Source: a virus (lineage: Duplodnaviria > Heunggongvirae > Uroviricota > Caudoviricetes). From it: DNA of 64,000 nucleotides. How positions within the stretch are numbered: position 1 is the stretch's first letter; each line of letters starts with the position of its first letter. Below the pieces are notes generated by a model, which made no database searches, was not told where the DNA came from, and saw only the letters and a program-made list of their open reading frames with translations. Location: positions 1-64,000 of IMG/VR virus record IMGVR_UViG_3300047560_001287. One strand, 5' to 3'. The position numbers were made by a program, and so were the translations under genes. Of this stretch, positions 1 through 64,000 are shown one piece after another.

Positions 1-214
1 AGCGTTGGCTAGAGAAGTTATATTCTCAAGGCACACTAGAGTTGGATTACAAAAGTTGTGAAATGTTGAGCGATGATTTATACAATCAAATCGCACAACG
101 ATATCCCGATCGTGACATTGAGATTACTGTCTCCGAAGATGGTGAGAACGGCGCTACGATTTATTACAATAGAACTAAACCTTATCAACAACTCGCTATT
201 TAAAGGAAAATAAA

Positions 215-421
215 ATGGCAAAACCGCAAATCAAACCCAACGCAAAAGTCAATCAAATCTTTGACGATTTAGACAAATATTTAGATTTTTGCCAAGAGTA
301 TGGTTATAAGTATGACGAAGCAGATTTATACAATCAGCGGAGTTATGTGTATCGTCAATTTACTAAGTTTGCTACTAGCAGACCAGTAAAAAATCAATGG
401 GTGGAACACGCACGTCCATGA
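215..421 (+). CDS. hypothetical small protein (68 aa)
   Basis: ORF with AAGGAAA RBS 7 nt upstream; ends with ATGA overlap into next gene. Confidence 0.45.
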   Translation: MAKPQIKPNAKVNQIFDDLDKYLDFCQEYGYKYDEADLYNQRSYVYRQFTKFATSRPVKNQWVEHARP

Positions 422-1173
422 AAATAGTTTTAGTCACTGGTGGATTTGATCCACTACATAGCGGTCATATTGAATATTTCAAAGCCGCAAAACAGTTAGG
501 CGACAAGTTAGTTGTTGGCGTAAACAGTGACGCATGGTTGGCTCGTAAAAAGGGCCAACCTTTTATGCCTATTGCTGAACGTATGTCAATCATTGAGAAT
601 TTAAAAATGGTAGATCATTGTGTTATCTATAACGATGACGATGGTTCTAGCATCGAAGCTATTCGTAATGTAAAAATGATGTATCCAAATGATGAAATCA
701 TTTTTGCTAACGGTGGCGATAGAAATAAAAACAACATTCCAGAAATGGTATTTGATGATGTTAATTTTGTTTTCGGCGTCGGTGGTGAAAACAAAATGAA
801 TTCCAGTTCTTGGATATTGCAAGAATGGAAGCAACCTAAAATAATGCGACCATGGGGATATTATCGTATACTACACGAAGTATCAGGATGCAAAGTTAAA
901 GAACTAACAATTGAACCTGGTCAACGTCTTAGTATGCAAAAACATTTTAAGCGTAATGAATATTGGCTAGTTACACATGGTATGTGTCATGTCAATAGCA
1001 TGATGCCAAATGGTTATGTTTTGCCAGTAACGTTATTAAATGAACATCATAGTAAACATATTCCTAAAGGTGATTGGCATCAGTTAATTAACCCATATGA
1101 AATTCCTTGTCGTATTGTAGAAATACAATACGGTGAAGAATGTGTAGAAGAAGATATTGAGAGAAAAGAATGA
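418..1173 (+). CDS. nucleotidyltransferase (HldE domain II / RfaE-II-like, HxGH motif) fused to type-II phosphomannose-isomerase cupin domain
   Basis: N-term TGGFDPLHSGHIEYF...LGDKLVVGVNSDAWLARKKG matches ADP-heptose synthase domain II. C-term RPWGYY...GQRLSMQKHFKRNEYWLVTHG...EIQYGEECVEEDIER matches ManC-type PMI cupin. Start chosen at ATG 418 (ATGA overlap). Confidence 0.7.
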   Translation: MKIVLVTGGFDPLHSGHIEYFKAAKQLGDKLVVGVNSDAWLARKKGQPFMPIAERMSIIENLKMVDHCVIYNDDDGSSIEAIRNVKMMYPNDEIIFANGGDRNKNNIPEMVFDDVNFVFGVGGENKMNSSSWILQEWKQPKIMRPWGYYRILHEVSGCKVKELTIEPGQRLSMQKHFKRNEYWLVTHGMCHVNSMMPNGYVLPVTLLNEHHSKHIPKGDWHQLINPYEIPCRIVEIQYGEECVEEDIERKE

Positions 1174-2357
1174 GAACACTATATTACATGGGTCTAGAAC
1201 CCTACAAAGCAAGATACACTCTACAACTCACAGAGTGGAATGAGCGTGTCTTTAAGCGTAGAGGTATTGACTATGTAGTAGTACCCGGTGAAACATTATC
1301 TACAGACCAACAAATCGTAACAGGTCAAGTATTAGATGCACATGGTCGTAGTTATTTTGGCATGAGTCAATTAATGACATTGGTCAAGTGGATGAAAGAA
1401 GGAATTGTTACAAGTGAAGATGTTATCTACTTTGAAGATATGTTTCAACCAGGCTTTGAGAGTTTGCCTTATATTCTTAATCAGGTCCCTCAGTCGCATC
1501 GTCCAAAGATTTTTGTTAGATGCTTGGCTCAGTCAATCGACCCTGATGACTTTGTGCATGTATGGGGGATGTCCAAGTGGATGGGGCTATATGAACAGAT
1601 GGTGTGTGAGGCTGTCAGTCAAAGTGGGGGTGCTATCCTTGCGTCTAACGAAGAAATGGTCATGAACATGAAGATTGCAGGTTGGGAAGTTCCAATCTAC
1701 AATATCAGTGGTCTAGCATTTGGTAAACAAGAAGTAATTGAACGAGTTGGTACAATCAAACCATTCAATGAACGCAAACATCGTGTCGTGTTCTCAGCAC
1801 GATGGGATCAAGAAAAACAACCAGACTTCTATATGGATTTAATTGATGCTTGGCACAAACGTCATCCTGGAAGTGGTGTAGAGTTTGCAATTTGTTCAGG
1901 TGCAAAATTAAAAAGTAACAACGATAGTTATATGCAACGCACCCGAAATATGCAGGCTGCAGGAACCTTAACTTTACATGAGGATTTAAACAAAAATGAT
2001 TACTATAATATTGTCAATGATAGTCGTGTTGTTTTTAACTGTGCTTTACAAGATTGGGTTAGTAACACAGTTTCCGAAGCGGACGCTCTTGGTTGCAATG
2101 TGTTGTATCCTGCTTATAGGAGTTTCCCAGAAACTTTTGCAAATGATTATACCAGACTTTACGTACCATGGTCTATTGATGATGCTTTGGACAAACTTGA
2201 AAAGTTATTGAAGAAGCCCAGTGATAACATGGGTAAAATCAGTGACTGGACTGACTTGACTATTGACCGTATCTGTGATATCATTGAGGGGAAGGGTGAA
2301 CAATACCTTCGTATGTCAACCGATTATCGTAAACATTCTAGAGAAAGCAAATACTAA
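1170..2357 (+). CDS. putative GT-B fold glycosyltransferase
   Basis: 395 aa. C-terminal region VVFNCALQDWVSNTVSEADALGCNVLYP resembles the E-x7-E/GT4 nucleotide-sugar binding segment. ATGA overlap with upstream gene. Confidence 0.5.
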   Translation: MRTLYYMGLEPYKARYTLQLTEWNERVFKRRGIDYVVVPGETLSTDQQIVTGQVLDAHGRSYFGMSQLMTLVKWMKEGIVTSEDVIYFEDMFQPGFESLPYILNQVPQSHRPKIFVRCLAQSIDPDDFVHVWGMSKWMGLYEQMVCEAVSQSGGAILASNEEMVMNMKIAGWEVPIYNISGLAFGKQEVIERVGTIKPFNERKHRVVFSARWDQEKQPDFYMDLIDAWHKRHPGSGVEFAICSGAKLKSNNDSYMQRTRNMQAAGTLTLHEDLNKNDYYNIVNDSRVVFNCALQDWVSNTVSEADALGCNVLYPAYRSFPETFANDYTRLYVPWSIDDALDKLEKLLKKPSDNMGKISDWTDLTIDRICDIIEGKGEQYLRMSTDYRKHSRESKY

Positions 2358-2358
2358 T

Positions 2359-3276
2359 ATGTCAACAGAAGTAGTTAAAAACCCTGAGCATGAAAAACTC
2401 ATTGAGATTTTAAAGTTCACTCCGTGTACTTACAAGATTCAATTGTGGGGATATGGTGGTGAATATGTGATGGGTACAGTAGACCGCAAAATATACGACT
2501 ATTTCAAAAGACGCCGTCTTGACATAAGTGACTATGCCTGGGATAGTGACTATGCTAATGACAATCAAATTCCTGAAGATATGCAACCATTCTATCCAGG
2601 TCAATGGCATGACTGTGATGATATGGGTCATCACTGGGGTGTTGACAGAGGCGCAGGCACGTTGCAAATCTTAGACGAAAACGACAATGTAGTTTATGAA
2701 GCCAGTACTGATAACATTGATGGTTACAGTGAAGATAGCCCTGAATGGCGTGGTGGTGACGAGATATGGATTGACATGAAAGATCCAGGCACTGTTGTAT
2801 TCTTAGGAGTAAGCAGTGAGAAAGGTACGTTCTATGAAGGTCACTTAGAACTAAAATCTCCTTTCGATATCACTAAACTTTCACTCGAATATTCAGAGAT
2901 TGATTGTAACGAAATCATCACCGGTGTGTACTATAACGATGAACAAATTGACAACTACGGTGGTGACACTAGTGGCAAGAGTTCAGACTTTGGTTTCTAC
3001 ATTGCAGGCTCTAACAAGCACGATGGTAAGGGATACGAGAAGTATTCAAACATGGATGACATTGTTTATCCATTGACTGACTGGTTCCCTAAAAAAATCA
3101 AACCAGTCCGTGAAGGTATATATAATGTAAAGACTGCTGGTAAGAATAGTTATACATATCAAGCAAAGTGGACTGGTGATAAGTGGATCAAGACATGGAA
3201 TGATGAAGAAGTGAAAATTAAAGAGTGGCAGGGAATTAGTATCGATCCAGATTTAGAGGAGACAACAAATGGCTGA
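2359..3276 (+). CDS. hypothetical protein (305 aa), acidic, Trp/Tyr-rich
   Basis: Long ORF. Start set to first ATG after upstream stop. Confidence 0.5.
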   Translation: MSTEVVKNPEHEKLIEILKFTPCTYKIQLWGYGGEYVMGTVDRKIYDYFKRRRLDISDYAWDSDYANDNQIPEDMQPFYPGQWHDCDDMGHHWGVDRGAGTLQILDENDNVVYEASTDNIDGYSEDSPEWRGGDEIWIDMKDPGTVVFLGVSSEKGTFYEGHLELKSPFDITKLSLEYSEIDCNEIITGVYYNDEQIDNYGGDTSGKSSDFGFYIAGSNKHDGKGYEKYSNMDDIVYPLTDWFPKKIKPVREGIYNVKTAGKNSYTYQAKWTGDKWIKTWNDEEVKIKEWQGISIDPDLEETTNG

Positions 3277-3775
3277 GTGGAGCGTAAAACCCCAGTGGAA
3301 GAAATCAATTATTGAGCGCCAAGAATGGACTAAAGATGGACAATCATTCATCTATGAAACAGGTTGGCGCGGTGGTGAGTTTACTGTATACACAGATGAT
3401 GACAATCCCCCAGACATTGAAGCAGGTGTAGATATCTATAACTGTGACTATGAAACTGAACTTGTAGAAACATTTGATGGATGCTGGGACGATTATGATT
3501 TCGACGGTTGTGATGAAGAAACACAAGCGTGGCTAGAAGAATTCCTAGAAGAAAATTCTGTATTTGATTTGGAAGAACACGGTTGGTATAGCAATGATAC
3601 TGAAATGATTATTGATTGCGACTTAATCATTGAACGCATCGACGGTGACGAAGAACAAATTATTCACACTGGTCAACCAGAAGAAGAAGTCTTACCTGAA
3701 CTTGCACCTATTGTAGAAGAAAGAGCAAAATGGCCCTTCACTAGACCACAAGAAGGCACTAAGGAGGAAGAATAA
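3269..3775 (+). CDS. hypothetical highly acidic protein (168 aa)
   Basis: ORF overlapping upstream by 8 nt. About 30 percent Asp+Glu. Confidence 0.5.
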   Translation: MAEWSVKPQWKKSIIERQEWTKDGQSFIYETGWRGGEFTVYTDDDNPPDIEAGVDIYNCDYETELVETFDGCWDDYDFDGCDEETQAWLEEFLEENSVFDLEEHGWYSNDTEMIIDCDLIIERIDGDEEQIIHTGQPEEEVLPELAPIVEERAKWPFTRPQEGTKEEE

Positions 3776-4002
3776 TGGCACGAAAGAAAAAAGAAGTATT
3801 GGCTAACGAACCATCAGGTGGTTGGCCCGTAATTAGTCAAGGTCAACACCTGACCGTAAAGACTTTTGAAGATGGTTCAACTGAACTTGTTTGGGACGAT
3901 GAAGCATTATTGGAAGCAGTAAGAGAAGCAATTGCCTCTGTAGAAACAGAAGAAGCGAAAGCAAAACCAAAACCAAAGCGTAAATCAAAGGAGAAAAAAT
4001 GA
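3775..4002 (+). CDS. hypothetical small protein with Lys-rich tail
   Basis: TAATG overlap start. C-term KAKPKPKRKSKEKK. Confidence 0.4.
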   Translation: MARKKKEVLANEPSGGWPVISQGQHLTVKTFEDGSTELVWDDEALLEAVREAIASVETEEAKAKPKPKRKSKEKK

Positions 4003-4190
4003 GCGCACATAACGATATCAACACACACTTGGAAGCATATTTAGCAGAGAGTGAAAAATTTGAAAAGGGCAACAATGCCGCAGGTACACGTGCCCGCAAA
4101 GCATTAGCAGAACTAGCGAAAGCAGTTAAGGCTCGCCGTAATGAAATTACTGCTGAAAAAACTGCACGTAAAGAAGCGAAGGCAAAATAA
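3999..4190 (+). CDS. histone H1-like / KA-rich small basic DNA-binding-type protein
   Basis: 63 aa. AAGTRARKALAELAKAVKARR...KTARKEAKAK low-complexity basic helix. Confidence 0.4.
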   Translation: MSAHNDINTHLEAYLAESEKFEKGNNAAGTRARKALAELAKAVKARRNEITAEKTARKEAKAK

Positions 4191-4191
4191 A

Positions 4192-4383
4192 ATGTCAAAA
4201 CTAAACAAACTCGCAAAAGTAAATGAATCTATCAGTGTCAATCGGTATGATAACGGTTTTATGGTAGAAATCGGAGGTCGTGATTCAGATTCAGATTGGA
4301 AGAATTGTAAAATTCTTTGCAACACGGAAGAAGAAATGATCGCCGTAATCAAAGAGTGGAATTCTAAAGAACTCGACAACTGA
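4192..4383 (+). CDS. hypothetical small protein (63 aa)
   Basis: Internal ATG immediately after upstream stop. Confidence 0.4.
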   Translation: MSKLNKLAKVNESISVNRYDNGFMVEIGGRDSDSDWKNCKILCNTEEEMIAVIKEWNSKELDN

Positions 4384-4450
4384 GTATAAATACATGTGCT
4401 ACACAACGGTAGCACATTTCAATTTTCATATCCGCGTAAGGAAGGATTCT

Positions 4451-5131
4451 ATGAGTTATAACAAAACAAAAACCGACCCTGAGTTGGGTCAACAAGTGCA
4501 TGAGCACTTAGTCAAAATGGGTGTAGAAACACCAATCAACAAACGCAACATCGACCGCAAGGATCAAATTGCAGGCATCGAAGGTCACTTCACTGAAATC
4601 ATGCGTATCTTAGGATTAGACTTAACTGATGATAGTTTAACTGAAACACCTAAGCGTGTTGCTAAAATGTATGTTAATGAAATTTTCTGGGGTCTAGATT
4701 ATGAAGCATTTCCAAAGTGTACTACAGTTGATAACAAAATGCACTACAACGAAATGGTCGTTGAACGAAACGTTTCAGTCCAAAGTAACTGCGAACATCA
4801 CTTTGTCGTTATTGATGGCTTGGCTACAGTTGCTTATGTTCCTAAGCAGAAAGTCCTTGGCTTATCGAAGATTAATCGAATTGTCGAGTATTTTAGTAAA
4901 CGACCTCAGATCCAAGAACGTCTTACCGAGCAAATCTTCCACACACTTCAGTTCATTCTTGAAACTGAAGATGTTGCAGTCCTCATTGACGCACAACACT
5001 ATTGTGTTAAATCAAGAGGTGTTGAAGATACGGGATCCAGCACAGTTACATGCCGATTGGGTGGCGGTTTCAAAACAGATCCATCTGCACGTGGTGAGTT
5101 CTTACAAATTGCTAACAAAGGATGCAAATGA
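4451..5131 (+). CDS. folE: GTP cyclohydrolase I
   Basis: AAGGAAGGA RBS. CEHHFV catalytic motif, VAKMY, C-terminal STVTCRLGGGFK. Full-length FolE-type alignment by eye. Confidence 0.9.
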   Translation: MSYNKTKTDPELGQQVHEHLVKMGVETPINKRNIDRKDQIAGIEGHFTEIMRILGLDLTDDSLTETPKRVAKMYVNEIFWGLDYEAFPKCTTVDNKMHYNEMVVERNVSVQSNCEHHFVVIDGLATVAYVPKQKVLGLSKINRIVEYFSKRPQIQERLTEQIFHTLQFILETEDVAVLIDAQHYCVKSRGVEDTGSSTVTCRLGGGFKTDPSARGEFLQIANKGCK

Positions 5132-5322
5132 TTGAATTTCTTTCAAACATGAGTTTATTACTTGGAATGATTATTGAACAAGCAGTTTACATATTTTTAT
5201 TTTGTGTGGCGGGCTTGTTCATGTTTTATACTATAAAGAACACACCAGATAGTGCTTGTACAGGTAACTGCAATCAAGGTCGTAACTGTAACTGCAAGGA
5301 GAAGAAAGATGGGATTTCGTAA
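5122..5322 (+). CDS. small membrane protein with Cys-rich tail
   Basis: One predicted TM helix then CTGNCNQGRNCNC. Confidence 0.3.
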   Translation: MQMIEFLSNMSLLLGMIIEQAVYIFLFCVAGLFMFYTIKNTPDSACTGNCNQGRNCNCKEKKDGIS

Positions 5323-5545
5323 ACCAATGGACTACAATCAAGTGCATCATCAAATCTATATGGCAGGTGTAGAAATGAGTAGCAAATACAATGACGGTTT
5401 CACTCAATGGGAAATCAAAAAAGATTTGTATAAACTCAAATGGATGTTGGATCAGATTATGAAAGATAGTCCTACATTCGCTGATGAAGAACAATTCTTA
5501 AAAGAGAATGAACAGCGTGTAATGTGGAAGACTTTAAAGTTATGA
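5309..5545 (+). CDS. hypothetical protein (78 aa)
   Basis: AGGAGA RBS before ATG 5309. Confidence 0.4.
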   Translation: MGFRKPMDYNQVHHQIYMAGVEMSSKYNDGFTQWEIKKDLYKLKWMLDQIMKDSPTFADEEQFLKENEQRVMWKTLKL

Positions 5546-5847
5546 CTAAAACAAGCGTTGAACTAATACAAGAGGCTGCTGAAAGAATCATAAATGATCC
5601 AGTAGAACTTAAAAAGTTCATGCGACATATTCTAGGTCCTAATCGTAGGAAAATCACAGGTCAAGAACATGACCACATGTTAACTGTATTTGCTTTAGTA
5701 GAACCAATTGAATCAAGTAACAATCAAAGATCATGGACAGATGTATATGAACATGCAGGTAAAACTTATCATGTTCATTACTTTGAAGATGAAACAGAAA
5801 TAGAAGAAATACTACCAGATGATATTCAACAAGATAAAACAACTTAA
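5542..5847 (+). CDS. hypothetical protein (101 aa)
   Basis: ATGA overlap start. Confidence 0.45.
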   Translation: MTKTSVELIQEAAERIINDPVELKKFMRHILGPNRRKITGQEHDHMLTVFALVEPIESSNNQRSWTDVYEHAGKTYHVHYFEDETEIEEILPDDIQQDKTT

Positions 5848-6280
5848 AGAAGCAGGCAAAAAGATTGGCATTACATTCTCAACTTTTGACTTACTTCACG
5901 CAGGGCACATTGCTATGTTGGCTGAGGCTAAAAATCATTGTGACTACCTTATTGCAGGACTCCAAACTGACCCCACTATCGACAGACCAGATACGAAGAA
6001 TAAACCTGTACAGTCAATTGTGGAGCGACAAATACAATTGGCATCGTGTCGTTTTGTTGATGAAGTTGTTGTATACTCAACCGAACAAGACCTCATCGAC
6101 CTTCTCCTCATCCTTCCAGTTGACGTTAGAATACTCGGTGTCGAATATCAAAGTCAGGACTTTACTGGTAGAAAAGAAGGGACCGAAAAAGGTATAGAAC
6201 ACGTGTTTAACTCTCGTGACCATAGTTTCTCAAGTTCTAGTTTGAGAAAAAGAGTAGCTGAATCTGAAAATGGTAAATAA
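5819..6280 (+). CDS. cytidylyltransferase, TagD-like (glycerol-3-phosphate cytidylyltransferase family)
   Basis: GITFSTFDLLHAGHIAMLAEAK...YLIAGLQTD...RFVDEVVV aligns motif-for-motif with TagD ITYGTFDLLHWGHIKLLERAK...RYVDEVI. Confidence 0.75.
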   Translation: MIFNKIKQLKEAGKKIGITFSTFDLLHAGHIAMLAEAKNHCDYLIAGLQTDPTIDRPDTKNKPVQSIVERQIQLASCRFVDEVVVYSTEQDLIDLLLILPVDVRILGVEYQSQDFTGRKEGTEKGIEHVFNSRDHSFSSSSLRKRVAESENGK

Positions 6281-6354
6281 CATAAACCGGTCTTATGGGC
6301 TCACCCCGGTATATAAATTCTGCGTCCTATGCTAAAATTAACATAGGAGAAAAT

Positions 6355-6858
6355 ATGCATAATCCAATTACATACAAATACACAAGCACAAAAGAATACC
6401 ACGATGCGTTTCCGTGTGCTTATCGTCAATGGCGTGCAGACAGCCATTGCAACACAATTCATGGTTACAGTTTCAGTATGAAATTCTATTTCGGTACAAA
6501 CGATTTAGATGCCCGTAACTGGGCTGCCGACTATGGTGGTCTAAAAGAATTGAAGAAGTTCTTGGAAGATCAATTCGACCACACACTTATCGTAGCACAA
6601 GATGATCCAGAAATGGAAACATTCAAACTATTACAAGAAAAGAAGATGGCTAAAATCATCGTCTTGCCTGCGTTAGGTTGTGAAGCACTAAGTGATATGC
6701 TATACAAGTATGTCAATGGTGTTTACATTCCTGAGATGTGGGGTGAGGGAGAAGCAAAAAGACTTTGGTGCTACCGTGTAGAAGTACGGGAGACTCAAAG
6801 CAATATGGCTTTCAGAGAAGGTCATAGAGAGTGGAATGAAGATTTATTTAAGGAGTAA
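6355..6858 (+). CDS. queD: QueD-like 6-carboxytetrahydropterin synthase (PTPS/T-fold family), atypical metal ligands
   Basis: AGGAGA RBS. SHCNTIHGYSF matches Cx3HGH motif but second His is Tyr. FDHTLIVAQDD matches the LDHHYLND region. Confidence 0.7.
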   Translation: MHNPITYKYTSTKEYHDAFPCAYRQWRADSHCNTIHGYSFSMKFYFGTNDLDARNWAADYGGLKELKKFLEDQFDHTLIVAQDDPEMETFKLLQEKKMAKIIVLPALGCEALSDMLYKYVNGVYIPEMWGEGEAKRLWCYRVEVRETQSNMAFREGHREWNEDLFKE

Positions 6859-6860
6859 AA

Positions 6861-7481
6861 ATGTTTTCATTATTTAAAGACGTAGATAAGAAAATGATGG
6901 CAATGCTTGCAGTATTGCACGTTATTGTTATTATAATTTCAAACGCATTGGTTTCAATCCCAGTTGAAATCTTAGGTGTTAAATTAACTTGGGCGGCATT
7001 TACCTTCCCATTAGTTATTTTGGCAACAGACTTGACAGTCCGTTTACTAGGTAAAGGTATTGCACGGGCAACTATTGCGGCAGCATATCCATTTGCTATC
7101 TTAGGTAGTATTGCAGTTGTATTGTTAGAGGGAGCACCTCAATCAGTAGCATTGCGTATTGGTTTTGCTAGTGCAACAGCATACTTAGTAGGTACACTAC
7201 TTGATGTATATGTATTCCAATATGTCCGTGAGAAGTTCACTAAGCAATGGTGGGCGGCTCCTGCATTATCAATGATTGCCGCAAACTTTATTGATAGTTA
7301 CACATTCTTCAGTGTTGCATTCTATCAAAGTGCAGACGAATACATGGCGGCTAACTGGAGTGAAATTGCATTGAGTCAAACTATCCTAAAGATTGCAGTA
7401 GGTATTATTGTGTTCTTACCAGCATATGGTGTTCTATTGAACTTCTTAAAGAAGCGTATACACGATACTGACCAAGGATAA
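6861..7481 (+). CDS. yhhQ: YhhQ/DUF165-family queuosine-precursor (preQ0/preQ1) transporter
   Basis: AGGAG RBS. About 6 TM helices. N-terminal LAVLHVIVIIISNALVSIPVEILG typical of the family. Confidence 0.75.
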   Translation: MFSLFKDVDKKMMAMLAVLHVIVIIISNALVSIPVEILGVKLTWAAFTFPLVILATDLTVRLLGKGIARATIAAAYPFAILGSIAVVLLEGAPQSVALRIGFASATAYLVGTLLDVYVFQYVREKFTKQWWAAPALSMIAANFIDSYTFFSVAFYQSADEYMAANWSEIALSQTILKIAVGIIVFLPAYGVLLNFLKKRIHDTDQG

Positions 7482-7639
7482 TGAAGAACATTTGGCGTTT
7501 ATGGGCGAAAGCCCTTGGCGAAAAATCAGGTGATACGGATCAGGAAGCTGACCGTATCGCTTTGATTAGAACCTGCATTGTGCTAACATATATAGTCACA
7601 AATATTTTTATTGTTGCAGGCGTTATAAGGCATTGGTAA
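7481..7639 (+). CDS. small hydrophobic protein (52 aa)
   Basis: Fills otherwise empty gap. TAATG start and TAAATG end couplings. Not in supplied ORF track (<60 aa). Confidence 0.3.
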   Translation: MKNIWRLWAKALGEKSGDTDQEADRIALIRTCIVLTYIVTNIFIVAGVIRHW

Positions 7640-8194
7640 ATGAATATAGTAATTACAGGGCATATGGGTGGTATTGGTTTAGAATTTGCCACTCAGTTAA
7701 GAAATGCAGGTCATGTGATACATGGTTATGATTTGCTAAATGGCTATAATGTAGTTGACAGTCACACGCAAGATTTAATACTTGAACAGTTAAAATCGTG
7801 CGATGTGTTTATTAATAATGTTTATGGTGAATCACAACTTGAATTATTAAAGAAGGCAACAGCATCTTGGTTGGGTTTTAAAAAGTTAATAGTAAACATG
7901 AATAGTAAAAAGGTGTTAAAGGATCCTTCATTGATTGTTCCGGGCACACAAGAATCAAAATATTATACGGAAAAAATGAATCAAATGGTTTTCGCTAGAC
8001 AACATGCTAACACCAAAAAGACACCATTGATAATGTCAGTTTTTCCAGGATGGATTGATACAAAAGCCGCAGATACGTCTGGCGAAAATCCAACTGATAG
8101 AATGAAAGTAAGTACACTGGTAAAAACAATAGTACCATATATTGAAGATTTTTCCGAGTTCTATTTACAAGAAATGGTTATTGATTTATCATAA
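7640..8194 (+). CDS. short-chain dehydrogenase/reductase-like (compact, 184 aa)
   Basis: N-terminal ITGHMGGIG Rossmann motif. YYTEK fits YxxxK. Confidence 0.55.
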   Translation: MNIVITGHMGGIGLEFATQLRNAGHVIHGYDLLNGYNVVDSHTQDLILEQLKSCDVFINNVYGESQLELLKKATASWLGFKKLIVNMNSKKVLKDPSLIVPGTQESKYYTEKMNQMVFARQHANTKKTPLIMSVFPGWIDTKAADTSGENPTDRMKVSTLVKTIVPYIEDFSEFYLQEMVIDLS

Positions 8195-8213
8195 AGAATT
8201 ATGAAAGAAAGAA

Positions 8214-9056
8214 ATGGCAGAGTTAAAAATAGCTGAATTATTTTATAGCATTCAAGGTGAAGGACGTTATATGGGCGTTCCTTCTGTGTTTTTGAGAACA
8301 TTTGGGTGCAACTTCAAATGTGAAGGCTTCGGTATGCCTAGAGGTCAAACTAGTAATGAAAGGTTTACAATTGATGCAGATAGTATTACAGAGTATAAAA
8401 ATTTACCGTTGGTGTCTACGGGCTGTGATTCATATGCTTCATGGGACCCTCGTTTCAAGCATCTTAGTCCTATGCTCAATGTTAATACTATTGCCGATAG
8501 CATTATTGATTTACTTCCTCATGGTCGTTGGATGGATGAACACTTGGTTATTACTGGGGGTGAGCCACTTCTTGGATGGCAAAGAAGCTATCCTGAATTA
8601 CTTTCGAACGAAAAAATGAGGGCTCTCAAAGAGTTAACATTTGAGACTAACGGAACACAACATTTGAGTGAAGAATTTAAAGAATTCTTGCAACTTTGGA
8701 AAAGAAATAGAGAAAAGAATGCACTAACTTTTAGTGTAAGTCCTAAATTATCAGTAAGTGGAGAAAAGTATAATGAAGCAATTTTGCCTAATGTTATACG
8801 TCAATACCAAGATGTGGGTTTTGTATACCTTAAGTTCGTGGTGGCTTCAGAAGAAGATGTATTGGAAGCTGAAAAAGCTACACAAGAATACAAAAACTGC
8901 GGATTCAAAGGTCCAGTCTACTTGATGCCCGTTGGTGGTGTTGAAAGTGTTTACGAAATGAACGCAAAGAATGTAGCATTGGCAGCAATGAAACGTGGCT
9001 GGCGTTATAGTGATAGATTGCAAGTGCCATTATTTAAAAATGAATGGGGAACATGA
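8214..9056 (+). CDS. queE: 7-carboxy-7-deazaguanine synthase (radical SAM)
   Basis: ELFYSIQGEGRYMGVPSVFLRTFGCNFKCEGF matches QueE N-terminus and Cx14CxC-type cluster motif. Confidence 0.85.
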   Translation: MAELKIAELFYSIQGEGRYMGVPSVFLRTFGCNFKCEGFGMPRGQTSNERFTIDADSITEYKNLPLVSTGCDSYASWDPRFKHLSPMLNVNTIADSIIDLLPHGRWMDEHLVITGGEPLLGWQRSYPELLSNEKMRALKELTFETNGTQHLSEEFKEFLQLWKRNREKNALTFSVSPKLSVSGEKYNEAILPNVIRQYQDVGFVYLKFVVASEEDVLEAEKATQEYKNCGFKGPVYLMPVGGVESVYEMNAKNVALAAMKRGWRYSDRLQVPLFKNEWGT

Positions 9057-9262
9057 TGGCAGAGACACACAAACGAACAGTAGTTAGAATGATTACCTAT
9101 CGCTTATCAGCGTGGTTACTCACAATACCAATAATGTATTGGCTTACTGGTAACTTAGAAGAATCAATCGGGAGTTCAGTTCTGATTCACATACTTCTAA
9201 GTATAGATTACTATATACACGAACGCATATGGCTCAAAGTTAAATGGGGTAAAATTGAATGA
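9053..9262 (+). CDS. small membrane protein
   Basis: ATGA overlap with queE. Two hydrophobic segments. Confidence 0.35.
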   Translation: MMAETHKRTVVRMITYRLSAWLLTIPIMYWLTGNLEESIGSSVLIHILLSIDYYIHERIWLKVKWGKIE

Positions 9263-9498
9263 TCGATGTTCCAGAATATCAAGAAATCGACCTTAATGAG
9301 TACGAACGCAAAACTCGTGCTTGGGAACTGAAGTTCTGTTGGTTACCACAACGTTGTATTGAAACAATGCAGGTTATGTGGCTACAGTTTGCTTATCGTG
9401 GTTATAAGGCTCGTAGATATGATACGCAAATTATCGATTCGTATAAATGGATGTGCAAAGAAGAATTTATTATTTTGAGATTAAAAGGTGAGGTATGA
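9259..9498 (+). CDS. hypothetical protein (79 aa)
   Basis: ATGA overlap couplings on both sides. Confidence 0.35.
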   Translation: MIDVPEYQEIDLNEYERKTRAWELKFCWLPQRCIETMQVMWLQFAYRGYKARRYDTQIIDSYKWMCKEEFIILRLKGEV

Positions 9499-10850
9499 AA
9501 ACATATAAGAAAAGAATTGCGTTTTTAATTAGTGACCAACATTTTATCCCGCATGGTGGCATTGGTAGTTTCTGTAAGAGTTTTACAGAAATGTGTGGTC
9601 GGATTGGTTGGAAAGTAGATATTCTTTTAGACAAGGCTCCTACAGGTGGGTTTGATAAAGTGATTGAGGCTGCTGGTGCCAACATTATTTGGCCACTAGA
9701 ACCACTACGTTATAGTGACCACACTGCTACATTTGCGTTTAGTGATACAATCAACTTTGAAAAGATTATTAATTTCCGTAACAGCATCTTAGAAGCATTT
9801 GAAGAAAATCTCTATGACATGATTTTGTGCAACACGCAGGAAGCAATGAGTGCGGCTTATGCGATGACTTTGAATAAAGATATCCCTGTGATTTTCTATA
9901 CTCATTTACACAGTATGATTTTCCGTTCAGGTCAAGGTAGTGATGTGTTCTTAGATAGTTATCACAACTTCTACAACAAACATATGGAATTTCCTGATAT
10001 CTTTATCGGCACTCAATCACTGAAAAACAAAATAGAATTAGAAAGTCATGGTTCAAAATATGTAAGTATTTTACAGATGCCATTGAGTGAGCGTGGGTTA
10101 CTAGAGCCTAGTTATAAGAAACGCAGGGGTGTATTGTTTATTGGTCGATGGGAAGAAGGTAAGAACCCAGAAGCATATATCAAAGCGATGAAAGAATCAG
10201 GATTACCCTGCAAAGTTATGACTAACAGTAACGGACAAAAGAAGTTCGAGAAGGCTTTTGCAGAGAATGGTATCACTGACTACGAAATCAAAGCAGGGAT
10301 TACTGGACAAGAGAAAGTAGACTTTATTAAAAGTTGTGCAGTATTTTTTATGCCTAGCTTGCGTGAAAACTTTCCGTTCGCATTCTATGAATGTTTAGGA
10401 CACATGCCTAGCGTAGTGTTAGACACACAAGATTGGTCTGAGAATTTCCTACACATCTACTATTATAGAACTAACATGGATGAAGTTTCTGACACGTTAA
10501 AAAGATTACACGACACATCTAATCCAGAAAAATATTACAAAACAGGAGCGTTAGAATATGTCAAGTCTATTGACACTGATACTGTTCAGTCTTGGATTGA
10601 TTTTATTGACGGGTATGAAGGTAGAAAAGCAAAATCTAATCAAGCTAAAATCAATGAATACGAAACAGTGAAATACGCTGACTATATCAAAGAGTTAAAT
10701 CGTAAACATTTAGCGAGAGAAGATTTTGAAAGTGTGTTAACCAATAGACATAAATTCAACGTCATTTATACGGACAATCACACTTATCTATCAAAAGATG
10801 CTACCTTTGTACCAGACGAAGAAGAAACTAACTTATTTGAGGGACTATGA
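9495..10850 (+). CDS. GT-B glycosyltransferase (GT4-like)
   Basis: GGTGAGG RBS. RGVLFIGRWEEGKN...SLRENFPFAFYECLGHMPSVVLD resembles GT1/GT4 donor-binding segment. Confidence 0.65.
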   Translation: MKTYKKRIAFLISDQHFIPHGGIGSFCKSFTEMCGRIGWKVDILLDKAPTGGFDKVIEAAGANIIWPLEPLRYSDHTATFAFSDTINFEKIINFRNSILEAFEENLYDMILCNTQEAMSAAYAMTLNKDIPVIFYTHLHSMIFRSGQGSDVFLDSYHNFYNKHMEFPDIFIGTQSLKNKIELESHGSKYVSILQMPLSERGLLEPSYKKRRGVLFIGRWEEGKNPEAYIKAMKESGLPCKVMTNSNGQKKFEKAFAENGITDYEIKAGITGQEKVDFIKSCAVFFMPSLRENFPFAFYECLGHMPSVVLDTQDWSENFLHIYYYRTNMDEVSDTLKRLHDTSNPEKYYKTGALEYVKSIDTDTVQSWIDFIDGYEGRKAKSNQAKINEYETVKYADYIKELNRKHLAREDFESVLTNRHKFNVIYTDNHTYLSKDATFVPDEEETNLFEGL

Positions 10851-11671
10851 AAAAGATTTTAATTACAGGCAACTCGGGATATATCGGTAGTCATCTGACT
10901 AAGATGTTACAAGATGAATATGAAGTTCATGGGCTTGACATTAATCCACCGCAACTACTCCCCAAGACGCATCACACGATTGACATTCGTAAATTGTTTA
11001 ATATTGAAGAAGAATATGATGCCGTTATTCACTTAGCCGCATTAGTTAATGTGGGTGAGAGCGAACAAATACCCATTCAGTATTACATCACAAACTTGAA
11101 TGGTACAATGAATGTGATTAACAAAATCAAGACAAAGAACTTTATCTTTGCTAGTACAGGTGCCGCAGTTGGATGTGAGAGTGCATACGGTATTAGCAAA
11201 AGAGCCGCAGAAGATGTAGTTGGAGAATATTGTACAACCCATCGCCCGACACCATATACAATCTTTAGATTTTATAATGTTATTGGAAGCACCGTCGTGG
11301 CTCCCACTAACCCCGATGGATTAATGTACAATTTAATGAAGGCCCGAGAAACAGGAGAATTCACTATTTTCGGTAAGGACTATGATGCAAGTCCTGATGG
11401 AACTTGTATTCGTGACTATGTACATGTCAATGAGATTTGTGATGCATTAAAGCAAGCAATAGAGAAACCAAGTAATAGTGTTGAATCATTGGGACATGGT
11501 GTTGGATATACTGTTCGTGAAATTGTCAATAAATTTATGGAAGTAAACGATTGTGACTTTGATGTAAAGTATGGACCTAGAAGAAAAGGTGATCTTGCTG
11601 TTTCTGTATTAGAAGATGTTTCACCTTATATGCGTAACTTGTATACGATGGAAGAGTTGTTAAAAGTTTAA
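10847..11671 (+). CDS. NAD-dependent nucleotide-sugar epimerase/dehydratase
   Basis: ILITGNSGYIGSHL Rossmann motif. YGISK catalytic YxxxK. Extended-SDR length. Confidence 0.8.
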   Translation: MKKILITGNSGYIGSHLTKMLQDEYEVHGLDINPPQLLPKTHHTIDIRKLFNIEEEYDAVIHLAALVNVGESEQIPIQYYITNLNGTMNVINKIKTKNFIFASTGAAVGCESAYGISKRAAEDVVGEYCTTHRPTPYTIFRFYNVIGSTVVAPTNPDGLMYNLMKARETGEFTIFGKDYDASPDGTCIRDYVHVNEICDALKQAIEKPSNSVESLGHGVGYTVREIVNKFMEVNDCDFDVKYGPRRKGDLAVSVLEDVSPYMRNLYTMEELLKV

Positions 11672-12360
11672 CGATAATATTGATTCATAACATTGCTGTT
11701 GAATCCCACATCAACTACAACTGGTTTACCTTGATACATGCCCCAATTAGCGGCTCTGTTAAAATCACCCAATTCAACATCAAACGAATTCTTCAAGTCA
11801 GCGAAGTCGTTAACATATTGCAGGAAGATTTCATTGTCATCTTCACTGTTACCATAGAACTGATTTTTTTCAAGAATGTCGTCCAGTACACTACGTGAAC
11901 GTTGTCCATATTCATTTAATTGAGCTTGTGCGGCCATAACTAAATCAACAAGACCATAACATTTCATTATGTTACACAATTGTTTCTCACTAGCTTTAGT
12001 GGCCATTTCAGTGTGAATCCAACTAGGTTCACGATTTTCTTCATCATAGTCAATGATTGGTATTAGTATACCTAACTGTTTTGCATATCCATCACTAAGA
12101 ATATCTGCCTCAACACTGTTCTGTGCTAGACCTTTTTGATTCTTAGCAATCTTTAATACAGTAGGACGACCTTCATACTCAATAACAGTAGCAACACGAC
12201 TTGATCCGGTGCCTAATTTTTTAGCACGTTCTAACGCATAGGCTAAACGACTTTTGAACGTAGTAGCTTGCTGACGCATTGATGCAGGATCCCAATCCGC
12301 AGGTAGCGGCATCTCATCGATAATTCTAGCTTCTTCTTTGATAAACTCACTTGCTCTCAT
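11668..12360 (-). CDS. protein-kinase-like fold protein (atypical)
   Basis: LGTGSSRVATV glycine loop, VLKIAK (VAIK-like), VVVDVGF (DFG-like). Catalytic loop not canonical. Confidence 0.4.
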   Translation of the reverse strand: MRASEFIKEEARIIDEMPLPADWDPASMRQQATTFKSRLAYALERAKKLGTGSSRVATVIEYEGRPTVLKIAKNQKGLAQNSVEADILSDGYAKQLGILIPIIDYDEENREPSWIHTEMATKASEKQLCNIMKCYGLVDLVMAAQAQLNEYGQRSRSVLDDILEKNQFYGNSEDDNEIFLQYVNDFADLKNSFDVELGDFNRAANWGMYQGKPVVVDVGFNSNVMNQYYR

Positions 12361-12367
12361 CTAGTAT

Positions 12368-13663
12368 TTATCTAAAAAACGTTTCAAAGTCCGAATATTC
12401 AGGAAAAATTTCAACGAAGGACTCGTTCCTATTCGCATCGAGCCATTTATCTACTTCCCAGTAACTAGTAAAATCTTCTGCATCAAGGTTCAATCTACCT
12501 AAAATACCATTAAATGACTGTATCGTAAAGTCCGGGTGTGTATTACTATTAAATTCAGGAAAATACCAATTAGTATTGGCACTGGGTAATGTACGTAAGT
12601 ATTCAATATGGTCTTTGTATATTTTAGACAAATTATCTTTATGATGTTTTGGTAGATTTTTAATATCGTAATGTTCAGGGTTAGACACAATAGAATATAT
12701 GAAAAAATCATAAGGTCCTATTAATTTTTTATCTATCCATTCACGATGGAAATCAACTATGTTATATGCGTTGAATATGTTTATAGTAGAATTTATTGAA
12801 AATTTTACATTAGGTAGTTTTTCAATCATAAGTTCTCTGTTTTTTACAATATCATTCCATACTAGATTTTTTCGTATGTATTCTCCTCGCTTGTAATTAG
12901 CATCTAAACTAGCACCCACACGTAAATTTGTAAATTTACTCCAATAATTTATTACTCTTTTGATATTTGTAAAATTTGTAGAATAGTTTATTTCTACATC
13001 AGTTTTTCCGTTGTCAATTAAATATTCCAAAATTTGATAATGAACGTCATTTACAAGCGGTTCACCACCTGCAAAGTATATTTTTTCAACAGTTCGTAAG
13101 TCGTTTTTGATTGATTCAATATTTTCTAAACCAGTTAACCTTTTCATATGAATAGGTCTACGCATTATTTTTTTAAAAACAGGTATTTCTTTGAATAGTG
13201 ATGCTGTCTCATTACTCCAACTAGAACTAAACACACTGCTACAGTATCTACATCTGAGATTACATGTATTATCAATCATTAAATCCAAATATAATATTTT
13301 TGGATTGTCTAAAGAATAATCAAGGTTGATATTATCTTTGGTATTTTTTATAAAATCTTTTTTGAATTGTTCTACCATACCTTGACGGTAAGACCTAATT
13401 CCAGTGCGTTCTGTTTCGTAGCATCTTTTGCACTCTACAGATGGTTTGATGTTAATTATATTTTCCCTCATCTGTTTTATCTGATTAGAATTATAAGAAT
13501 TCGGGTCTGAATAATGTAGTAGAGGTTGGGTTCTATTTATTACACAACATGGGCTAACAGTGCCATCTGTGTTTATGTGTTTATTTGAGAACGGGGCTGG
13601 GCAGAAATATTCGCTATTGGTTATTAAATTACAGTCATCTTCCGAAATTGATAATTTATTCAT
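12368..13663 (-). CDS. radical SAM enzyme with N-terminal SPASM-like cysteine domain
   Basis: Central CNLRCRYC (Cx3Cx2C) and GGEPLV. N-terminal CPAPFSNKHINTDGTVSPCC...CKRC matches SPASM CxxPW..DG.V.PC consensus. Confidence 0.75.
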   Translation of the reverse strand: MNKLSISEDDCNLITNSEYFCPAPFSNKHINTDGTVSPCCVINRTQPLLHYSDPNSYNSNQIKQMRENIINIKPSVECKRCYETERTGIRSYRQGMVEQFKKDFIKNTKDNINLDYSLDNPKILYLDLMIDNTCNLRCRYCSSVFSSSWSNETASLFKEIPVFKKIMRRPIHMKRLTGLENIESIKNDLRTVEKIYFAGGEPLVNDVHYQILEYLIDNGKTDVEINYSTNFTNIKRVINYWSKFTNLRVGASLDANYKRGEYIRKNLVWNDIVKNRELMIEKLPNVKFSINSTINIFNAYNIVDFHREWIDKKLIGPYDFFIYSIVSNPEHYDIKNLPKHHKDNLSKIYKDHIEYLRTLPSANTNWYFPEFNSNTHPDFTIQSFNGILGRLNLDAEDFTSYWEVDKWLDANRNESFVEIFPEYSDFETFFR

Positions 13664-13693
13664 AAAATTATTTATTGCGGATAAATTACTATT

Positions 13694-14248
13694 TTATAAA
13701 CTCTTACCCCATCGTGTGTTGACAACGTTCCAGTTAATAATCTTCCACTGTTCTTTCAGATACTTTTTCTTGTCTGAGCCATAATCAAGTATCCAAGCAT
13801 GTTCCCACCAATCAACTAAAAGTAGTATGTCGTTGCGAACTTCATGGTTTTTAATGGTCTTGATTGAACCGTCGTATGCTAAGTAGACCCAACCACTACC
13901 TTCAATTTTCATTGCTTCTTCTTCAAATTTGTCTTTGAAATCTTCCCATGAACCAAAATGTCTTTTAATAAATCCTTCGATAGGACCGTTTGGTTTGTTG
14001 TTGTTTCTTAACTCGCGGAATTGAGGGAACAATGTATTATGTAAGAATGCTCCTGCATAATTAAATTCTCTGTCGCCTTCTTTTTTGTTATATCGTTCAG
14101 CATAACCATGCGCTAACTTGCCATAGTGCAAATCAAGTGTGTCTTTAGACATAACCGGACTTACTTCTTTTGGCTCAAAGTTCAGAGCAATGATTTCTAT
14201 ATCTTGAGGTTTACTTTTATCCTCAAGTAACTGAATAATATCACGCAT
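13694..14248 (-). CDS. sod: Fe/Mn superoxide dismutase family protein (compact)
   Basis: LHYGKLAHGY, FLHNTLF, GSGWVYLAY, DWWEHAW. All four metal-ligand positions (H, H, D, H) present. Confidence 0.75.
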   Translation of the reverse strand: MRDIIQLLEDKSKPQDIEIIALNFEPKEVSPVMSKDTLDLHYGKLAHGYAERYNKKEGDREFNYAGAFLHNTLFPQFRELRNNNKPNGPIEGFIKRHFGSWEDFKDKFEEEAMKIEGSGWVYLAYDGSIKTIKNHEVRNDILLLVDWWEHAWILDYGSDKKKYLKEQWKIINWNVVNTRWGKSL

Positions 14249-15819
14249 TAGTGTTTCAATAATAGTGTCGCAATGATGTTAGGATCGTTAGCACTGATAT
14301 CACCTTCACCTGGTGCTACGATTACGTTGTATTTCATACCAGCAGGTATTGACTTACGTTTAGCCATGTACTCATCATAACTCAATATAGAGTTAGCACT
14401 CAATCCATACTGTTTAGCAAGACGTTGTTTTAGTTCAGGTAACTTGTCAGGTTGCACTTGCCATTGGCCTTCTGGCCCCTTAACCAAGTTCTTCTTTGCG
14501 TCCTTAACTAATAAATCTTGGAACAATTCATCTGGAACGATGCGACTGTTCTTTGTTGTATCTAATGATGGATCTTGTGCCTTAACTTGTTTCTCTTGTG
14601 AAGTGTGGGCACCTTCACTCCAGTTGATAATGAAGTTGGCTGGCTTCTTAGCTAATGCGGCACCGGCCATCTTTGTGTACGCATAGAACTTAGTATCAGG
14701 GTGCTTTGCGGCCATCTTTAATGCTAAGTCTAAATATTCTGGACTAAAGAAGTCACCGGCGTCATGCCAACGAATTGTTGTTTGCCAACCATTAGGAAAC
14801 TTTTTATCACCCTTTTTACCTGCGGCTTCTTCCGCGGAAATCTCATTACTTAATTGATTGAAGAAACCGTCTGGGTCATTCAATAGATATGTTAAGATAC
14901 GACCATCACTTAACCAAGCGGCTTTGAATTGAACTTTACCGCCCTTCATAGCGAAACAATCAACTTTACATGAACCAGCTCCAGGACATGTATTAACAAT
15001 GATTAGTTTGTTTGTATCTTCATCTAATGCAATACCTGTTAATGCCGCAAAGCCAACGTTGAAGAATTGTTCAAACTCTCCATTACTGTGCTTCATCTTT
15101 TCGTTTTGTTTTAGTAACTTCTTTGGACGTTCTGCTAATGCTTGTTTGATTTTATCTTCACTGTATGTCTTTCCATCTGGTCCTAAGTATTCAATTACGC
15201 TTGAACGATGGATATAAGGCATTTTATATCTGTCTGATTTTGTTTTACCAGATTTATATTTTTCAATGCCCTTCTTATCTACTTTAACGTTACCTTCTTT
15301 GTCAAGATCAGGTGTACCAACGATACGTTTCATGTAGTCTTGAAATTCATCACCACCAAATTCACGACTTTGTGCTGGTAGTTTAGTTGCTTCATCTAAG
15401 CCAGATAGTTCGCGGATTCTTAATAGATGTTGTTGACCTTCATCTAAATCTAATTCACTATGTCTAAATGCTATTGTATCTCTACCGTCATCGTCCCCAA
15501 TACGATATACATATACTCCGGCATCATCATCACCGGACTCATCAGGGCCAATTTCCCAACCCATTACTTCTAATGTTTTTTGGGCTTTATCCATTTGTTG
15601 TTCGGTACCGTTCCACCACTGTGCGGCTAATTTGCGTAATACTTCTTCCTCGTCAGGTTCACGGTCATCGCCACCAGGAGGTGCAAATTCGTCTATCTTT
15701 TCTTCTCCGGGCATATCACCAGCTTTAGCAACGAATTGCTGAGGTGTCATAATTTGGATGCCTTTTGGGGCTCCTGGCATGTTTGGCTCAGTGCCTTCCA
15801 TTAATTGTCTGATTTTCAT
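14248..15819 (-). CDS. large hypothetical protein (about 524 aa) with CPGAGSCKVDC segment
   Basis: Long ORF. Start set to internal ATG 15819 because the called start 15885 overlaps the divergent promoter. Function unrecognised. Confidence 0.5.
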   Translation of the reverse strand: MKIRQLMEGTEPNMPGAPKGIQIMTPQQFVAKAGDMPGEEKIDEFAPPGGDDREPDEEEVLRKLAAQWWNGTEQQMDKAQKTLEVMGWEIGPDESGDDDAGVYVYRIGDDDGRDTIAFRHSELDLDEGQQHLLRIRELSGLDEATKLPAQSREFGGDEFQDYMKRIVGTPDLDKEGNVKVDKKGIEKYKSGKTKSDRYKMPYIHRSSVIEYLGPDGKTYSEDKIKQALAERPKKLLKQNEKMKHSNGEFEQFFNVGFAALTGIALDEDTNKLIIVNTCPGAGSCKVDCFAMKGGKVQFKAAWLSDGRILTYLLNDPDGFFNQLSNEISAEEAAGKKGDKKFPNGWQTTIRWHDAGDFFSPEYLDLALKMAAKHPDTKFYAYTKMAGAALAKKPANFIINWSEGAHTSQEKQVKAQDPSLDTTKNSRIVPDELFQDLLVKDAKKNLVKGPEGQWQVQPDKLPELKQRLAKQYGLSANSILSYDEYMAKRKSIPAGMKYNVIVAPGEGDISANDPNIIATLLLKH

Positions 15820-15838
15820 ATCGTTAATCCGTAAATAG

Positions 15839-15867
15839 TTGACTTTATTGCGTAATTGTGATACACT
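15839..15867 (+). promoter_or_regulatory. sigma70-like promoter (TTGACT-17-TACACT) for uvdE
   Basis: Seen in divergent intergenic region 15820-15896. Confidence 0.4.
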
Positions 15868-15896
15868 ATATCTATTATTTATCATTCCATTATCTT

Positions 15897-16931
15897 ATGC
15901 ACTCTTTTGACATTGCACACAAACGTATTGGTTTCGCTTGCAAGTGGGCCGAAATCAACAAAAAGGGCGAAATCGCTAGTACTGAGGGTCTCAACACTGG
16001 CGGTACTACTATGGCATGGGCAAAGCGCAACAATCACAATGTAGTAGAAGAAAAAATTATCGATGTTGCTAAAACTAACATTGTCAACACACACAACTTA
16101 ATCAAAAAAGTTGCAACACTACCGACCGAACTACGCATGTTGCGTATCACTAGTGATATGCTTAGTTTTTACACACACGAAGATTACACTGACTTCTGGC
16201 AAAGTCAAAATACACAGGATATGCTAGCTCGTTGGTTTGCACCGCTAGGTGAGACTGCACGACAAAACAATGTGCGTTTGTCCTTTCACCCTGACCAATT
16301 TGTAGTTCTTGCAAGCGACCGTCCTGAGGTAGTAAATAAGAGTATTGAGGAGTTTGAGTACCATGTCGATATGGCTAAGTGGATGGGATACGGCAGAGAA
16401 TTTCAGGATATTAAAATCAATGTCCATATCTCAGGTCGTAAAGGCCCCCAAGGCATTAGAGATGTATTTGGACGTTTATCGCCTGAAGCACGAAACTCAT
16501 TGACACTAGAAAACGAGGAATATACATATGGTCTCGATGATTGCCTTAGCCTTTCTGACTTGGTCCCTACTGTGTTGGACATACATCACTTTTGGGTGCG
16601 TGAAGGGTCATACATACAATCATCTGATGACAGTGTTCAGCGTGTGGTGGATAGTTGGCGCGGTATTAGGCCTACTCTCCATTATAGTGTTAGTCGTGAA
16701 GATGTACTTGTCGGTCATGCCACTAACACTAGCCCAGTCATGGAGTCTTTGCTTCTAGAAGGTTTTAGCAAACAAAAACTACGTGCCCATAGTGATTACT
16801 ATTGGAACGACAGTGTTAACGATTGGGCTTTGACATTCTTAGATAACTTTGATATCATGTGCGAATCAAAGGCTAAGAACCTTGCAAGTTATAAAGTATA
16901 CGAAAGAGCAAAACAAAATGGGATTATTTGA
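15897..16931 (+). CDS. uvdE: UV damage endonuclease
   Basis: KRIGFACKW, LRITSDMLSF, LSFHPDQFVVLAS, LTLENEE, LDIHHFW match UvdE TIM-barrel motifs. Start moved to first ATG downstream of promoter (called start is GTG inside promoter). Confidence 0.8.
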   Translation: MHSFDIAHKRIGFACKWAEINKKGEIASTEGLNTGGTTMAWAKRNNHNVVEEKIIDVAKTNIVNTHNLIKKVATLPTELRMLRITSDMLSFYTHEDYTDFWQSQNTQDMLARWFAPLGETARQNNVRLSFHPDQFVVLASDRPEVVNKSIEEFEYHVDMAKWMGYGREFQDIKINVHISGRKGPQGIRDVFGRLSPEARNSLTLENEEYTYGLDDCLSLSDLVPTVLDIHHFWVREGSYIQSSDDSVQRVVDSWRGIRPTLHYSVSREDVLVGHATNTSPVMESLLLEGFSKQKLRAHSDYYWNDSVNDWALTFLDNFDIMCESKAKNLASYKVYERAKQNGII

Positions 16932-17328
16932 CAGACTATTTAAAAAGAAGGCATTACCTGATCCTCAGAAGACCCCACCAGCGCCCAAGAAAGAAAAGAA
17001 ACTTTCTCCTAAAGAGTTAGCGACACAAGCAGGTGAACCATACGTCACTGTAGTGAGTATGGATATTGATCCTAGTGATATTAACTCAGGAGCGTTTGAA
17101 CTTGACTTCAATGAAATTTTTGTAGCACGATTGGTTAAAGCAGGCTACATGATGAAAAAGGAAGATACGGATGCTGAGATAGTAGACCGCTGGTGGACTC
17201 AGGTATGTCGCAATGTTGCACTTGAAATGTATGAACAACAGCAAGCGGATCCAGAGAACCGTTATCGTGCTGAAATGAGAGTGGTTCAGACTAGAGACAT
17301 AGGCGATGGTAGGACGGAAGTGAGCTAA
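16918..17328 (+). CDS. hypothetical protein (136 aa)
   Basis: Internal ATG overlapping uvdE end. Confidence 0.4.
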   Translation: MGLFDRLFKKKALPDPQKTPPAPKKEKKLSPKELATQAGEPYVTVVSMDIDPSDINSGAFELDFNEIFVARLVKAGYMMKKEDTDAEIVDRWWTQVCRNVALEMYEQQQADPENRYRAEMRVVQTRDIGDGRTEVS

Positions 17329-17347
17329 TCTATTGCCCAAAAATCAT

Positions 17348-17376
17348 TTGACAATAAATCAAAATAGTAGTATACT
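17348..17376 (+). promoter_or_regulatory. sigma70-like promoter TTGACAATAAATC...TATACT (diverged copy of cassette family)
   Basis: -35 TTGACA 17348-17353, 17-bp spacer, -10 TATACT. Confidence 0.5.
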
Positions 17377-17382
17377 TAACGC

Positions 17383-18399
17383 ATGAAAAAATACGCTCTC
17401 ATTGATACTGCTAATACTTTCTTTCGTGCCCGTCACGTTGCATCACGTAACAGTGATACTTGGGAAAAGATTGGCATGGCACTACATCTAACGTTCGCAT
17501 CAGTTAACATGGCTGTGCGTAACTATGGAATCGATCACGTTGTATTCTGTCTTGAGGGTCGCTCATGGCGTAAGGATGTGTACGAACCTTACAAGAAAAA
17601 TCGTATCGTTGATGCTATGTCTGTTACCCAGGCTGAAAAAGAAGAAAATGAAATGTTCTGGGAAACATACGAGGCTTTTACTACCTTTCTCAAAGAAAAA
17701 ACCAACGTTTCTGTTCTTCGGCACGAACGTGCTGAGGCAGATGACTTGATTGCCCGTTTTATTCACTTACACCCAAATGACACGCATTACATTATTTCTA
17801 CTGATTCCGATTATGTTCAGCTTGTTAGTGATAAGGTGTTCCAATACAATGGAGTCACAAATGAACTTATCACGCTCAATGGATATTTCAAAGATAACGG
17901 CAAACCAGCATTAGACAAACAAAAGAATCCTAAACTATTAGAAGACAGTCCTGAATATCTCTTGTTTAAAAAGATTATTCGAGGCGACGGTGGCGACAAC
18001 GTATTCAGTGCATATCCAGGTGTGCGTGAGGTTGGTACTAAAAACAAAATTGGCATCAAAGAAGCATTTGAGGATCGTAACAAACAAGGTTTTAATTGGA
18101 ATAACTTCATGTTGCAAACTTGGGTTGACCACAATAATGTTCAACACAAGGTTCTTGATGATTACAAACGCAACAGAATGTTAATTGATTTGACTGCACA
18201 GCCTGATGACATTAAGGCTGAAGTTGACCAACGTATTCGTGATTCTGTTAGAACACAAAATACACCACAAGTAGGCATTCACTTTATGAAATTCTGCGGA
18301 AAATATGACCTTAATAAAATTGCTGAAAATGCTCAAACTTATAGTAAGTGGCTCAATTGCACATACGAAGGCGCATTACATGAATCACATACTACATAA
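17383..18399 (+). CDS. 5'-3' exonuclease / flap endonuclease (T4 RNase H / T5 D15-like)
   Basis: LIDTANTFFRA, EADDLIA, ISTDSDYVQL, RGDGGDNV acidic-cluster motifs of the PIN/FEN family. Confidence 0.85.
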   Translation: MKKYALIDTANTFFRARHVASRNSDTWEKIGMALHLTFASVNMAVRNYGIDHVVFCLEGRSWRKDVYEPYKKNRIVDAMSVTQAEKEENEMFWETYEAFTTFLKEKTNVSVLRHERAEADDLIARFIHLHPNDTHYIISTDSDYVQLVSDKVFQYNGVTNELITLNGYFKDNGKPALDKQKNPKLLEDSPEYLLFKKIIRGDGGDNVFSAYPGVREVGTKNKIGIKEAFEDRNKQGFNWNNFMLQTWVDHNNVQHKVLDDYKRNRMLIDLTAQPDDIKAEVDQRIRDSVRTQNTPQVGIHFMKFCGKYDLNKIAENAQTYSKWLNCTYEGALHESHTT

Positions 18400-18610
18400 A
18401 CAAATCTACGCAGGGCTATTTGAGATTATCAAAGACCGAGAAATGTACTATCACAGTGCTGTTGGTAGAGATTATAGCCACTTAACTGATAAAGGCAAAG
18501 AAGCATTAGCAAAATGGATGAACGTCATGGCATGGGAAATGCTTGACCTTGAGAAAAAAGAGTTAGATGCTCGTGCTAAAAAGTTAATGTGGGACGAATT
18601 AAAAAAATGA
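18380..18610 (+). CDS. hypothetical protein (76 aa)
   Basis: Internal ATG near FEN stop. Confidence 0.35.
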   Translation: MNHILHKQIYAGLFEIIKDREMYYHSAVGRDYSHLTDKGKEALAKWMNVMAWEMLDLEKKELDARAKKLMWDELKK

Positions 18611-18795
18611 AATCAATCACACTTAATCGCAAACAAGTTCAAGACTTAATTGATATTGTTCTACATTTTAAAGAAGTGGAAGAATTTACCATTGAGCAAG
18701 ATAACTCAAGTGGTATCGGCCCTATCATCAAAGTAAAATGTGAATTGCTTAATAAGCCCACAACTGTGGATATCACTGATGTGGAGAGTTGGTAA
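18607..18795 (+). CDS. hypothetical protein (62 aa)
   Basis: ATGA overlap start. Confidence 0.35.
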   Translation: MKSITLNRKQVQDLIDIVLHFKEVEEFTIEQDNSSGIGPIIKVKCELLNKPTTVDITDVESW

Positions 18796-19022
18796 TGACC
18801 TTTGTTGAAAACGACACTAAGATTAGAGCGATTCGTCAAGGTGATTATGACTTCTACATAACCGACGGTACTAAGTTGTCACCTCGTGCATACATTGAAA
18901 TCTCAGATGTGTGTCCTGCTAATCTTAAATTAGCTATTCAGAGAGCAATGACTGATGGTTACCTTAAAACAGTAGCGTGTGTCAAAGAAAAAGATTACGT
19001 TTGGGAAAAACTAAGCGGTTGA
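18789..19022 (+). CDS. hypothetical protein (77 aa)
   Basis: TAATG overlap start. Confidence 0.4.
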   Translation: MVMTFVENDTKIRAIRQGDYDFYITDGTKLSPRAYIEISDVCPANLKLAIQRAMTDGYLKTVACVKEKDYVWEKLSG

Positions 19023-19047
19023 CAAATGCCGCACCCCGTTGTATACT
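19019..19047 (+). promoter_or_regulatory. sigma70-like promoter TTGACA-17-TATACT
   Basis: -35 overlaps upstream stop GGTTGA. Upstream of SPFH gene. Confidence 0.45.
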
Positions 19048-19084
19048 GTAGTTTCTTTATTATCAACCTTTAAAAGGATTTTTC

Positions 19085-19936
19085 ATGTTTTTAATTTTTA
19101 TCAGCATTCTTGTATTGATTGCCGCAACAGTAGCAAGTAAATTGTTTTTACAAAAAGCGAGCCCTGGCTTTGCAGGTGGTCTTTTGTTTATGATTGTTGT
19201 AATTGCGTTTGAATCAATCACTGTTGTTCCAGCCGGTCATCGTGGTGTTCAAGTAACAATGGGTACTGTTAACCCAGTTGTTTTAGAAAGTGGTTGGCAG
19301 TTTGTTAACCCTATCTCAAGTGTTAAAAACGTGAACGTACAAATTCAACGTGCAACGTATGAAGGTGCGGCGGCAGGTACTAAAGACTTGCAACAAGTTC
19401 ACACTGATATCACAACCAACTATCACTTGAGTCCAGAGAAGGTAGCTGTTATCTATCGTGACTTTGGTCTTAACGTAGTTGACAAGGTTCTTGCACCTAG
19501 CTTGAACGAAGCATTCAAGTCTATCACTGGTCACTATACAAGTGAGGAATTGATTACAAAACGTGATGAAGTATCACAGAAAATCCTTGAACATGTTCGT
19601 GTGAAGGTTGCACAGTTTGACATTCAAATTGATAACGTAAGTCTAGTTAACTTTGGCTTTAGTAAGAGTTACCAAGAAGCTATTGAGCAAAAAGTTATTG
19701 CAACACAGCAAAAACAAAAGGCTGAACAAGACTTGGAACGTATTAAAGTTGAAGCCGCAAGTCGTATCGCACAAGCTGAAGGTGAAGCCAAAGCTATTGC
19801 AATTCAAGCAAGTGCTATTCAAAGTCAAGGTGGTCAACAATACGTGCAACTACAATGGATCGAAAAGTGGGACGGCAAAATGCCCAACACAGTGGTCAAT
19901 GGTAGTCAAGGTATGATGCTCAACGTAGGTAAGTAA
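19085..19936 (+). CDS. SPFH/band-7 (prohibitin/HflK-like) membrane protein
   Basis: N-terminal TM then ITVVPAGHRGVQVTMG and coiled-coil QQKQKAEQDLERIKVEAA. Confidence 0.8.
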   Translation: MFLIFISILVLIAATVASKLFLQKASPGFAGGLLFMIVVIAFESITVVPAGHRGVQVTMGTVNPVVLESGWQFVNPISSVKNVNVQIQRATYEGAAAGTKDLQQVHTDITTNYHLSPEKVAVIYRDFGLNVVDKVLAPSLNEAFKSITGHYTSEELITKRDEVSQKILEHVRVKVAQFDIQIDNVSLVNFGFSKSYQEAIEQKVIATQQKQKAEQDLERIKVEAASRIAQAEGEAKAIAIQASAIQSQGGQQYVQLQWIEKWDGKMPNTVVNGSQGMMLNVGK

Positions 19937-19937
19937 A

Positions 19938-20120
19938 ATGAGCGGACTAGGCATTATTCAAGAGGAATCCCCGCAACGTTGTGAAATGTGTGGGGTGATT
20001 GAAGAATGTCGTCCGTATGGCCCAAACAACGAAGAAATTTGTTTTGATTGCGCCATGAAGGACGAAGAAACAACAGAACGCAAAATGAAAGCGTATATTT
20101 TCGGAGAAAGTAATGATTGA
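19938..20120 (+). CDS. small zinc-ribbon protein
   Basis: CEMCG...CFDCAM CxxC pairs. Confidence 0.4.
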   Translation: MSGLGIIQEESPQRCEMCGVIEECRPYGPNNEEICFDCAMKDEETTERKMKAYIFGESND

Positions 20121-20487
20121 TTCAATCTTGTTTTTGCTAGCACTGCTTTTTATTAAACATTGGTATATTGACTTTGTGGATCAAACCAACGAAGAAGTAG
20201 CAAGCAAAGGCATTTATGGTGATCCTATCGGAATCGGACATTCAGCAAAACATGGTATTGCTACTGTTATGTGTATTCTCGCAATCACTGGTGGTTCTGC
20301 TTATAACTACTTTGCATACGCAATGGCTCTAGGATTCTTAGATTTCACTATTCATTATCATGTTGATTGGATCAAAATGAATTACGGTAATCGTGATATT
20401 AAGACCCCTGCTTTTTGGAATCATTTAGGTCTTGACCAACTTGCACATTACTTAACATATCTATTAATCGCACGGATGGTTGTATGA
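20113..20487 (+). CDS. membrane protein (124 aa)
   Basis: ATGA overlap. 3-4 hydrophobic helices. Confidence 0.4.
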   Translation: MIDSILFLLALLFIKHWYIDFVDQTNEEVASKGIYGDPIGIGHSAKHGIATVMCILAITGGSAYNYFAYAMALGFLDFTIHYHVDWIKMNYGNRDIKTPAFWNHLGLDQLAHYLTYLLIARMVV

Positions 20488-20771
20488 GTGGTGGACATTT
20501 TCAATACAAGCAATGGGAAATAGGTTACATTGCTGACGAAGTTGAACAGTTAATCATTGATAATGACAATGATGAAAAAGACCGTTACGGTGATATTAAG
20601 GGCTGTCATTTTTCTCCAGAAACAATAAAAGAATTCAAGCAAGGTTTACTTATCTTAAGACAAGCACATATCTATGCTCAACGCATTGACTGGCTTGTAT
20701 CAGGAGATGACGGAGAAGATTCTTTTCGCAACCGCTTAAAATCTGAACTAGAGAAATTAAATGTTGAATAA
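20484..20771 (+). CDS. hypothetical protein (95 aa)
   Basis: ATGA overlap. Confidence 0.4.
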   Translation: MSGGHFQYKQWEIGYIADEVEQLIIDNDNDEKDRYGDIKGCHFSPETIKEFKQGLLILRQAHIYAQRIDWLVSGDDGEDSFRNRLKSELEKLNVE

Positions 20772-21066
20772 ATTTAGACCACAAGATTTGTCAAAAACGT
20801 ATGTTATGAAGCAACGCCTTAAGACCGGGCGCTCAGAAAACTACAATTGGCAAACACGGGTAGAATGGTATCCGGCAATTTGGTCTACTCACCAGCAACA
20901 ACTTTCTAAACGTTTTACTAGATTGCATTATCTTGCATGCCATGCTCCTGCCCCAATAAGAAAACAATGGGCAAATGCCTATAAGATGTTTTACAAACGT
21001 CATTTTGGTACGGACAATGCAAGTATGAGATACCTTAACAAGTATACCTGCCACAACTGGATGTAA
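20761..21066 (+). CDS. hypothetical protein (101 aa)
   Basis: ORF in early-gene-like run. Confidence 0.35.
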   Translation: MLNKFRPQDLSKTYVMKQRLKTGRSENYNWQTRVEWYPAIWSTHQQQLSKRFTRLHYLACHAPAPIRKQWANAYKMFYKRHFGTDNASMRYLNKYTCHNWM

Positions 21067-21067
21067 C

Positions 21068-21403
21068 ATGACACTTACAGAATATTTTGCCCAAAATAGA
21101 TACCATGCTAAATATGAATTCGGTGAAAGAGTATTTGGTCATTGGAATAAAATTCCATTTATAGGTAGTGTTGGCAACGACACACTTGTAAGTGAATTGG
21201 AGGGTCCTAGACTCAGCATACATTTGGATTTACCAATCATGTATGAAAATGAAGTGCGTACAGTTATAATTGTAAAGCACAAAGACGTTAAAAAACTAAC
21301 GTCATACGACAAAGAGGAAATAGATGACAAACACACTAATAGCAAAACCAGTAGTAAAAAACCAGTTTTGGATAGTAACAAACGGAAAAGAAAAAGTAGG
21401 TAA
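21068..21403 (+). CDS. hypothetical protein (111 aa)
   Basis: ORF. Confidence 0.35.
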   Translation: MTLTEYFAQNRYHAKYEFGERVFGHWNKIPFIGSVGNDTLVSELEGPRLSIHLDLPIMYENEVRTVIIVKHKDVKKLTSYDKEEIDDKHTNSKTSSKKPVLDSNKRKRKSR

Positions 21404-21782
21404 TGTTATTGCTGATGGATCAGGTTTTGAAGTAAAACTGAACGGCAATAAGTCTCATTACAAGAACACATCCGCTATCCAAAAGCAAGTTCATATTGAA
21501 TTTCAAACAGCTAAGAAAGAAAAGGTAACTCCTGCCACGCCTTTCAGTGAATTTCCAACAACTAAGAAAGTTTATAACTCAGTGTTGGATATTAAACGCA
21601 AAATACATTTATTCACTAAAACACCCAAATCAAAATGTTATCATGCGGCAGGTTGGTATTCTTTACAACAAGGTACTGAACCTTCTGTAGTTTTTTGCCC
21701 AAAATACATTTTTATCCAGCGTTATCCATACGAGGGGCCTTTTAAAACCGAAAATGAAGCAAAAAATAGCATAAATAAGTAA
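21324..21782 (+). CDS. hypothetical protein (152 aa)
   Basis: AGAGGA RBS. Overlaps upstream ORF by 80 nt. Confidence 0.4.
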   Translation: MTNTLIAKPVVKNQFWIVTNGKEKVGNVIADGSGFEVKLNGNKSHYKNTSAIQKQVHIEFQTAKKEKVTPATPFSEFPTTKKVYNSVLDIKRKIHLFTKTPKSKCYHAAGWYSLQQGTEPSVVFCPKYIFIQRYPYEGPFKTENEAKNSINK

Positions 21783-21979
21783 TGATTCAAATAAAGAAGT
21801 TCATCGATAAAGTTAGCTATATTGAGACTAGACAAGGTAAGGATGTTGTGATACCTATGTCTGATGCCCGTGGCTTACGTGATGAACTGGCTAAGTTGTT
21901 AGCAGACCAGTTAGAATCAATGAAAGATGCCCCTGAGGAGGTAATACAAATATCAGTATCAGGGGGAACGTTTAAATGA
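21782..21979 (+). CDS. hypothetical protein (65 aa)
   Basis: TAATG overlap. Confidence 0.35.
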   Translation: MIQIKKFIDKVSYIETRQGKDVVIPMSDARGLRDELAKLLADQLESMKDAPEEVIQISVSGGTFK

Positions 21980-22269
21980 GTAGAACACAACCAAAAGTAT
22001 TACTAGAAATAGTAGATAAGCAAACATACAAATGTGACCAAATTGTTGAAGCGTCAGGTATTTGGGCAGTGTTCTATGACGGTCAACCAATCAATCTAAA
22101 AAGCCAACATTACTTAGATAGTGAAGCAACACCTAAGTATAAGAAAACAAGTTTCAGTAATCCAGGTCATGCTAGAAACCTCTGTAGAAAATTAAACAGA
22201 CAGTTTAAAACAGACAAGTTCACTGTTGTGTTTATGAATAATGGTACAGTCGTGTACCCAGATGAGTAA
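21976..22269 (+). CDS. hypothetical protein (97 aa)
   Basis: ATGA overlap. Confidence 0.4.
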   Translation: MSRTQPKVLLEIVDKQTYKCDQIVEASGIWAVFYDGQPINLKSQHYLDSEATPKYKKTSFSNPGHARNLCRKLNRQFKTDKFTVVFMNNGTVVYPDE

Positions 22270-22651
22270 AAAATCAGTCAAACAGACTATTACCGAGGCA
22301 GTATTAGCACAGCTAGTGCCTACAAACGAGCCTATTGAAAGAATAATAAACGAGTGGTGGTTCACTAAGTCAAGCGAAGGGCTTAGGTTAAGTCCATTGG
22401 GCGACTTGTGTTTTCGTCAAGCAGAGATAGAATACTTTGATTTACCAATCACAGTAACTCAATCAAACTGGCACAAGTTTATTATGGACTGTAGTAAGAA
22501 AATAAAATGTCCATATTATATAGGTGTGAACAAAGACGAACTAAAAAAGAGTAAAGCATACATTAGACTTTACGATAGTAAAATTGCAATGCTAATGCAA
22601 ATTTACGGAGACATTCACAGTTACTTAGAATCAGTAAAATCTAGGAATTAA
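22262..22651 (+). CDS. hypothetical protein (129 aa)
   Basis: ATGA overlap internal start. Confidence 0.4.
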   Translation: MSKKSVKQTITEAVLAQLVPTNEPIERIINEWWFTKSSEGLRLSPLGDLCFRQAEIEYFDLPITVTQSNWHKFIMDCSKKIKCPYYIGVNKDELKKSKAYIRLYDSKIAMLMQIYGDIHSYLESVKSRN

Positions 22652-23130
22652 TACCAGGCACCTTCATTACGCATACGTTTGATGAAATTCAAGTATGTAC
22701 TACAAACACCATAGCATCGTAAATGAACTGTACTTAGCATTCCACGGTCTTCAATTTCTGGTAATACTACAATACTTGATTCGTTAATTGCTACCGTACC
22801 TGGTGTCCATAACTGACCACTACTAACTGTAGTAGGTTCATTTGGTGTAGTGAACCAAAAGTAATGTGGATATAATTTTGCAGGTTGTGTAGATAACCAT
22901 TCTTGCATGTCAGTGTTTCTAGCGTTTAACCAAAATCTATTACCTTGAATGTAGTGTTCGGTAACCTCTATGGTTGGTTCATAAGAACCTAAGTACACTT
23001 TATTATCTACACGCCATACGTCAACCATGCAGGAATAACCCGAATTGAACGCTTTGCCGATTTGGTTTGGTGTGTTCGCATCTTCATAGTTTGTACCATC
23101 GAAAATACCTTGATAAGAAATGTATAACAT
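22648..23130 (-). CDS. hypothetical protein, weak GDPD-like (glycerophosphodiester phosphodiesterase) N-terminal resemblance
   Basis: ISYQGIFDG...DANTPNQIGKAFNSGYSCMVDVWRVDNKVYLG loosely parallels HRG...ENT..AF..G.D.E.DV..TKDG. Catalytic His/Arg not conserved. Confidence 0.35.
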   Translation of the reverse strand: MLYISYQGIFDGTNYEDANTPNQIGKAFNSGYSCMVDVWRVDNKVYLGSYEPTIEVTEHYIQGNRFWLNARNTDMQEWLSTQPAKLYPHYFWFTTPNEPTTVSSGQLWTPGTVAINESSIVVLPEIEDRGMLSTVHLRCYGVCSTYLNFIKRMRNEGAWY

Positions 23131-23214
23131 CTAGTATTTATGTCAACGCTAACGATACCTGTAGCGTTAAATATATACTACAGATAATTGTAGTATTTTT
23201 AAAAGGAAATTACC

Positions 23215-23472
23215 ATGAAATCAATCGTTACTCTAATCGCTTCTTTAGTTGCAGTATCAGCGTTCGCCGCAGAACCTGCTAAAAAGGAAGAAAAGAAAGT
23301 AGAAGCCAAACCTGCTGTTACTGCCCCTGCGGCCGCACCAGCAACTGCACCAGCACCCGCTAAAGCAGAAGCACCAAAGACAGAAATGAAATTGGCTAAG
23401 AAGAAAGAGGACAAGTCTGCCACTAAAGCAGACGCTACCAAAAGTCCCCAAGCCGAAACTCCTAAGAAGTAA
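23215..23472 (+). CDS. secreted Ala/Pro/Lys-rich low-complexity protein
   Basis: Signal peptide MKSIVTLIASLVAVSAFAA then AAPATAPAPAKAEAPK repeats. Confidence 0.45.
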   Translation: MKSIVTLIASLVAVSAFAAEPAKKEEKKVEAKPAVTAPAAAPATAPAPAKAEAPKTEMKLAKKKEDKSATKADATKSPQAETPKK

Positions 23473-23764
23473 TCCTCTTAGAAAATCTCTAATCATCAGT
23501 GGTGCTGACCCAAACAGCACTATTGATGACGAGGATCTAATAACGTTCTATCGCAGAGAACACCGATTCAATGAATTGGAAGATGAGATAGACGATATGG
23601 AACTCTCAGATGAGATTAAATTTCGACTATTTTTGGCTAGAGTCAAAGCTCTAAAAAAATATAAAGAAATATATTATAATAGAGTTACATAGGCACTAAA
23701 TACTATGTCAGTTACAGTTCTGTAAAAACTGATTTTTAAACACACATTAACACAGGAGAAAATT

Positions 23765-24049
23765 ATGTTTAATTCATTCGCATTCCAAGCCGTAGACGGC
23801 GTTCAATCTGCTAAAAAGCAATTCGTTTCCACTTTCGTTCCACAAGAGCAAATCAAAAGTGCTTTGAACAGTTTCGTTGACGCACAAACTCAATACACAA
23901 AAGACGCTATCACTGCTGGCTCTGTTGCTTTCACTAAAGTAACTGAAGTTTTCACAGACCGCACACCTTATGTAAAGTTTGCTGAGACATTGCAATCATA
24001 CTTCCCTACAGCCGCTTGCGCTAAGCCAACAAGTAAGAAGGCTAAGTAA
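23765..24049 (+). CDS. hypothetical protein (94 aa)
   Basis: AGGAGA RBS. Confidence 0.4.
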   Translation: MFNSFAFQAVDGVQSAKKQFVSTFVPQEQIKSALNSFVDAQTQYTKDAITAGSVAFTKVTEVFTDRTPYVKFAETLQSYFPTAACAKPTSKKAK

Positions 24050-24050
24050 T

Positions 24051-24236
24051 ATGTTCATCATCCTACTAATGCTAGTCTTAGCAGTAGCCGGGGTGTATGT
24101 GGCAAAGTCTGCTAAGGCTAGTTCTTATGGTTCTAGCCTTGAGCAATATATCGCAGATAACAATCCACAACATTCAGGTGATGTTGACCGTTTGACTGCT
24201 GAATACAACCTCAAAGTTTCTAGAGGTGAAATTTAA
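24051..24236 (+). CDS. small membrane protein (61 aa)
   Basis: MFIILLMLVLAVAGVYVA hydrophobic N-terminus. Confidence 0.35.
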   Translation: MFIILLMLVLAVAGVYVAKSAKASSYGSSLEQYIADNNPQHSGDVDRLTAEYNLKVSRGEI

Positions 24237-24815
24237 ATGATTACTGTTCAGCACGGCAACATCTATAAGATTAGTGACTATGCTAGACACTTGAAGAACC
24301 TTAGTGAAGAGGATCGTTATTCTCGCTTTGGTTATCACGCAAGTGACTATAACATAGACCAATTTATCTTACAGATGTGTTATCATCCTAAAGACCACGA
24401 ATTGTGGTTTGCTAGAAATGATGATAGTCGTGTTGGCTGGGGTCACATGGCAAAGAATCAAGATGGTTCATGGGAACTTGCAGTGTCAGTTGATGTTGAA
24501 TATCAACGTCAAGGCGTTGCAAACATGTTGATGAAAGAAATGCTTGTATGGTCTAAGTTTCATTCAATACCAGAAGTTTACATGCACTGTATTGAGAACA
24601 ACAGAGTTATTCAACACCTTGCTCAAAAGCATGAGTTGAAAACTAGAGACAAAGGTGATGGTGAAAGAACGGCAGCTATTGAAGTTCCAGAGCCTAACTT
24701 TGTAGAAGTGAACACACAGTTGTTCAAAGAGCAGGCTGAGATAGTAAGTGAGATTAATAGACTACGAGGTAAACTCGCAAGTTTGTGGATCAATCCTTCT
24801 CACCATTTCGATTGA
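24237..24815 (+). CDS. GNAT-family N-acetyltransferase
   Basis: VEYQRQGVANMLM matches GNAT motif A (Q/RxxGxG/A). Confidence 0.6.
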   Translation: MITVQHGNIYKISDYARHLKNLSEEDRYSRFGYHASDYNIDQFILQMCYHPKDHELWFARNDDSRVGWGHMAKNQDGSWELAVSVDVEYQRQGVANMLMKEMLVWSKFHSIPEVYMHCIENNRVIQHLAQKHELKTRDKGDGERTAAIEVPEPNFVEVNTQLFKEQAEIVSEINRLRGKLASLWINPSHHFD

Positions 24816-24858
24816 TTAAAAATCGTAAAACAGACATAATTACACACAGGAGAAAAAA

Positions 24859-25128
24859 ATGTCAGACTTAACACCAAAACTACCAGAAGTAAAATTCAAC
24901 AAAAACGGATATGAAATCCGCACAGACATTCTAGCAATGGCTAAAGACATGGTTCAATCAGAATACTCTATGAAGTATCAAGGTTGGGAAATGACTGCTA
25001 CACGTGACGAAAAGACAGGTCAAATTGTTAATACAGTTGCAATGCCAGAGTTTCCTGGTCTAGATAAGATCCTAGAAACTGCTGAAAAAATGTATACATT
25101 TGTAAACCAAGGACAAAGTAAAAAGTAA
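24859..25128 (+). CDS. hypothetical protein (89 aa)
   Basis: AGGAGA RBS. Confidence 0.4.
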   Translation: MSDLTPKLPEVKFNKNGYEIRTDILAMAKDMVQSEYSMKYQGWEMTATRDEKTGQIVNTVAMPEFPGLDKILETAEKMYTFVNQGQSKK

Positions 25129-25141
25129 TACTTTTTATTAT

Positions 25142-25171
25142 TTGACAATAAACCCCATAGTGTGTCATAAT
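25142..25171 (+). promoter_or_regulatory. sigma70-like promoter TTGACAATAAACC...CATAAT (diverged cassette copy)
   Basis: -35 TTGACA, 18-bp spacer. Confidence 0.4.
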
Positions 25172-25187
25172 GCAATACAGACACACT

Positions 25188-26435
25188 ATGGGTTTTCCTA
25201 TGCGTACATTATTTTTAATTGCTACTCTATTACTTTCAGCATGCGGTGGAGGCGGTGGTGGCACTTCAGGTGCAGTTGCAACATCAGTTGTAAGTTGCAC
25301 ACTTAAAACATATTCAACGACTTATCCCAATGACTACAATGGGTCAAATTTAATTCCCACACCCACCCAACGTTTTGCTAATAACGTGATGCGTAGCATA
25401 GGTGTGAAAGATTATTACCCTGGTGATAATAACGGATGTAATACAGTAGCAGAACATTCACGTTTACTTTACAAGAAAACACTAGACAAACTTCAAATTG
25501 ATAATGTCGATACTGTAGAGATTTACCAATATGGTCCGGTAACTAATTTCAATGACGCTGTTTGGACTAGCAATGAAGCTAGTTGGCAAATTCCCAAGAA
25601 TGAATTGATTTGGTTTATTCAAGAGGCTCACAGTAGAAATATTAAAGTAACATTAGTATGGCAGTTGTGGCCGAATGACAGTCTCGGTAATCAAATCAAT
25701 ACAACGAACCCGACCGAGGCTGAAATGCTCAGAGTATTACGTGGCTGGCATAATATCATTATGGACATGGCTAGATTCAGTAATACGAATAGTGTTGACA
25801 ATTTGTATATTCAATGGAGTGCGTTTCATTATCCTATCGTCACCACATATACTGAATCAGCTACATTAGAGTTTATCAGTATCATTGATGACATTCGCAC
25901 AGTATTCAACGGAAAACTATTCATGGGTACTCCTCGATTCTATGACAGACGCATCATTGAAAAAGTTGATGCTATTGTAATTCCATTGAGTCCTAGTAAT
26001 TGGAGTTTTGTTGACGATAGTAATATCTCAGTTAGTCTATTGAAAGATAGATACCGTGATGCGATTATCGGGAAGTATTTAGATTTTAGTTTGTACTCAA
26101 ATATGCTTCCTGCTAATATCCCTGTCATTTGGGACTTTAACATTCAAAGCCGAGATAAAGCATTAAGTCAAGGTTGGGTTGAAGATGGCTTTTGTGTTAA
26201 TAATTGTATTCAGAATACTTACGTAACTGATTTTAGTATTCAAGCATTAGCAGTTGAAGGTGCATTTCAAGCTATCAAAGAACAAACATATTTCAAAACG
26301 TATGGAGTTAATTTCAGTACAGGATATTGGCATACTGATACATTGACTGCTGGATCAGAGGGATTTCCTAATCTATCACAAAGCATTAGAGGAAAGCCTG
26401 CTGAGAATATTGTTAAATATTGGTTCGCTAAATAA
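25188..26435 (+). CDS. lipoprotein (about 415 aa), function unknown
   Basis: MRTLFLIATLLLSAC lipobox followed by GGGGG linker. Start placed downstream of the -10 element (called ATG 25170 lies inside the -10). Start is uncertain (25188 vs 25200). Confidence 0.5.
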   Translation: MGFPMRTLFLIATLLLSACGGGGGGTSGAVATSVVSCTLKTYSTTYPNDYNGSNLIPTPTQRFANNVMRSIGVKDYYPGDNNGCNTVAEHSRLLYKKTLDKLQIDNVDTVEIYQYGPVTNFNDAVWTSNEASWQIPKNELIWFIQEAHSRNIKVTLVWQLWPNDSLGNQINTTNPTEAEMLRVLRGWHNIIMDMARFSNTNSVDNLYIQWSAFHYPIVTTYTESATLEFISIIDDIRTVFNGKLFMGTPRFYDRRIIEKVDAIVIPLSPSNWSFVDDSNISVSLLKDRYRDAIIGKYLDFSLYSNMLPANIPVIWDFNIQSRDKALSQGWVEDGFCVNNCIQNTYVTDFSIQALAVEGAFQAIKEQTYFKTYGVNFSTGYWHTDTLTAGSEGFPNLSQSIRGKPAENIVKYWFAK

Positions 26436-26438
26436 TGC

Positions 26439-27065
26439 ATGGAACAGTACTCAATAATAGGTATCAGTGGTGCCGTCGATCCTTTTCTAGTTGAAACATT
26501 TCACAAGCTAGGAGTTTCAGCTACATACAACGTGAGCAAACCATTATCTGACCATCAAACTGCAATCATTGTTTCATATGGTCATGGAGGTTTTGCTTGG
26601 ACGATGACCTCACATTTTCTTTCACACGTTCGTAAATTAACACCCTCTAACTTCACTGATTGGAAAAGACATTGGGTCGGTGAAGGTGACATATCATGTA
26701 AAGAAGATATCACGCCCGAACGTTGGGCTAGACATGTTTTAGTCAGTCATAAACATATTGGTGCAAAAGAACCATTGAACGGGTTGTTTGTTGAATTAGA
26801 AAAACGAATCAACAATGATAATTGCCCTAGACATGAAATCAAACTTGAAGATATCGTAACAGACCCTGAGAAAGTTTTGTCACAGATTAGTCAAATTCTC
26901 AACAAAGAAATACCCGATGATGTACGTTCCTTCTTCCTGTCAGCGTTGAAAAACAAGAAGGAAATCATGGCTCCCTGGATGAATACTTTAGTACTACAAA
27001 ATAATAATTCCCGAAACTTGACAATAAATCACTTTGGCTATACAATTGACTTATTGATTGATTAA
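26439..27065 (+). CDS. divergent member (H) of the sulfotransferase-fold-like paralog family
   Basis: N-terminal IIGISGAVD Gly-rich strand. C-terminal DPEKVLSQISQILNKEI...FF..L....EIMAPW shares the family motif. Confidence 0.45.
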   Translation: MEQYSIIGISGAVDPFLVETFHKLGVSATYNVSKPLSDHQTAIIVSYGHGGFAWTMTSHFLSHVRKLTPSNFTDWKRHWVGEGDISCKEDITPERWARHVLVSHKHIGAKEPLNGLFVELEKRINNDNCPRHEIKLEDIVTDPEKVLSQISQILNKEIPDDVRSFFLSALKNKKEIMAPWMNTLVLQNNNSRNLTINHFGYTIDLLID

Positions 27066-27076
27066 AGGAGCATCAC

Positions 27077-27403
27077 ATGGTTGTAACTGAAACAGAACAC
27101 AAATCAGCTGGTCGTTTTGCATTCTTTGCCGCACGTGATGCAAGTATGAAAAGCGCAGTCAATGCAAGTCGTTTTACTGATAGTCAAAAACTAAAAGCCG
27201 AACGTGTCAAGCTAGCCCTTGAAATGGTCTATGCTTGCGAAGCCGTTACTATTGATAACTGTCAAAAATGGATTCGTGTGAAAGTTCACAAGCCAATGAT
27301 ACGTGACCGTAAGAATTTGCGTTTGCTTGAGCAAGATTGGCATTTGGAAGGTATTGAAAAAGTTCAAACCAAGCAAGATGCTATCATTTATCGTGTAAAA
27401 TAA
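27077..27403 (+). CDS. hypothetical protein (108 aa)
   Basis: AGGAG RBS. Confidence 0.45.
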   Translation: MVVTETEHKSAGRFAFFAARDASMKSAVNASRFTDSQKLKAERVKLALEMVYACEAVTIDNCQKWIRVKVHKPMIRDRKNLRLLEQDWHLEGIEKVQTKQDAIIYRVK

Positions 27404-27404
27404 T

Positions 27405-27433
27405 TTGACAAATAATCATTTTGGGCGTATAAT
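27405..27433 (+). promoter_or_regulatory. conserved promoter cassette TTGACAAATAATCATTTTGGGCGTATAAT
   Basis: Near-identical to cassettes at 46251, 46779, 47051. The conserved leader ATTGA..AAAAGGA follows. Confidence 0.6.
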
Positions 27434-27459
27434 ACTTGTATTGAATGAAAAGGAATTAT

Positions 27460-27660
27460 ATGTTGTTAAAAGGTCGTGTTGTTGTTGATGTTGAGATTGA
27501 CGGTGTTGATAGCCGTGATTACCCAGATTTTTGTGATGCATATTTTTCTCATGCTGTCTTTAAAGATACGCTAGAAGAATTGTCCGATGAAGAACTCGAA
27601 CAACTCACCGAAGACAATCCGGATGTAGTCAACGAAATGGCTTACGAACACTATCTGTAA
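27460..27660 (+). CDS. hypothetical acidic small protein (66 aa)
   Basis: Start at second ATG, which carries the AAAAGGAA RBS shared by cassette genes. Confidence 0.45.
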   Translation: MLLKGRVVVDVEIDGVDSRDYPDFCDAYFSHAVFKDTLEELSDEELEQLTEDNPDVVNEMAYEHYL

Positions 27661-27669
27661 GGAAATAAG

Positions 27670-28440
27670 ATGCCTGGTTTTATTGACGTATCAAACATGA
27701 CTAGCGAAGAAGTTCGCCGTCTTGGTCACGCCGATGACTATGACGAGGAAACTAATAAAAAGACTTACCTCTATCGTAACAAAAGTGCGTATCGTAGAGC
27801 CGCACCCAAGAAACCAGCTTTCAGCTATGATGCCGACCGAGTGTGGGGTGCGGCTGTTGTTGCGTTTCGTGCCAACAAAGGTTATGTAAAAGCAATTGCA
27901 CCAGGCACTAATCAAAGCACTAATAGGCAATTGATGGAACAACTGTTGCAAGACAATGTTCCACTACTTGAAGCTGACCTTGAAGAAGGTCGCAAGATGC
28001 GCTTATACTTCAAGGGCATTACTTTTAAACTACTTGAAGGTCAAACTCTCAGTCCCTTCTTGCGTAATACAATGGAAATTGCGGGTAATGAAACGATTAC
28101 CAACAATCTAGGCATCGGCACGATTGCAAGTTTACCTGCAACATACGCAAAGATGACCGAACGTGATAATGTTGAACGTAAAATCAAATGGGCACAAGGT
28201 GGACTAATCGGTGCAGAAGGTGACACGGTTAATGAAACCATCGAACTTGTTAAACGCATTTGGTCAGAGAAATGGAACACTTGGTACTACACTGGTTTGA
28301 CTAAAGAAGATCAGGTGTTGTTTTTTGCTCACAAAGGTGAGTTAAAAATCGGAGAGTATGTTACAATTGAGGGGAAGGTTAAATCTCACCGAGATAATGC
28401 AACTCAACTTAATCGTGTAAAGGTAATTGAAAATGTTTGA
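27670..28440 (+). CDS. hypothetical protein (256 aa)
   Basis: AGGAAA RBS. Long ORF. Confidence 0.5.
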   Translation: MPGFIDVSNMTSEEVRRLGHADDYDEETNKKTYLYRNKSAYRRAAPKKPAFSYDADRVWGAAVVAFRANKGYVKAIAPGTNQSTNRQLMEQLLQDNVPLLEADLEEGRKMRLYFKGITFKLLEGQTLSPFLRNTMEIAGNETITNNLGIGTIASLPATYAKMTERDNVERKIKWAQGGLIGAEGDTVNETIELVKRIWSEKWNTWYYTGLTKEDQVLFFAHKGELKIGEYVTIEGKVKSHRDNATQLNRVKVIENV

Positions 28441-28535
28441 AATCTATGATGGTGATTTATTCTTGTTCAATTGCTCTGACCGATACGAGGCAGACATTTT
28501 GGCTGAACAAGGCTTTACTGTAAAGGAGATCGAAA

Positions 28536-28664
28536 ATGCGTAATTTTATTCTTGGTACAATCTTTGGTATCGTTGTGTCTACTGTAGGCTTCTCAGGTAT
28601 TGCTAAAATGCTTGACAACGGCGTAGAGAAAACAAAAGCTATTGCAGTTGAAGGAGCAAAGTAA
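28536..28664 (+). CDS. small membrane protein (42 aa)
   Basis: AAGGAG RBS at 7 nt. MRNFILGTIFGIVVSTVGF TM. Confidence 0.35.
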   Translation: MRNFILGTIFGIVVSTVGFSGIAKMLDNGVEKTKAIAVEGAK

Positions 28665-28815
28665 TGGATAAGTGGGCAATGATTTTTCTCATGGTTCTTG
28701 TTGTAGGTATGTTCTCACCTGTCATAGTGTCCGAGAACGCAAAAGGTACATGTAAGACAGAAGCCATCAAAGCAAGTATGCCTGCTGATGACATTATCAA
28801 ATTGTGCGGCAAGTG
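28664..28815 (+). CDS. small membrane/secreted protein (50 aa)
   Basis: AAGGAG RBS. MDKWAMIFLMVLVVGMF hydrophobic N-terminus, two Cys. Confidence 0.35.
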
Positions 28816-28845
28816 AAGTTCAAACGAAAGCAATTGGAGGATAAA

Positions 28846-29274
28846 ATGGGTTTAGATATGTACGCTTATGTTGGTCGTCCGGGTCAACGTGATGAATTTT
28901 ATGACCAAGATGGTCTTCAGTATGATTCAAAGACAGGTGATTGGATTATACCTGCAGGTGGTGTAAGTAAGCCTATTGAAATCGCATACTGGCGTAAGCA
29001 TCCTAGTTTACATGGTTGGATGGAACAACTTTGGCTAGATCGTGATAACACACGCACTGACAAAGTGTTCAATGGTGTTGAACTTGAATTGACTTGGGAA
29101 GATATTGATAACTTAGAACGTGCTGTACGTTCAGGTAACTTGCCCTTCACTGAAGGTTTTTTCTTTGGTAAGCCTGCTGATAATGTTTATTTTGAAGAAG
29201 ATTTGAAATTCTGTGCTGATGCTAAGGCAGAAATCTTTTTAGGACTCAAAGTATTTTATAACTCAAGTTGGTAA
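28846..29274 (+). CDS. hypothetical protein (142 aa)
   Basis: GGAGGA RBS before MGLDMYAYVGRPG. Confidence 0.5.
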   Translation: MGLDMYAYVGRPGQRDEFYDQDGLQYDSKTGDWIIPAGGVSKPIEIAYWRKHPSLHGWMEQLWLDRDNTRTDKVFNGVELELTWEDIDNLERAVRSGNLPFTEGFFFGKPADNVYFEEDLKFCADAKAEIFLGLKVFYNSSW

Positions 29275-29275
29275 T

Positions 29276-29797
29276 ATGGCATCTAAATTCTCAGTCGATT
29301 CATTCAAGGCAGATGAGATTCTATTGAATCATATCTATAGCCACGCTGGCTACACTAAGCATGAACTACCTATTCTTCTTAAGGCTGTACGGCGTGGTGA
29401 CCTTGCTATGGAAAGTCTTGTAGAAAATGCTATTGCACGTGTAGGTAAAATTAAACGTGTTGATATCACTGGCATGGATTTTGAAGATGGTAGTGACAGT
29501 AAAAAGGTCACTGTCGTTAATCAAGGTACTAAACTTAAACCTAATCGAGGGGCAGGGTTTAGTACAAAAAACAAAAAAGGTGTATTACGTGTAGTCGTAG
29601 TTGAACCCATGACCAGTGAAGTTTTTTACTTCCGTATTCCGCCCGAATTTTACATAGGCGTTTCTCAAAAGCGCCGTGAAACTGCATTACGTATTCGTTT
29701 TAGTAAGCACGGGGGAAAGCCTCAATTGCATCGTAGCACAACGACCGCAGAAGTTTGGGGTTATGAAGTAAAAACATTTAAGAAGTTATGTACATGA
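29276..29797 (+). CDS. hypothetical protein (173 aa)
   Basis: ORF. Confidence 0.45.
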   Translation: MASKFSVDSFKADEILLNHIYSHAGYTKHELPILLKAVRRGDLAMESLVENAIARVGKIKRVDITGMDFEDGSDSKKVTVVNQGTKLKPNRGAGFSTKNKKGVLRVVVVEPMTSEVFYFRIPPEFYIGVSQKRRETALRIRFSKHGGKPQLHRSTTTAEVWGYEVKTFKKLCT

Positions 29798-30006
29798 ATA
29801 TGTTTAAAAATATTATTATTACTATTCTCACTTTGGGAATTATTGTTTTTTGGTTACAAGGTGATGAAGAAGATTTTGACCCTGATAGTGTTACCATCGA
29901 ATATCGTTGTTCTATCCTAGATGCATACGACAACGTGCCGCCTGAAGTGTCCGAGGAATGCAAAAGTCGCAACAAAGATGAACCACAGGAAAACGTTGAC
30001 AAATAA
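29794..30006 (+). CDS. small membrane protein
   Basis: ATGA overlap. NIIITILTLGIIVFWL TM. Confidence 0.35.
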   Translation: MNMFKNIIITILTLGIIVFWLQGDEEDFDPDSVTIEYRCSILDAYDNVPPEVSEECKSRNKDEPQENVDK

Positions 30007-30049
30007 TTTTCAACGTGATATACTATAGGCTAAATTAACAGGAGTAAAA

Positions 30050-31399
30050 ATGTCGGCATCGTGGATTCGTAAGTTGAATGAAAGTGACAGTCGCCTTCAT
30101 AAAGAAGATGTGCTCAAACAAGCACTTGAGGCAACTGTTCTTGGCTCTATCAATGCTAAGATTTTCTTGGGCTTTCTCAAAGCCTGCTACAATCCCTACG
30201 TGACATTTGGTGTTAAGCAAATCCCTGAATCAATTGGAATCACTGGTGCAGAGAATCCTTGGGATCAATTCAATGAGTTAATGTTAGACTTGTCACAACG
30301 TAAGTTGACAGGTCACGCCGCACGTGATGCTATTCAAGCAACAATGGAATTGTTTGATAGTGAAGAATGGAACACATTCTTAGCCCCTGTACTACGCCGT
30401 GACATGCGATGCGGTATTAGTTCTACTACAATCAATAAAATCTGTAAAAAGACTGACTATGAGATTCCAGTCTTTGGTTGTCAACTAGCAACTAACAGTG
30501 AAGGGCGCCCCGAAATGAAGGGCACTAAACGACTTGAGCCTAAGTTGGATGGTGTTCGTGCGTTGTTCATGGTCATCCCTGCTGATGACGGTGAAGTGAC
30601 TGTAATTTGTTTCAGTCGCAATGGTAAAGTGTTTGATAACTTTACTCACATTGAAGAACAACTCCAGAAAAGTTATGTGAAGATTGTTCGTGCTTGCAAC
30701 GGTGTGGATCAAGGTCGCAGTCTCGTTAACGGTTTCGTACTTGACGGTGAAGTGATCGGCAACAGCTTCCAAGAGTTGATGCGACAAGCACGCCGCAAAA
30801 CTGCTGTTCAAGCTGAGGATTCTGTTCTCAATGTGTTTGACATTGTTCCTCTTGATGACTTCCGTCGTGGTCATTGGAATGCTCAGTTGCGTAAGCGTAT
30901 TGCATTGCTTGATGCTATGCGACCAGTCGTTGACAATCTAACCAACGTTGAATTGTTGCCACATATCATGGTTGACTTAGACACTGCCGCAGGTCGTGAC
31001 CAACTTGAACGTTATGCACAAGATAATGTCAAAGCAGGCTTTGAAGGCATTATGATTAAAGAAATGGAAGCACCATATCAGTGCAAACGTTCGACAGACT
31101 GGATGAAGTGGAAGCCTGTTATCACTGTAGATTTGGAGGTGATCGGTGTTGAAGAAGGTACTGGACGTAATGAGGGACGCTTGGGAGCACTTGTTTGTGC
31201 TGGTGTGGATGACGGAAAGGAGATTAGTGTCAATGTTGGTAGTGGTTTTTCTGATGCTGACAGAGATACTTATTGGCGTGATAGCCGTTATGTCATTGGT
31301 CGTACTGCTGAAATCTTGTGCGATGTGATTACACAGAATCAAGACGGTACTTACAGTTTGCGATTCCCTCGCTTTGTAAGATTTAGGGACGATAAATGA
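30050..31399 (+). CDS. lig: ATP-dependent DNA ligase
   Basis: AGGAG RBS. KLDGVRAL (KxDG adenylation motif), EGIMIK, LDGE. Confidence 0.85.
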   Translation: MSASWIRKLNESDSRLHKEDVLKQALEATVLGSINAKIFLGFLKACYNPYVTFGVKQIPESIGITGAENPWDQFNELMLDLSQRKLTGHAARDAIQATMELFDSEEWNTFLAPVLRRDMRCGISSTTINKICKKTDYEIPVFGCQLATNSEGRPEMKGTKRLEPKLDGVRALFMVIPADDGEVTVICFSRNGKVFDNFTHIEEQLQKSYVKIVRACNGVDQGRSLVNGFVLDGEVIGNSFQELMRQARRKTAVQAEDSVLNVFDIVPLDDFRRGHWNAQLRKRIALLDAMRPVVDNLTNVELLPHIMVDLDTAAGRDQLERYAQDNVKAGFEGIMIKEMEAPYQCKRSTDWMKWKPVITVDLEVIGVEEGTGRNEGRLGALVCAGVDDGKEISVNVGSGFSDADRDTYWRDSRYVIGRTAEILCDVITQNQDGTYSLRFPRFVRFRDDK

Positions 31400-31489
31400 T
31401 TCTATTCTATGTGATTATGACATGTTATGCCATATTAAATATTTTGATATTATCAGTATTTACCTTAGAAACTTATTTGGATTTAAAAA

Positions 31490-31720
31490 ATGAATGAACG
31501 AATCCAAGAACTTTCAGACAAGGCAAAGAAAAGTGTGCCACACGGTATTAGTGTAGACAAGTGGATCGAAACCTATAATGAAAAGTTCGCCGAATTGATT
31601 GTTAGGGAATGTGCTAGGGTTTTGACTCAACATGGAACTTATTTTTCCGGTGAAGGTGAACCATATCATTATGCGGCAAGTTTGATTGAAGAACATTTCG
31701 GAGTTAAAAATGAAAACTAA
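31490..31720 (+). CDS. hypothetical protein (76 aa)
   Basis: ORF. Confidence 0.4.
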   Translation: MNERIQELSDKAKKSVPHGISVDKWIETYNEKFAELIVRECARVLTQHGTYFSGEGEPYHYAASLIEEHFGVKNEN

Positions 31721-32144
31721 AACAGTTGAAGCATTTGATTGGCAACAAGATGTTGAGCCTGTTCTCCGTGCCAATTTGAATGAATTACTTGTCGCTAAAG
31801 GTATTGAACCACTTGACCAACTTCACGGCGGTTCATTCTTAGATGGCAAGTGGGTAGGTGTATTAGAATCAAACGACTATCGAAACTATTGGCATGCTTA
31901 CATCGAATTGTGGGGTGAGAAGTTACACAACGATAGTTATCAAACAGTGTGGTTCAATGACCCGACTGATGACACGGAATGGGATTGGTATAAAGGACAT
32001 TTGCGTGAATGGGCTAATCATATCTATCGCAATTACAATCACACTGATCCTAACTGGACAGATGATTTGGTTGATGCTATGCGTAAAGTTGTAGCGGAAC
32101 ATTTTAACCATGATGAACCTGTTGTATTTTGGTGGTGCTGGTAA
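31710..32144 (+). CDS. hypothetical Trp-rich protein (144 aa)
   Basis: GGAG RBS. ATGA-type overlap. Confidence 0.4.
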   Translation: MKTKTVEAFDWQQDVEPVLRANLNELLVAKGIEPLDQLHGGSFLDGKWVGVLESNDYRNYWHAYIELWGEKLHNDSYQTVWFNDPTDDTEWDWYKGHLREWANHIYRNYNHTDPNWTDDLVDAMRKVVAEHFNHDEPVVFWWCW

Positions 32145-32153
32145 GGAGTTAAA

Positions 32154-32261
32154 ATGACAAATGATCCTATTATAAATTATATGTGTGCGGCAATTATCGC
32201 AGTTGGCTTTGGTTATGTTTTGTGGTTCCTACACAAATATTGCGTAATAAGAGATAAATGA
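32154..32261 (+). CDS. small membrane protein (35 aa)
   Basis: TAAGGAG RBS. Single TM. ATGA overlap into next gene. Confidence 0.3.
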   Translation: MTNDPIINYMCAAIIAVGFGYVLWFLHKYCVIRDK

Positions 32262-33031
32262 ATCATAACGGATTTACTATATCGTTTCCAGCGGGTGCTA
32301 GGGGAAGATTGATTGCTAACGTATTAAATGGCATGGTCAATAAAATTGATGATCCAATAGAATACACTGAGTACGGTTCCGCACACGTTCACCAAGAAAA
32401 ATCATATATTAGAAAAATAGATGATCCACTGATATTTAAACCTCAATCTGATATGGTGTATGAATGTGTACCTATATTTATAACACATGACTTTCCTGAC
32501 ATTCCTGTTTGGGATAAAAATATTTATTTTCAGAATAACAAAGTTATTGTTATTAACGTAGATGATGAAGATATCAATGAAATTTTACTGAATCAAATTA
32601 TAAAAAACATTTTTCCAAGAATTGATTCATTCGTAAATGATAAGCCACTTGAGAGCGAGGAACTACAATTATTATATGCATATCGTAGAGTTTTTTCAGT
32701 TCATGGTATAGTTTTTGATAAACAACTATTATCTGATTCTGAACGAATCACATACCTGCTCAAAACAGGATTAACCAATAGGTATTTAAGGGCTAAAATT
32801 AATGCACAATTTTATGGCACTGCGCTACAAGACAGTGAACGTATTTTAAATTTAAAATACAAGCATTTGTTTTCTAAAGAAAACGGTAAATACCGTACAT
32901 TGGAAAAGATGGCTAAATGGTTAAAAATTGAGTATAACGATACAGTTGAAAAATCTTTTGAACATTATGACAATATCAAATACGACATTTTTCAAAAGTA
33001 TTGTCCTTGGTTTTTACAAGAAAACCCATAA
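32258..33031 (+). CDS. sulfotransferase-fold-like paralog A
   Basis: N-terminal ISFPAGARGRLIANVL P-loop-like. GSAHVH. C-terminal family motif. Confidence 0.5.
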   Translation: MNHNGFTISFPAGARGRLIANVLNGMVNKIDDPIEYTEYGSAHVHQEKSYIRKIDDPLIFKPQSDMVYECVPIFITHDFPDIPVWDKNIYFQNNKVIVINVDDEDINEILLNQIIKNIFPRIDSFVNDKPLESEELQLLYAYRRVFSVHGIVFDKQLLSDSERITYLLKTGLTNRYLRAKINAQFYGTALQDSERILNLKYKHLFSKENGKYRTLEKMAKWLKIEYNDTVEKSFEHYDNIKYDIFQKYCPWFLQENP

Positions 33032-33034
33032 ACA

Positions 33035-33062
33035 TTGCTATTAGAATTAATACTGTTACAAT
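33035..33062 (+). promoter_or_regulatory. possible promoter TTGCTA-16-TACAAT
   Basis: In 58-bp gap before 33090. Confidence 0.3.
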
Positions 33063-33089
33063 TTATTAAATATACAGAGGGCTTAAACT

Positions 33090-33653
33090 ATGGTTACAAT
33101 CGTTAAACATGAATGGCATCAACATGATCGCCAATACGCTATTGAACTTGATGAAGCATTGTTGAGTGAGATTTATCCTGATTTGGATGAAGATGAAATT
33201 GCAACCATGCTTAAACAAATCGAAGATGGTGAAGTAGACTTTGAGGAAGTCATCAATGACGCATACGACAATGATGTTGACCTTGAGTGGGACTTTCAAT
33301 ATGATGATTGCTGGACTGACCGCAAGGGCGGTTATGATGTTACTTATGAGTTGGGTGATGAAGATAGTTGGGTAGAACCTGAAAAGGAACCAGAACCAAC
33401 ACATAAATGTACGAAGTGTCGTTGGCAGGGCGGTAAATATGAAACACTTACACAGTATTACCGAGAAGATGGTACAGTGATTGAAGATTATTACAGCAGT
33501 GACGAAGAATCTCACCATGACAAAGAAGTTTGTCCAATGTGTGACAGTGATGTTGAAATGACAGAACACGGCAAAGAAGAAAAAGCACGATATAACAAAT
33601 TGATGGCTGAGTTTGATGCTGAGTTAGAGGCGGCTGGCGAGGATGAGGATTAA
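33090..33653 (+). CDS. highly acidic protein with C-terminal zinc ribbon
   Basis: AGAGGG RBS. CTKCRW...CPMCDSD. Confidence 0.45.
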   Translation: MVTIVKHEWHQHDRQYAIELDEALLSEIYPDLDEDEIATMLKQIEDGEVDFEEVINDAYDNDVDLEWDFQYDDCWTDRKGGYDVTYELGDEDSWVEPEKEPEPTHKCTKCRWQGGKYETLTQYYREDGTVIEDYYSSDEESHHDKEVCPMCDSDVEMTEHGKEEKARYNKLMAEFDAELEAAGEDED

Positions 33654-34368
33654 TAAGTATACGTTAAGATTTTACTTTTTTGCAATTGCTAGTGTTATCG
33701 GATTACTGATGTATGACGGTACACTAGCAAAAGCCATTTCATATTTCATTTTCTTTTTATTCATAGGTAGATTATCGGGTTTAGGATACCATCGATGGTT
33801 ATCTCATAAACAACTAGAACCCAACATATTTGGTCGTATTGTATTATTGTGGTCCATGGTCTTTGTGGGAACAGCAAAGCCAGTTGATTATGTTGTGATG
33901 CATCGTTCACACCACAAATATTCTGACACAGACAAAGACCCCCATCCACGCTCTATCGGACTGTGGAGATTGCTAACATCGCAATATAATGAAATTTCAC
34001 TTACTGTACCCATCAAAGATATCATACGCAAACCAGATGTTATGTTTGTTAACAAATATTATTGGTTGTTATACTTTGTCAATCTAGGGATATTGTTTAT
34101 CATTGATTATCAAGTTGCGTTATTAAGTTTTGCATTGTTTAACTTGTCTGATATAGTATTTTCATCATTTTTTAATTACTATGCACATGACGATAATGGA
34201 CCTGTAAACATGCCACTATGGACTAACTATGCAATTTTTGCAGGTGAGAACTTACACTTAAATCATCACATTGATCCTAGTAATCCCAACTTTGGTTCTG
34301 CATCAAAATACAATATTGATTTGTTGTATTACTTTACTAAAGTATTTTTCAACCCGATTAGTAGATGA
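33643..34368 (+). CDS. membrane fatty-acid desaturase (delta-9 / DesC-like)
   Basis: Three histidine boxes: HRWLSH, HRSHHKYSDTDKDPH, HLNHH. Several TM helices. Confidence 0.75.
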   Translation: MRINKYTLRFYFFAIASVIGLLMYDGTLAKAISYFIFFLFIGRLSGLGYHRWLSHKQLEPNIFGRIVLLWSMVFVGTAKPVDYVVMHRSHHKYSDTDKDPHPRSIGLWRLLTSQYNEISLTVPIKDIIRKPDVMFVNKYYWLLYFVNLGILFIIDYQVALLSFALFNLSDIVFSSFFNYYAHDDNGPVNMPLWTNYAIFAGENLHLNHHIDPSNPNFGSASKYNIDLLYYFTKVFFNPISR

Positions 34369-35114
34369 TTTATATTGTTAACTACCAAGAAGGGTCACGT
34401 GGATCATTCATATCAGATTTATTGGGATTACTGCTCAATGACGATGCAACAGCTATTCTAGAAATTGATCCTATATATGGTACTGCTGGTCGAGTGTTTT
34501 TAGATATCACCGAAATTGCAAATGAAGAATATCCAAACAATTATTTAAAGTTACAATTTGATAACAATTTTGGATTAGTCTCGGGTGTTCCATTAGATTT
34601 GATCGGGTTTGAAAAATTTACAAATGTATATCCTGATTGGGAAGCACTATATATTGTATATGAACCAGAAGAAAAGTTAACAGTGGATGTGTTAAACATC
34701 TACAAAAACTTTTACAAAGACGAGCCAATCATTGCAAATTACTATTGGGCTTTTTATCTAAAAAATAAAAATATTTTAAGTAGAGAAATTGCTAATTTAA
34801 AAGAATTAGATTCCCAAGAACTAAAAAAGTTTATTGAATTATATTGGGAAACGGATAATGGAATTAACAAGTTCAATAAGAAATTTTCAGCAGACTATTG
34901 GGATAGTTTTGTAAGTTCAATCCCAGAACAATATCAAAACAGAATTCATAGAATAAATTTTTCAGATATAACAAACAACAAAGAAAAAATCTTAAATATA
35001 TTAAGTGAGATTACTGGTAAAACCATCACAGCAAATGTAGTTGCTAGTTATGACCGTTATTTGCAGTATCAAAATCTACCCAAAAAATTAATGGATATAA
35101 CATGCACGACTTAG
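34365..35114 (+). CDS. sulfotransferase-fold-like paralog B
   Basis: NYQEGSRGSFISDLL N-terminus. C-terminal FSDITNNKEKILNILSEITG...YDRYLQYQ. Confidence 0.5.
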   Translation: MIYIVNYQEGSRGSFISDLLGLLLNDDATAILEIDPIYGTAGRVFLDITEIANEEYPNNYLKLQFDNNFGLVSGVPLDLIGFEKFTNVYPDWEALYIVYEPEEKLTVDVLNIYKNFYKDEPIIANYYWAFYLKNKNILSREIANLKELDSQELKKFIELYWETDNGINKFNKKFSADYWDSFVSSIPEQYQNRIHRINFSDITNNKEKILNILSEITGKTITANVVASYDRYLQYQNLPKKLMDITCTT

Positions 35115-35311
35115 TAGGCAAATCATACACATTTGATGATGGCAGTAAAATTGAAATCATACAGATAAAACTCACAGATGAAAACCGAGGTAAGTTTCTC
35201 GTTACATATTTAATATCACAGGGTCCTAATTTACCTCGTAAATTGGTAATGGGCATAGATGAGTTTGTAAACTCGTTCGGGCATTTATTTGGAATCATAG
35301 AGAATGAGTAG
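35102..35311 (+). CDS. hypothetical protein (69 aa)
   Basis: ORF between paralogs. Confidence 0.3.
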   Translation: MHDLVGKSYTFDDGSKIEIIQIKLTDENRGKFLVTYLISQGPNLPRKLVMGIDEFVNSFGHLFGIIENE

Positions 35312-35957
35312 AGCCATTATTTTTCCAGGTGGTGCTGGTGGTAATCATTTGCGTTGGTTGTTGTACTTAGATAAGTCAATCGATAGCGATTTATCCATGG
35401 ATAAAAAAATAGATTTTGTATTGAATAAAATCTATTCAGATCAGCGTTCCTTTTATAATTGGTTGCCGTATGAAGCTACATGGAGATTTGATGATAAGTT
35501 TGAATCATTCATTAAAATACTACACGAACCTAAAGACGATAAACCCGAATATAAGTCAGTGTTCTTGTCATATGATGATTGGAATATCCCATTTGAACAC
35601 TATAGTTGCCTAACTTCTTGCTTTTCTTCTAAAAGAAGCTATGATCTATACTATAATTTTCTCAAAGATTTTGACCGCAAGGTTTCAAAACTCATTGTCA
35701 TTGATGAAAATAAATTAGTGATTAAATCAGATGTGTTTTTTAATGAGGTGTTAGACAAGCAATTTTATACACAAATAGTTGATTTTTTTGATTTTGAAAA
35801 TCATTATGATGAAGCCGCAATCTTACACAAGAAATGGTATGATACGAGAAATAGGGCTAAAAAAGAATTCTATGAGTTTTACAGCAGTAAATTCTGGCAA
35901 GATTTTATGGCCCGAATGCGTGGAGATGTACAGAGAAATAAGGGACTACTACCCTAA
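35304..35957 (+). CDS. sulfotransferase-fold-like paralog C (divergent)
   Basis: IIFPGGAGGNHLRWLL N-terminus. ATGA overlap. Confidence 0.45.
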   Translation: MSRAIIFPGGAGGNHLRWLLYLDKSIDSDLSMDKKIDFVLNKIYSDQRSFYNWLPYEATWRFDDKFESFIKILHEPKDDKPEYKSVFLSYDDWNIPFEHYSCLTSCFSSKRSYDLYYNFLKDFDRKVSKLIVIDENKLVIKSDVFFNEVLDKQFYTQIVDFFDFENHYDEAAILHKKWYDTRNRAKKEFYEFYSSKFWQDFMARMRGDVQRNKGLLP

Positions 35958-35969
35958 TAAATATATGTT

Positions 35970-37535
35970 ATGCTTAAAAAAATTATAAATCTTTCCAATC
36001 TTACCTTATTGGTAGCACTGTCATTGAGTACAGTAGCTGCCTATTATAGTATCATAGGCTTAACTGCTATCTTTGCAGGAGCTGTTATCCCTATTATCGT
36101 CATGGGTTCTATCCTCGAAGTAGGCAAAATCACCACGACAGTTTGGTTACGTAAATACTGGCATCGTTGTGGCTGGGTACTAAAGATGTACTTGGTACCC
36201 GCTGTTGTATTGCTTGCGTTATTGACAAGCATGGGTATCTTTGGTTTCCTATCAAAAGCACACATGGATCAAGGTATTGTTTCGGGTGATAGTCAAGCCA
36301 AACTTGCATTGTATGACGAAAAGATTAAGACACAAAAAGATAACATTGAGACTGCACGTAAAGCATTAACACAAATGGATGCACAAGTTGACCAGATGTT
36401 GGGTCGAACTGACAATGATAAAGGTGCAGAACGTGCTGTTGCTATTCGTAGACAACAAGCAAAAGAACGTACTCTATTACAAAATGATATTGCAAACGCA
36501 CAAAAAGAAATCAGTAAACTAAACGAAGAACGTGCTCCTATTGCGGCTGAGAATCGTAAAGTAGAAGCAGAAGTAGGTCCTATCAAATATATTGCGGCTC
36601 TTATATATGGAGACAATGCTGACCAAAACATGCTTGAAGCCGCTGTTCGTTGGGTTATTATCTTGTTAGTTGTGGTGTTCGATCCACTTGCGATTGCGTT
36701 AGTTCTTGCGGCTAACCAAAGTAAGGATTGGGACGATAACGATGATGTTGAAGAAGAAAACAAACTACGTGAAAAAGTTCAACATGAAAAAGAAGTTCAA
36801 ACTATATTAGAAGATGAACCTAAATATGAACCAGATGATGGTCCACTAACAACTGACCAATTAGAGCAAATACAAGAAAGCGCAAAAGAAGAATCTATAT
36901 TAGATAAGCATCCGTATTTGACTAAACCATTCACACATTTTAAAAACACAACACCAATGGTTTATCAACCAGAACCCACACCAATTGATGATGTAGTTGA
37001 AACCCCCGTAGAAGAACCAGAGCCAGAGCCAGAAGTAGTAGCTGATGATGGCAAAAAAATACTTGCCGCAGGTATCGATGATATTGAACGTCCCGGTGAT
37101 TATCTAACTGCTCCAACTGAAATACAAACTGAAGGTGTTACAAAAGAAAAACCATTTAAAGAACTAGAAGGCGGCTATGTAGTCTATGATGGTAAGCACA
37201 TGGCTAAAGATGTATTGCAAGGAATGCATCCTGAGTTATTCAAATTAACTGCGGATTCTAGCAGATCAGTTAACACTAATTTTGGAACAGCATTTCCTGC
37301 TGTTGCACAAAAAGGTGATACTTTCGTTCGTGTTGACGTATTACCAAACCGTGTTTACAAGTTTGACAGCAAACGCTGGATTGAAGTGAACAAACAGGTT
37401 TCGGACACATATTTACACGATGAGGAATATATCAAATATCTTATCGAAATGATAGAAAATGGGCAGTACGACATAGACCTATTATCCGACAAGGAACGTT
37501 CGGAAATAGAACAGCATCTTACCCAAAAGCGTTGA
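35970..37535 (+). CDS. membrane-anchored coiled-coil protein (521 aa)
   Basis: Three N-terminal TM helices. Long coiled-coil. Fourth TM near residue 220. Acidic Pro/Glu-rich linker. Confidence 0.5.
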   Translation: MLKKIINLSNLTLLVALSLSTVAAYYSIIGLTAIFAGAVIPIIVMGSILEVGKITTTVWLRKYWHRCGWVLKMYLVPAVVLLALLTSMGIFGFLSKAHMDQGIVSGDSQAKLALYDEKIKTQKDNIETARKALTQMDAQVDQMLGRTDNDKGAERAVAIRRQQAKERTLLQNDIANAQKEISKLNEERAPIAAENRKVEAEVGPIKYIAALIYGDNADQNMLEAAVRWVIILLVVVFDPLAIALVLAANQSKDWDDNDDVEEENKLREKVQHEKEVQTILEDEPKYEPDDGPLTTDQLEQIQESAKEESILDKHPYLTKPFTHFKNTTPMVYQPEPTPIDDVVETPVEEPEPEPEVVADDGKKILAAGIDDIERPGDYLTAPTEIQTEGVTKEKPFKELEGGYVVYDGKHMAKDVLQGMHPELFKLTADSSRSVNTNFGTAFPAVAQKGDTFVRVDVLPNRVYKFDSKRWIEVNKQVSDTYLHDEEYIKYLIEMIENGQYDIDLLSDKERSEIEQHLTQKR

Positions 37536-37589
37536 TCTTTTTTCCGTTTTGCTTTACACTCTATAAACATTAACTCAACGGAGAAATAA

Positions 37590-38216
37590 ATGAAATCCCT
37601 TATCGCATGTATTGCTACGGTAATGCTTGTTGGTTGCGGCACTGTCAAAACCAACGACAACGAGCCTATTCGCAATCAGAAACTTTCTACCTCATTTGTG
37701 GCAGAAGGAATTAAAATTGAATCTGATTGTGCGTGGTATACAATCGACAAATCAAATTGCAATATTGTTTCCATTGAATCAGTAGGTACTGCTCCTACAA
37801 ATGGTAACACTATCAATAACCGTCAAACTGCATTCACACGTGCAGATTTGCGGGCACGTGCTAACATTCGTCACTTCTTACAAGAAGAAATCACTAGTTC
37901 ACGTGTTACAAACACCATTGCAAAGAACGTAGAGAAAGCTAACGACCGCATTAAGACTAAAATTAATGAAGGCGACAGTGTTTCTATGAGCGATGACGAA
38001 GCTAAAAAGGATACTAACTACGCTATCCGTGAAAATAGTAATGACACTGCCCATCAAGTAACAGAAACTATCCGCGCAAACGCTGTGGGTATCTTGCGTG
38101 GCTTTAGAGTCATTAAGCAGGAAGTAACAGGTCCACAAGAAGTTTCAGTGACTATTCGCTGGGACTTGGATAGCGACCGCACTGCTAGTCAATTACGTAA
38201 ACGTTTCGGTAATTAA
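37590..38216 (+). CDS. lipoprotein (208 aa)
   Basis: GGAGAAATAA RBS. MKSLIACIATVMLVGC lipobox. Confidence 0.55.
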   Translation: MKSLIACIATVMLVGCGTVKTNDNEPIRNQKLSTSFVAEGIKIESDCAWYTIDKSNCNIVSIESVGTAPTNGNTINNRQTAFTRADLRARANIRHFLQEEITSSRVTNTIAKNVEKANDRIKTKINEGDSVSMSDDEAKKDTNYAIRENSNDTAHQVTETIRANAVGILRGFRVIKQEVTGPQEVSVTIRWDLDSDRTASQLRKRFGN

Positions 38217-38218
38217 AC

Positions 38219-39196
38219 ATGCTACGGCTACTAGCAATAGTGGCATGTTTAATCTTGACTTCTTGTGCAAGCACACAAACCGATAGTTATATTCGTGTAA
38301 CCGGTGAAGGTGCAACACAAGAACAAGCAAAACAAAATGCCTTCCGTGAAGCTGTACAGATACGTGTAGGTTCTGTAGTTCTTAGTGAACGTGAGAGTTC
38401 ATTGCGTAAGTTAGAACGTGATGACATTAATGTTTATAGTGCAGGCTATGTTGACGATTACAAAGTTGTTTCGGTAGAACGAACAAATGGAAAAGTCAAA
38501 ATAACACTTGATGTTTTGGTTGCAGACAGTAAATTGGTCAACAACCGTCTAGTCTCAGGTAAAGTTACTAATCAAATCGAAGGTGACCGAGCCAACACAA
38601 ACTATCGCACGTTCATGGATCAAAAACAACGTGGCGATAAATTACTAAATTCAGTACTCAAGACATATCCTGAGTCTGCCTATATAGTTCAACAGAAAAA
38701 CTATAGCGTGAGCGTTAATGCCTATCGCAATATTGTGTTACAAGTTCCATATAAACTAACTTGGAACTATGATTACATCGTTGCATTTAACGAGGCACTT
38801 AACTTAATCCAAGACAATAAATTTGGCTATTTGCAACCAGCACCTAGTAATGTTATCGTCATGGCAAAAGACCCCAAAGATTTTGTATTAGGGGAACGCA
38901 AACATTTTAAATTCAACGATGTGCCATTACTTGACTACATGAAAAGTATGATGACAGACAATCGTGAAATTAGATTGATGATGACATTGCGAGACAGTGA
39001 CAACCGAGTTATGTACAAGGGTTGCTGGCCGATACAATCAACATTTTATGTTATGGGTGAGCCTAGAAATTTATTGATTTACGGTAACACAAAAGAAGAG
39101 GGGATATTGCAATTAGTTATCAATTCAGAGTATAATCAAGTATTAGAGAAATCTAGAAACATAGAGGTGTCAGTTGTTCCACGCATCAAGTGCTAA
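38219..39196 (+). CDS. lipoprotein (325 aa)
   Basis: MLRLLAIVACLILTSC lipobox. Confidence 0.55.
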   Translation: MLRLLAIVACLILTSCASTQTDSYIRVTGEGATQEQAKQNAFREAVQIRVGSVVLSERESSLRKLERDDINVYSAGYVDDYKVVSVERTNGKVKITLDVLVADSKLVNNRLVSGKVTNQIEGDRANTNYRTFMDQKQRGDKLLNSVLKTYPESAYIVQQKNYSVSVNAYRNIVLQVPYKLTWNYDYIVAFNEALNLIQDNKFGYLQPAPSNVIVMAKDPKDFVLGERKHFKFNDVPLLDYMKSMMTDNREIRLMMTLRDSDNRVMYKGCWPIQSTFYVMGEPRNLLIYGNTKEEGILQLVINSEYNQVLEKSRNIEVSVVPRIKC

Positions 39197-39234
39197 AAAT
39201 AACTGACAAAAAATAAAAACGATAAATTAATAAT

Positions 39235-40437
39235 ATGTCACTTGAATCACTAAACCATTGCTCATTTTGCGGAAATCATAAAGATAAAGTTAAAAAACTT
39301 ATAGTAGGTGAGGACGTTGCTATTTGTAGCGACTGTATCGATTTATGCACACAATTAATCGAAGATGACGCTACCGTTGCCGATCCTGACCAAAAGAAAG
39401 AAGAAGTCAAGTATGACCCTATCGCTATCAAGGCGTACTTAGACCAGCATGTTATCGGACAAGATAGTGCTAAAACTGTATTGAGCGTTGCTATCGCTAA
39501 CCACTATAAGCGAATCACACACCCGCCCAAAGACTTAGAAATAGCTAAGGGTAATGTTCTTATTGTGGGGCCCACTGGTAGTGGTAAAACATTACTTGCT
39601 AAGACAGTTGCCAAGTATCTCAAGGTGCCCTTTGTCGTAGCAGACGCAACAAGTTTAACCGAAGCTGGTTATGTAGGTGATGACGTTGAATCAATGATTA
39701 GTATGCTAGTCAATGCCGCAGGTGGTGATGCTAAATTAGCAGAACGTGGAATTGTGTTTGTTGACGAGATTGACAAAATTGCACGTAAGGGCGAATCAAC
39801 TAGCGTTACCCGTGACGTGTCGGGTGAGGGCGTTCAGCAAGCATTACTCAAGTTAGTTGAGGGCACAGTCTGTCGTATTCCTGCAAGCGGTGGTCGCAAA
39901 CACCCAGGTGGTGAAATGCTAGAAATCAACACAAAGAATATTCTGTTCATTGCTGGTGGCGCATTCGTTGGATTGAAGGAAATCATCACAAATAGACAAC
40001 ATGGAACTAGTATTGGCTTTGGGGCAAATATCAGAGATAAGCGCAAAGAGGGTGAGTTAGCACAAGTAAGCCCCGACGACCTAACTAAATTTGGAATGAT
40101 TCCTGAATTTATCGGTAGATTCACGACTACTGTAAGTATTAAAGAACTGTCCAAAGACGAGTTAAAACATGTCCTGACCAATGTGAAAAACAACTACATT
40201 GAGCAATACAAGTACCTGTTCAGCATTGATGAAATTGAGTTGGAGTTTGCTGATGACGGACTTGGCCAGATTGTTGACAATTGCTTGAAACTGAAAACGG
40301 GTGCCCGTGGTCTACACACTGAAATCGAGAGGGTCCTAATGCCCCATATGTTCAATTTGCAGAAATATCGTGAAAGTAAAATCAAAAAGATAAATATTAA
40401 TCAGGAGCAAGTTTTAGAACCAAAAGCATTGATATGA
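39235..40437 (+). CDS. clpX: ATP-dependent Clp protease ATP-binding subunit ClpX
   Basis: Zinc-binding CSFCG...CSDC. Walker A GPTGSGKT. Pore-1 GYVG. ClpP-docking IGFGA loop. Sensor GARGL. Collinear with E. coli ClpX. Confidence 0.95.
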   Translation: MSLESLNHCSFCGNHKDKVKKLIVGEDVAICSDCIDLCTQLIEDDATVADPDQKKEEVKYDPIAIKAYLDQHVIGQDSAKTVLSVAIANHYKRITHPPKDLEIAKGNVLIVGPTGSGKTLLAKTVAKYLKVPFVVADATSLTEAGYVGDDVESMISMLVNAAGGDAKLAERGIVFVDEIDKIARKGESTSVTRDVSGEGVQQALLKLVEGTVCRIPASGGRKHPGGEMLEINTKNILFIAGGAFVGLKEIITNRQHGTSIGFGANIRDKRKEGELAQVSPDDLTKFGMIPEFIGRFTTTVSIKELSKDELKHVLTNVKNNYIEQYKYLFSIDEIELEFADDGLGQIVDNCLKLKTGARGLHTEIERVLMPHMFNLQKYRESKIKKININQEQVLEPKALI

Positions 40438-40655
40438 GTATAAAGGGTAGACGAGTAATAGTACAAGACGGGAATGTTGAAAAAGCATTACGCAAATTCA
40501 AAAAGAAGATTACTGAACAAGGATTGATTCAGGAAGTCCGCGACCGTCAAGAATTCGTCAAACCCACTGTCAAGCGAAAACTTGCTAAAGGACAAGCCAA
40601 GCGTAGATGGCAAAAATACTTGCGTGACCAGAGCTTGCCCAAGAAACTATATTGA
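40434..40655 (+). CDS. rpsU: 30S ribosomal protein S21
   Basis: ALRKFKKKITEQGLIQEVRDRQEFVKPTVKRKLAKGQAKRR matches bS21. ATGA overlap with clpX. Confidence 0.85.
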   Translation: MSIKGRRVIVQDGNVEKALRKFKKKITEQGLIQEVRDRQEFVKPTVKRKLAKGQAKRRWQKYLRDQSLPKKLY

Positions 40656-40762
40656 CCTAAATATTAGATTTTTTTGCGTATTTTTTATAAAATAAATACG
40701 TATTCAGATGCCGATGGTCGGGTCTGAAACATGTCATACTTGCTTATTAAAGGAGAAAACAA

Positions 40763-41200
40763 ATGACAAAAACACTATCCCTTCGTTCCCTCGACATTCC
40801 GTCAATTCACAAATTTGGTATCGGTTTCGATAACATGTTTGACGATTTGATGCGATTAAACAGTCAACAATCACTAAACTATCCCCCATACAACATCGTC
40901 AAAAATACCGAAGACTCCTTCGATATTGAGATTGCTGTATCTGGCTTCAGTGAAGGTGAAGTTGAGGTCAATCTTGACAACCGAGTATTGACTGTTAAGG
41001 GTCAGAAGAAGGAAGACTTGGTAGCCGAATACCTACACAAGGGTATTAGCACACGTGATTTCGTGCGTGAGTTTACGCTAGCAGAGCACGTTGAAGTTAT
41101 CAATGCTTCACAAAAAGACGGCATTCTAACTATTCAACTAGAACGTGTTGTTCCAGAAGAAAAGAAGCCAAAAGCAATTGCTATTAATTACACTAAATAA
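40763..41200 (+). CDS. ibpA: small heat-shock protein (Hsp20/IbpA family)
   Basis: GGAGAAAACAA RBS. Alpha-crystallin domain: PPYNIVK..FDIEIAVSGF..EVEV..LTVKG, GISTRDFVREF, ILTIQL. Confidence 0.85.
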   Translation: MTKTLSLRSLDIPSIHKFGIGFDNMFDDLMRLNSQQSLNYPPYNIVKNTEDSFDIEIAVSGFSEGEVEVNLDNRVLTVKGQKKEDLVAEYLHKGISTRDFVREFTLAEHVEVINASQKDGILTIQLERVVPEEKKPKAIAINYTK

Positions 41201-41210
41201 TATAATAGCT

Positions 41211-41239
41211 GTGAGTAGTCGTTAGGCTACTCACTTTTT
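41211..41239 (+). terminator. rho-independent terminator after ibpA
   Basis: GTGAGTAGTC-GTTA-GGCTACTCAC stem then TTTTTC. Confidence 0.6.
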
Positions 41240-41264
41240 CAACTATTAGATAAGTGATATTAAA

Positions 41265-41576
41265 ATGTCTAAAACGCAAACAGAAACAAAAATCAAAATT
41301 AAACCCAATCTAGCGTTACAAGAACCACCGTTGTACAAAATCATTTATATGAATGACGATGTGACTAGTATGGAATTTGTAGTGGGTAGCTTAATCGATT
41401 ATTTCAACTACACCGAAGACACAGCCTCGAATATCACTGTAAATATTCACGAGCAGGGTTCTGCGGTCGTTGCAGTACTACCATACGAAATTGCCGAACA
41501 AAAGGGAATTGAAGTTACGTTAGATGCACGTAGCCAGGGATATCCGTTACAAGTCAAAATCGAAGCAGAAGGTTAA
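41265..41576 (+). CDS. clpS: ATP-dependent Clp protease adaptor ClpS
   Basis: PPLYKIIYMNDDVTSMEFVVGSL...VNIHEQGSAVVAV matches ClpS core. Confidence 0.8.
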   Translation: MSKTQTETKIKIKPNLALQEPPLYKIIYMNDDVTSMEFVVGSLIDYFNYTEDTASNITVNIHEQGSAVVAVLPYEIAEQKGIEVTLDARSQGYPLQVKIEAEG

Positions 41577-42265
41577 ACTTCTATTCGTTTCGCCCAATAA
41601 GGCTTTCTTCCAAAATAAGAGTTATTGATATAGTTGATACCGTTGATATGTGTATCAACTATTTTTCTATACGTCCCGTAAACCCAATGTGTTACTTTCT
41701 TTTCAGTATCAACTGGTAACACCATGTCTAGGGAAAGTTGAGTTACTGTTGTTTCAGGCTCTTCACCGAAATACAGAACTGGACCTGGAACACTATTAGA
41801 AACTAGGATAACGCTTTTTACGTCCAAGTGTTTCTGTAATCTTTCTAGTGTTGATTTGAGGTAAGATAAATCCTCATGTCTTGCGTTTTCAATTGCTTGT
41901 TCAGAATCAAAATCTGTAGGTACTGTATTTCCGTACCAGCCGTTTGCCCCTGCAATTGCTATACCATCTATGATTACAACGTGATGGTGTAGATACGCTG
42001 TATTCTTTACTCCTCTACATATCTTCTGTAATTCACTAGTTCTTTTATCTATGTCAATTACATTATTATATTCCAGAGATCCAGAGATATAAAATACCCC
42101 TTGATAAAATTTTGACAAATGAAGTAGGGTTTGTCTAATCGTTCTTAATTCGTCACTAATGTTTCCTGCAATTATGCAGTATAGACTAGTAGCTTTACCC
42201 TCCCAATTGAAACTATCCTCAGGGGATAGATTCAAATCGCTGATTACATCAAACCCTATTTTCAT
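41573..42265 (-). CDS. hypothetical protein (230 aa); possibly degenerate metallophosphoesterase fold
   Basis: ISDLNL / AGNISDE / ISGSLEYN loosely echo calcineurin-like motifs but metal ligands are not conserved. Confidence 0.3.
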   Translation of the reverse strand: MKIGFDVISDLNLSPEDSFNWEGKATSLYCIIAGNISDELRTIRQTLLHLSKFYQGVFYISGSLEYNNVIDIDKRTSELQKICRGVKNTAYLHHHVVIIDGIAIAGANGWYGNTVPTDFDSEQAIENARHEDLSYLKSTLERLQKHLDVKSVILVSNSVPGPVLYFGEEPETTVTQLSLDMVLPVDTEKKVTHWVYGTYRKIVDTHINGINYINNSYFGRKPYWAKRIEV

Positions 42266-42585
42266 TACTTTGCGACGGTCATTTTTGGCTTTTTAGGCGC
42301 CTTTGGTTTTGCTGTCTTTTCTGCTTTTGGCTTAGCAGGTGCTTTAGCTTTCTTTGGCTTAGCTGTCATTGCGGCCGCAGGTGCTTTAGTAGCGTTTGGA
42401 TTATCTGCGTGTACAGCCCATTCTTCTGGGGTCAACTTGTGTAGACCTACACAGTTTCCTGTCTGACTGCGACCACACCCACATTTAGCAGGACCAGCTT
42501 GAACCGGCGTTTCTACTTTATATGGTGCTTCAGGTGCAGTTTCAGATGTACCGAAACCAAACAACTTCTTTAGATAGTTTAACAT
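42265..42585 (-). CDS. small Cys-cluster protein with AKPK-repeat basic tail
   Basis: CGCGRSQTGNCVGLH then KPKKAKAPAKPKAEKTAKPKAPKKPK. Confidence 0.45.
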   Translation of the reverse strand: MLNYLKKLFGFGTSETAPEAPYKVETPVQAGPAKCGCGRSQTGNCVGLHKLTPEEWAVHADNPNATKAPAAAMTAKPKKAKAPAKPKAEKTAKPKAPKKPKMTVAK

Positions 42586-42652
42586 GTTATTCTCCTTACA
42601 GTTTATTTATCTACTCATACATTACGTCACTTTAATCTTTAAATAAAATATT

Positions 42653-43144
42653 ATGCTCAGAAAAAACGTGCTTTTAGATTTGATGCAGGAAGAACCCCCT
42701 AGCATTAGTTATCAAAAACGCCTTGGATATCGAACTGATATCTATGAGGTCATATACCTATACCGACTGATAAACAAAGCTGTTTTCAAAAATGCACTAG
42801 AAATGCCAGAAATCGAGGTAGTTCCTAGATGTAGGAAATACTGGGGTATGTGCTATGCATCATGGGAAAGATTACCCGGTCGTAGAAGTTATTGCAAAAT
42901 ACGATTGATGGACAAGTGGTATTCGCATCATTGGTTAATATCAACATTAGCACATGAAATGTGCCACCAGTATCAGTGGGATATACAGGGTGCTCAAAGA
43001 CGTAGTAAGGGCAAAGAGCCTATTATGAGTCATGGTCCCAGTTTCTTTGTTTTCCGAGAAAAATTAAAGAAGCATGGCATTCCACTAAAAAGCGCACACA
43101 GTAAACGCAAATGGTTCAAGACACAAGATTTGTTTAAAACATAA
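42653..43144 (+). CDS. SprT-like zinc metallopeptidase domain protein
   Basis: LAHEMCHQY HExxH motif in SprT-like context. Confidence 0.55.
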   Translation: MLRKNVLLDLMQEEPPSISYQKRLGYRTDIYEVIYLYRLINKAVFKNALEMPEIEVVPRCRKYWGMCYASWERLPGRRSYCKIRLMDKWYSHHWLISTLAHEMCHQYQWDIQGAQRRSKGKEPIMSHGPSFFVFREKLKKHGIPLKSAHSKRKWFKTQDLFKT

Positions 43145-43163
43145 AATCGCATAAATACACATT

Positions 43164-44690
43164 ATGCGTGATATTTTAAACAACCTAGAACTATTAACAG
43201 AAAGTACCGGTTTAGCAGGACGTAAACCAGGTGACTTATTCCGTAACTCACACGGTGATGAAATTGTATTCCAGAGTATTCAATTTTTCCCCGAAGGTGG
43301 TGGCAAATATACGCCTGAACAATTAGACCAAGCAATTGCAGACGTTGAACAACAAGTAGGCGACATTGATTGGCAGAATCAAAAAACTGCACGAGCAGGT
43401 GGATTCGGTATAGCAACATTCACCGGCGCACAAGGTAATATGGTTATAGGTCGTTATTTGCAAGAAATTAATCCAAACATAAAGGATAATTACATTGCAA
43501 ATAAAGTAGGTGATTTCAAGTACGCAGGCAAAGCCGCAGAAAAAATTCAATCAGGTTTAAGCCCGCAAGATTTATTAGGTGATAGAATTGATTTAACTAT
43601 CGCTGATGTTATGAACCAATTAGCAATGAGCTTGGGTACTGATAACCCTCTATACGCTGTAGCACATAGATTAGCGACAGGTAGTCCATTACCAGTAACG
43701 TTCCCGACACCAGAAGGATATAGCTTTACTGCTTTCCGTGATTACTTCTGTGAAATTTTACAACCAATCGCATTACAAAAAGGTCAATACACAGGTAACG
43801 CAGGTGAAGCCGCTGAGAAATTTATGGGTGGTTCATTTGAGAACACATTAATTTCTTTTGACGAAAGCAAAACAGCAGGTTTAAGCGATAGTATATTGAC
43901 TAATGATAGCGGACAATTTATTAAAATTAGTACCAAAGGTGGCAAGGGTGCAACAGCTAGTGCTAAAAATTTGTTAGATACAATTGAAGAATTGAAACTA
44001 ACAAAAGAGGGCAAGAAACTGTTAAGCAAATACAAAGACGTTATTGATATGTTGCAACAAATCAAAGATGCAGGTCAAGCAGGATCACCTTTATTATTAG
44101 GTTTGCGTTATGGCATCATTGATGAGAAAGATGCAAAATCAATTGAAGAATTAAAAGGTGTGGGTCCAGTTAATTTAACACACATTGCTACTATGGGTCT
44201 AAGCAAGAACTTACAAAAACTTGCTAACCAGCGTGGTACAGATAACCCAGATAGTGTTAATTTATTCTATCACTTGATTGCCGCTGTAGCACACAAAGCC
44301 GCAGACGAAGTGAACAAGCATACAAACTTTAGTAAGGCAGCTGCCGAAATTTTAAACAACGGTGCGTTGGTACAAGTTTACACTTCGGCAAAAGAAAATA
44401 AAGATTCATGGACACTAGGTGAATTCGACACAGTTTACCCAGGTGACTCAATCAAAGGTGTTTACCTATCAGCAGGTAAAACATATTACAGTACAGGTAT
44501 CAAAGGAAACTTTACATTCAAAATTGATAAAGGTAAGGGAGTTCCGAAAGATGAAGATGAAGGTGAGAAGGGTGAAGCTACAAAATCAAGTGGCAGATCA
44601 ACTCGCCGTGGATTAGAAAAAGCCGCACAACAAATCACTAATCCACAAAATAAACCCACTGAACGTGGCATGCGTAGCACACGTAAATAA
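43164..44690 (+). CDS. hypothetical protein (508 aa), basic C-terminal tail
   Basis: Long ORF. Function unrecognised. Confidence 0.5.
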   Translation: MRDILNNLELLTESTGLAGRKPGDLFRNSHGDEIVFQSIQFFPEGGGKYTPEQLDQAIADVEQQVGDIDWQNQKTARAGGFGIATFTGAQGNMVIGRYLQEINPNIKDNYIANKVGDFKYAGKAAEKIQSGLSPQDLLGDRIDLTIADVMNQLAMSLGTDNPLYAVAHRLATGSPLPVTFPTPEGYSFTAFRDYFCEILQPIALQKGQYTGNAGEAAEKFMGGSFENTLISFDESKTAGLSDSILTNDSGQFIKISTKGGKGATASAKNLLDTIEELKLTKEGKKLLSKYKDVIDMLQQIKDAGQAGSPLLLGLRYGIIDEKDAKSIEELKGVGPVNLTHIATMGLSKNLQKLANQRGTDNPDSVNLFYHLIAAVAHKAADEVNKHTNFSKAAAEILNNGALVQVYTSAKENKDSWTLGEFDTVYPGDSIKGVYLSAGKTYYSTGIKGNFTFKIDKGKGVPKDEDEGEKGEATKSSGRSTRRGLEKAAQQITNPQNKPTERGMRSTRK

Positions 44691-44703
44691 TTAACCAAAT
44701 CTA

Positions 44704-44732
44704 TTGTAGTTATAAAAACTCTCTGTTATACT
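44704..44732 (+). promoter_or_regulatory. possible promoter TTGTAG-17-TATACT upstream of clpP
   Basis: In 68-bp gap. Followed by TAAGGAGAG RBS. Confidence 0.4.
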
Positions 44733-44758
44733 ATAGGTATCACTAATTAAGGAGAGTT

Positions 44759-45352
44759 ATGAGTTTAGTTCCAATCGTTGTTGAATCAACAAGTAAAGGC
44801 GAGCGTAGTTATGACATTTATAGTCGCCTTCTAAAAGACCGTGTCATTCTCCTAGAGGGTGAAGTTCATGACCACATGGCAAACTTAATTGTTGCCCAAC
44901 TATTGTTCTTGGAAAGTGAAGATGCGACAAAAGACATTTCTATGTACATTAACTCGCCCGGTGGTAGTGTTACCGCAGGCATGGCGATCTACGATTGTAT
45001 TCAGTTTATTAGTCCCGATGTACAGACGATTGTTATGGGTCAGGCATGTAGTATGGGTTCTCTCCTCGCACAAGCGGGAGCGCCAGGCAAAAGGTTTATG
45101 CTCCCCAATGCACGACACATGATTCATCAGCCATCGGGTGGTGCTCGTGGTATGCAAAGTGATATTGAAATCAGTTACAAGGAAATCACTTACTTGAAAA
45201 AGCGACTAACTGAAATCTATGTTAGCCACAATTCAAAGGGCAAAACATACGAGGACTTTGAACGTGACATGGATCGTGATAAGTTCATGTCAGCACAAGA
45301 GGCGTTAGAGTACGGATTGATTGATGAAATCGTAACAAAACGCAATGCTTAA
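44759..45352 (+). CDS. clpP: ATP-dependent Clp protease proteolytic subunit ClpP
   Basis: Ser-His-Asp triad contexts: [45 protein letters not shown]. Confidence 0.95.
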
Positions 45353-46016
45353 ATTCACACCAGTGCCCATCACTGACCATGATTCTATTCTCGGTAAAGA
45401 CTTCAACAAAAACTTTGCCGTAGAAATGCAATCGTATTATGCTCCTTTTCTGTCAAAGAATAGAGATATACAGGTAGCTAAAGAAACTTGGGAATATGCT
45501 GTTACTGATAGCATCACTAATGCAGAGTGGATGGGTGCTGGAAAGAATGTGATTGATGTTAAAGCCCCGATTGCCGATCTTGATGTTAAGGGTCTTAGTA
45601 TAGGGAAGATTACTGATAAGCAATCTACTGAGGCTAGCTTTTTACAAAACAATAAAGAAGAAAATGATGGCTTTAGCAAACTGTTTGAGAGCAAACAATT
45701 CGTTGCGTTGAAGGAAATGTTTGTTGACCCTATGATTGAAAAAACTAAGGGGACAAACAATTTACACTTGCTAGCAATCATTAGAGAGAAAACAACGAAA
45801 AAAGTTTACTACTGTTTGTTGAAGGTTGAACAAAGCACGTTGTCTGATGCTGAATTTGTTTCTCAAATGACAGTAGAAGGTAAGCGTAGCATTTCAATAC
45901 CCATGATTGATGCTGAGTACGGCAAAACATATATCTATATCGCAAAGCGTAGACTTGAGATTCGTTTAAATGGTCTGGGATTGACCCCGTTTTTAGTTTA
46001 TTCACACACATATTAA
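45345..46016 (+). CDS. hypothetical protein (223 aa)
   Basis: Overlaps clpP end by 8 nt. Confidence 0.5.
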
Positions 46017-46017
46017 T

Positions 46018-46254
46018 ATGAACGCAGACCACAATGATTTACTAGGACGTGAGGTCAAAATTGATGACTATGTTGCATTTTGTCATCACAATAGCCTATA
46101 TGTTGGGAAAGTTATTAAAGTGACACCTAAGCAGGTTCGTGTCATTCCCATTGGTGCAGGGCGCTGGCGTGAAGAAGGTATGCTAAAGTATACAACACAA
46201 TGCTGTCTTGTAGGTGGACCTGAACTCACGTTCCATATCTTAAAAAACGGTTGA
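46018..46254 (+). CDS. hypothetical protein (78 aa)
   Basis: Stop TGA lies inside the next -35 TTGACA. Confidence 0.4.
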   Translation: MNADHNDLLGREVKIDDYVAFCHHNSLYVGKVIKVTPKQVRVIPIGAGRWREEGMLKYTTQCCLVGGPELTFHILKNG

Positions 46255-46279
46255 CAATAAATCGTTTTGGGCATATAAT
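46251..46279 (+). promoter_or_regulatory. conserved promoter cassette TTGACAATAAATCGTTTTGGGCATATAAT
   Basis: Perfect -35/-10 consensus with 17-bp spacer. First of three tandem copies. Confidence 0.65.
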
Positions 46280-46306
46280 TCTTCTATTGAGTCAAAAGGA
46301 GTTTGT

Positions 46307-46567
46307 ATGTCTATCAAGCGTTTCAAGCAATCCCAAAATTTTCGTGTTATCATCGGTGGTGGTGTTATCACTAGCGGTGTCTCATTCTACGCAACTGCTA
46401 AACAGATTCGTAGCGGTGTCGGTGACTTTATGACCTGTAACGCCGCAATACAAAAGGCTCTTGACGCCCTCGAATTCACCCGTTCGGGCAAAGGTGCCGC
46501 AGACCAGTGTGCTATGGGTCTCGTAGGTACTTGGGAAGGTCTTCAAGTTCAACTCAACATTGCTTAA
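46307..46567 (+). CDS. hypothetical protein (86 aa)
   Basis: AAAAGGAG RBS in conserved leader. Confidence 0.5.
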   Translation: MSIKRFKQSQNFRVIIGGGVITSGVSFYATAKQIRSGVGDFMTCNAAIQKALDALEFTRSGKGAADQCAMGLVGTWEGLQVQLNIA

Positions 46568-46578
46568 AGGTAATACTT

Positions 46579-46782
46579 ATGAGTTACATTAGTTTCATTC
46601 CAAAACATGACTACAAACCCCGCAAAGGTCTTGAGGGCCCGTTCGCATACCCCTCGGGTAAAGTTTTGTATTACGATCCTAAGGAAGGAAAGTACTACGA
46701 TCCTACTACCGACTTCTATTTGGAGCATGACGAAGCATCCATCTATTTGAATGAGGTGTTTGATATCCTCAGAAAAGGTTGA
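46579..46782 (+). CDS. hypothetical protein (67 aa)
   Basis: Internal ATG after upstream stop. Stop TGA lies inside the next -35. Confidence 0.4.
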   Translation: MSYISFIPKHDYKPRKGLEGPFAYPSGKVLYYDPKEGKYYDPTTDFYLEHDEASIYLNEVFDILRKG

Positions 46783-46807
46783 CAATAAATCATTTTGGGC
46801 ATATAAT
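46779..46807 (+). promoter_or_regulatory. conserved promoter cassette TTGACAATAAATCATTTTGGGCATATAAT
   Basis: Second tandem copy. Confidence 0.65.
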
Positions 46808-46835
46808 ATAGTCTTATTCAGTTGAAAGGGTTCGT

Positions 46836-47054
46836 ATGAGTTTCACACAATACATGCTTGAATTTTATGGTCCAAATGGTATCTATCCTGAGTATGGGTT
46901 TACTGCAACCCAAATCAGTCTCGCTACCCAACTTTATAAATGCCGCTTGCCTGAAGGCGAAGAATTTTGCGGTGATAGTATAGACCGTGAACGTGTCCGT
47001 GACATAATCTTGTCCGCACGTGAATCTGTGGTTCCCGAGTACGCCAAAATTTGA
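46836..47054 (+). CDS. hypothetical protein (72 aa)
   Basis: GAAAGGG RBS in conserved leader. Stop inside next -35. Confidence 0.45.
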   Translation: MSFTQYMLEFYGPNGIYPEYGFTATQISLATQLYKCRLPEGEEFCGDSIDRERVRDIILSARESVVPEYAKI

Positions 47055-47079
47055 CAATAAATCGTTTCGGGTATATAAT
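47051..47079 (+). promoter_or_regulatory. conserved promoter cassette TTGACAATAAATCGTTTCGGGTATATAAT
   Basis: Third tandem copy. Confidence 0.65.
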
Positions 47080-47113
47080 AGAATCTTAAACAGTCAAACA
47101 ACAGGAGTTAAAA

Positions 47114-47638
47114 ATGGGTACTCGTTCAGTTATCGGCGTGATGCATGGCAACAAAGCAAAAACTGTCTACTGTCATTGGGACGGCTATCTTGACCACAAC
47201 GGTCGCATCCTGTTGGAGCACTATAATTCTAGCAAAGCAAATCATCTGGTTGCGATGGGCGGCTTGTCTAGTCTTGGTAAAGAACTCGGTGAAAAGCACC
47301 CCTTCAGCCCGCACGAATGTGACAGCAAAGATCCTCTGGAACAAAAGCGTGTCCAAGACGAATACAATGCCGCTAAAGATAAAGGCTGGTGTACATTCTA
47401 TAAGCGTGACCGTGACGAGGAAGGTAATGAATTCCAAGTGTGTCAATCTGACAAAGAAATGTACGAACAGTATCCTTGGTGCGAATACTTTTACTTGATG
47501 CAAGACGGTGTCTGGTATGTATCACAAGGTGCGGACACTGAGTGGAAAGTTTTGAGTGATGCTATTCGTGAAGAAGACGAGCCCGGCTATAAGGCACCTA
47601 GCGTTACTCGTTTCATTGGCATGTTGGAGTCAGCATGA
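47114..47638 (+). CDS. hypothetical protein (174 aa)
   Basis: ACAGGAG RBS. Confidence 0.5.
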   Translation: MGTRSVIGVMHGNKAKTVYCHWDGYLDHNGRILLEHYNSSKANHLVAMGGLSSLGKELGEKHPFSPHECDSKDPLEQKRVQDEYNAAKDKGWCTFYKRDRDEEGNEFQVCQSDKEMYEQYPWCEYFYLMQDGVWYVSQGADTEWKVLSDAIREEDEPGYKAPSVTRFIGMLESA

Positions 47639-47796
47639 AAGGTGCTATAATCTGTTCATTGACGATGATACTGGCTTGCTTCTTAGTTGAATCATGGCAT
47701 GATATTCCGAATTATGAGAAAGCGTTGGAAACAGGTTGGAATCAAACTGTTGCTATTCTAATTTACAGCTGGTTTTGGGTTAAGGAAGAACGATGA
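47635..47796 (+). CDS. small membrane protein (53 aa)
   Basis: ATGA overlaps at both ends. Hydrophobic N-terminus. Confidence 0.3.
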   Translation: MKGAIICSLTMILACFLVESWHDIPNYEKALETGWNQTVAILIYSWFWVKEER

Positions 47797-48155
47797 AATA
47801 CTATCAAGAGGTAACTAATTGGGGTAGTGATACTGCACCTAATCACATTTATTACCTCAATGATGAAAAGTCCTTCATGGTTGGGTACATCAAGCAAGGT
47901 ACTAAAGAGCTATTCAAGTTTAAAAATCCTATCCGCATCGACATGCGCGGTCGGAAGTTTGAATTATTGAAAACTAAAGGCGAACCCGATAGTGTTTATT
48001 TCGGTAAGAAAGAAGAACCGAATAACGCTATCGAGGTTCAGGGTTCAAATGGAAAGAAGTATTACCTAACTAAAGTAGGCAATAAGTATACATGTACGTG
48101 TCCTGGTTTTACATTTCGTCACACATGTAAACACATTAATGAAGTAAAGATATGA
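47793..48155 (+). CDS. hypothetical protein (120 aa) with C-terminal CTCPG..CKH
   Basis: ORF. Confidence 0.45.
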   Translation: MKYYQEVTNWGSDTAPNHIYYLNDEKSFMVGYIKQGTKELFKFKNPIRIDMRGRKFELLKTKGEPDSVYFGKKEEPNNAIEVQGSNGKKYYLTKVGNKYTCTCPGFTFRHTCKHINEVKI

Positions 48156-48370
48156 GACAAATCATAATTATAGTTTTAGGTTTGACTATTGGGTATTCTT
48201 TTTCCTATGTTACACTTCCCCGTAAGGATGAAATAGTGTATAATTGTGAATTAGTAGAAATTTCCCCTGACTTTCCTATTGAAGTAAAACAGGGTTGTAG
48301 AAAATTAAGAATGGAAAAAATCAATGAAAAGAGAAATATTCAAGGAGATAGCACTACAAGCGGGCGGTAG
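48152..48370 (+). CDS. small membrane protein (72 aa)
   Basis: ATGA overlap. N-terminal TM. Confidence 0.35.
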   Translation: MRQIIIIVLGLTIGYSFSYVTLPRKDEIVYNCELVEISPDFPIEVKQGCRKLRMEKINEKRNIQGDSTTSGR

Positions 48371-48554
48371 TCATTATCCAGAAGTGGGCGGAGAACTTTT
48401 GCAAAAGTATTCCGATCTATTGTTAGCAGAAGTAATCAACACTATCAAGACCACACCAATTCATTGTGCATTTACTACACACGATTTGGGTGTTGTAGAG
48501 TGTACGATTAGCAAAACAATAGAACATGTAAAAAATCATTTTGACGTAAAGTAA
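48324..48554 (+). CDS. hypothetical protein (76 aa)
   Basis: ORF. Confidence 0.35.
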   Translation: MKREIFKEIALQAGGSHYPEVGGELLQKYSDLLLAEVINTIKTTPIHCAFTTHDLGVVECTISKTIEHVKNHFDVK

Positions 48555-48557
48555 TTT

Positions 48558-49409
48558 ATGAAAGTCGCAGTTTGTTCAGACCTACACTTAGAATTTCAAG
48601 ACCTTGACCTTCACAATACAGAAGGTGCAGAGGTATTGATCCTTAGTGGAGACATTATGATTGCTGAGGACTTGCACCAGCATCCAAATGATCCACCAAC
48701 TGTTACTAATCCGTACGCACCTTATATCAATTTAGGTGCCCGTCAACAAGCGGCTATGAGATTTCGTGGCTTCCTACAACGTTGCAGTGAACGATTCCCG
48801 CATGTTGTTTACGTTGCGGGTAATCACGAATTCTATCACGGTAAGTGGAAGGCAAGTCTGCAAGACCTACGTGACACTTGTGCCCAATTCAATAACGTTT
48901 ACTTTTTAGAACGTGATGTAAAGGTCATCAATGATGTAACGTTCATCGGTGCTACATTGTGGACTGATATGAATAAGGGTGACCCTCTTACTCTACATGC
49001 CATCAATGACATGATGAATGATTTCCGTATCATCAAAAATGATGAACATGGATACACTAAGTTGCGTCCTGCTCATGCAATGTATCGTCACCAGCAAACT
49101 ATCGGTTATCTAAACGCAATACTTCCTGATATGAAGGATCGTAAAATTGTTTTCGTAGGACACCATGCTCCTAGTAAAGAATCTACGCATCCAAAATACA
49201 AGAGTGATTACCTGATGAACGGTGGTTATAGTAGTGACTTGAGTGAATTCATTATGGATCACCCTGAGATTGTGTTATGGACACACGGTCATACACATGA
49301 TCCGTTTGACTACATGATCGGTGAAACTCGCATTGTGTGCAATCCTCGTGGTTACGCAGGATGGGATCCTCACGCTGATTTGTTTCAGTTAAAGTATTTG
49401 GACATCTAA
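48558..49409 (+). CDS. calcineurin-like metallophosphoesterase
   Basis: CSDLHLE (DxH), LSGDIM (GDxxD), AGNHEF (GNHE), GHHAP, THGHTHD motifs in order. Confidence 0.8.
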   Translation: MKVAVCSDLHLEFQDLDLHNTEGAEVLILSGDIMIAEDLHQHPNDPPTVTNPYAPYINLGARQQAAMRFRGFLQRCSERFPHVVYVAGNHEFYHGKWKASLQDLRDTCAQFNNVYFLERDVKVINDVTFIGATLWTDMNKGDPLTLHAINDMMNDFRIIKNDEHGYTKLRPAHAMYRHQQTIGYLNAILPDMKDRKIVFVGHHAPSKESTHPKYKSDYLMNGGYSSDLSEFIMDHPEIVLWTHGHTHDPFDYMIGETRIVCNPRGYAGWDPHADLFQLKYLDI

Positions 49410-49508
49410 GTGAAACAAGGTGTCCAATACGTGTTGTATAGTAGAAAATACTATCGTATAATCTATATACGTTGTGAGAGCAACGAATTAACCAAAAGGA
49501 AATCAAAA

Positions 49509-49760
49509 ATGATGACAAAGAGCGAACGCCTAGTTGAGGCACTAAAGAGCGGTGAGAAGCTAACCGCTAAACAAATTGCTTCACGTTTTGGCATTGCTAA
49601 CCCAACTGCCACTGTCAGTGACTTGCGCTTGCGCGGTGGCCATGCAGTTTATGCTAATGAGCATAAAGATGCAAAAGGTAACATCACTGTTAAGTACGAA
49701 TTGGGTCGTCCAAGCCGTAAAGTTGTAGCCGCAGGCTACCGTGCATTGGCACAAGTCTAA
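49509..49760 (+). CDS. small putative DNA-binding (HTH-like) protein
   Basis: AAAGGAAA RBS. LTAKQIASRFGIANPTATVSDLR helix-turn-helix-like segment. Confidence 0.4.
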   Translation: MMTKSERLVEALKSGEKLTAKQIASRFGIANPTATVSDLRLRGGHAVYANEHKDAKGNITVKYELGRPSRKVVAAGYRALAQV

Positions 49761-49775
49761 TCTCGGGAGAGATGA

Positions 49776-49807
49776 GCAAAAAGGGCAATGAGTTGCCCTT
49801 TTCCTAC
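49776..49807 (+). terminator. rho-independent terminator (potentially bidirectional)
   Basis: AAAAA-GGGCAA-TGAG-TTGCCC-TTTTCC. Confidence 0.65.
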
Positions 49808-49825
49808 ATGTACAAATAAATTTTG

Positions 49826-49834
49826 TGTTATAAT
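49826..49834 (+). promoter_or_regulatory. extended -10 promoter element TGTTATAAT
   Basis: TGnTATAAT immediately after terminator. No good -35. Confidence 0.35.
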
Positions 49835-49865
49835 AGTTCTATCAAAAATTTTTTAGGAGTAATGA

Positions 49866-50345
49866 ATGGGTTTCTTTCACAATCTCATGGTCAAGCTAGG
49901 TAGATATAAACTTGTACCCGATCGCACTACAGGCGAAGATTATTTGCATCGTTACTATCTATTGTTTAAGGATCGCAAAGTAGCACCCTTCAACGTGACA
50001 CTTCACAAGATTGTAAAGAGTGACGAACCTATTCTACACGATCACCCTTGGCCTTATTTGACAATCGTTCTCAGGGGTGGTTACTGGGAACATACTCCTG
50101 TTTTTAATAGACAAGGAAAAAAGATTGCTGAATTTCAAGAATGGCGTGGCCCAGGCTCTATCATCAAGCGTAGTGCTAATGAGTTTCACTGGCTTGAACT
50201 TGAAGAAGGCAAGAGTGCTACTACCCTTTTCTTCATGGGACCACAACAACGTGATTGGGGTTTCTTGAAGGGCAACACATGGATGCAATGGCAAGAATAC
50301 TTGTCAGGCAAGACAAAAAAACAACAAGAAAAGAAAGCCGCATGA
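49866..50345 (+). CDS. hypothetical protein (159 aa)
   Basis: AGGAG RBS. Confidence 0.5.
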   Translation: MGFFHNLMVKLGRYKLVPDRTTGEDYLHRYYLLFKDRKVAPFNVTLHKIVKSDEPILHDHPWPYLTIVLRGGYWEHTPVFNRQGKKIAEFQEWRGPGSIIKRSANEFHWLELEEGKSATTLFFMGPQQRDWGFLKGNTWMQWQEYLSGKTKKQQEKKAA

Positions 50346-50464
50346 CTGAACAATTACCAGTAATTGTGACACTACTATCAGTAGTGATTGGCATGTATAT
50401 TGCATTAATAATTGGTTACAGACTAGGTTACAATGACGCAGAAAGAAAGTACAACAATGAATGA
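50342..50464 (+). CDS. small membrane protein (40 aa)
   Basis: ATGA overlap. LPVIVTLLSVVIGMYIALIIGY TM. Confidence 0.3.
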   Translation: MTEQLPVIVTLLSVVIGMYIALIIGYRLGYNDAERKYNNE

Positions 50465-50738
50465 AGACCTCCGAGAAACTCTCATCATATTACAAGAGGA
50501 GCTTATTGAAGCCGCACAAGTTATTTCCAAGTGTTTTAGATTCGGTCCTGACCAGCTTGTTCCAAACACCGACACAACGAACTTACATCGCCTTACGCAA
50601 GAGCTTGGAGATGTTCAAGCGATGATTGAATTGCTTGTTGACTTGAAAGTTGGTATCAACGATCAGGCTTTGTTTGAAGCCAAAATGAAGAAGTTTGAAA
50701 AACTCAAACAATGGTCTAACTTAACTATCGATAAATAA
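50457..50738 (+). CDS. possible MazG-like nucleotide pyrophosphohydrolase domain protein
   Basis: LQEELIEAAQ...LTQELGDVQAMIELL resembles MazG EExxE/helical motifs. Weak. Confidence 0.35.
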   Translation: MNEDLRETLIILQEELIEAAQVISKCFRFGPDQLVPNTDTTNLHRLTQELGDVQAMIELLVDLKVGINDQALFEAKMKKFEKLKQWSNLTIDK

Positions 50739-50742
50739 TTCT

Positions 50743-51123
50743 ATGGATATTATTATTATTTGCAGTATTGCCCTATTAGTGGGTTTTCACTTAGGTGAAT
50801 CAGTTGCTATTTGGCGTGTGAGGAAGAATATACGACAAATTGCAAAAAGTTTGGGTATGGATTTAGACAAAGACCTAGCAGAGTTACAAGAACAGAGAGA
50901 AACAAAGATACTTAAAGTTCGCAGACTTGAAATTGAAAAAGTAAATGATATGTTATATCTATATGACAAAGAAACTAGAGATTTCATTTGTCAAGGTTCA
51001 TCAATGCAAGAACTTGCTAAGTTAGCCAAAGAATATAAAAACATCATCGGTGCAGTTGTGATTGACGGTGACCGCGTGTTTACTTTTACTGACGGGCAAT
51101 CAGAAGAATACAAAGTTCAATGA
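50743..51123 (+). CDS. hypothetical protein with N-terminal TM (126 aa)
   Basis: ORF. Confidence 0.4.
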   Translation: MDIIIICSIALLVGFHLGESVAIWRVRKNIRQIAKSLGMDLDKDLAELQEQRETKILKVRRLEIEKVNDMLYLYDKETRDFICQGSSMQELAKLAKEYKNIIGAVVIDGDRVFTFTDGQSEEYKVQ

Positions 51124-51653
51124 AAGCAAAAATAGGAAAATTTCCTAAACATTCTCGTAGAAAAATTGACGTTCAGATCGACGGGTTTGATACTTGGAGT
51201 TTGGATCACACCCTTGCACTAATAATTTACCCAGCACTATTACAGTTAAAAGAAACTAAGCACGGTGTGCCGAGTGAATTAACCAATGTTGGTGGAGAAG
51301 ATTATGAGGCACAGGATTCATTTGATTTTTACAAAGACACACGCAATGAAGCATTTGATGTTGCATGTGGACGTTGGGACGAAATTTTAGATAAAATGAT
51401 TTGGTCTTTTGAACAAATATTAAAAGATGATTATGACCAGTTATATCATCATGGAAAAAGTGATTACGACTTTGTAGAGTCTGACAAAATGTATCCGAAC
51501 CCTATCACAGGTGTTATGGAAAAAACTTATCAAATGGTTGACAAAGACCCCGATGCACATTGGTATGACCATGAAGGTCACTTGCTACACGAAGCACGTA
51601 TTCAAGAAGGTCTTGAGTTGTTCGGCAAGTATTACAGGAACTTGTGGGATTAA
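51120..51653 (+). CDS. hypothetical protein (177 aa)
   Basis: ATGA overlap. Confidence 0.45.
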   Translation: MKAKIGKFPKHSRRKIDVQIDGFDTWSLDHTLALIIYPALLQLKETKHGVPSELTNVGGEDYEAQDSFDFYKDTRNEAFDVACGRWDEILDKMIWSFEQILKDDYDQLYHHGKSDYDFVESDKMYPNPITGVMEKTYQMVDKDPDAHWYDHEGHLLHEARIQEGLELFGKYYRNLWD

Positions 51654-51654
51654 C

Positions 51655-51882
51655 ATGTTTGAAAATTTAGTATATGATTCCACGTTGAATAAACAGAAAA
51701 AGACTATAGCCAAAAGTGAATACGAAGTCTTTTGTAAAGAATTTATTTTTGATTCATTGTCCGGAGAAACATTTGGTCAATCATTCTGTAGGAAATTTAA
51801 AATTACAGACAACCTTCTTAATTTAGTTTCAAGCGACAGTGAAGCTAAATATCTAATTGAAACACTCGGATATATTAAATGA
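51655..51882 (+). CDS. hypothetical protein (75 aa)
   Basis: Internal ATG after upstream stop. Confidence 0.35.
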
Positions 51883-52205
51883 CACACTTGGTTACAAACA
51901 ATTGCATCAATTGCAAATACACAGATTGTGTTATCGTGTGCCCAGTTGATTGCTTCTACGAAGGTCCTAATTTTCTCACCATCAACCCAGATGAATGCAT
52001 TGATTGCGGTGTGTGTATACCTGAATGCCCAGTAAAGGCTATTGTACACGAAGATGATATTTCACCAGAAGAACAAAAATATTGGTTTGACATAAACACT
52101 GAACTAAGCAAGAAATGGCCCAACATAACTAAAAAGAAACCAGAACTTCCTAGTGCAGATGAATGGGCTAAGAATCCTGATAAAAAAATATTCCTAGAAA
52201 AATGA
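51879..52205 (+). CDS. fdxA: 7Fe ferredoxin ([3Fe-4S][4Fe-4S], Azotobacter FdxA type)
   Basis: [44 protein letters not shown] nearly collinear with FdI/FdxA. Confidence 0.85.
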
Positions 52206-52741
52206 AGCAAAAATATATAGACTATTACATGGACGTTGCAGAACGTACAGGTAAACTCAGCCATGCGATTCGCAGACAAGTTGGTGCTGTCATCGTTAAA
52301 GACAATCGCATTTTGTCATACGGCTATAATGGTATGCCCACTGGTTGGGATAACGAATGTGAGTACAAAGAATACATGAGTATTGACGCAGGTGGTTGGT
52401 TAGCCCCTGAAGAAATACATGAACGTTGGCCGCTCACTGAGGAACAAATCAGACATACAGAAGCAGGTGAGCCTTGGGAATATACTGCTAGATATAAGCT
52501 AGTCACTAAAGACGAGGTGTTACATGCTGAAAGTAACGCAATTGCTAAAGTGTCCGGTTCAACTGAATCCAGTGAAAACGCAACATTGTTTGTAACTACA
52601 GCACCGTGTATTCATTGTGCGAAAATGATATTCCAATCGGGTATCAAAAATGTGTTCTACCGAGATTCATACCGTGATGAATCTGGGATAGAGTTCTTAA
52701 CTAAAGGTGGAGTAAGTGTCACCAAATACGAGAAAAGTTGA
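52202..52741 (+). CDS. deoxycytidylate (dCMP) deaminase
   Basis: HAESNAI and [11 protein letters not shown] zinc-binding motifs (HxE, PCxxC). Confidence 0.8.
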
Positions 52742-52913
52742 TATCGCATTACTGTACGGAGATTTAACACCCATCATAAGCTGGTGCGAAAGAAATTGCA
52801 CAGGTGAGTGGGGTTGGAATCAATTAGAACCAGCGGGGGCTGGTGCTGGCGTTTATGAATTTTTCTTTGACGAGGAGCGTGATGCAGTAGCATTCACGTT
52901 ATGGAAAACATGA
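52716..52913 (+). CDS. hypothetical protein (65 aa)
   Basis: ORF. Confidence 0.3.
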   Translation: MSPNTRKVDIALLYGDLTPIISWCERNCTGEWGWNQLEPAGAGAGVYEFFFDEERDAVAFTLWKT

Positions 52914-53182
52914 AGTACTATACATTTTACCGCGAATCTAATAACTTTGATGATATCCTAAAGGATCCTATTGTTAAACAAATCGTTGATATAAAAATTA
53001 AATGGTTTCGACATTTAATGGTTGGTATTGAATCAGAAAAGAATGAACAGAATTTTAGTTTAATCACGTTAAAGTACGGTGATGACATGATTAATCCCGT
53101 AGCTAAAGACTACACACCCATTGCAGGTGTTGATTATACTCCCAAGAAAGATAAAAATAAGTACGTGAAGAAACAAGTTTAA
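52910..53182 (+). CDS. hypothetical protein (90 aa)
   Basis: ATGA overlap. Confidence 0.35.
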   Translation: MKYYTFYRESNNFDDILKDPIVKQIVDIKIKWFRHLMVGIESEKNEQNFSLITLKYGDDMINPVAKDYTPIAGVDYTPKKDKNKYVKKQV

Positions 53183-53916
53183 TGTAAACTTGCAATCATC
53201 TTTGCTTCAGGAATACGTGTCTTTGTATTCTTGCTTCCCAATAAAACAACTGTTCTAACACCGTTGTTTGTTTTTAACATCATTACAATACATCCGCCAC
53301 TCTTGCGAATAAAGCCTGTCTTGCTCACTATAAAATCAAAGTCATGACCTACAAGTGAATTAGTATTGTTAAACGTTGCGACCTTTTTAGAAGTGATAGG
53401 ATATGTCAATCTCATAGTGTTGCTAGCCTTTGTAATAACATTATACGCACTTGCGGCTGATACTAACTTAATTAAATCCTCTGCTGTACTTACGTTTGTG
53501 TCGTATAATCCAGTTGGATCAGTGAATTCACTGCGAAACATTCCCAATGCCATTGCTTTGTCATTCATTGCCCTTACACAACTTTTATATCCACCTGGAT
53601 AAAAATCGCACAATATCTTTGCCGCACTGTTGTCTGATTTAACAATCGATAGTTCTAGCAATTCTAACCGTGTAAATTTTTTGTTGTGTAATTTTTTTGG
53701 AATTGTTTCTAATAATGATTGACCGCTATCTAACACAACTATAGCAGACATTAATTTAGTTATGCTACCAATCGCACGTACTTCTGCTATGTTTGACCCC
53801 TCAAGAATGTTCCCCGCTTCATCAGCTAGCAACCATGCTTGTGCAGTCAATGGAGTTGCAGTTGCAGATAAAACAACCAAAAAGGAACATATAAATGTTA
53901 CCAATTTTCTAATCAT
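53179..53916 (-). CDS. secreted S11-family D-alanyl-D-alanine carboxypeptidase/endopeptidase (PBP, PbpG/DacA-like)
   Basis: Signal peptide. SITKLM (SxxK), SDN, KTG motifs in order. AGAGGA RBS. Confidence 0.75.
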   Translation of the reverse strand: MIRKLVTFICSFLVVLSATATPLTAQAWLLADEAGNILEGSNIAEVRAIGSITKLMSAIVVLDSGQSLLETIPKKLHNKKFTRLELLELSIVKSDNSAAKILCDFYPGGYKSCVRAMNDKAMALGMFRSEFTDPTGLYDTNVSTAEDLIKLVSAASAYNVITKASNTMRLTYPITSKKVATFNNTNSLVGHDFDFIVSKTGFIRKSGGCIVMMLKTNNGVRTVVLLGSKNTKTRIPEAKMIASLH

Positions 53917-54242
53917 AGAGATTTTCCTCTTGGGTAGGGAACTACATTAAACTCCTTTCCATACCCAATTACACATGATAATGAATTTTTAGTTGCAATA
54001 ATAGACCACGTACTTAAAGTCGGGTGTATCCAAATACTCATTATAGATTCGGCTTCATCATCAGCCTTACCAGTAGCTAACGGTACTTCTCTGTAGCTAC
54101 GGCGTAGTTCTCCGAATAGAACATCAGTGTCAAAACACTGAGCCTCAAACGTGATGGCTTCGGGTTCAATCGGAGGTAATTTTTTAGCGTCTTGTGCATA
54201 AACTGAACTTATACACAATACAAGTAAGAGTTTTTTAAACAT
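53913..54242 (-). CDS. secreted hypothetical protein (109 aa)
   Basis: Signal peptide MFKKLLLVLCISSVYAQ. Confidence 0.45.
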   Translation of the reverse strand: MFKKLLLVLCISSVYAQDAKKLPPIEPEAITFEAQCFDTDVLFGELRRSYREVPLATGKADDEAESIMSIWIHPTLSTWSIIATKNSLSCVIGYGKEFNVVPYPRGKSL

Positions 54243-54245
54243 TAG

Positions 54246-54383
54246 TTATTTAGTCTTTTTAGGTTTAGTCGGTTGTGTTTCTTCCTTCATTTTTTTCATA
54301 ACCTTAACAGACATTGGACTCTGGTGATGAGGTGTTTGTTTTGGTTGCTCTTTTAATCTAGGTCTTCTCATAAACCAACTCAT
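54246..54383 (-). CDS. small basic protein (45 aa)
   Basis: AGGAG RBS 7 nt upstream. Lys/Pro-rich. Not in supplied track. Confidence 0.3.
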   Translation of the reverse strand: MSWFMRRPRLKEQPKQTPHHQSPMSVKVMKKMKEETQPTKPKKTK

Positions 54384-54398
54384 AGTCATTCTCCTATG

Positions 54399-54418
54399 AA
54401 AAAGCCCCTTTCGGGGCT
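54399..54418 (-). terminator. rho-independent terminator (minus strand)
   Basis: AGCCCC-TTTC-GGGGCT stem, with T-run on minus strand. Confidence 0.5.
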
Positions 54419-54421
54419 GAA

Positions 54422-54613
54422 TTATTTGTAAAAGTATTCAAATACTTTTTCTTCTGCCTCTTCATAAGTCAATGCTAATAATCGTACTGTAACAGTTTTG
54501 TTATTAAATTGCATGTCATATGGGACGATTCCCGCAAATGTGAAATCATCAGGCAAAACTAAAGAAACCTCATATTCTTTGAGGTTTCCGTCTGATGGTC
54601 GGGTTATACCCAC
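54422..54613 (-). CDS. hypothetical protein (63 aa)
   Basis: ORF immediately upstream of terminator. Confidence 0.35.
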   Translation of the reverse strand: MGITRPSDGNLKEYEVSLVLPDDFTFAGIVPYDMQFNNKTVTVRLLALTYEEAEEKVFEYFYK

Positions 54614-55149
54614 AACCAGATACCTTGAACTAGCATTAGTACTCCAACGCCCGCAACGTATAAACTGGTCTTATACATTTTATTGTTGACTGCTAAAATA
54701 CTAGCAGACAATAAAACAATCGCTAATTGGAATATCATACTAGCAAACGTTAACCACGGACCATGTTTAGCCGCATCATCTCTTGCTTCTTCAAATGCTC
54801 TAGCCTTTGCAAGCAATTCTTTCTTACCTTCACCTGACTTTGGATCAGATTCGTAGCGGTCGATCTTAGCTTGTAGTTTCTCTATCTTTGCTGTGTCTTT
54901 GCGTTGCATCGCATCGTCTAATTGACCTTCAGCAATTGCTTGCTTGATACTCTTAGATTGATAGAAAGCGTATGTGTCTGTAGCCTTTAACATGTTCTTC
55001 ATTACAGCACCTGAGTGCTTGTTTCCAAAGTACGTAGTTAATGCCATAAACAATGCCATGATAACGATAACTAATCCTGCTTTGTCTTTGATTAATGCTT
55101 CACGCTCTGAACGTGATAATGGTTTAACTTCTTTTTGTTCTTCTGCCAT
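54604..55149 (-). CDS. membrane protein (181 aa)
   Basis: AGGAG RBS before ATG 55149. Two TM helices. Coiled-coil middle. Confidence 0.45.
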   Translation of the reverse strand: MAEEQKEVKPLSRSEREALIKDKAGLVIVIMALFMALTTYFGNKHSGAVMKNMLKATDTYAFYQSKSIKQAIAEGQLDDAMQRKDTAKIEKLQAKIDRYESDPKSGEGKKELLAKARAFEEARDDAAKHGPWLTFASMIFQLAIVLLSASILAVNNKMYKTSLYVAGVGVLMLVQGIWLWV

Positions 55150-55169
55150 GATTTTCTCCTTTAATTTAT

Positions 55170-55325
55170 TTAGTGTTTGTCCCACCATCTAATGAATACG
55201 ATTAATATTGCTATACTAATCGCAAATATAGTTGCTAGCACAAAATTTACAATAATTGATGCTATAAGTATTCCCCTGTTCAACAACCAGTTCCAAAGTG
55301 TGTGGTATTCTCTTATTAAACTCAT
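55170..55325 (-). CDS. small membrane protein (51 aa)
   Basis: TM ILIASIIVNFVLATIFAISIAILIVFI. Confidence 0.3.
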   Translation of the reverse strand: MSLIREYHTLWNWLLNRGILIASIIVNFVLATIFAISIAILIVFIRWWDKH

Positions 55326-55326
55326 A

Positions 55327-56109
55327 TTATCTTCCAGTATACACCTTTGGTTGGGCATCTTTGATGCGTTGTGCTTCTGTCTTTGGAATCCAGTCTTCTC
55401 CCAAATGAGGGTATTTCTTTATTCTATCTTCAACGACTAGAGCTAATCCTAGTCCTATCCCGGCAGCAATAACAACTGCACCCATACCCCAAGCGGCTTC
55501 AAGCCAAAGTTTTTCAATTCTCTTTTTTCTTTTAACTGAGGCAGCGTGGTCTTCACGCATCTTTTTAGAAATTAACACTTGTTGTTCTTTGCCCATCTGT
55601 TCCATCATATCAGAAACTTCAGTGTACAAAGCACCCAACTCAGGTGGCGATTGGTAAATCATAACTTCACGTAATTCTTTACCCATCTCCTCTAATTGTT
55701 TACGCATCAAAATACGTTGCAATGCACGTTTGCCTAAACTAGCATCTCCTGTGTATACTTCTGTTTTGGCACGTTTTTCTTCTTCATCAAAGATAGCAAC
55801 GCACTTGTAATAATTGTCGTAGTATGCGCCTAGTTGTTCACCTATGTCTTTATAGATATCAGTGTGTTGACCGGCATTTGCTTTTTTGTTTAGGTCTACA
55901 ATTTTGTTGCGTTCTTGAACATACTGATTGCGTTGTTCTACTGTAGCAGGCTTTTCTGGGGGATGGAGTTTATGAAACTGGTCGTCAAGGTCTTTGAGGA
56001 CTTCTTTCACTTCCCCAGCGGCACCCTTGATATCTTTATACAGTTTACAACCTGCCTTAACTGCGGATACAGCTCCGTTGGCAAGTGCAAACAGCGTCAA
56101 TGGATCCAT
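55327..56109 (-). CDS. coiled-coil protein with C-terminal TM anchor (260 aa)
   Basis: Start at ATG 56109 (called start 56172 is TTG). TM AAWGMGAVVIAAGIGLGLALVV. Confidence 0.45.
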   Translation of the reverse strand: MDPLTLFALANGAVSAVKAGCKLYKDIKGAAGEVKEVLKDLDDQFHKLHPPEKPATVEQRNQYVQERNKIVDLNKKANAGQHTDIYKDIGEQLGAYYDNYYKCVAIFDEEEKRAKTEVYTGDASLGKRALQRILMRKQLEEMGKELREVMIYQSPPELGALYTEVSDMMEQMGKEQQVLISKKMREDHAASVKRKKRIEKLWLEAAWGMGAVVIAAGIGLGLALVVEDRIKKYPHLGEDWIPKTEAQRIKDAQPKVYTGR

Positions 56110-56203
56110 CCCAAATTGTTCTTTCTTCTTATTATTATTGTATAAATATTTAGCTGTTTTCGGTGAAAACAATCACGCAATATAATGGCCTACTAAATAT
56201 AAC

Positions 56204-56971
56204 ATGAACGACCTGTATATAGTCAGCTTTATTCCAGGAACGTCCGGTAGATTTGTTTCTAGTATCATTTGGAGTCTGATTAACAATCTTGACGTTAACA
56301 TTGAATACACTAAACACAATTCAGCACACACAACATCACATTGGGCTTTAAGTTGGGCCAATCAACCAGTTTTTACCACTGATGTTTATAAAAAAATTGA
56401 GTTTTCTGACAGCCCCAGCCCACTAAATCCATATGGTAACAAACTATTAAACACTCATGTGTTTCCTGATTGGGATACAATTCGTCAACGATTCCCGAAT
56501 GCCAAGATTGTTGTTTTGAGCTATACAGAAAATGATTTTTTAGAAATTACGGGAAATGCATTACTTAAGAATGGGTTTGACGGGCTAGAAAAAACACCAC
56601 CGCACGATACGCTTTATACTCGCTTTATACTCAATTGTCATAGGAAACTATACGGGCGTGAGTACGATTATACCAAAATTACTACCAACGAGATTCGAGA
56701 AATAAGTTTGGAATACTACATATACGAGAAACAATTCTTGCCAACCAGACCTTTTAGAAACCCAGTAATTCCACCTGATTTTGTTGACACTACACTAGTA
56801 CTGAGTTATAATGATTTGTTTACTATGGAATCTGAACAGTACAAAGGGTTGTCAAGTTTAGCCAATTTTACTGACACAATCGTTTCCGATAGTGTGCAAA
56901 AGATGTATGAAAAATACGTTGATGGTAGAGACAAATTAATCAAAGAAAAAATGCCTTGGATATTATTATGA
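56204..56971 (+). CDS. sulfotransferase-fold-like paralog D
   Basis: IVSFIPGTSGRFVSSII P-loop-like. NSAHTT. C-terminal YEKYVDGRDKLIKEKMPW. Confidence 0.5.
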   Translation: MNDLYIVSFIPGTSGRFVSSIIWSLINNLDVNIEYTKHNSAHTTSHWALSWANQPVFTTDVYKKIEFSDSPSPLNPYGNKLLNTHVFPDWDTIRQRFPNAKIVVLSYTENDFLEITGNALLKNGFDGLEKTPPHDTLYTRFILNCHRKLYGREYDYTKITTNEIREISLEYYIYEKQFLPTRPFRNPVIPPDFVDTTLVLSYNDLFTMESEQYKGLSSLANFTDTIVSDSVQKMYEKYVDGRDKLIKEKMPWILL

Positions 56972-57498
56972 ATACAAATAGAGAAAAAATGCCCCACTTA
57001 TATCTAGATATGGACGGAGTCCAAGCTGACTTATTCCATGCTATAGCAAAACGTGAAAATGTACCTCACTGGGACGATATACCGGATCAAAATGAAGCAA
57101 TCACTAGATTGAGTCTAAAAGGCCCGTACGAAGTTTATCAACTATTCCGTGAACTTGATCCATTGCCCGGTGGTCAAGAAATCATCAAATGGTTACATAA
57201 AAACAAGATTCCGTTTACTGTACTTAGTGCTCCTCTTAGGAACGAACCACAAGCTAGTATCGAAGCAAAACGTGATTGGTTAGACCAATATAATCCGGGC
57301 ACCAGCGAAAATGCTATCTTTACAAAGAGAAAATTTAGGTATGCAACGACTGATGGACGACCCAATGTTTTAGTTGATGACTTTAACTATTATCTACAAT
57401 CCTGGGCTGAAGCGGGTGGAATTGCAGTAAAACACAGTGATGCTACCACTGAATATACGATAAAACAGCTAAATAAGATATACGAAAGGTATTTATAA
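56968..57498 (+). CDS. HAD-family 5'(3')-deoxyribonucleotidase (NT5C-like)
   Basis: LYLDMDGVQADLFHA matches DxDG(V/T) HAD motif I of NT5C family. Confidence 0.6.
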   Translation: MNTNREKMPHLYLDMDGVQADLFHAIAKRENVPHWDDIPDQNEAITRLSLKGPYEVYQLFRELDPLPGGQEIIKWLHKNKIPFTVLSAPLRNEPQASIEAKRDWLDQYNPGTSENAIFTKRKFRYATTDGRPNVLVDDFNYYLQSWAEAGGIAVKHSDATTEYTIKQLNKIYERYL

Positions 57499-57499
57499 A

Positions 57500-58261
57500 A
57501 TGAACTATGTAGTTTCTTCCGCACCTGGCACATTTGGGCCCTCATTAGCAATGATTTTATTTAATCTAGCAAATGACTTTGAATATCCAACTGACATTTC
57601 AGTTAATAATCCATCCTACATTCTTGACTCCGGTGTTAATTCATATGATTCAGATGTATTCTCTCATCTGAGTTTTCCACCTAATGCAAATGGAGTATTT
57701 GCAACTAGAACGTTGGTGAACCTAGAAGAAGTAGCAACTAATAGCAATTTGACAAATACCAAGTTTGTGATTATTAAACTATCAGATGCTAATCGTGTAG
57801 AAATCACTAAAAATACTTATTGTAAAGTTATTGAACCTTTGTCAAAACAGTATTTTACACTATCCCAGCAGGAAAAGGACTTACTAAATCCGGAAGCTAT
57901 TGAAAAAATAGAATACACTTTTAACAAGGTCAAAGAAAAGTTTGATGTTACTGTTTCCGCAGAAAACGTGAATAGCACAGACGTTCAGCAAAAATTATTC
58001 GATGTGACAAATAATAAAAACAATGAATTATTATTAGTCAGATATTCCAAGAATGTTTCTATTCCAGCAGGTATGGAAGATAGAGTTTGTGTGATTAACT
58101 ACGATGATATCATCACGCCTTCAACGAACAATTCATACGTTGCATTGGATCAACTGGTTGAATTTACTGGTGGACAACTAAAACCTGAAATTTTACAAGT
58201 ATACACAGACTTAGTTGAAGAACACGAAACAATGCGTTCTACGGTGTATCCAGCACTATAA
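57500..58261 (+). CDS. sulfotransferase-fold-like paralog E
   Basis: VVSSAPGTFGPSLAMIL N-terminus. C-terminal YDDIITPSTNNSYVALDQLVEFTG. Confidence 0.5.
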   Translation: MNYVVSSAPGTFGPSLAMILFNLANDFEYPTDISVNNPSYILDSGVNSYDSDVFSHLSFPPNANGVFATRTLVNLEEVATNSNLTNTKFVIIKLSDANRVEITKNTYCKVIEPLSKQYFTLSQQEKDLLNPEAIEKIEYTFNKVKEKFDVTVSAENVNSTDVQQKLFDVTNNKNNELLLVRYSKNVSIPAGMEDRVCVINYDDIITPSTNNSYVALDQLVEFTGGQLKPEILQVYTDLVEEHETMRSTVYPAL

Positions 58262-58273
58262 AGTGAGGAAATA

Positions 58274-59047
58274 TTGTCAGTAACTTTTCCTAATACAGAT
58301 ACCTATCTGGTAAATTGGACTGGTGGTGCTAGCGGGGCATTTATTTTATCTTTGCTTTATAGTTTTCTATATAATAAAGTTAATGAAGAACATATATCAG
58401 ATAGCGGCAATGCACACGAAGTCGCATTTGAAATAGTTACTAATAATTGGAAAAATCCAGCATTTAGGCGTACCAACTTCAGATTAAATCAAATCAAAAT
58501 TTATGATGTTATAGATCCATTGGACGAAACAAAACCGTTGATTCTATACAATCATGTTCCACCCAATCTAGAAAAATTATTTGCAAAATATCCTAAATGC
58601 AAGCACATTAGAATATCAGTGTGTGATAAAATGTTACCTAGGATTCAAGGTAATTTGTTTTACAAAACAACTTATGAACACTACGATGTTAGCCAATTGC
58701 GCTGGGATCGAATGGTGTTCCAACACTCGTATTTAAATGGGTACACTCCACAAAATTGTCCACAAGAATTAATTAGACGTTACATCGAAGATACATGTAA
58801 GATTTGGCCCGCAATGGCATCTGATAATTATTACACTGAATATTACGAAATTCCATCAGAGTTCCGTGATAGAGTAATCACAGTACCATACTATGACATA
58901 ATTTATAAACGTGACAAAATCTTAGATTTGCTATCTACATTAACAGAAAAACCAATACGACAAGATATTGTTGATTTTTATGATATTTATTTGGCAAAAC
59001 AAAAATGGTTGATGCAAGAAAAGATGCCATGGATCAACGACCAATAA
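58274..59047 (+). CDS. sulfotransferase-fold-like paralog F (TTG start)
   Basis: GTGAGGA RBS before TTG. WTGGASGAFILSLL. GNAHEV. YYDIIYKRDKILDLLSTLTE...YLAKQKWLMQEKMPW. Confidence 0.5.
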   Translation: MSVTFPNTDTYLVNWTGGASGAFILSLLYSFLYNKVNEEHISDSGNAHEVAFEIVTNNWKNPAFRRTNFRLNQIKIYDVIDPLDETKPLILYNHVPPNLEKLFAKYPKCKHIRISVCDKMLPRIQGNLFYKTTYEHYDVSQLRWDRMVFQHSYLNGYTPQNCPQELIRRYIEDTCKIWPAMASDNYYTEYYEIPSEFRDRVITVPYYDIIYKRDKILDLLSTLTEKPIRQDIVDFYDIYLAKQKWLMQEKMPWINDQ

Positions 59048-59802
59048 GTTTCCCCGACACACCTACATATGCAATTACATGGATGGGAGGTTCATGTGGG
59101 GCATTCATTACGTCACTTGTATATCAATTTGTAGAGGTTTCAGTAAACAAGTACAAATTTTCTCAGTATGGGAACGCACATGATGTTGCCCTCAAACAGT
59201 GTGAGAAAAATTGGACTAGCATCAGTGACAAACGTTATGAAGATAACGAACCAATTTATAAAACTATTAATCCATTGTTTAAAAATAGACCATTAATATT
59301 GTTTGGTCATTTGATACCTGATTTTGATGGTTTATTTTACAAGTACCCTCTCTGCAAGCAAATAATAGTGACAGTAGATGAAAACATGGTTCAGAGGATG
59401 AATGGAAACTTCTTCTTTAAAACTATATGTGACACGTTTCCTGGATCAGACATACAATGGAAAAACATTAAAAACACACATCAGTACCTACAAGAATATG
59501 CAGACCCAAGAATATTACCTGTTGATGTTGCACAAGAATACATTATAAACTGTAGCCATAGCTGGCCGTTACAGGGCGCAGAATTCTTTACTGATGATTT
59601 TTCGATTCCAGACAAATATGTTGATAATGTTACTAAAATCAAAATGCATGATTTGATACACGACCCTGATAAAGTTTTGCAAACACTGAGTTCTGTGACT
59701 GGTTCTGAAATCAGACCTGATATTGTAGAATACTACCAAAATTATTTGGATAAACAATCAGAGCTTGTAAAAACAAAAATGCCCTGGTTAGACGATAAAT
59801 AA
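59029..59802 (+). CDS. sulfotransferase-fold-like paralog G
   Basis: WMGGSCGAFITSLV. GNAHDV. MHDLIHDPDKVLQTLSSVTG...YLDKQSELVKTKMPW. Start is uncertain (59005 or 59029). Confidence 0.5.
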   Translation: MDQRPISFPDTPTYAITWMGGSCGAFITSLVYQFVEVSVNKYKFSQYGNAHDVALKQCEKNWTSISDKRYEDNEPIYKTINPLFKNRPLILFGHLIPDFDGLFYKYPLCKQIIVTVDENMVQRMNGNFFFKTICDTFPGSDIQWKNIKNTHQYLQEYADPRILPVDVAQEYIINCSHSWPLQGAEFFTDDFSIPDKYVDNVTKIKMHDLIHDPDKVLQTLSSVTGSEIRPDIVEYYQNYLDKQSELVKTKMPWLDDK

Positions 59803-59816
59803 TCTTACCAAACAGT

Positions 59817-59845
59817 TTGACTAATAGTTAATAAGAAAGTATTAT
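59817..59845 (+). promoter_or_regulatory. possible promoter TTGACT-17-TATTAT
   Basis: In 48-bp gap. Very short leader. Confidence 0.35.
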
Positions 59846-59850
59846 AGAGT

Positions 59851-60036
59851 ATGGCTAACCCCGGACAACACTACACACGTTATGAAGTAATCACACAGGA
59901 AGATCCTGAAACCGGTGATTTAATTGTTCCGATTCCACAAGTATTACTTGACCAACTAGGATGGGTTGAAGGGGACACGATTGATTTTAGTCTCGATGAA
60001 AATGGTCACTACATTATTAGAAAGTTAAACAAATGA
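59851..60036 (+). CDS. small SpoVT/AbrB-like (looped-hinge helix) domain protein
   Basis: LIVPIPQVLLDQLGWVEGDTIDF resembles AbrB/MazE swapped-hairpin motif. Confidence 0.4.
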   Translation: MANPGQHYTRYEVITQEDPETGDLIVPIPQVLLDQLGWVEGDTIDFSLDENGHYIIRKLNK

Positions 60037-60464
60037 ACGATGACATTTCCATAGACACAATCACACTAAATTTAAGTGAAGAAGATGATATGGCATATAT
60101 TATAAATTCACCCACGAGCACATCAGCGGCATCATGGGTTAGTACAGCAGGGACAAGTAGTGTTTGGTTAACAGCTAACAGTGCTGGTTCTGCTTCATGG
60201 GTTGATTCTATATCTGGTTCAACAGTAATAGACAGCAAAGCCCTCACAGTTAAGGGGGACGCAGAATTTGAAGGTGATGTTAAGATACAAGGCAAAAGCC
60301 TTTCCGACACATTAGAGAATATTGAAAAACGTTTGGCTATTCTTCACCCAAACAAAGAACTAGAAGAAAAATGGGAACGTCTAAAGTCTTTGGGTGACAT
60401 GTACCGTGAACTTGAAGCTGAAATTATCGAAAAAGAACAAATCTGGGCTACCCTAAAAAAGTAA
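60033..60464 (+). CDS. hypothetical protein, Ser/Thr-rich N-terminus and C-terminal coiled coil (143 aa)
   Basis: ATGA overlap. Confidence 0.45.
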   Translation: MNDDISIDTITLNLSEEDDMAYIINSPTSTSAASWVSTAGTSSVWLTANSAGSASWVDSISGSTVIDSKALTVKGDAEFEGDVKIQGKSLSDTLENIEKRLAILHPNKELEEKWERLKSLGDMYRELEAEIIEKEQIWATLKK

Positions 60465-60478
60465 TACTTTTTATGTAC

Positions 60479-60506
60479 TTGACAATTTACCACTTTTCCG
60501 TATAAT
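60479..60506 (+). promoter_or_regulatory. sigma70-like promoter TTGACA-16-TATAAT
   Basis: Consensus hexamers. Confidence 0.5.
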
Positions 60507-60538
60507 AGATACTGTATGAACTACATGGATTCAACAGT

Positions 60539-60937
60539 ATGACTATGCACCTCGCACATCCTGCCCTTTCTATGGGCGGCAAACGCAAAGGCAAGCAAAA
60601 GTTTCGCAATGCAGACGAGGCACGTAAAGCACGTGAGCTTGACACCTCTTGGAAAGAATTACAGAAAAAGTGGGGCGTTGAACAACAAGAAAAAAAGCGT
60701 AAGTCCGCATTAGCGGCACCGCCCCTAACATATCGGCTAACTGCTCCTGCTGGACGTGAATCCACACATAAGGCACGTAGTCTGCCTGACACACATTTAG
60801 GTGCAGTCAGTAGCAAGCCCACTCAACAATATACTGGTACTAAGATGTTAGGTATCGGTACACTGCACAAGTCTAATGCTGTGCCTGTGTTCAGTGATGA
60901 CGAAGCTAAAGATATCTCTAGGATGCGCCGTGGCTAA
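60539..60937 (+). CDS. hypothetical basic protein (132 aa)
   Basis: No SD. Locally GC-richer. Antisense ORFs also open. Coding status uncertain. Confidence 0.35.
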   Translation: MTMHLAHPALSMGGKRKGKQKFRNADEARKARELDTSWKELQKKWGVEQQEKKRKSALAAPPLTYRLTAPAGRESTHKARSLPDTHLGAVSSKPTQQYTGTKMLGIGTLHKSNAVPVFSDDEAKDISRMRRG

Positions 60938-61187
60938 TTACTACTGTGAAGTCATTGTGGATCATAGTGTCTACAAGCCGGGTGTTTACACATTTCAGGA
61001 AGATGCCTTCAATCTCGGGTGGGGGAAACGTGCTAAACTAGTTCAAATGTCACATTACGTAATTAAAGAATATGAAGGTGGAAGAACGGTTTGGATAAAG
61101 AATCGTTCCAGAGCTACCCCTGATTTATTAACCCAGGATGAATTGAAACAGTTCATGTGGACAAAACTTAAAGCACAAAATATTTAA
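60897..61187 (+). CDS. hypothetical protein (about 96 aa)
   Basis: Overlaps previous ORF. Start is uncertain (ATG 60897 or GTG 60930). Confidence 0.3.
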
Positions 61188-61206
61188 AGGAGAAAGTAAA
61201 ACCAAA

Positions 61207-61422
61207 ATGGCAAAAGAAGAAGGCATTAAGATGGATGGCAAAGTAGTTGAAGTGTTACCCAACGCCACCTTCAGAGTAACACTAAATGCAGGTCAAACTG
61301 TAATGGGTTATATCTCAGGAAAAATGCGTCAACATGATATTAAAATTCTATTAGGTGACACAGTAGAAGTCGAATTTAGTCCATACGACCTGACAAAAGG
61401 ACGAATTGTAAGGCGTAGATAA
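61207..61422 (+). CDS. infA: translation initiation factor IF-1
   Basis: [60 protein letters not shown] is collinear with bacterial InfA S1-like fold. Confidence 0.85.
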
Positions 61423-62046
61423 ATGCAATTCTGTAATGGATTGCTAGGACACGACCCTAGTGAATATTTCAATACTAGCGGTCATAGGTGTAAAGAACTA
61501 AAAGATGTAGACTTACACAAATACATTTTATTTGTGGGTGACAACGTGGGTGTAGATTTATCTAAACCAGTTGAAGAAACCTACCCTTATTTAATCAGTC
61601 AACGTTTAAAGATGGATTATTATAATCTATGCGTCTTTAACGGTGGGCTGGATGCCATCAAGTTTAACTTGATATCTTGGTTTCAACTAGTCCCCCAGAA
61701 ACCCAAAATGATAATCGTCAGTACAGAGTTTTTAAACTCTATCATAACATCCGATCATAATCATTCGTTTTTTACCCCTGCTGATTATAACAATCAGGTG
61801 ACAAAAGATTTCACTGATGCAGGAAACTTCAATGGATTTTTCACTACACGGAAGCTACTATTTGAAAAGTTAATTAGCAATTTAATCAATATACCTATCT
61901 ACCAAATAGAGTTCAAAGATAAATTACCCGCGTTCACTACAAACGTGATTAACATCAAGTACGACGGGGGCATGTTTGACCATCATTCAATTTCAAAAGA
62001 AGTAATAAACAAAATAAATGAATTAACAGTGAGGATCAAACCATGA
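61423..62046 (+). CDS. SGNH/GDSL-hydrolase-like paralog 1 (nucleophile Ser apparently replaced: GDN)
   Basis: YILFVGDNVG (block I-like), DHHS near C-terminus. Paralogous to next gene: GHRCKELKDVDL / TYPYLISQ / DYYNL. Confidence 0.45.
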   Translation: MQFCNGLLGHDPSEYFNTSGHRCKELKDVDLHKYILFVGDNVGVDLSKPVEETYPYLISQRLKMDYYNLCVFNGGLDAIKFNLISWFQLVPQKPKMIIVSTEFLNSIITSDHNHSFFTPADYNNQVTKDFTDAGNFNGFFTTRKLLFEKLISNLINIPIYQIEFKDKLPAFTTNVINIKYDGGMFDHHSISKEVINKINELTVRIKP

Positions 62047-62780
62047 AATTTTATGAAGATTTCCTAGGAGAAGATTTCGCCAATATTCAAATGATGTTTG
62101 CAGGTGAGGATAGTGAAGAACAGTTTGAAAAAAACAAAAAATCACAGCCACCGGATTGGTATTATATTAACAAACCAATTGAATATGCTTATAACAGCTA
62201 CGGTCATAGGTCAAAAGATTTGCAGGATATAGATTTAGACAATTATGTATTATTCACTGGATGTAGTCATACATCTGGTGTTGGAATAGAATTAGAAAAA
62301 ACATACCCTTACTTAGTAAGTCAGCAATTAAATTGTGATTATTACAATTTAGCAATGCCCGCTACGGGTATAGATGTACTAGAATATAACTTATTAACCT
62401 GGTTCGCTAAAGTAAAAAAGAAACCTAAAATTGTATTCATACAATGGCCCGATTGCAGTAGATATATAACATACAATGATGAATTTAAACACGGTATAAC
62501 TAGCGGGTCTTGGGAAAAAGATCCAGATAAAATGAAATTTATTGCAAGCGGCGATTTATCCGGATTTTTTAATGCTCGGGTAAAATTTACAGTTGATTTA
62601 ATACGTACTGTAGTAGAATCACAAACTAGACTTATAACATGTAATATCAGCGGGCAAGTCCCATACGATATGGAAAATTTTACAATGCGAACGATAGATA
62701 AAGCGAGAGATTTGAGTCATGCAGGAATCAATTCCAATTCTACTTTTGCAAAAGCAATCTTAGAACGACTACAGCAATAA
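62043..62780 (+). CDS. SGNH/GDSL-hydrolase-like paralog 2
   Basis: VLFTGCSHTSG (GxSxT block I-like). DLSHAG (DxxH block V). ATGA overlap. Confidence 0.5.
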   Translation: MKFYEDFLGEDFANIQMMFAGEDSEEQFEKNKKSQPPDWYYINKPIEYAYNSYGHRSKDLQDIDLDNYVLFTGCSHTSGVGIELEKTYPYLVSQQLNCDYYNLAMPATGIDVLEYNLLTWFAKVKKKPKIVFIQWPDCSRYITYNDEFKHGITSGSWEKDPDKMKFIASGDLSGFFNARVKFTVDLIRTVVESQTRLITCNISGQVPYDMENFTMRTIDKARDLSHAGINSNSTFAKAILERLQQ

Positions 62781-62802
62781 ATATCAAATATAGGAAAACA
62801 TT

Positions 62803-63129
62803 ATGAATCTAACAATAACCGAATCAGCACAACAAAAAATAGCCGACGTATTAGCGGAAGAAAACAACCCAAATCTACGACTACGAATGTTCATTCAAGG
62901 TGGCGGATGCGCTGGCTTTAGTTATGGATTTACACTAGACGAAGAACAAAATGAAGATGATTTTGAGGTCTCCGCAGGATCCACAAGTGTACTAGTTGAT
63001 AGTATGTCAGCACAGTATGTAAACGGTGCTGAAATTGATTTTATAGACGATTTGAGTGGGTCGAGATTCAGTATCAAAAACCCACAAGCATCAAGTACCT
63101 GCGGTTGCGGGAGTAGTTTCAGCGTGTAA
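62803..63129 (+). CDS. erpA: A-type iron-sulfur cluster carrier/insertion protein (ErpA/IscA family)
   Basis: LRMFIQGGGCAGFSYGF and C-terminal CGCGSSF. The three conserved Cys are present. Confidence 0.85.
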   Translation: MNLTITESAQQKIADVLAEENNPNLRLRMFIQGGGCAGFSYGFTLDEEQNEDDFEVSAGSTSVLVDSMSAQYVNGAEIDFIDDLSGSRFSIKNPQASSTCGCGSSFSV

Positions 63130-63147
63130 CAGCCCAGACCATTTAGT

Positions 63148-63172
63148 CCTTATTGATAAATACTCAATAAGG
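63148..63172 (+). promoter_or_regulatory. perfect 9-bp hairpin CCTTATTGA-N7-TCAATAAGG overlapping the tail-fibre RBS
   Basis: Inverted repeat seen directly. 3' arm contains AAGGA 9 nt before ATG 63181. Confidence 0.4.
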
Positions 63173-63180
63173 ATTAAATT

Positions 63181-64000
63181 ATGGCAATTTCTGGGCAAGA
63201 ATTAATTAGAATTGGCTTACCAAACGAATCCGCAAACAGTGATTCGTTGTATGTAGCATTTGCTAAGACAAAAAACAACTTTTCAACGCTTTTCAGCACA
63301 GCCAGTCCATTCGTTACATTTACTGGTAATACTGGTATTTCAACATCATCAAATGCTGTAGCGGGAACAGTTGATATAACAAACACCGGTGTAACTAGCA
63401 TCATAGCTGGTACTGGTATCATTGTTGACCAAGCTAACGGAAACGTTACAATTTCAAGTACAGGTGGTGGTAATGGTAGCGGTGGCACAGTTACTAGTGT
63501 AGGCGTGTTATCAGGTACATTAACAGTATCTGGATCTCCTATTGTTAGTGCAGGGAATATAACACTCAACTTACCAGCAATTGCTAACGTACAGGGTTCA
63601 TATTCATACCCAAGCATCACTGTTGATGGATATGGTAGAATCACTAATATTGCAAATGGTGCAACATTAGGTACAGTCACTAGCGTGGGCGTGACTACTA
63701 GTGGCCCTGGACTACAGATTTCAGGAAGCCCTATCACTGGCAACGGTAATATTAATATTATTAACACTGGTGTTACTAGATTGAATGCTGGATCTGGTAT
63801 CAGTTTAAGTTCAAGTAACGGTAACATCACTGTTTCTACAGTTACGTTAGGTGGAACCGTAACTAGTATCGGAATATCTAGTTCAACATTAAACGTCACA
63901 AATAGCCCAATCACAACAACTGGTACAATCAGTGTTGAAATCCCAACAAACCCAACGTTGCCTGGCAACGTTACAATAGGTAATTTAACTGTTACTGGTA
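63181..64000 (+). CDS. tail fibre protein, 5' part (continues beyond window)
   Basis: Open + frame with no stop to the window end. Repeated GTVTSVGV...SGSPI...GNI modules and ITVDGYGRIT typical of phage fibres. The - strand ORF 63174-63968 is its antisense artefact. Confidence 0.7.
   Translation, partial: MAISGQELIRIGLPNESANSDSLYVAFAKTKNNFSTLFSTASPFVTFTGNTGISTSSNAVAGTVDITNTGVTSIIAGTGIIVDQANGNVTISSTGGGNGSGGTVTSVGVLSGTLTVSGSPIVSAGNITLNLPAIANVQGSYSYPSITVDGYGRITNIANGATLGTVTSVGVTTSGPGLQISGSPITGNGNINIINTGVTRLNAGSGISLSSSNGNITVSTVTLGGTVTSIGISSSTLNVTNSPITTTGTISVEIPTNPTLPGNVTIGNLTVTG

Follow-up and report, generated by a model that had tools for sequence, protein, structure and literature searches.

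Promoter copies and small genes at the locus

The DNA analyzed here is a stretch of 64,000 nucleotides (hereafter the window) of an IMG/VR virus record assigned to the Caudoviricetes (IMGVR_UViG_3300047560_001287, positions 1 to 64,000). Between a gene for a ClpP-like protease and the gene g174, the window contains a series of small genes and three copies of a 29-bp promoter sequence (Table 1). A scan of the window with the 29-mer TTGACAATAAATCRTTTYGGGYATATAAT gave exact matches at these three sites, all on the plus strand, compared to a mean of 0.00 chance matches in 100 dinucleotide-preserving shuffles. Each copy scored 12/12 in a consensus scan for TTGACA and TATAAT separated by 17 bp, and the three spacers differ from each other at 3 positions only. 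Both the consensus hexamers and the conserved spacer that had been reported in the initial annotation are therefore borne out. The copies had also been called tandem, which is incorrect: they are dispersed direct repeats, spaced 528 and 272 bp, with a gene behind each of them. Upstream of TATAAT the promoter carries GGGYA and has no TGn extended -10 element, and upstream of the -35 box there is a short A-run only (AAA at -40 to -38) and no full UP element.

The open reading frames (ORFs) preceding the three copies (g78, g67, and g72) all end on a TGA that forms positions 2 to 4 of TTGACA. The annotated upstream end GG-TTG-ACA is correct with respect to this stop codon (3/3 copies) and incorrect with respect to the GG, as copy 3 is preceded by AAAATT. 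A single conserved leader had been proposed as well; the leaders are of different types and have only ..AGTYRAA..AGGAG in common. A scan for further copies, also suggested in the initial annotation, identified two diverged copies and one half-copy elsewhere in the window. In none of these three (27018, 27405, and 17348) is a stop codon located in the -35 box. The ORF at 26439-27065 reads through the promoter at 27018 and ends in its leader (TAA at 27063), and the ORF at 27077-27403 stops 1 nt before the TTGACA of the copy at 27405.

Table 1. Promoter copies, leaders and neighboring genes in the window.
Feature	Position	Strand	Description
ClpP-like protease gene	44759..45352	+	conserved left-hand anchor of the variable region
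g78	46018..46254	+	78 aa, no family match; TGA (46252-46254) inside the -35 of copy 1
Promoter copy 1	46251..46279	+	TTGACA, 17-bp spacer ATAAATCGTTTTGGGCA, TATAAT
Leader 1	46280..46306	+	tcttctattgagtcaaaaggagtttgt; Shine-Dalgarno AAGGAG; ATG at 46307
g86	46307..46567	+	86 aa, unknown function
g67	46579..46782	+	67 aa; TGA (46780-46782) inside the -35 of copy 2
Promoter copy 2	46779..46807	+	spacer ATAAATCATTTTGGGCA
Leader 2	46808..46835	+	atagtcttattcagttgaaagggttcgt
g72	46836..47054	+	72 aa; TGA (47052-47054) inside the -35 of copy 3
Promoter copy 3	47051..47079	+	spacer ATAAATCGTTTCGGGTA
Leader 3	47080..47113	+	agaatcttaaacagtcaaacaacaggagttaaaa; commonest leader type of the family; ATG at 47114
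g174	47114..47638	+	phrog_1987, unknown function; conserved right-hand anchor of the variable region
Diverged copy	27018..27046	+	3 mismatches, TATACAAT-type -10; ATG at 27077
Leader of the 27018 copy			..attgattgattaaaggag; close likeness to the second large leader class, small separate class by 18-nt clustering
Diverged copy	27405..27433	+	3 mismatches; probable ATG at 27460
5' half-copy	17348..17376	+	TTGACAATAAATCA..TATACT; ends 6 nt before the ATG (17383) of a 5'-3' exonuclease gene

Pfam searches with the small genes identified no significant family (no match for g78, g86, and g72; an OCRE match below threshold for g67). The genes behind the copies are not paralogous (blastp E > 0.5), and the description of the unit as a duplicating cassette consequently holds for the promoter and leader, which are repeated, and not for the genes. 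Orthologues of g86 in 10 other contigs are likewise preceded by a promoter of the type found in the window (window-type promoter), and g67, which lacks a cassette of its own in the window, has one in the related contigs L038, L131, and L149. The anchor gene g174 has 568 relatives in IMG/VR. Further downstream, at about 49512-49760, a small winged-helix protein is encoded. Hallmark structural or replication core genes and signs of lysogeny are absent from the window, the window ORFs that were scanned include no phage RNA polymerase gene, and no known RNA family matched anywhere in the window at Rfam gathering thresholds.

One cassette in front of many genes in related phages

The exact 29-mer is present in at least 117 IMG/VR phage stretches, in contigs of up to 367 kb. 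A search of 185,579 bacterial species genomes returned 0 exact matches, which rules out, for the genomes searched, that the 29-mer is a copied host promoter. In the related contigs, 249 sites precede genes belonging to 83 protein clusters, so that at least 83 unrelated small-gene families are served by the same promoter and leader. The median downstream ORF encodes 80 amino acids, and all copies are on the coding strand. For 204 of 232 sites, 53-65 nt separate the start of the motif from the ATG, which is preceded by AAGGAG. Two leader classes account for 198 sites and occur before 46 and 42 gene families, respectively, and the same gene family can have either class depending on the contig.

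Across 236 unique related sites neither the hexamers nor the 17-bp spacing vary, a result to be read with the reservation that most site sets were collected using the motif itself, which inflates the apparent conservation inside it. An unbiased set consists of 80 loci chosen by the g174 protein alone. In about 64 of these 80 loci a consensus-type promoter (TTGAC-type -35, 16-18 bp, TATAAT-like -10) is located approximately 60 nt upstream of the gene, and relatives with other spacers still keep the -35, the spacing and the -10. Among 14 g174 orthologues with a window-type promoter (the window included), mean pairwise identity is 88% for the 29-mer, 80% for the spacer and 94% for the leader, compared to 29% for the 30 nt upstream of the promoter and 58% for third codon positions; the g174-based selection offsets the motif bias only partly here, because these 14 orthologues are carriers of the window-type promoter. 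Promoter types were grouped on the g174 tree by UPGMA, which gives a rough grouping.

The stop codon within the -35 box recurs across the family and is more than a chance feature of three sites. Of the 273 window-type sites in the related contigs, 124 have an ORF of 50 codons or more that is terminated by the TGA of the -35, and only 18 ORFs run into the promoter in the other two frames. Such a stop would make each module self-contained: after a crossover anywhere in the 29-mer, the upstream ORF would still be terminated and the downstream gene would keep a complete promoter. We also considered a three-frame stop built into the leader (TTGATTGATTAA). The real cassettes contain stops in all three frames upstream of the ATG, counted from the -35, no more often (139/249) than shuffled ones (157/249), and this idea was therefore dropped.

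The interval between the ClpP-like gene and g174 contains two to seven cassettes with different genes among the relatives, in which core genes share about 70-78% DNA identity and cassettes 81-98%. The stretch at 46773-46825 is 98% identical to positions 5084-5136 of L038, where an unrelated gene follows. In L126 and L167 the end of g67 is joined to a single cassette followed by g174, and the 272-bp unit bounded by copies 2 and 3, which comprises leader 2, g72 and the promoter after it, is absent. The modular unit envisaged in the initial annotation is thus well supported by the number of gene families, by the variable number of cassettes and by this exact indel. The best reading of one clean indel together with variable gene order is that the cassettes may also act as recombination junctions for gene swaps. 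Since the cassette is repeated identically and in direct orientation, it could double as a homology patch, and recombination at such patches would insert, delete or exchange modules between conserved genes, in line with the module variation seen among the relatives.

Taken together, we consider it likely that the copies are strong host sigma70-type, probably early, promoter-leader cassettes which also serve as recombination junctions. A cassette of about 55-65 bp would consist of a perfect sigma70-type promoter, one of a small set of stereotyped leaders (25-35 nt) and a Shine-Dalgarno sequence, and would drive one small accessory gene, occasionally two. As the hexamers and their spacing match the host consensus, host RNA polymerase should fire on these promoters once the DNA enters the cell, and the genes would be early; we infer this timing because the promoters match the host-type consensus perfectly and the genes are small and of unknown function. 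Host consensus here refers to the general bacterial sigma70 consensus. A promoter for a single-subunit phage RNA polymerase was rejected, as the invariant parts are host-type hexamers and spacing.

Spacer conservation and its possible causes

About 13 of the 17 spacer positions appear to be under purifying selection and are nearly invariant. Within the 29-mer, positions 14, 15, and 22 vary in all combinations and the remaining positions are nearly fixed. A second spacer type, which has TGC before TATAAT, is conserved in the same manner in sister lineages (at least 120 stretches). The two types exclude each other (288 vs. 0 sites in about 1 Mb from one lineage, 0 vs. 242 in about 1 Mb from the other), and both are present in the same IMG samples. 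A GC-rich palindrome with compensatory changes occupies the spacer in the sister lineages L124, L129, and L181, and in L123 two window-like promoters and other spacers are found in one locus. Neither dyad nor direct-repeat symmetry is present in the window-type spacer itself (mean best stem of 3.08 bp in 280 window-type sites, compared to 3.13 bp in shuffled sequences). The five window cassettes gave DNA-fold z-scores of -1.19 to +1.82 with no shared stem, and no terminator was found in window cassettes. A hairpin between the upstream AAAACGG and CGTTTT in the spacer is restricted to copy 1 and was rejected.

The spacer is under purifying selection and lineage-specific, which points to a constraint beyond recognition of the hexamers. 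Candidates for this constraint are an optimum for polymerase or DNA shape, a need for homology, or a lineage-specific factor. A role for an additional factor had already been suggested in the initial annotation; the selected positions and the mutually exclusive sister spacer speak for it, whereas the missing dyad symmetry, and a search that tied no candidate factor to the spacer, speak against it. In its explicit form, the spacer would be an operator-like code read by a lineage-specific protein, encoded by the phage or delivered with the virion, while sigma70 still uses the hexamers. Possible readers are an activator, a polymerase modifier similar to Alt, or a repressor for early shut-off, and such a protein would allow the early promoters of the phage to be told apart from host promoters and from the promoters of competitors. 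We regard this as a tentative and rather unlikely alternative. It would account for near-invariant spacer positions in phages whose core genes are only about 70-78% identical, for the free variation at positions 14, 15, and 22, and for sister lineages that share samples and never share spacers. It also fits with the absence of the motif from bacterial genomes and with the precedent of T4 early promoters, which have extra consensus and in some cases respond to Alt (PMC2988021). Asymmetric recognition would be compatible with the absence of symmetry; however, no protein could be linked to the spacer (the winged-helix protein, one possible candidate, is only encoded nearby), different hosts would give lineage specificity without any phage factor, and the L123 locus mixes window-like promoters with other spacers. 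That the fixed spacers are recognition codes, with each jumbo-phage lineage carrying or injecting a protein that reads its own spacer, is a doubtful proposition that we do not favor. If true, such codes would allow a private boost or a timed shut-off of dozens of early genes, and would let a phage separate its promoters from host promoters and from those of relatives that co-infect in the same waters. The same spacer data can be explained by a DNA shape that is optimal for host polymerase, or by selection that maintains homology for recombination.

Alternatively, the spacer could be functionless beyond its length and owe its uniformity to recent spread of the cassette by duplication, gene conversion and exchange (concerted evolution). 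Movement or recombination of cassettes is evident from the comparisons, lineages differ in spacer style as molecular drive predicts, and 29-mers are slightly more alike within a locus than between loci (Hamming distance 2.96 vs. 3.33; 0 of 2,000 permutations reached the observed value). This difference is small, however, and the consensus has not drifted despite orthologous protein identities of 36-63% and 58% identity at third codon positions. Moreover, the same three or four positions vary everywhere and in all combinations, which indicates position-specific constraint and not linked haplotypes. We therefore find concerted evolution alone quite improbable, and the spacer conservation carries what appears to be a signature of selection rather than of simple homogenization. 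The copies might also be mainly another DNA signal, such as a recombinase or nuclease site or a replication or packaging signal, that contains the hexamers by chance. Their behavior as recombination junctions and the conservation outside the hexamers would agree with this, yet the reading is very improbable given that the hexamers and the 17-bp spacing never vary among the unique sites, that all copies are on the coding strand and are followed at a fixed distance by a Shine-Dalgarno sequence and an ATG, and that relatives with different spacers keep precisely the promoter elements.

Relation to known systems and carrier phages

The cassettes resemble a variant, minus the stem-loop, of the promoter-early stem-loop (PeSL) cassettes known from T4-type phages (Arbiol et al., 2010, PMC2839356; Comeau et al., 2014, PMC4122927), as judged by their sequence organization. 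Both are repeated strong sigma70-consensus promoters (early ones in PeSL) that start at the stop of the upstream gene and border small orphan genes in variable ("hyperplastic") regions, themselves enclosed by conserved genes. Both also offer homology for insertion, deletion and replacement of modules, and the breakpoints of the 272-bp indel described here lie in cassettes. The window-type cassette lacks the stem-loop that defines PeSL and has the whole 17-bp spacer fixed instead; it is the palindromic spacers of L124, L129, and L181 that match the most common PeSL layout. The stop codon is located inside the -35 hexamer in the window type and in an AT-rich stretch upstream of it in PeSL, and the window-type leaders, unlike those of PeSL, are of few stereotyped kinds. 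The carrier differs as well, being here an uncultured lineage with only distant cultured relatives.

T4 early promoters ("uber" UP/-35/TGn/-10) show extra consensus beyond these elements, the meaning of which is not understood, and some respond to Alt for reasons that are likewise not understood (Hinton, 2010, PMC2988021). They share with the window type a near-consensus promoter for host polymerase in a large lytic phage, with extra conserved positions outside the canonical elements, and differ from it in having TGn and a full UP element, in place of which the window type has GGGYA before TATAAT and a short A-run.

Stoperators of cluster A mycobacteriophages are scattered repressor sites of temperate phages, separate from the promoter hexamers, and their cognate repressor is known. 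Like the repeats in the window, they are short, asymmetric, lineage-specific sequences present in many copies and in one orientation relative to transcription. In contrast to stoperators, the conserved bases described here fill a promoter spacer, and the window gives no sign of lysogeny.

The cassettes show how accessory genes are wired and reshuffled in a large, uncultured and apparently widespread phage group, at a portable junction that combines stop codon, promoter, leader and ribosome-binding site within about 60 bp. In hundreds of metagenomic contigs, genes with a likely early or host-takeover role can be recognized by the motif, and since the two spacer styles exclude each other, the motif also indicates the lineage. 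Fixed, sister-specific spacers provide a clean system to study what strong promoters encode besides sigma70 hexamer contacts, and the cassettes are predicted to be natural, compact and insulated expression parts.

The cassettes are carried by an uncultured lineage of large or jumbo phages. An exact 40-mer search had no match in the IMG/VR and JGI metagenome contigs searched, and no recorded protein is identical to g174. INPHARED megablast and blastn searches with the region and with the cassette gave no match among cultured phages, nor did a tblastn search for cultured relatives with the 508-aa neighboring gene, and a literature search with the motif string matched only unrelated mouse papers. 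The ClpP-like protein is only 60-72% identical to those of many Proteobacteria, which is too weak to name a host. Freshwater bS21 jumbo phages, which infect Bacteroidota (PMC9723584), have a GC content different from that of the carrier, and the strong Shine-Dalgarno sequences and TTGACA/TATAAT promoters speak against a Bacteroidota-type host. The ligase encoded in the window is at most 35% identical to that of any cultured phage, and the nearest cultured relatives of the carrier share at most about 35-38% protein identity. In the cultured phage vB_PcaM_CBB the g174 homologue overlaps the upstream gene, with no space between the two, and its record shows no annotated regulatory feature at this position. 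Among cultured phages, g174 homologues occur only in Rak2/GAP32/CBB-like jumbo phages, CcrColossus-like phages and some cyanophages, at 30-38% identity.

Promoter copies in the window

The 29-mer TTGACAATAAATCRTTTYGGGYATATAAT was found as exact matches at three positions on the + strand, while 100 dinucleotide-preserving shuffles of the window gave a mean of 0.00 matches with up to three mismatches allowed. All three copies score 12/12 in a consensus scan with 17-bp spacers, which bears out the perfect-consensus copies of the initial annotation. The copies had been described as tandem; they are dispersed at intervals of 528 and 272 bp, with one gene behind each, and in place of the single conserved leader that had been proposed, their leader types differ. 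The GG reported ahead of every -35 is present except at the third copy, which is preceded by AAAATT. GG is the commonest dinucleotide immediately 5' of the -35 (positions -37 and -36) in all promoter styles (201/436 and 102/273 sites); it encodes a C-terminal Gly (GGT) ahead of the TGA, and both a promoter and a coding feature are possible.

The proposed motif scan revealed two diverged copies in the window and a promoter-like half-copy that has the motif's 5' half in common with them (TTGACAATAAATCA...TATACT; see table). The half-copy ends 6 nt from the ATG of a 5'-3' exonuclease gene, a distance which suggests that an mRNA from this site would be leaderless. Three other consensus-like promoters have unrelated spacers, and in two of them the -10 is TATACT. 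These two precede larger genes (283 aa and a 449-aa ligase), and the fixed-spacer type therefore appears tied to small accessory genes.

The placement of the upstream gene's TGA within the -35 box holds for all three copies, the stop being positions 2-4 of TTGACA. Among 273 window-type sites (promoters with the spacer of the window), this TGA terminates an ORF with a minimum length of 50 codons at 124, and only 18 ORFs enter the promoter in one of the two remaining frames. As random frames would give 1:2, there is a strong bias towards a stop in the -35. A plausible reason is that a stop within the repeat would keep each module intact wherever a crossover occurs.

Positions of promoter elements and genes in the window and in related IMG/VR loci
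Feature	Position	Remarks
Copy 1	46251	upstream ORF 46018-46254
Copy 2	46779	upstream ORF 46579-46782 (g67)
Copy 3	47051	upstream ORF 46836-47054 (g72); g174 behind
Diverged copy	27018	3 mismatches; upstream ORF runs through promoter to TAA in leader
Diverged copy	27405	3 mismatches; upstream ORF stops 1 nt ahead of -35
Half-copy	17348-17376	promoter-like; exonuclease ATG at 17383
Unrelated spacer	19019	TATACT; 283-aa gene
Unrelated spacer	29996	TATACT; 449-aa ligase
Unrelated spacer	60479	
ClpX	39235-40437	read from translation
ClpP	44759-45352	read from translation
g120	47793-48155	SWIM zinc finger
Winged-helix protein	49512-49760	Pfam HTH_39, E = 7e-5
Palindromic spacers, L124	1374, 2941, 3861	
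Palindromic spacers, L129	466, 815, 1826, 3660	
Palindromic spacer, L181	2	
Palindromic spacer, L118	2713	perfect, 9 bp

A modular promoter-leader unit

In IMG/VR, at least 117 stretches contain the 29-mer without mismatch, on contigs as long as 367 kb. It was absent from all 185,579 bacterial and archaeal species genomes searched and was not found in the INPHARED phages. In a sequence logo of 236 unique sites, conservation extends past the 29-mer: AAA followed by R and G just upstream, an A immediately 3' of TATAAT, a nearly invariant T eight bases past the last T of TATAAT (motif position 37, near the predicted transcription start) and an A-rich run with GGAG at its end. The motif starts 53-65 nt (in most cases 58-62) ahead of the ATG, and the median length of the ORFs behind it is 80 aa.

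Behind 249 unique sites, the encoded proteins form 83 clusters, while the leaders are of very few kinds. One kind (AGAATCTTAAACAGT.. or ATAGTCTTATTCAGTTGA..) is found at 111 sites ahead of 46 gene families and another (ACWTGTATTGATTGATTAAAGGAG) at 87 sites ahead of 42, and either may precede one and the same family depending on the contig. Promoter and leader thus form a unit uncoupled from the gene that is driven. No paralogy was detected among the small genes of the window.

The interval from ClpP to g174, g120 and g283 has conserved ends and a variable interior; relatives carry two to seven cassettes between ClpP and g174, with differing gene content and order. The gene g67 has its own cassette in three relatives (L038, L131, L149); in the window and in L167, L126 and L031 it stands behind g86 and lacks one. 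DNA identity to relatives is about 70-78% for core genes and 81-98% over 45-66 nt for cassettes; window positions 46773-46825 are 98% identical to 5084-5136 of L038, and in L038 the gene behind the cassette is an unrelated one of 95 aa. L126 and L167 have a single cassette between the end of g67 and g174 (alignment A2), whereas the window has copy 2, g72 and copy 3 there. In this one clean case, 272 bp have been inserted or deleted, with the direct repeat at the boundaries. The modular unit of the initial annotation is supported and extended.

Conservation and lineage styles of the spacer

To obtain a set independent of the motif, 80 loci encoding proteins similar to g174 (45-68% identity) were chosen. 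A consensus-type promoter (TTGAC-type -35, 16-18 bp, TATAAT-like -10) lies upstream in about 64, its -35 starting about 55-63 nt ahead of the ATG; the remainder have no such promoter within the 90 nt searched. Only about 20 of the 64 have the spacer of the window. Mean pairwise identity was calculated for 14 g174 orthologues (13 loci and the window), all with a window-type promoter. It was 29% for the 30 nt upstream, where the upstream genes differ, 88% for the 29-mer, 80% for the spacer, 94% for the first 15 nt of the leader, 58% for third codon positions and 84% for first and second positions. The spacer is thus more conserved than silent sites, yet less than the hexamers.

Copies of the 29-mer are only marginally more similar within a locus than between loci (2.96 against 3.33 differences; 0/2000 permutations as extreme). 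Only positions 14, 15 and 22 vary appreciably, positions 13, 18 and 21 show slight variation, and all combinations are present. This pattern points to position-specific purifying selection on the spacer and not just to homogenisation.

Other spacer styles are found in sister lineages. A second style (TTGACCRATAATTSCCNNTTTGCTATAAT or GGTTGACCRATAATTSCCNNTTTGCTATAATA; L279-L398, IMG/VR) occurs in at least 120 stretches, and TTGACCRATAATTSCCNNTTTGCTATAAT includes a true TGn extended -10. Loci found with the window-type pattern (1.09 Mb) contain 525 generic consensus promoters, 288 window-type sites and no site of the second type; those found with the second pattern (1.03 Mb) contain 440, none and 242, respectively. 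The two styles exclude each other in these loci, and both are present in the same IMG samples. In L124, L129 and L181 the spacer is a GC-rich palindrome preserved via compensatory changes (for example CAGGGGA..TCCCCTG, CACGGGA..TCCCGTG, CAGAGGA..TCCTCTG); the stem extends between the CA in TTGACA and the TG ahead of the -10. The L118 palindrome is made of the left half of the window-type sequence (ACAATAAAT..ATTTATTGT). No stem-loop or dyad was found in the window-type spacer itself. One locus (L123) has two window-like promoters (TTGACATTAAATGGTTTTGGGTATATAAT; 1564, 1858) alongside six of other spacer types, which may reflect cassette transfer between lineages.

The spacer data are compatible with three models. 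In one, the spacer has a lineage-specific partner, either a phage factor or another host polymerase; in the second, it is an optimum of DNA shape; in the third, it is kept by selection for homology. The extra factor reading the spacer that had been suggested initially we regard as unlikely. T4 early promoters provide a precedent for an extra unexplained consensus in phage promoters read by the host polymerase (PMC2988021). Lineage-specific fixed spacers are a real and testable puzzle.

Known elements and genomic setting

The nearest described elements are the promoter-early stem-loop (PeSL) cassettes of T4-type phages, strong sigma70-like early promoters starting at the upstream stop codon (PMC2839356, PMC4122927). 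The window elements match these in every testable respect but the stem-loop, which they lack, and add a fixed spacer, a stop codon within the -35 and stereotyped leaders. They vary a phage strategy that is already known, in a lineage not described before, and we infer early timing for the cassette genes. A literature search with the motif string returned no relevant paper.

The window belongs to a large phage genome and is rich in accessory genes; it has about 38% GC and no tRNA genes. A cluster at 39235-45352, whose chaperone, protease and ribosomal genes were recognised in their translations, encodes ClpX, ribosomal protein bS21, Hsp20, ClpS, a SprT-like protein, a 508-aa protein without family match and ClpP, the last 60-72% identical to ClpP of many Proteobacteria. 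Further genes encode DNA ligase, 5'-3' exonuclease, UvdE, GTP cyclohydrolase I, radical-SAM proteins and glycosyltransferases. Megablast identified no close cultured phage, and no INPHARED record exceeds 35% identity to the ligase. Homologues of g174 (phrog_1987) at 30-38% identity occur only in Rak2/GAP32/CBB-like jumbo phages, CcrColossus-like phages and a few cyanophages. The small winged-helix protein, encoded 2 kb beyond the cassettes on their downstream side, may be a DNA-binding regulator, without a link to the motif. The g67 protein has a YYDP..YYDP repeat and a weak OCRE domain match just under the Pfam cut-off.

Follow-up and report, generated by a model that had tools for sequence, protein, structure and literature searches.

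Tandem paralogs with a predicted divergent sulfotransferase fold and an unusual cofactor site in a Caudoviricetes genome

What would a phage do with four similar proteins encoded one after another, with a nucleotidase gene placed among them? The question is raised by positions 56204-59802 of the IMG/VR record IMGVR_UViG_3300047560_001287, of which the first 64,000 nucleotides (here called the window) were analysed. A first-pass annotation had described the four proteins, D, E, F and G, as sulfotransferase-fold-like paralogs in a locus of a kind typical of arms-race selection, with sulfation or other group transfer onto host-surface or virion glycans as one candidate role and modification of nucleotides or DNA as the alternative.

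Paralogs and gene layout

The four genes lie where the first-pass annotation had located them, all on the plus strand: D at 56204-56971 (255 aa), E at 57500-58261 (253 aa), F at 58274-59047 (257 aa) and G at 59005-59802 (265 aa, with an alternative ATG at 59029). The NT5C-like gene, for a HAD 5'(3')-deoxyribonucleotidase, is situated between D and E on the same strand (56956/56968-57498), and the reading frames of all five genes are intact. The stop of D and the start of the NT5C-like gene overlap in ATGA, a gap of 1 nt separates the NT5C-like gene from E, and F and G overlap by 19-43 nt. F had been said to use a TTG start with a good ribosome-binding site, which is correct because the 12-nt spacer between E and F contains GAGGA 6 nt before the TTG; the F ortholog on contig L010 is also 257 aa long and is called at the same relative position. 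The rightward gene string begins at a short divergent intergenic region (56110-56203) between D and a leftward 260-aa gene, which starts at ATG 56109 as in its homologs. A scan of this region for promoter and terminator signals yielded counts equal to the shuffled expectation. At the other end, the cluster had been placed just upstream of a tail-fibre region. An ORF with repetitive, fibre-like sequence does extend from 63178 to the window end, but it is about 3.4 kb and eight genes away, so the proximity is loose; the eight genes are unrelated to D-G, and the ORF has no PHROG match. No tRNAs were found in the 64-kb window.

D, E, F and G are paralogs. In blastp comparisons within the window F and G share 38% identity over 256 aa (E = 3e-62), and D matches G with E = 2.6e-14, F with E = 1e-12 and E with E = 2e-6. 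The family HMM recognizes D, E, F and G with E-values of 7.5e-70, 5.8e-34, 1.7e-82 and 8e-89, respectively, a range (1e-34 to 1e-89) far beyond chance. At the DNA level the only repeats are codons that the copies share where they encode KMPW, and recent duplication was not seen. The motifs quoted for the whole set were found in D (GTSGRF, NSAH, THVFP, N..LK and KMPW), F and G. In E, however, neither the (G/N)(S/N)AH motif nor the KMPW end is present, and the second conserved His is missing too. The site table for this degenerate member shows that the Gly-rich loop, the Asn and the Lys are kept while both conserved His residues are gone.

The designation of D-G as a second cluster implied a family of four plus three, and the window holds members beyond those implied. 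Its total is seven: D-G, two further full members and one partial member, all on the plus strand. A type I member (see below) at 32258-33031, belonging to "cluster 1", matches D in blastp (E = 1.5e-15) and the family HMM (E = 6.7e-45). A degenerate member that has lost both His residues lies at 34365-35114 (HMM E = 4e-38; site table), directly 3' of a fatty-acid-desaturase-like gene at 33643-34368 (Pfam FA_desaturase, 1.1e-8). The partial relative at 26439-27065 corresponds to the C-terminal ~56 residues only (hhalign probability 95.6%, E = 1e-8; HMM E = 4.7e-11). Membership of 35304-35957 is doubtful.

The NT5C assignment of the embedded gene holds: it resembles known NT5C 5'(3')-deoxyribonucleotidases in its above-threshold match to Pfam PF06941 (31.4 bits against a cut-off of 24.8; E = 2.2e-7) and in its HAD motif I (DxDxV, here DMDGV), and it also matches phrog_2643 (2.5e-21). 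An NT5C gene adjoins family members in L002, L005, L007, L013 and L014 as well. The recurrence amounts to six distinct loci, and about half of the loci have no NT5C gene. We know of no described association between NT5C and the D-G family.

Predicted fold and cofactor site

No sulfotransferase match was obtained at threshold for D-G in Pfam, no sulfotransferase model in NCBIfam matched D-G or the members at 32258 and 34365, and the paralogs had no match of any kind in Pfam, NCBIfam, PHROGs, PADLOC or among known anti-defence proteins. In a set of 133 family members, weak Pfam matches were found to Sulfotransfer_1 (8/133) and Sulfotransfer_3 (2/133), the best with E of about 1e-4. The AlphaFold models of G (pLDDT 88.8, pTM 0.88) and E (pLDDT 87, pTM 0.84) are both confident; in that of E the fold is retained and loop residues 32-49 are disordered. 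The predicted fold has the sulfotransferase alpha/beta arrangement of a parallel sheet, a loop after strand 1 and a C-terminal helical layer. In both fold searches the sulfotransferases rank above every kinase, with 152-187 residues aligned versus about 105-135 for the kinases; the closest known proteins include Anopheles AGAP001425 (7r0o), human SULT1B1 (2z5f) and SULT1E1 (1hy3), StaL (2ov8) and the CurM sulfotransferase (4gbm). Weak sequence-profile matches point in the same direction: E = 0.0017 to the CurM sulfotransferase, and E = 3.6e-4 over 182 columns in an hhalign comparison with cytosolic SULTs. The SULT profile comprised three sequences, SULT1A1 (verified against PDB 1z28), SULT1E1 and SULT2A1, and against the single SULT1A1 sequence the C-terminal motif alone was aligned. 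Thus the earlier reading of the fold is supported, and we are confident, on the strength of the predicted structures, that the D-G family has the PAPS-sulfotransferase fold and forms a divergent branch within it.

The same fold occurs in proteins that carry a sulfotransferase annotation in phages (for example A0A6M2ZHD0 of Synechococcus phage S-SCSM1) and in uncharacterised BFVD proteins labelled "uncultured Caudovirales". These viral proteins match the family in Foldseek with E-values of 1e-6 to 2e-4, TM of 0.36-0.52 and identity of 11-16%. Because the identity is so low and because a tblastn search of 50,697 phage records turned up nothing matching D or G, we regard these proteins as a different family.

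Eight residues are near-invariant in 133 diverse members: G19, G22, H49, H92, N125, K129, Y234 and Y237. Their mapping onto SULTs, described here, relies on the weak profile alignment combined with secondary-structure register. The features shared with the PAPS sulfotransferases (PF00685, PF13469) include a phosphate-binding loop after strand 1, the His of an HxxP motif, aromatic residues at the Trp53 and Tyr193 positions and a C-terminal YxD(I/L)...L..L..F(T/L)G motif. The loop of the family has the consensus G-[STA]-[SCG]-G-x-F, and the P-loop-like character that had been attributed to this N-terminal Gly-rich segment is borne out insofar as the segment corresponds structurally to the loop that binds 5'-phosphosulfate. 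H92 stands in an HxxP context in 121/130 members and aligns with the catalytic base His108 ("THLP") of cytosolic sulfotransferases; in hhalign, F24 pairs with Trp53, which stacks on the adenine, and YxD is aligned to Tyr193-Glu-Asp. H92 is missing from E and from the 34365 copy. The second conserved His is H49 (motif GxAH), and the joint loss of both is significant with p = 0.002 by Fisher's exact test on the site table.

The family differs from the PAPS sulfotransferases in the residues that would be expected to hold the cofactor. Lys48, Arg130, Ser138 and the RKGxxGDWK motif are nearly universal in PAPS enzymes. By hhalign and helix-start register, the invariant Gly19 of the family falls at the position of Lys48, the catalytic loop residue of SULT1A1 within (K/R)xG(T/S)(T/S), and no basic loop residue is conserved family-wide; type I members carry an Arg where SULT1A1 has Thr52, and the loop of type II members contains no basic residue. 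Of the Arg130...Ser138 motif that binds the 3'-phosphate, Arg130 aligns with a variable hydrophobic position (V/Y/I) and Ser138 with a variable position. N125 and K129 (N125-x3-K129) occur 2 and 6 residues further on the same helix, which in sulfotransferases carries the 3'-phosphate-binding serine. The alignment stops before the C-terminal 3'-phosphate motif GxxGxxK (RKGxxGDWK), and the family ends instead in a helix, Y..Y...Q..L....PW, with no motif of that kind. H49, N125, K129, Y234, Y237 and the PW end are the family's own invariants. Sulfation, as it had been put forward, therefore cannot simply be assumed, since the canonical PAPS-binding residues are not conserved.

P-loop nucleoside/nucleotide and small-molecule kinases (gluconate kinase 1knq, APS kinase, Kti12 6qp0, PSTK) were considered as an alternative. 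This reading was rejected because the family lacks the Walker A motif GxxxxGK[ST], its loop containing no Lys; its C-terminal helices match those of sulfotransferases instead.

Distribution and selection

The family comprises 607 clusters at 50% identity, none of them in Pfam, PHROGs or NCBIfam, and all members seen come from metagenomic contigs, most of which are phage-like. It consists of two old subtypes that are both spread over many phages and usually adjacent: type I, with GxSGRF and an invariant Arg (D and the 32258 copy), and type II, with a loop that has no basic residue (F and G). Type II patterns had no relatives among 185,579 species genomes of bacteria and archaea, and the type I alignment, searched against viral contigs, gave no matches. 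The 4-kb region had no megablast match in the 50,697 phage records, tblastn of two other window proteins found nothing, and the best identity of the window's DNA ligase to phage records is at most 35%. Together with the tblastn result for D and G, these searches indicate that the phage has no cultured relative. The literature on phage and anti-defence sulfotransferases and on IF1/S21/ClpP phages yielded nothing on the family or the lineage. In related phages this genome position holds 1-4 family copies, and an NT5C gene often accompanies them; the position orthologous to D was found in L005 and L007, and the same gene organisation was recovered on independent contigs.

This variation in copy number is the part of the arms-race claim that stands. 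The orthologs of E, F and G, however, are clearly under purifying selection. Comparison with the L010 ortholog gave dN/dS = 0.11 over 118 codons for E and 0.06 for F (88% aa identity), and G and its ortholog gave 0.11, all at dS of about 1. Nor does "tandem diversification" describe the copies, which are old lineages of two subtypes across many phages rather than recent diversifying duplicates.

Possible functions

These results lead us to propose, at about even chances and from sequence and modelled structure, that D-G are non-canonical nucleotide-dependent group transferases, most likely of sulfate, with paralog-specific acceptors. The Gly-rich loop would be the binding site for an adenine-nucleotide donor, and H92, assisted by H49, would serve as the general base that activates an acceptor hydroxyl or amine. 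The transferred group would most likely be sulfate from PAPS, or possibly APS, with N125 and K129, plus Arg23 in type I, replacing the missing canonical residues. Two variable, indel-rich blocks (residues about 51-80 and 131-190) lie where the acceptor side is expected and would be the counterparts of the regions with which sulfotransferases bind their acceptors; the acceptor would therefore differ from one paralog to the next. With both His residues lost, E and the 34365 copy are probably no longer catalytic, and they could have a role as binding partners. A nucleotide by-product, PAP for example, may be what the NT5C-like enzyme removes. Adjacent to the cluster we found no sulfate-activation gene and no acceptor pathway.

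The glycan role suggested by the first-pass annotation, with canonical PAPS-dependent enzymes sulfating host-surface or virion glycans in an arms race with host receptors, appears unlikely to us. It is consistent with the fold, the varying copy number, the fibre-like ORF downstream and the glycan genes of the window (a nucleotidyltransferase/cupin gene, two GT4 glycosyltransferases and an epimerase), but those glycan genes are about 45 kb distant, the fibre-like ORF lies beyond the eight unrelated genes, equivalents of Lys48, Arg130 and Ser138 are not conserved and the orthologs are under purifying selection. We consider it rather improbable that the proteins modify nucleotides or DNA together with the NT5C-like nucleotidase and the nearby dCMP deaminase, the reaction being, for instance, phosphorylation or another derivatisation of a nucleotide or DNA base. 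The recurrent NT5C neighbour favours this part of the earlier proposal, but no finding links the family with modification of DNA, NT5C is missing from about half of the loci, and the dCMP deaminase belongs to a separate block with leftward genes between. The missing Walker A lysine and the ranking and longer alignments of sulfotransferases in both fold searches also argue against it.

Quite improbable, in our estimate, is a family that keeps the fold without catalysis, as nucleotide binders (for example sponges that take up host signalling nucleotides, or binders with another counter-defence role) or in a structural or regulatory role. Such a role would suit multi-copy proteins, so far found only in viruses, in a variable accessory locus, and also the loss of both His residues in E and the 34365 copy, of which E, the one tested, is under purifying selection. 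However, the two His and the Asn, Lys and Tyr residues that are near-invariant in 133 diverse members resemble an active site, and there are no PADLOC or known anti-defence matches. That the copies are degenerating or selfish duplicates without function is extremely improbable. E is indeed highly diverged with motifs missing, but the frames are intact, the models of both G and E are confident and the organisation recurs on independent contigs; this explanation was rejected on account of the dN/dS values of 0.06-0.11 at dS of about 1.

A more specific version of the group-transferase proposal is speculative, and we hold it to be unlikely: a phage-specific class of the sulfotransferase fold with non-canonical PAPS use (APS or another adenine-nucleotide-linked donor) that works as an obligate pair. 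Type I, with its loop Arg, would be the catalytic subunit and type II a specificity or regulatory subunit, and a dedicated HAD nucleotidase would clear the by-product. A donor of this kind would be in keeping with the absence of the 3'-phosphate-binding residues. If true, phages would be using a chemistry that is new for the fold, with a molecule of the host or the virus as its target.

Should D-G instead prove to be ordinary PAPS sulfotransferases whose motifs are unusual, this would be a useful annotation and no surprise. The pairing of type I with type II, the recurrent nucleotidase neighbour and the variation of 1-4 copies at one position provide experimental handles. If the group-transferase reading is correct, the sulfotransferase fold has a sizeable unnamed branch in phages, with a rebuilt cofactor site. 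Once its donor and acceptors were defined, phage auxiliary metabolism or the biology of host modification would gain a new enzyme family, and hundreds of "hypothetical proteins" from aquatic viromes could be named.

Members of the locus and their fold

The six-frame ORF list places five co-directional genes in the 56204–59802 locus, where the first-pass annotation had put them: D (56204–56971), an NT5C-like HAD nucleotidase (56956/56968–57498), E (57500–58261), F (58274–59047) and G (59005–59802). D and the NT5C-like gene are joined by an ATGA overlap, a gap of 1 nt separates the latter from E, and F and G overlap by 19–43 nt depending on which ATG is chosen for G. The proposed TTG start of F with a good RBS is borne out by GAGGA six bases upstream of the TTG, within the 12-nt E/F spacer. 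The embedded gene is an NT5C-type nucleotidase as proposed, matching Pfam PF06941 (31.4 bits, cut-off 24.8) and phrog_2643 (2.5e-21) and containing the HAD motif I DMDGV.

Comparison of D, E, F and G with all ORFs of the window by blastp confirmed that the four are paralogs. F and G are 38% identical over 256 residues (E 3e-62), D matches G (E 2.6e-14), F (E 1e-12) and E (E 2e-6), and the family HMM scores all four between E 1e-34 and 1e-89. The same search returned additional relatives at 32258–33031 (E 1.5e-15 to D), 34365–35114 and 26439–27065; the original member list was incomplete, as the window contains six clear members and one partial. In the product of 26439–27065 (208 aa) the family match is limited to the C-terminal ~56 residues (hhalign 95.6%), and the gene lies directly 3' of a predicted lipoprotein (25170–26435, 421 aa) without a family match.

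The initial guess of a sulfotransferase fold was right, because both the structural models and the fold searches lead to sulfotransferases. The AlphaFold2 model of G, based on a 14-sequence alignment, has a mean pLDDT of 88.8 and a pTM of 0.88. Its top Foldseek matches in the PDB are all sulfotransferases (SULT1E1, E 1.8e-4, together with LGS1, SULT2A1, StaL and Teg12), with modest TM scores of 0.37–0.45, and its matches in a viral structure library are uncharacterised "uncultured Caudovirales" proteins and cyanophage sulfotransferases (TM 0.36–0.52). The E model (pLDDT 87, pTM 0.84) has the same order of strands and helices and is disordered only at loop 32–49, which is the GxAH site of the other paralogs.

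Subtypes and the cofactor site

Best-hit classification and a neighbour-joining tree divide the family into two old subtypes. Our 133-sequence family alignment includes 47 type I sequences (among the members are D, the copy at 32258, L005_1, L007, L008_1 and L009_1) and 84 of type II (F, G and most other relatives). With residues numbered as in G starting at 59035, the Gly-rich loop reads G-x-S-G-R-F in type I (R in 43/47) and G-x-[SCG]-G-[ASN]-F, without a basic residue, in type II. The first His motif is NSAH in type I and GNAH in type II, the residue preceding H92 is T or S in the former and D or E (53/84) in the latter, and position 121 is Glu and Arg, respectively. Type I is further marked by K-N at 129–130 and G-R at 240–241, and type II by Gln241. 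Both subtypes keep H49, H92, N125, K129 and Y237. Neither type accommodates E and the 34365 copy, which have lost both His; the (G/N)(S/N)AH motif and KMPW end, previously described as a common core, are both missing from E. The two His losses co-occur in the alignment (4 double losses, Fisher p 0.002), which suggests that H49 and H92 act together.

A second group of members occupies 32258–35957, the stretch with the GC minimum of the window (0.31–0.35). It consists of the type I copy at 32258–33031, the His-less copy at 34365–35114 and a doubtful member at 35304–35957, where only 18 N-terminal residues align (probability 41%). A fatty-acid-desaturase-like membrane protein (33643–34368; Pfam FA_desaturase 1.1e-8) is encoded inside this group.

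Nearly invariant positions across the 133 sequences are G19, G22, H49, H92, N125, K129, L215, Y234 and Y237. Conserved blocks (residues 11–30, 41–50, 91–130 and 191–250) alternate with variable, indel-rich blocks on the acceptor side (51–80 and 131–190), which, by analogy with sulfotransferases, would represent acceptor-binding segments. Against the PDB sequence set the family profile matches the CurM sulfotransferase (E 0.0017) and SULT1C2 (E 0.22), with which it has the C-terminal motif I.Y.D(I/L)...vL..L..F.G in common; weak Pfam matches are limited to Sulfotransfer_1 (8/133) and Sulfotransfer_3 (2/133). An hhalign comparison with a small profile of SULT1A1 (the one sequence of the three that was verified, being identical to PDB 1z28), SULT1E1 and SULT2A1 covers 182 columns with E 3.6e-4.

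In sulfotransferases, His108 serves as catalytic base, Lys48 stabilises the sulfuryl group during transfer, and the 3'-phosphate of PAPS is bound by Arg130, Ser138 and the RKG motif. We paired residues by the hhalign alignment and by the register given by the start of modelled helix 1 at residue 22. H92 falls on His108, as HMMER found independently, and a second His, H49, is also conserved. The Gly-rich loop occupies the phosphate position, with G19 at Lys48; aromatic residues occupy the adenine positions, with F24 at Trp53; and the last-strand YxD pairs with Tyr193-Glu-Asp. V114 stands at Arg130, Ser138 falls on a variable position, and the RKGxxGDWK motif lies past the end of the alignment. 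The Asn-x3-Lys pair N125/K129 sits on the helix that normally bears the 3'-phosphate serine. The base and the adenine pocket are therefore kept and the canonical phosphosulfate and 3'-phosphate ligands are lost. Because the family lacks three of the defining motifs, it does not belong with the canonical PAPS sulfotransferases. Nor is it a P-loop kinase, since the Walker A lysine is absent.

Locus content, selection and distribution

Synteny with the window extends to six other contigs. Upstream they share ferredoxin, dCMP deaminase, an S11 peptidase, a DUF4337 gene and a 260-aa gene (the last three leftward), and downstream a 61-aa MazE-like gene, a 130–143-aa gene, IF-1, DUF6473-like genes, an Fe-S protein and large fibre-like proteins. 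The family locus keeps a fixed position between these flanks and varies in content: I–NT5C–E–II–II in the window and the identical Logan contig L006, I–NT5C–II in L005, I–NT5C in L007, I–II in L008 and L009, and II–(135-aa gene)–II in L001. More distant loci have NT5C–II (L002, L013, L014) or a single type II copy within a replication module (L004). From these contents we conclude that copy number varies from 1 to 4, that type I followed by type II is the commonest arrangement, and that six distinct loci include the NT5C-like gene. We know of no description of the type I/type II pairing, and found none in the literature searched.

The locus is always followed by the 61-aa MazE/AbrB-like gene (phrog_661) and a 135–143-aa protein (window 59851–60464; L001 9575–9982) with a conserved C-terminal coiled segment, VKGDA.FEG.V.I.GK...LAILHPN; in L001 the latter lies between the two family copies. 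Adjacent paralogs at 61423–62046 and 62043–62780 match DUF6473 weakly (E 7e-4 and 2e-3), are kept in L001, L005, L008 and L009, and match nothing in cultured phages. The locus had been placed just upstream of the tail-fibre region; a fibre-like ORF does lie downstream, but it starts at 63178, eight genes away, and has no match in PHROGs. This plus-strand ORF (63178–64000) is repetitive, with GTVTSVG repeats, continues past the window end and has a 367-aa homolog in L001; the long minus-strand ORF at 63174–63968 is its shadow.

On contig L010, F and G have orthologs, as does the end of E. The dN/dS ratios (Nei–Gojobori) are 0.11 for E (118 codons), 0.06 for F and 0.11 for G, compared with 0.03 for IF-1 and 0.19 for the 143-aa gene nearby; all are approximate because dS is about 1.0–1.2, near saturation. 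E, although His-less, is thus held by purifying selection along with F and G. These values exclude decay, and the three genes are not pseudogenes. Of the arms-race diversification proposed for the locus, the variation in copy number stands, but the E, F and G orthologs are under purifying and, on average, not under diversifying selection. The duplication is old, because F and G are no closer to each other than either is to copies in other phages and the paralogs have no DNA-level repeats beyond the KMPW codons.

None of the window paralogs tested matched a model of its own kind in Pfam, PHROGs, NCBIfam or PADLOC, and D and G had no tblastn match in 50,697 phage records. A word-indexed search of 5.8 billion proteins returned only 8–17 proteins per query. 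Far more came from a profile search that was exhaustive over 1.84 billion cluster representatives: it yielded 607 clusters at E ≤ 1e-3, of which 363 reached E ≤ 1e-10, and almost all of these proteins are single-domain and about 250 aa long. Those members that were looked up are all metagenomic proteins without a name (JGI, ENA, Logan), and some of their contigs span 92–332 kb. No relative turned up when the genomes of 185,579 bacterial and archaeal species were scanned with type II patterns, a method that depends on the patterns chosen. The family is seen solely on metagenomic, mostly phage-like contigs. Rare fused forms carry two type II copies (P0015, 586 aa) or a type I copy, a "WPN"-type repeat stretch and a second partial copy (P0038, 701 aa). 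One member lies on a 5.4-kb contig binned as a giant-virus MAG (L003/L017, IMG/VR GVMAG-M-3300009164-20), which may be a mis-binned phage contig or may indicate that the family reaches beyond phages. The source phage is without cultured relatives: among phage records, none exceeds 35% identity to its DNA ligase and none matches two other proteins. The contig names of some relatives seem to point to metagenome samples from freshwater projects, and for this reason we do not call the lineage marine.

Possible function

In our model the proteins would take up an adenine-nucleotide donor, and H92 together with H49 would activate the acceptor that receives the donor's terminal group, with N125/K129 (and Arg23 in type I) as candidate substitutes for Lys48, Arg130 and Ser138. 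Different paralogs could have separate acceptors, and E is probably without catalysis. For adenine-nucleotide-dependent group transfer in general we consider the chances about even. The fold makes sulfate from PAPS the default guess, and to PAPS as the specific donor we give somewhat less than even odds; APS or another donor is also possible because the 3'-phosphate ligands are missing. The NT5C family acts on 3'-phosphates as well as 5'-phosphates. The neighbouring 5'(3')-nucleotidase could thus clear PAP or a similar by-product; that its gene serves the nucleotide pool and is unrelated to the family is just as possible.

One rival to such group transfer is canonical glycan sulfation tied to host recognition, for which the fold and the downstream fibre-like ORF speak and the missing PAPS motifs do not. 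Sugar-nucleotide and glycan genes occur at 397–2357 and 9495–11671 (a cytidylyltransferase-like domain fused to a mannose-6-P-isomerase-type cupin, two GT4-type glycosyltransferases and an NAD-dependent epimerase), and could supply acceptors for the family, though about 45 kb off. Nucleotide or DNA modification, also raised in the first-pass annotation, is a second rival, consistent with the recurring NT5C-like gene and the syntenic dCMP deaminase; that the top PDB matches are all sulfotransferases gives it no particular support. Non-catalytic nucleotide binding would suit the selected but His-less E, and less so the near-invariance of both His elsewhere. None of the context genes fixes function, donor or acceptor.

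Other genes of the phage include an unusual host-like proteostasis and translation set, all above Pfam thresholds: ClpX, ribosomal protein S21, Hsp20, ClpS and ClpP at 39235–45352 and IF-1 at 61207–61422. At 12368–16931, leftward genes for a radical-SAM protein and an Fe/Mn superoxide dismutase accompany genes for a GP88-like protein and a UvdE UV-endonuclease; the dismutase gene has moved, because in relatives it adjoins the IF-1/Fe-S gene block instead.

The family is best classed as an unnamed variant inside the sulfotransferase-fold superfamily with a non-canonical cofactor site. It does not yet overturn current understanding, and its biochemistry is of interest to specialists.
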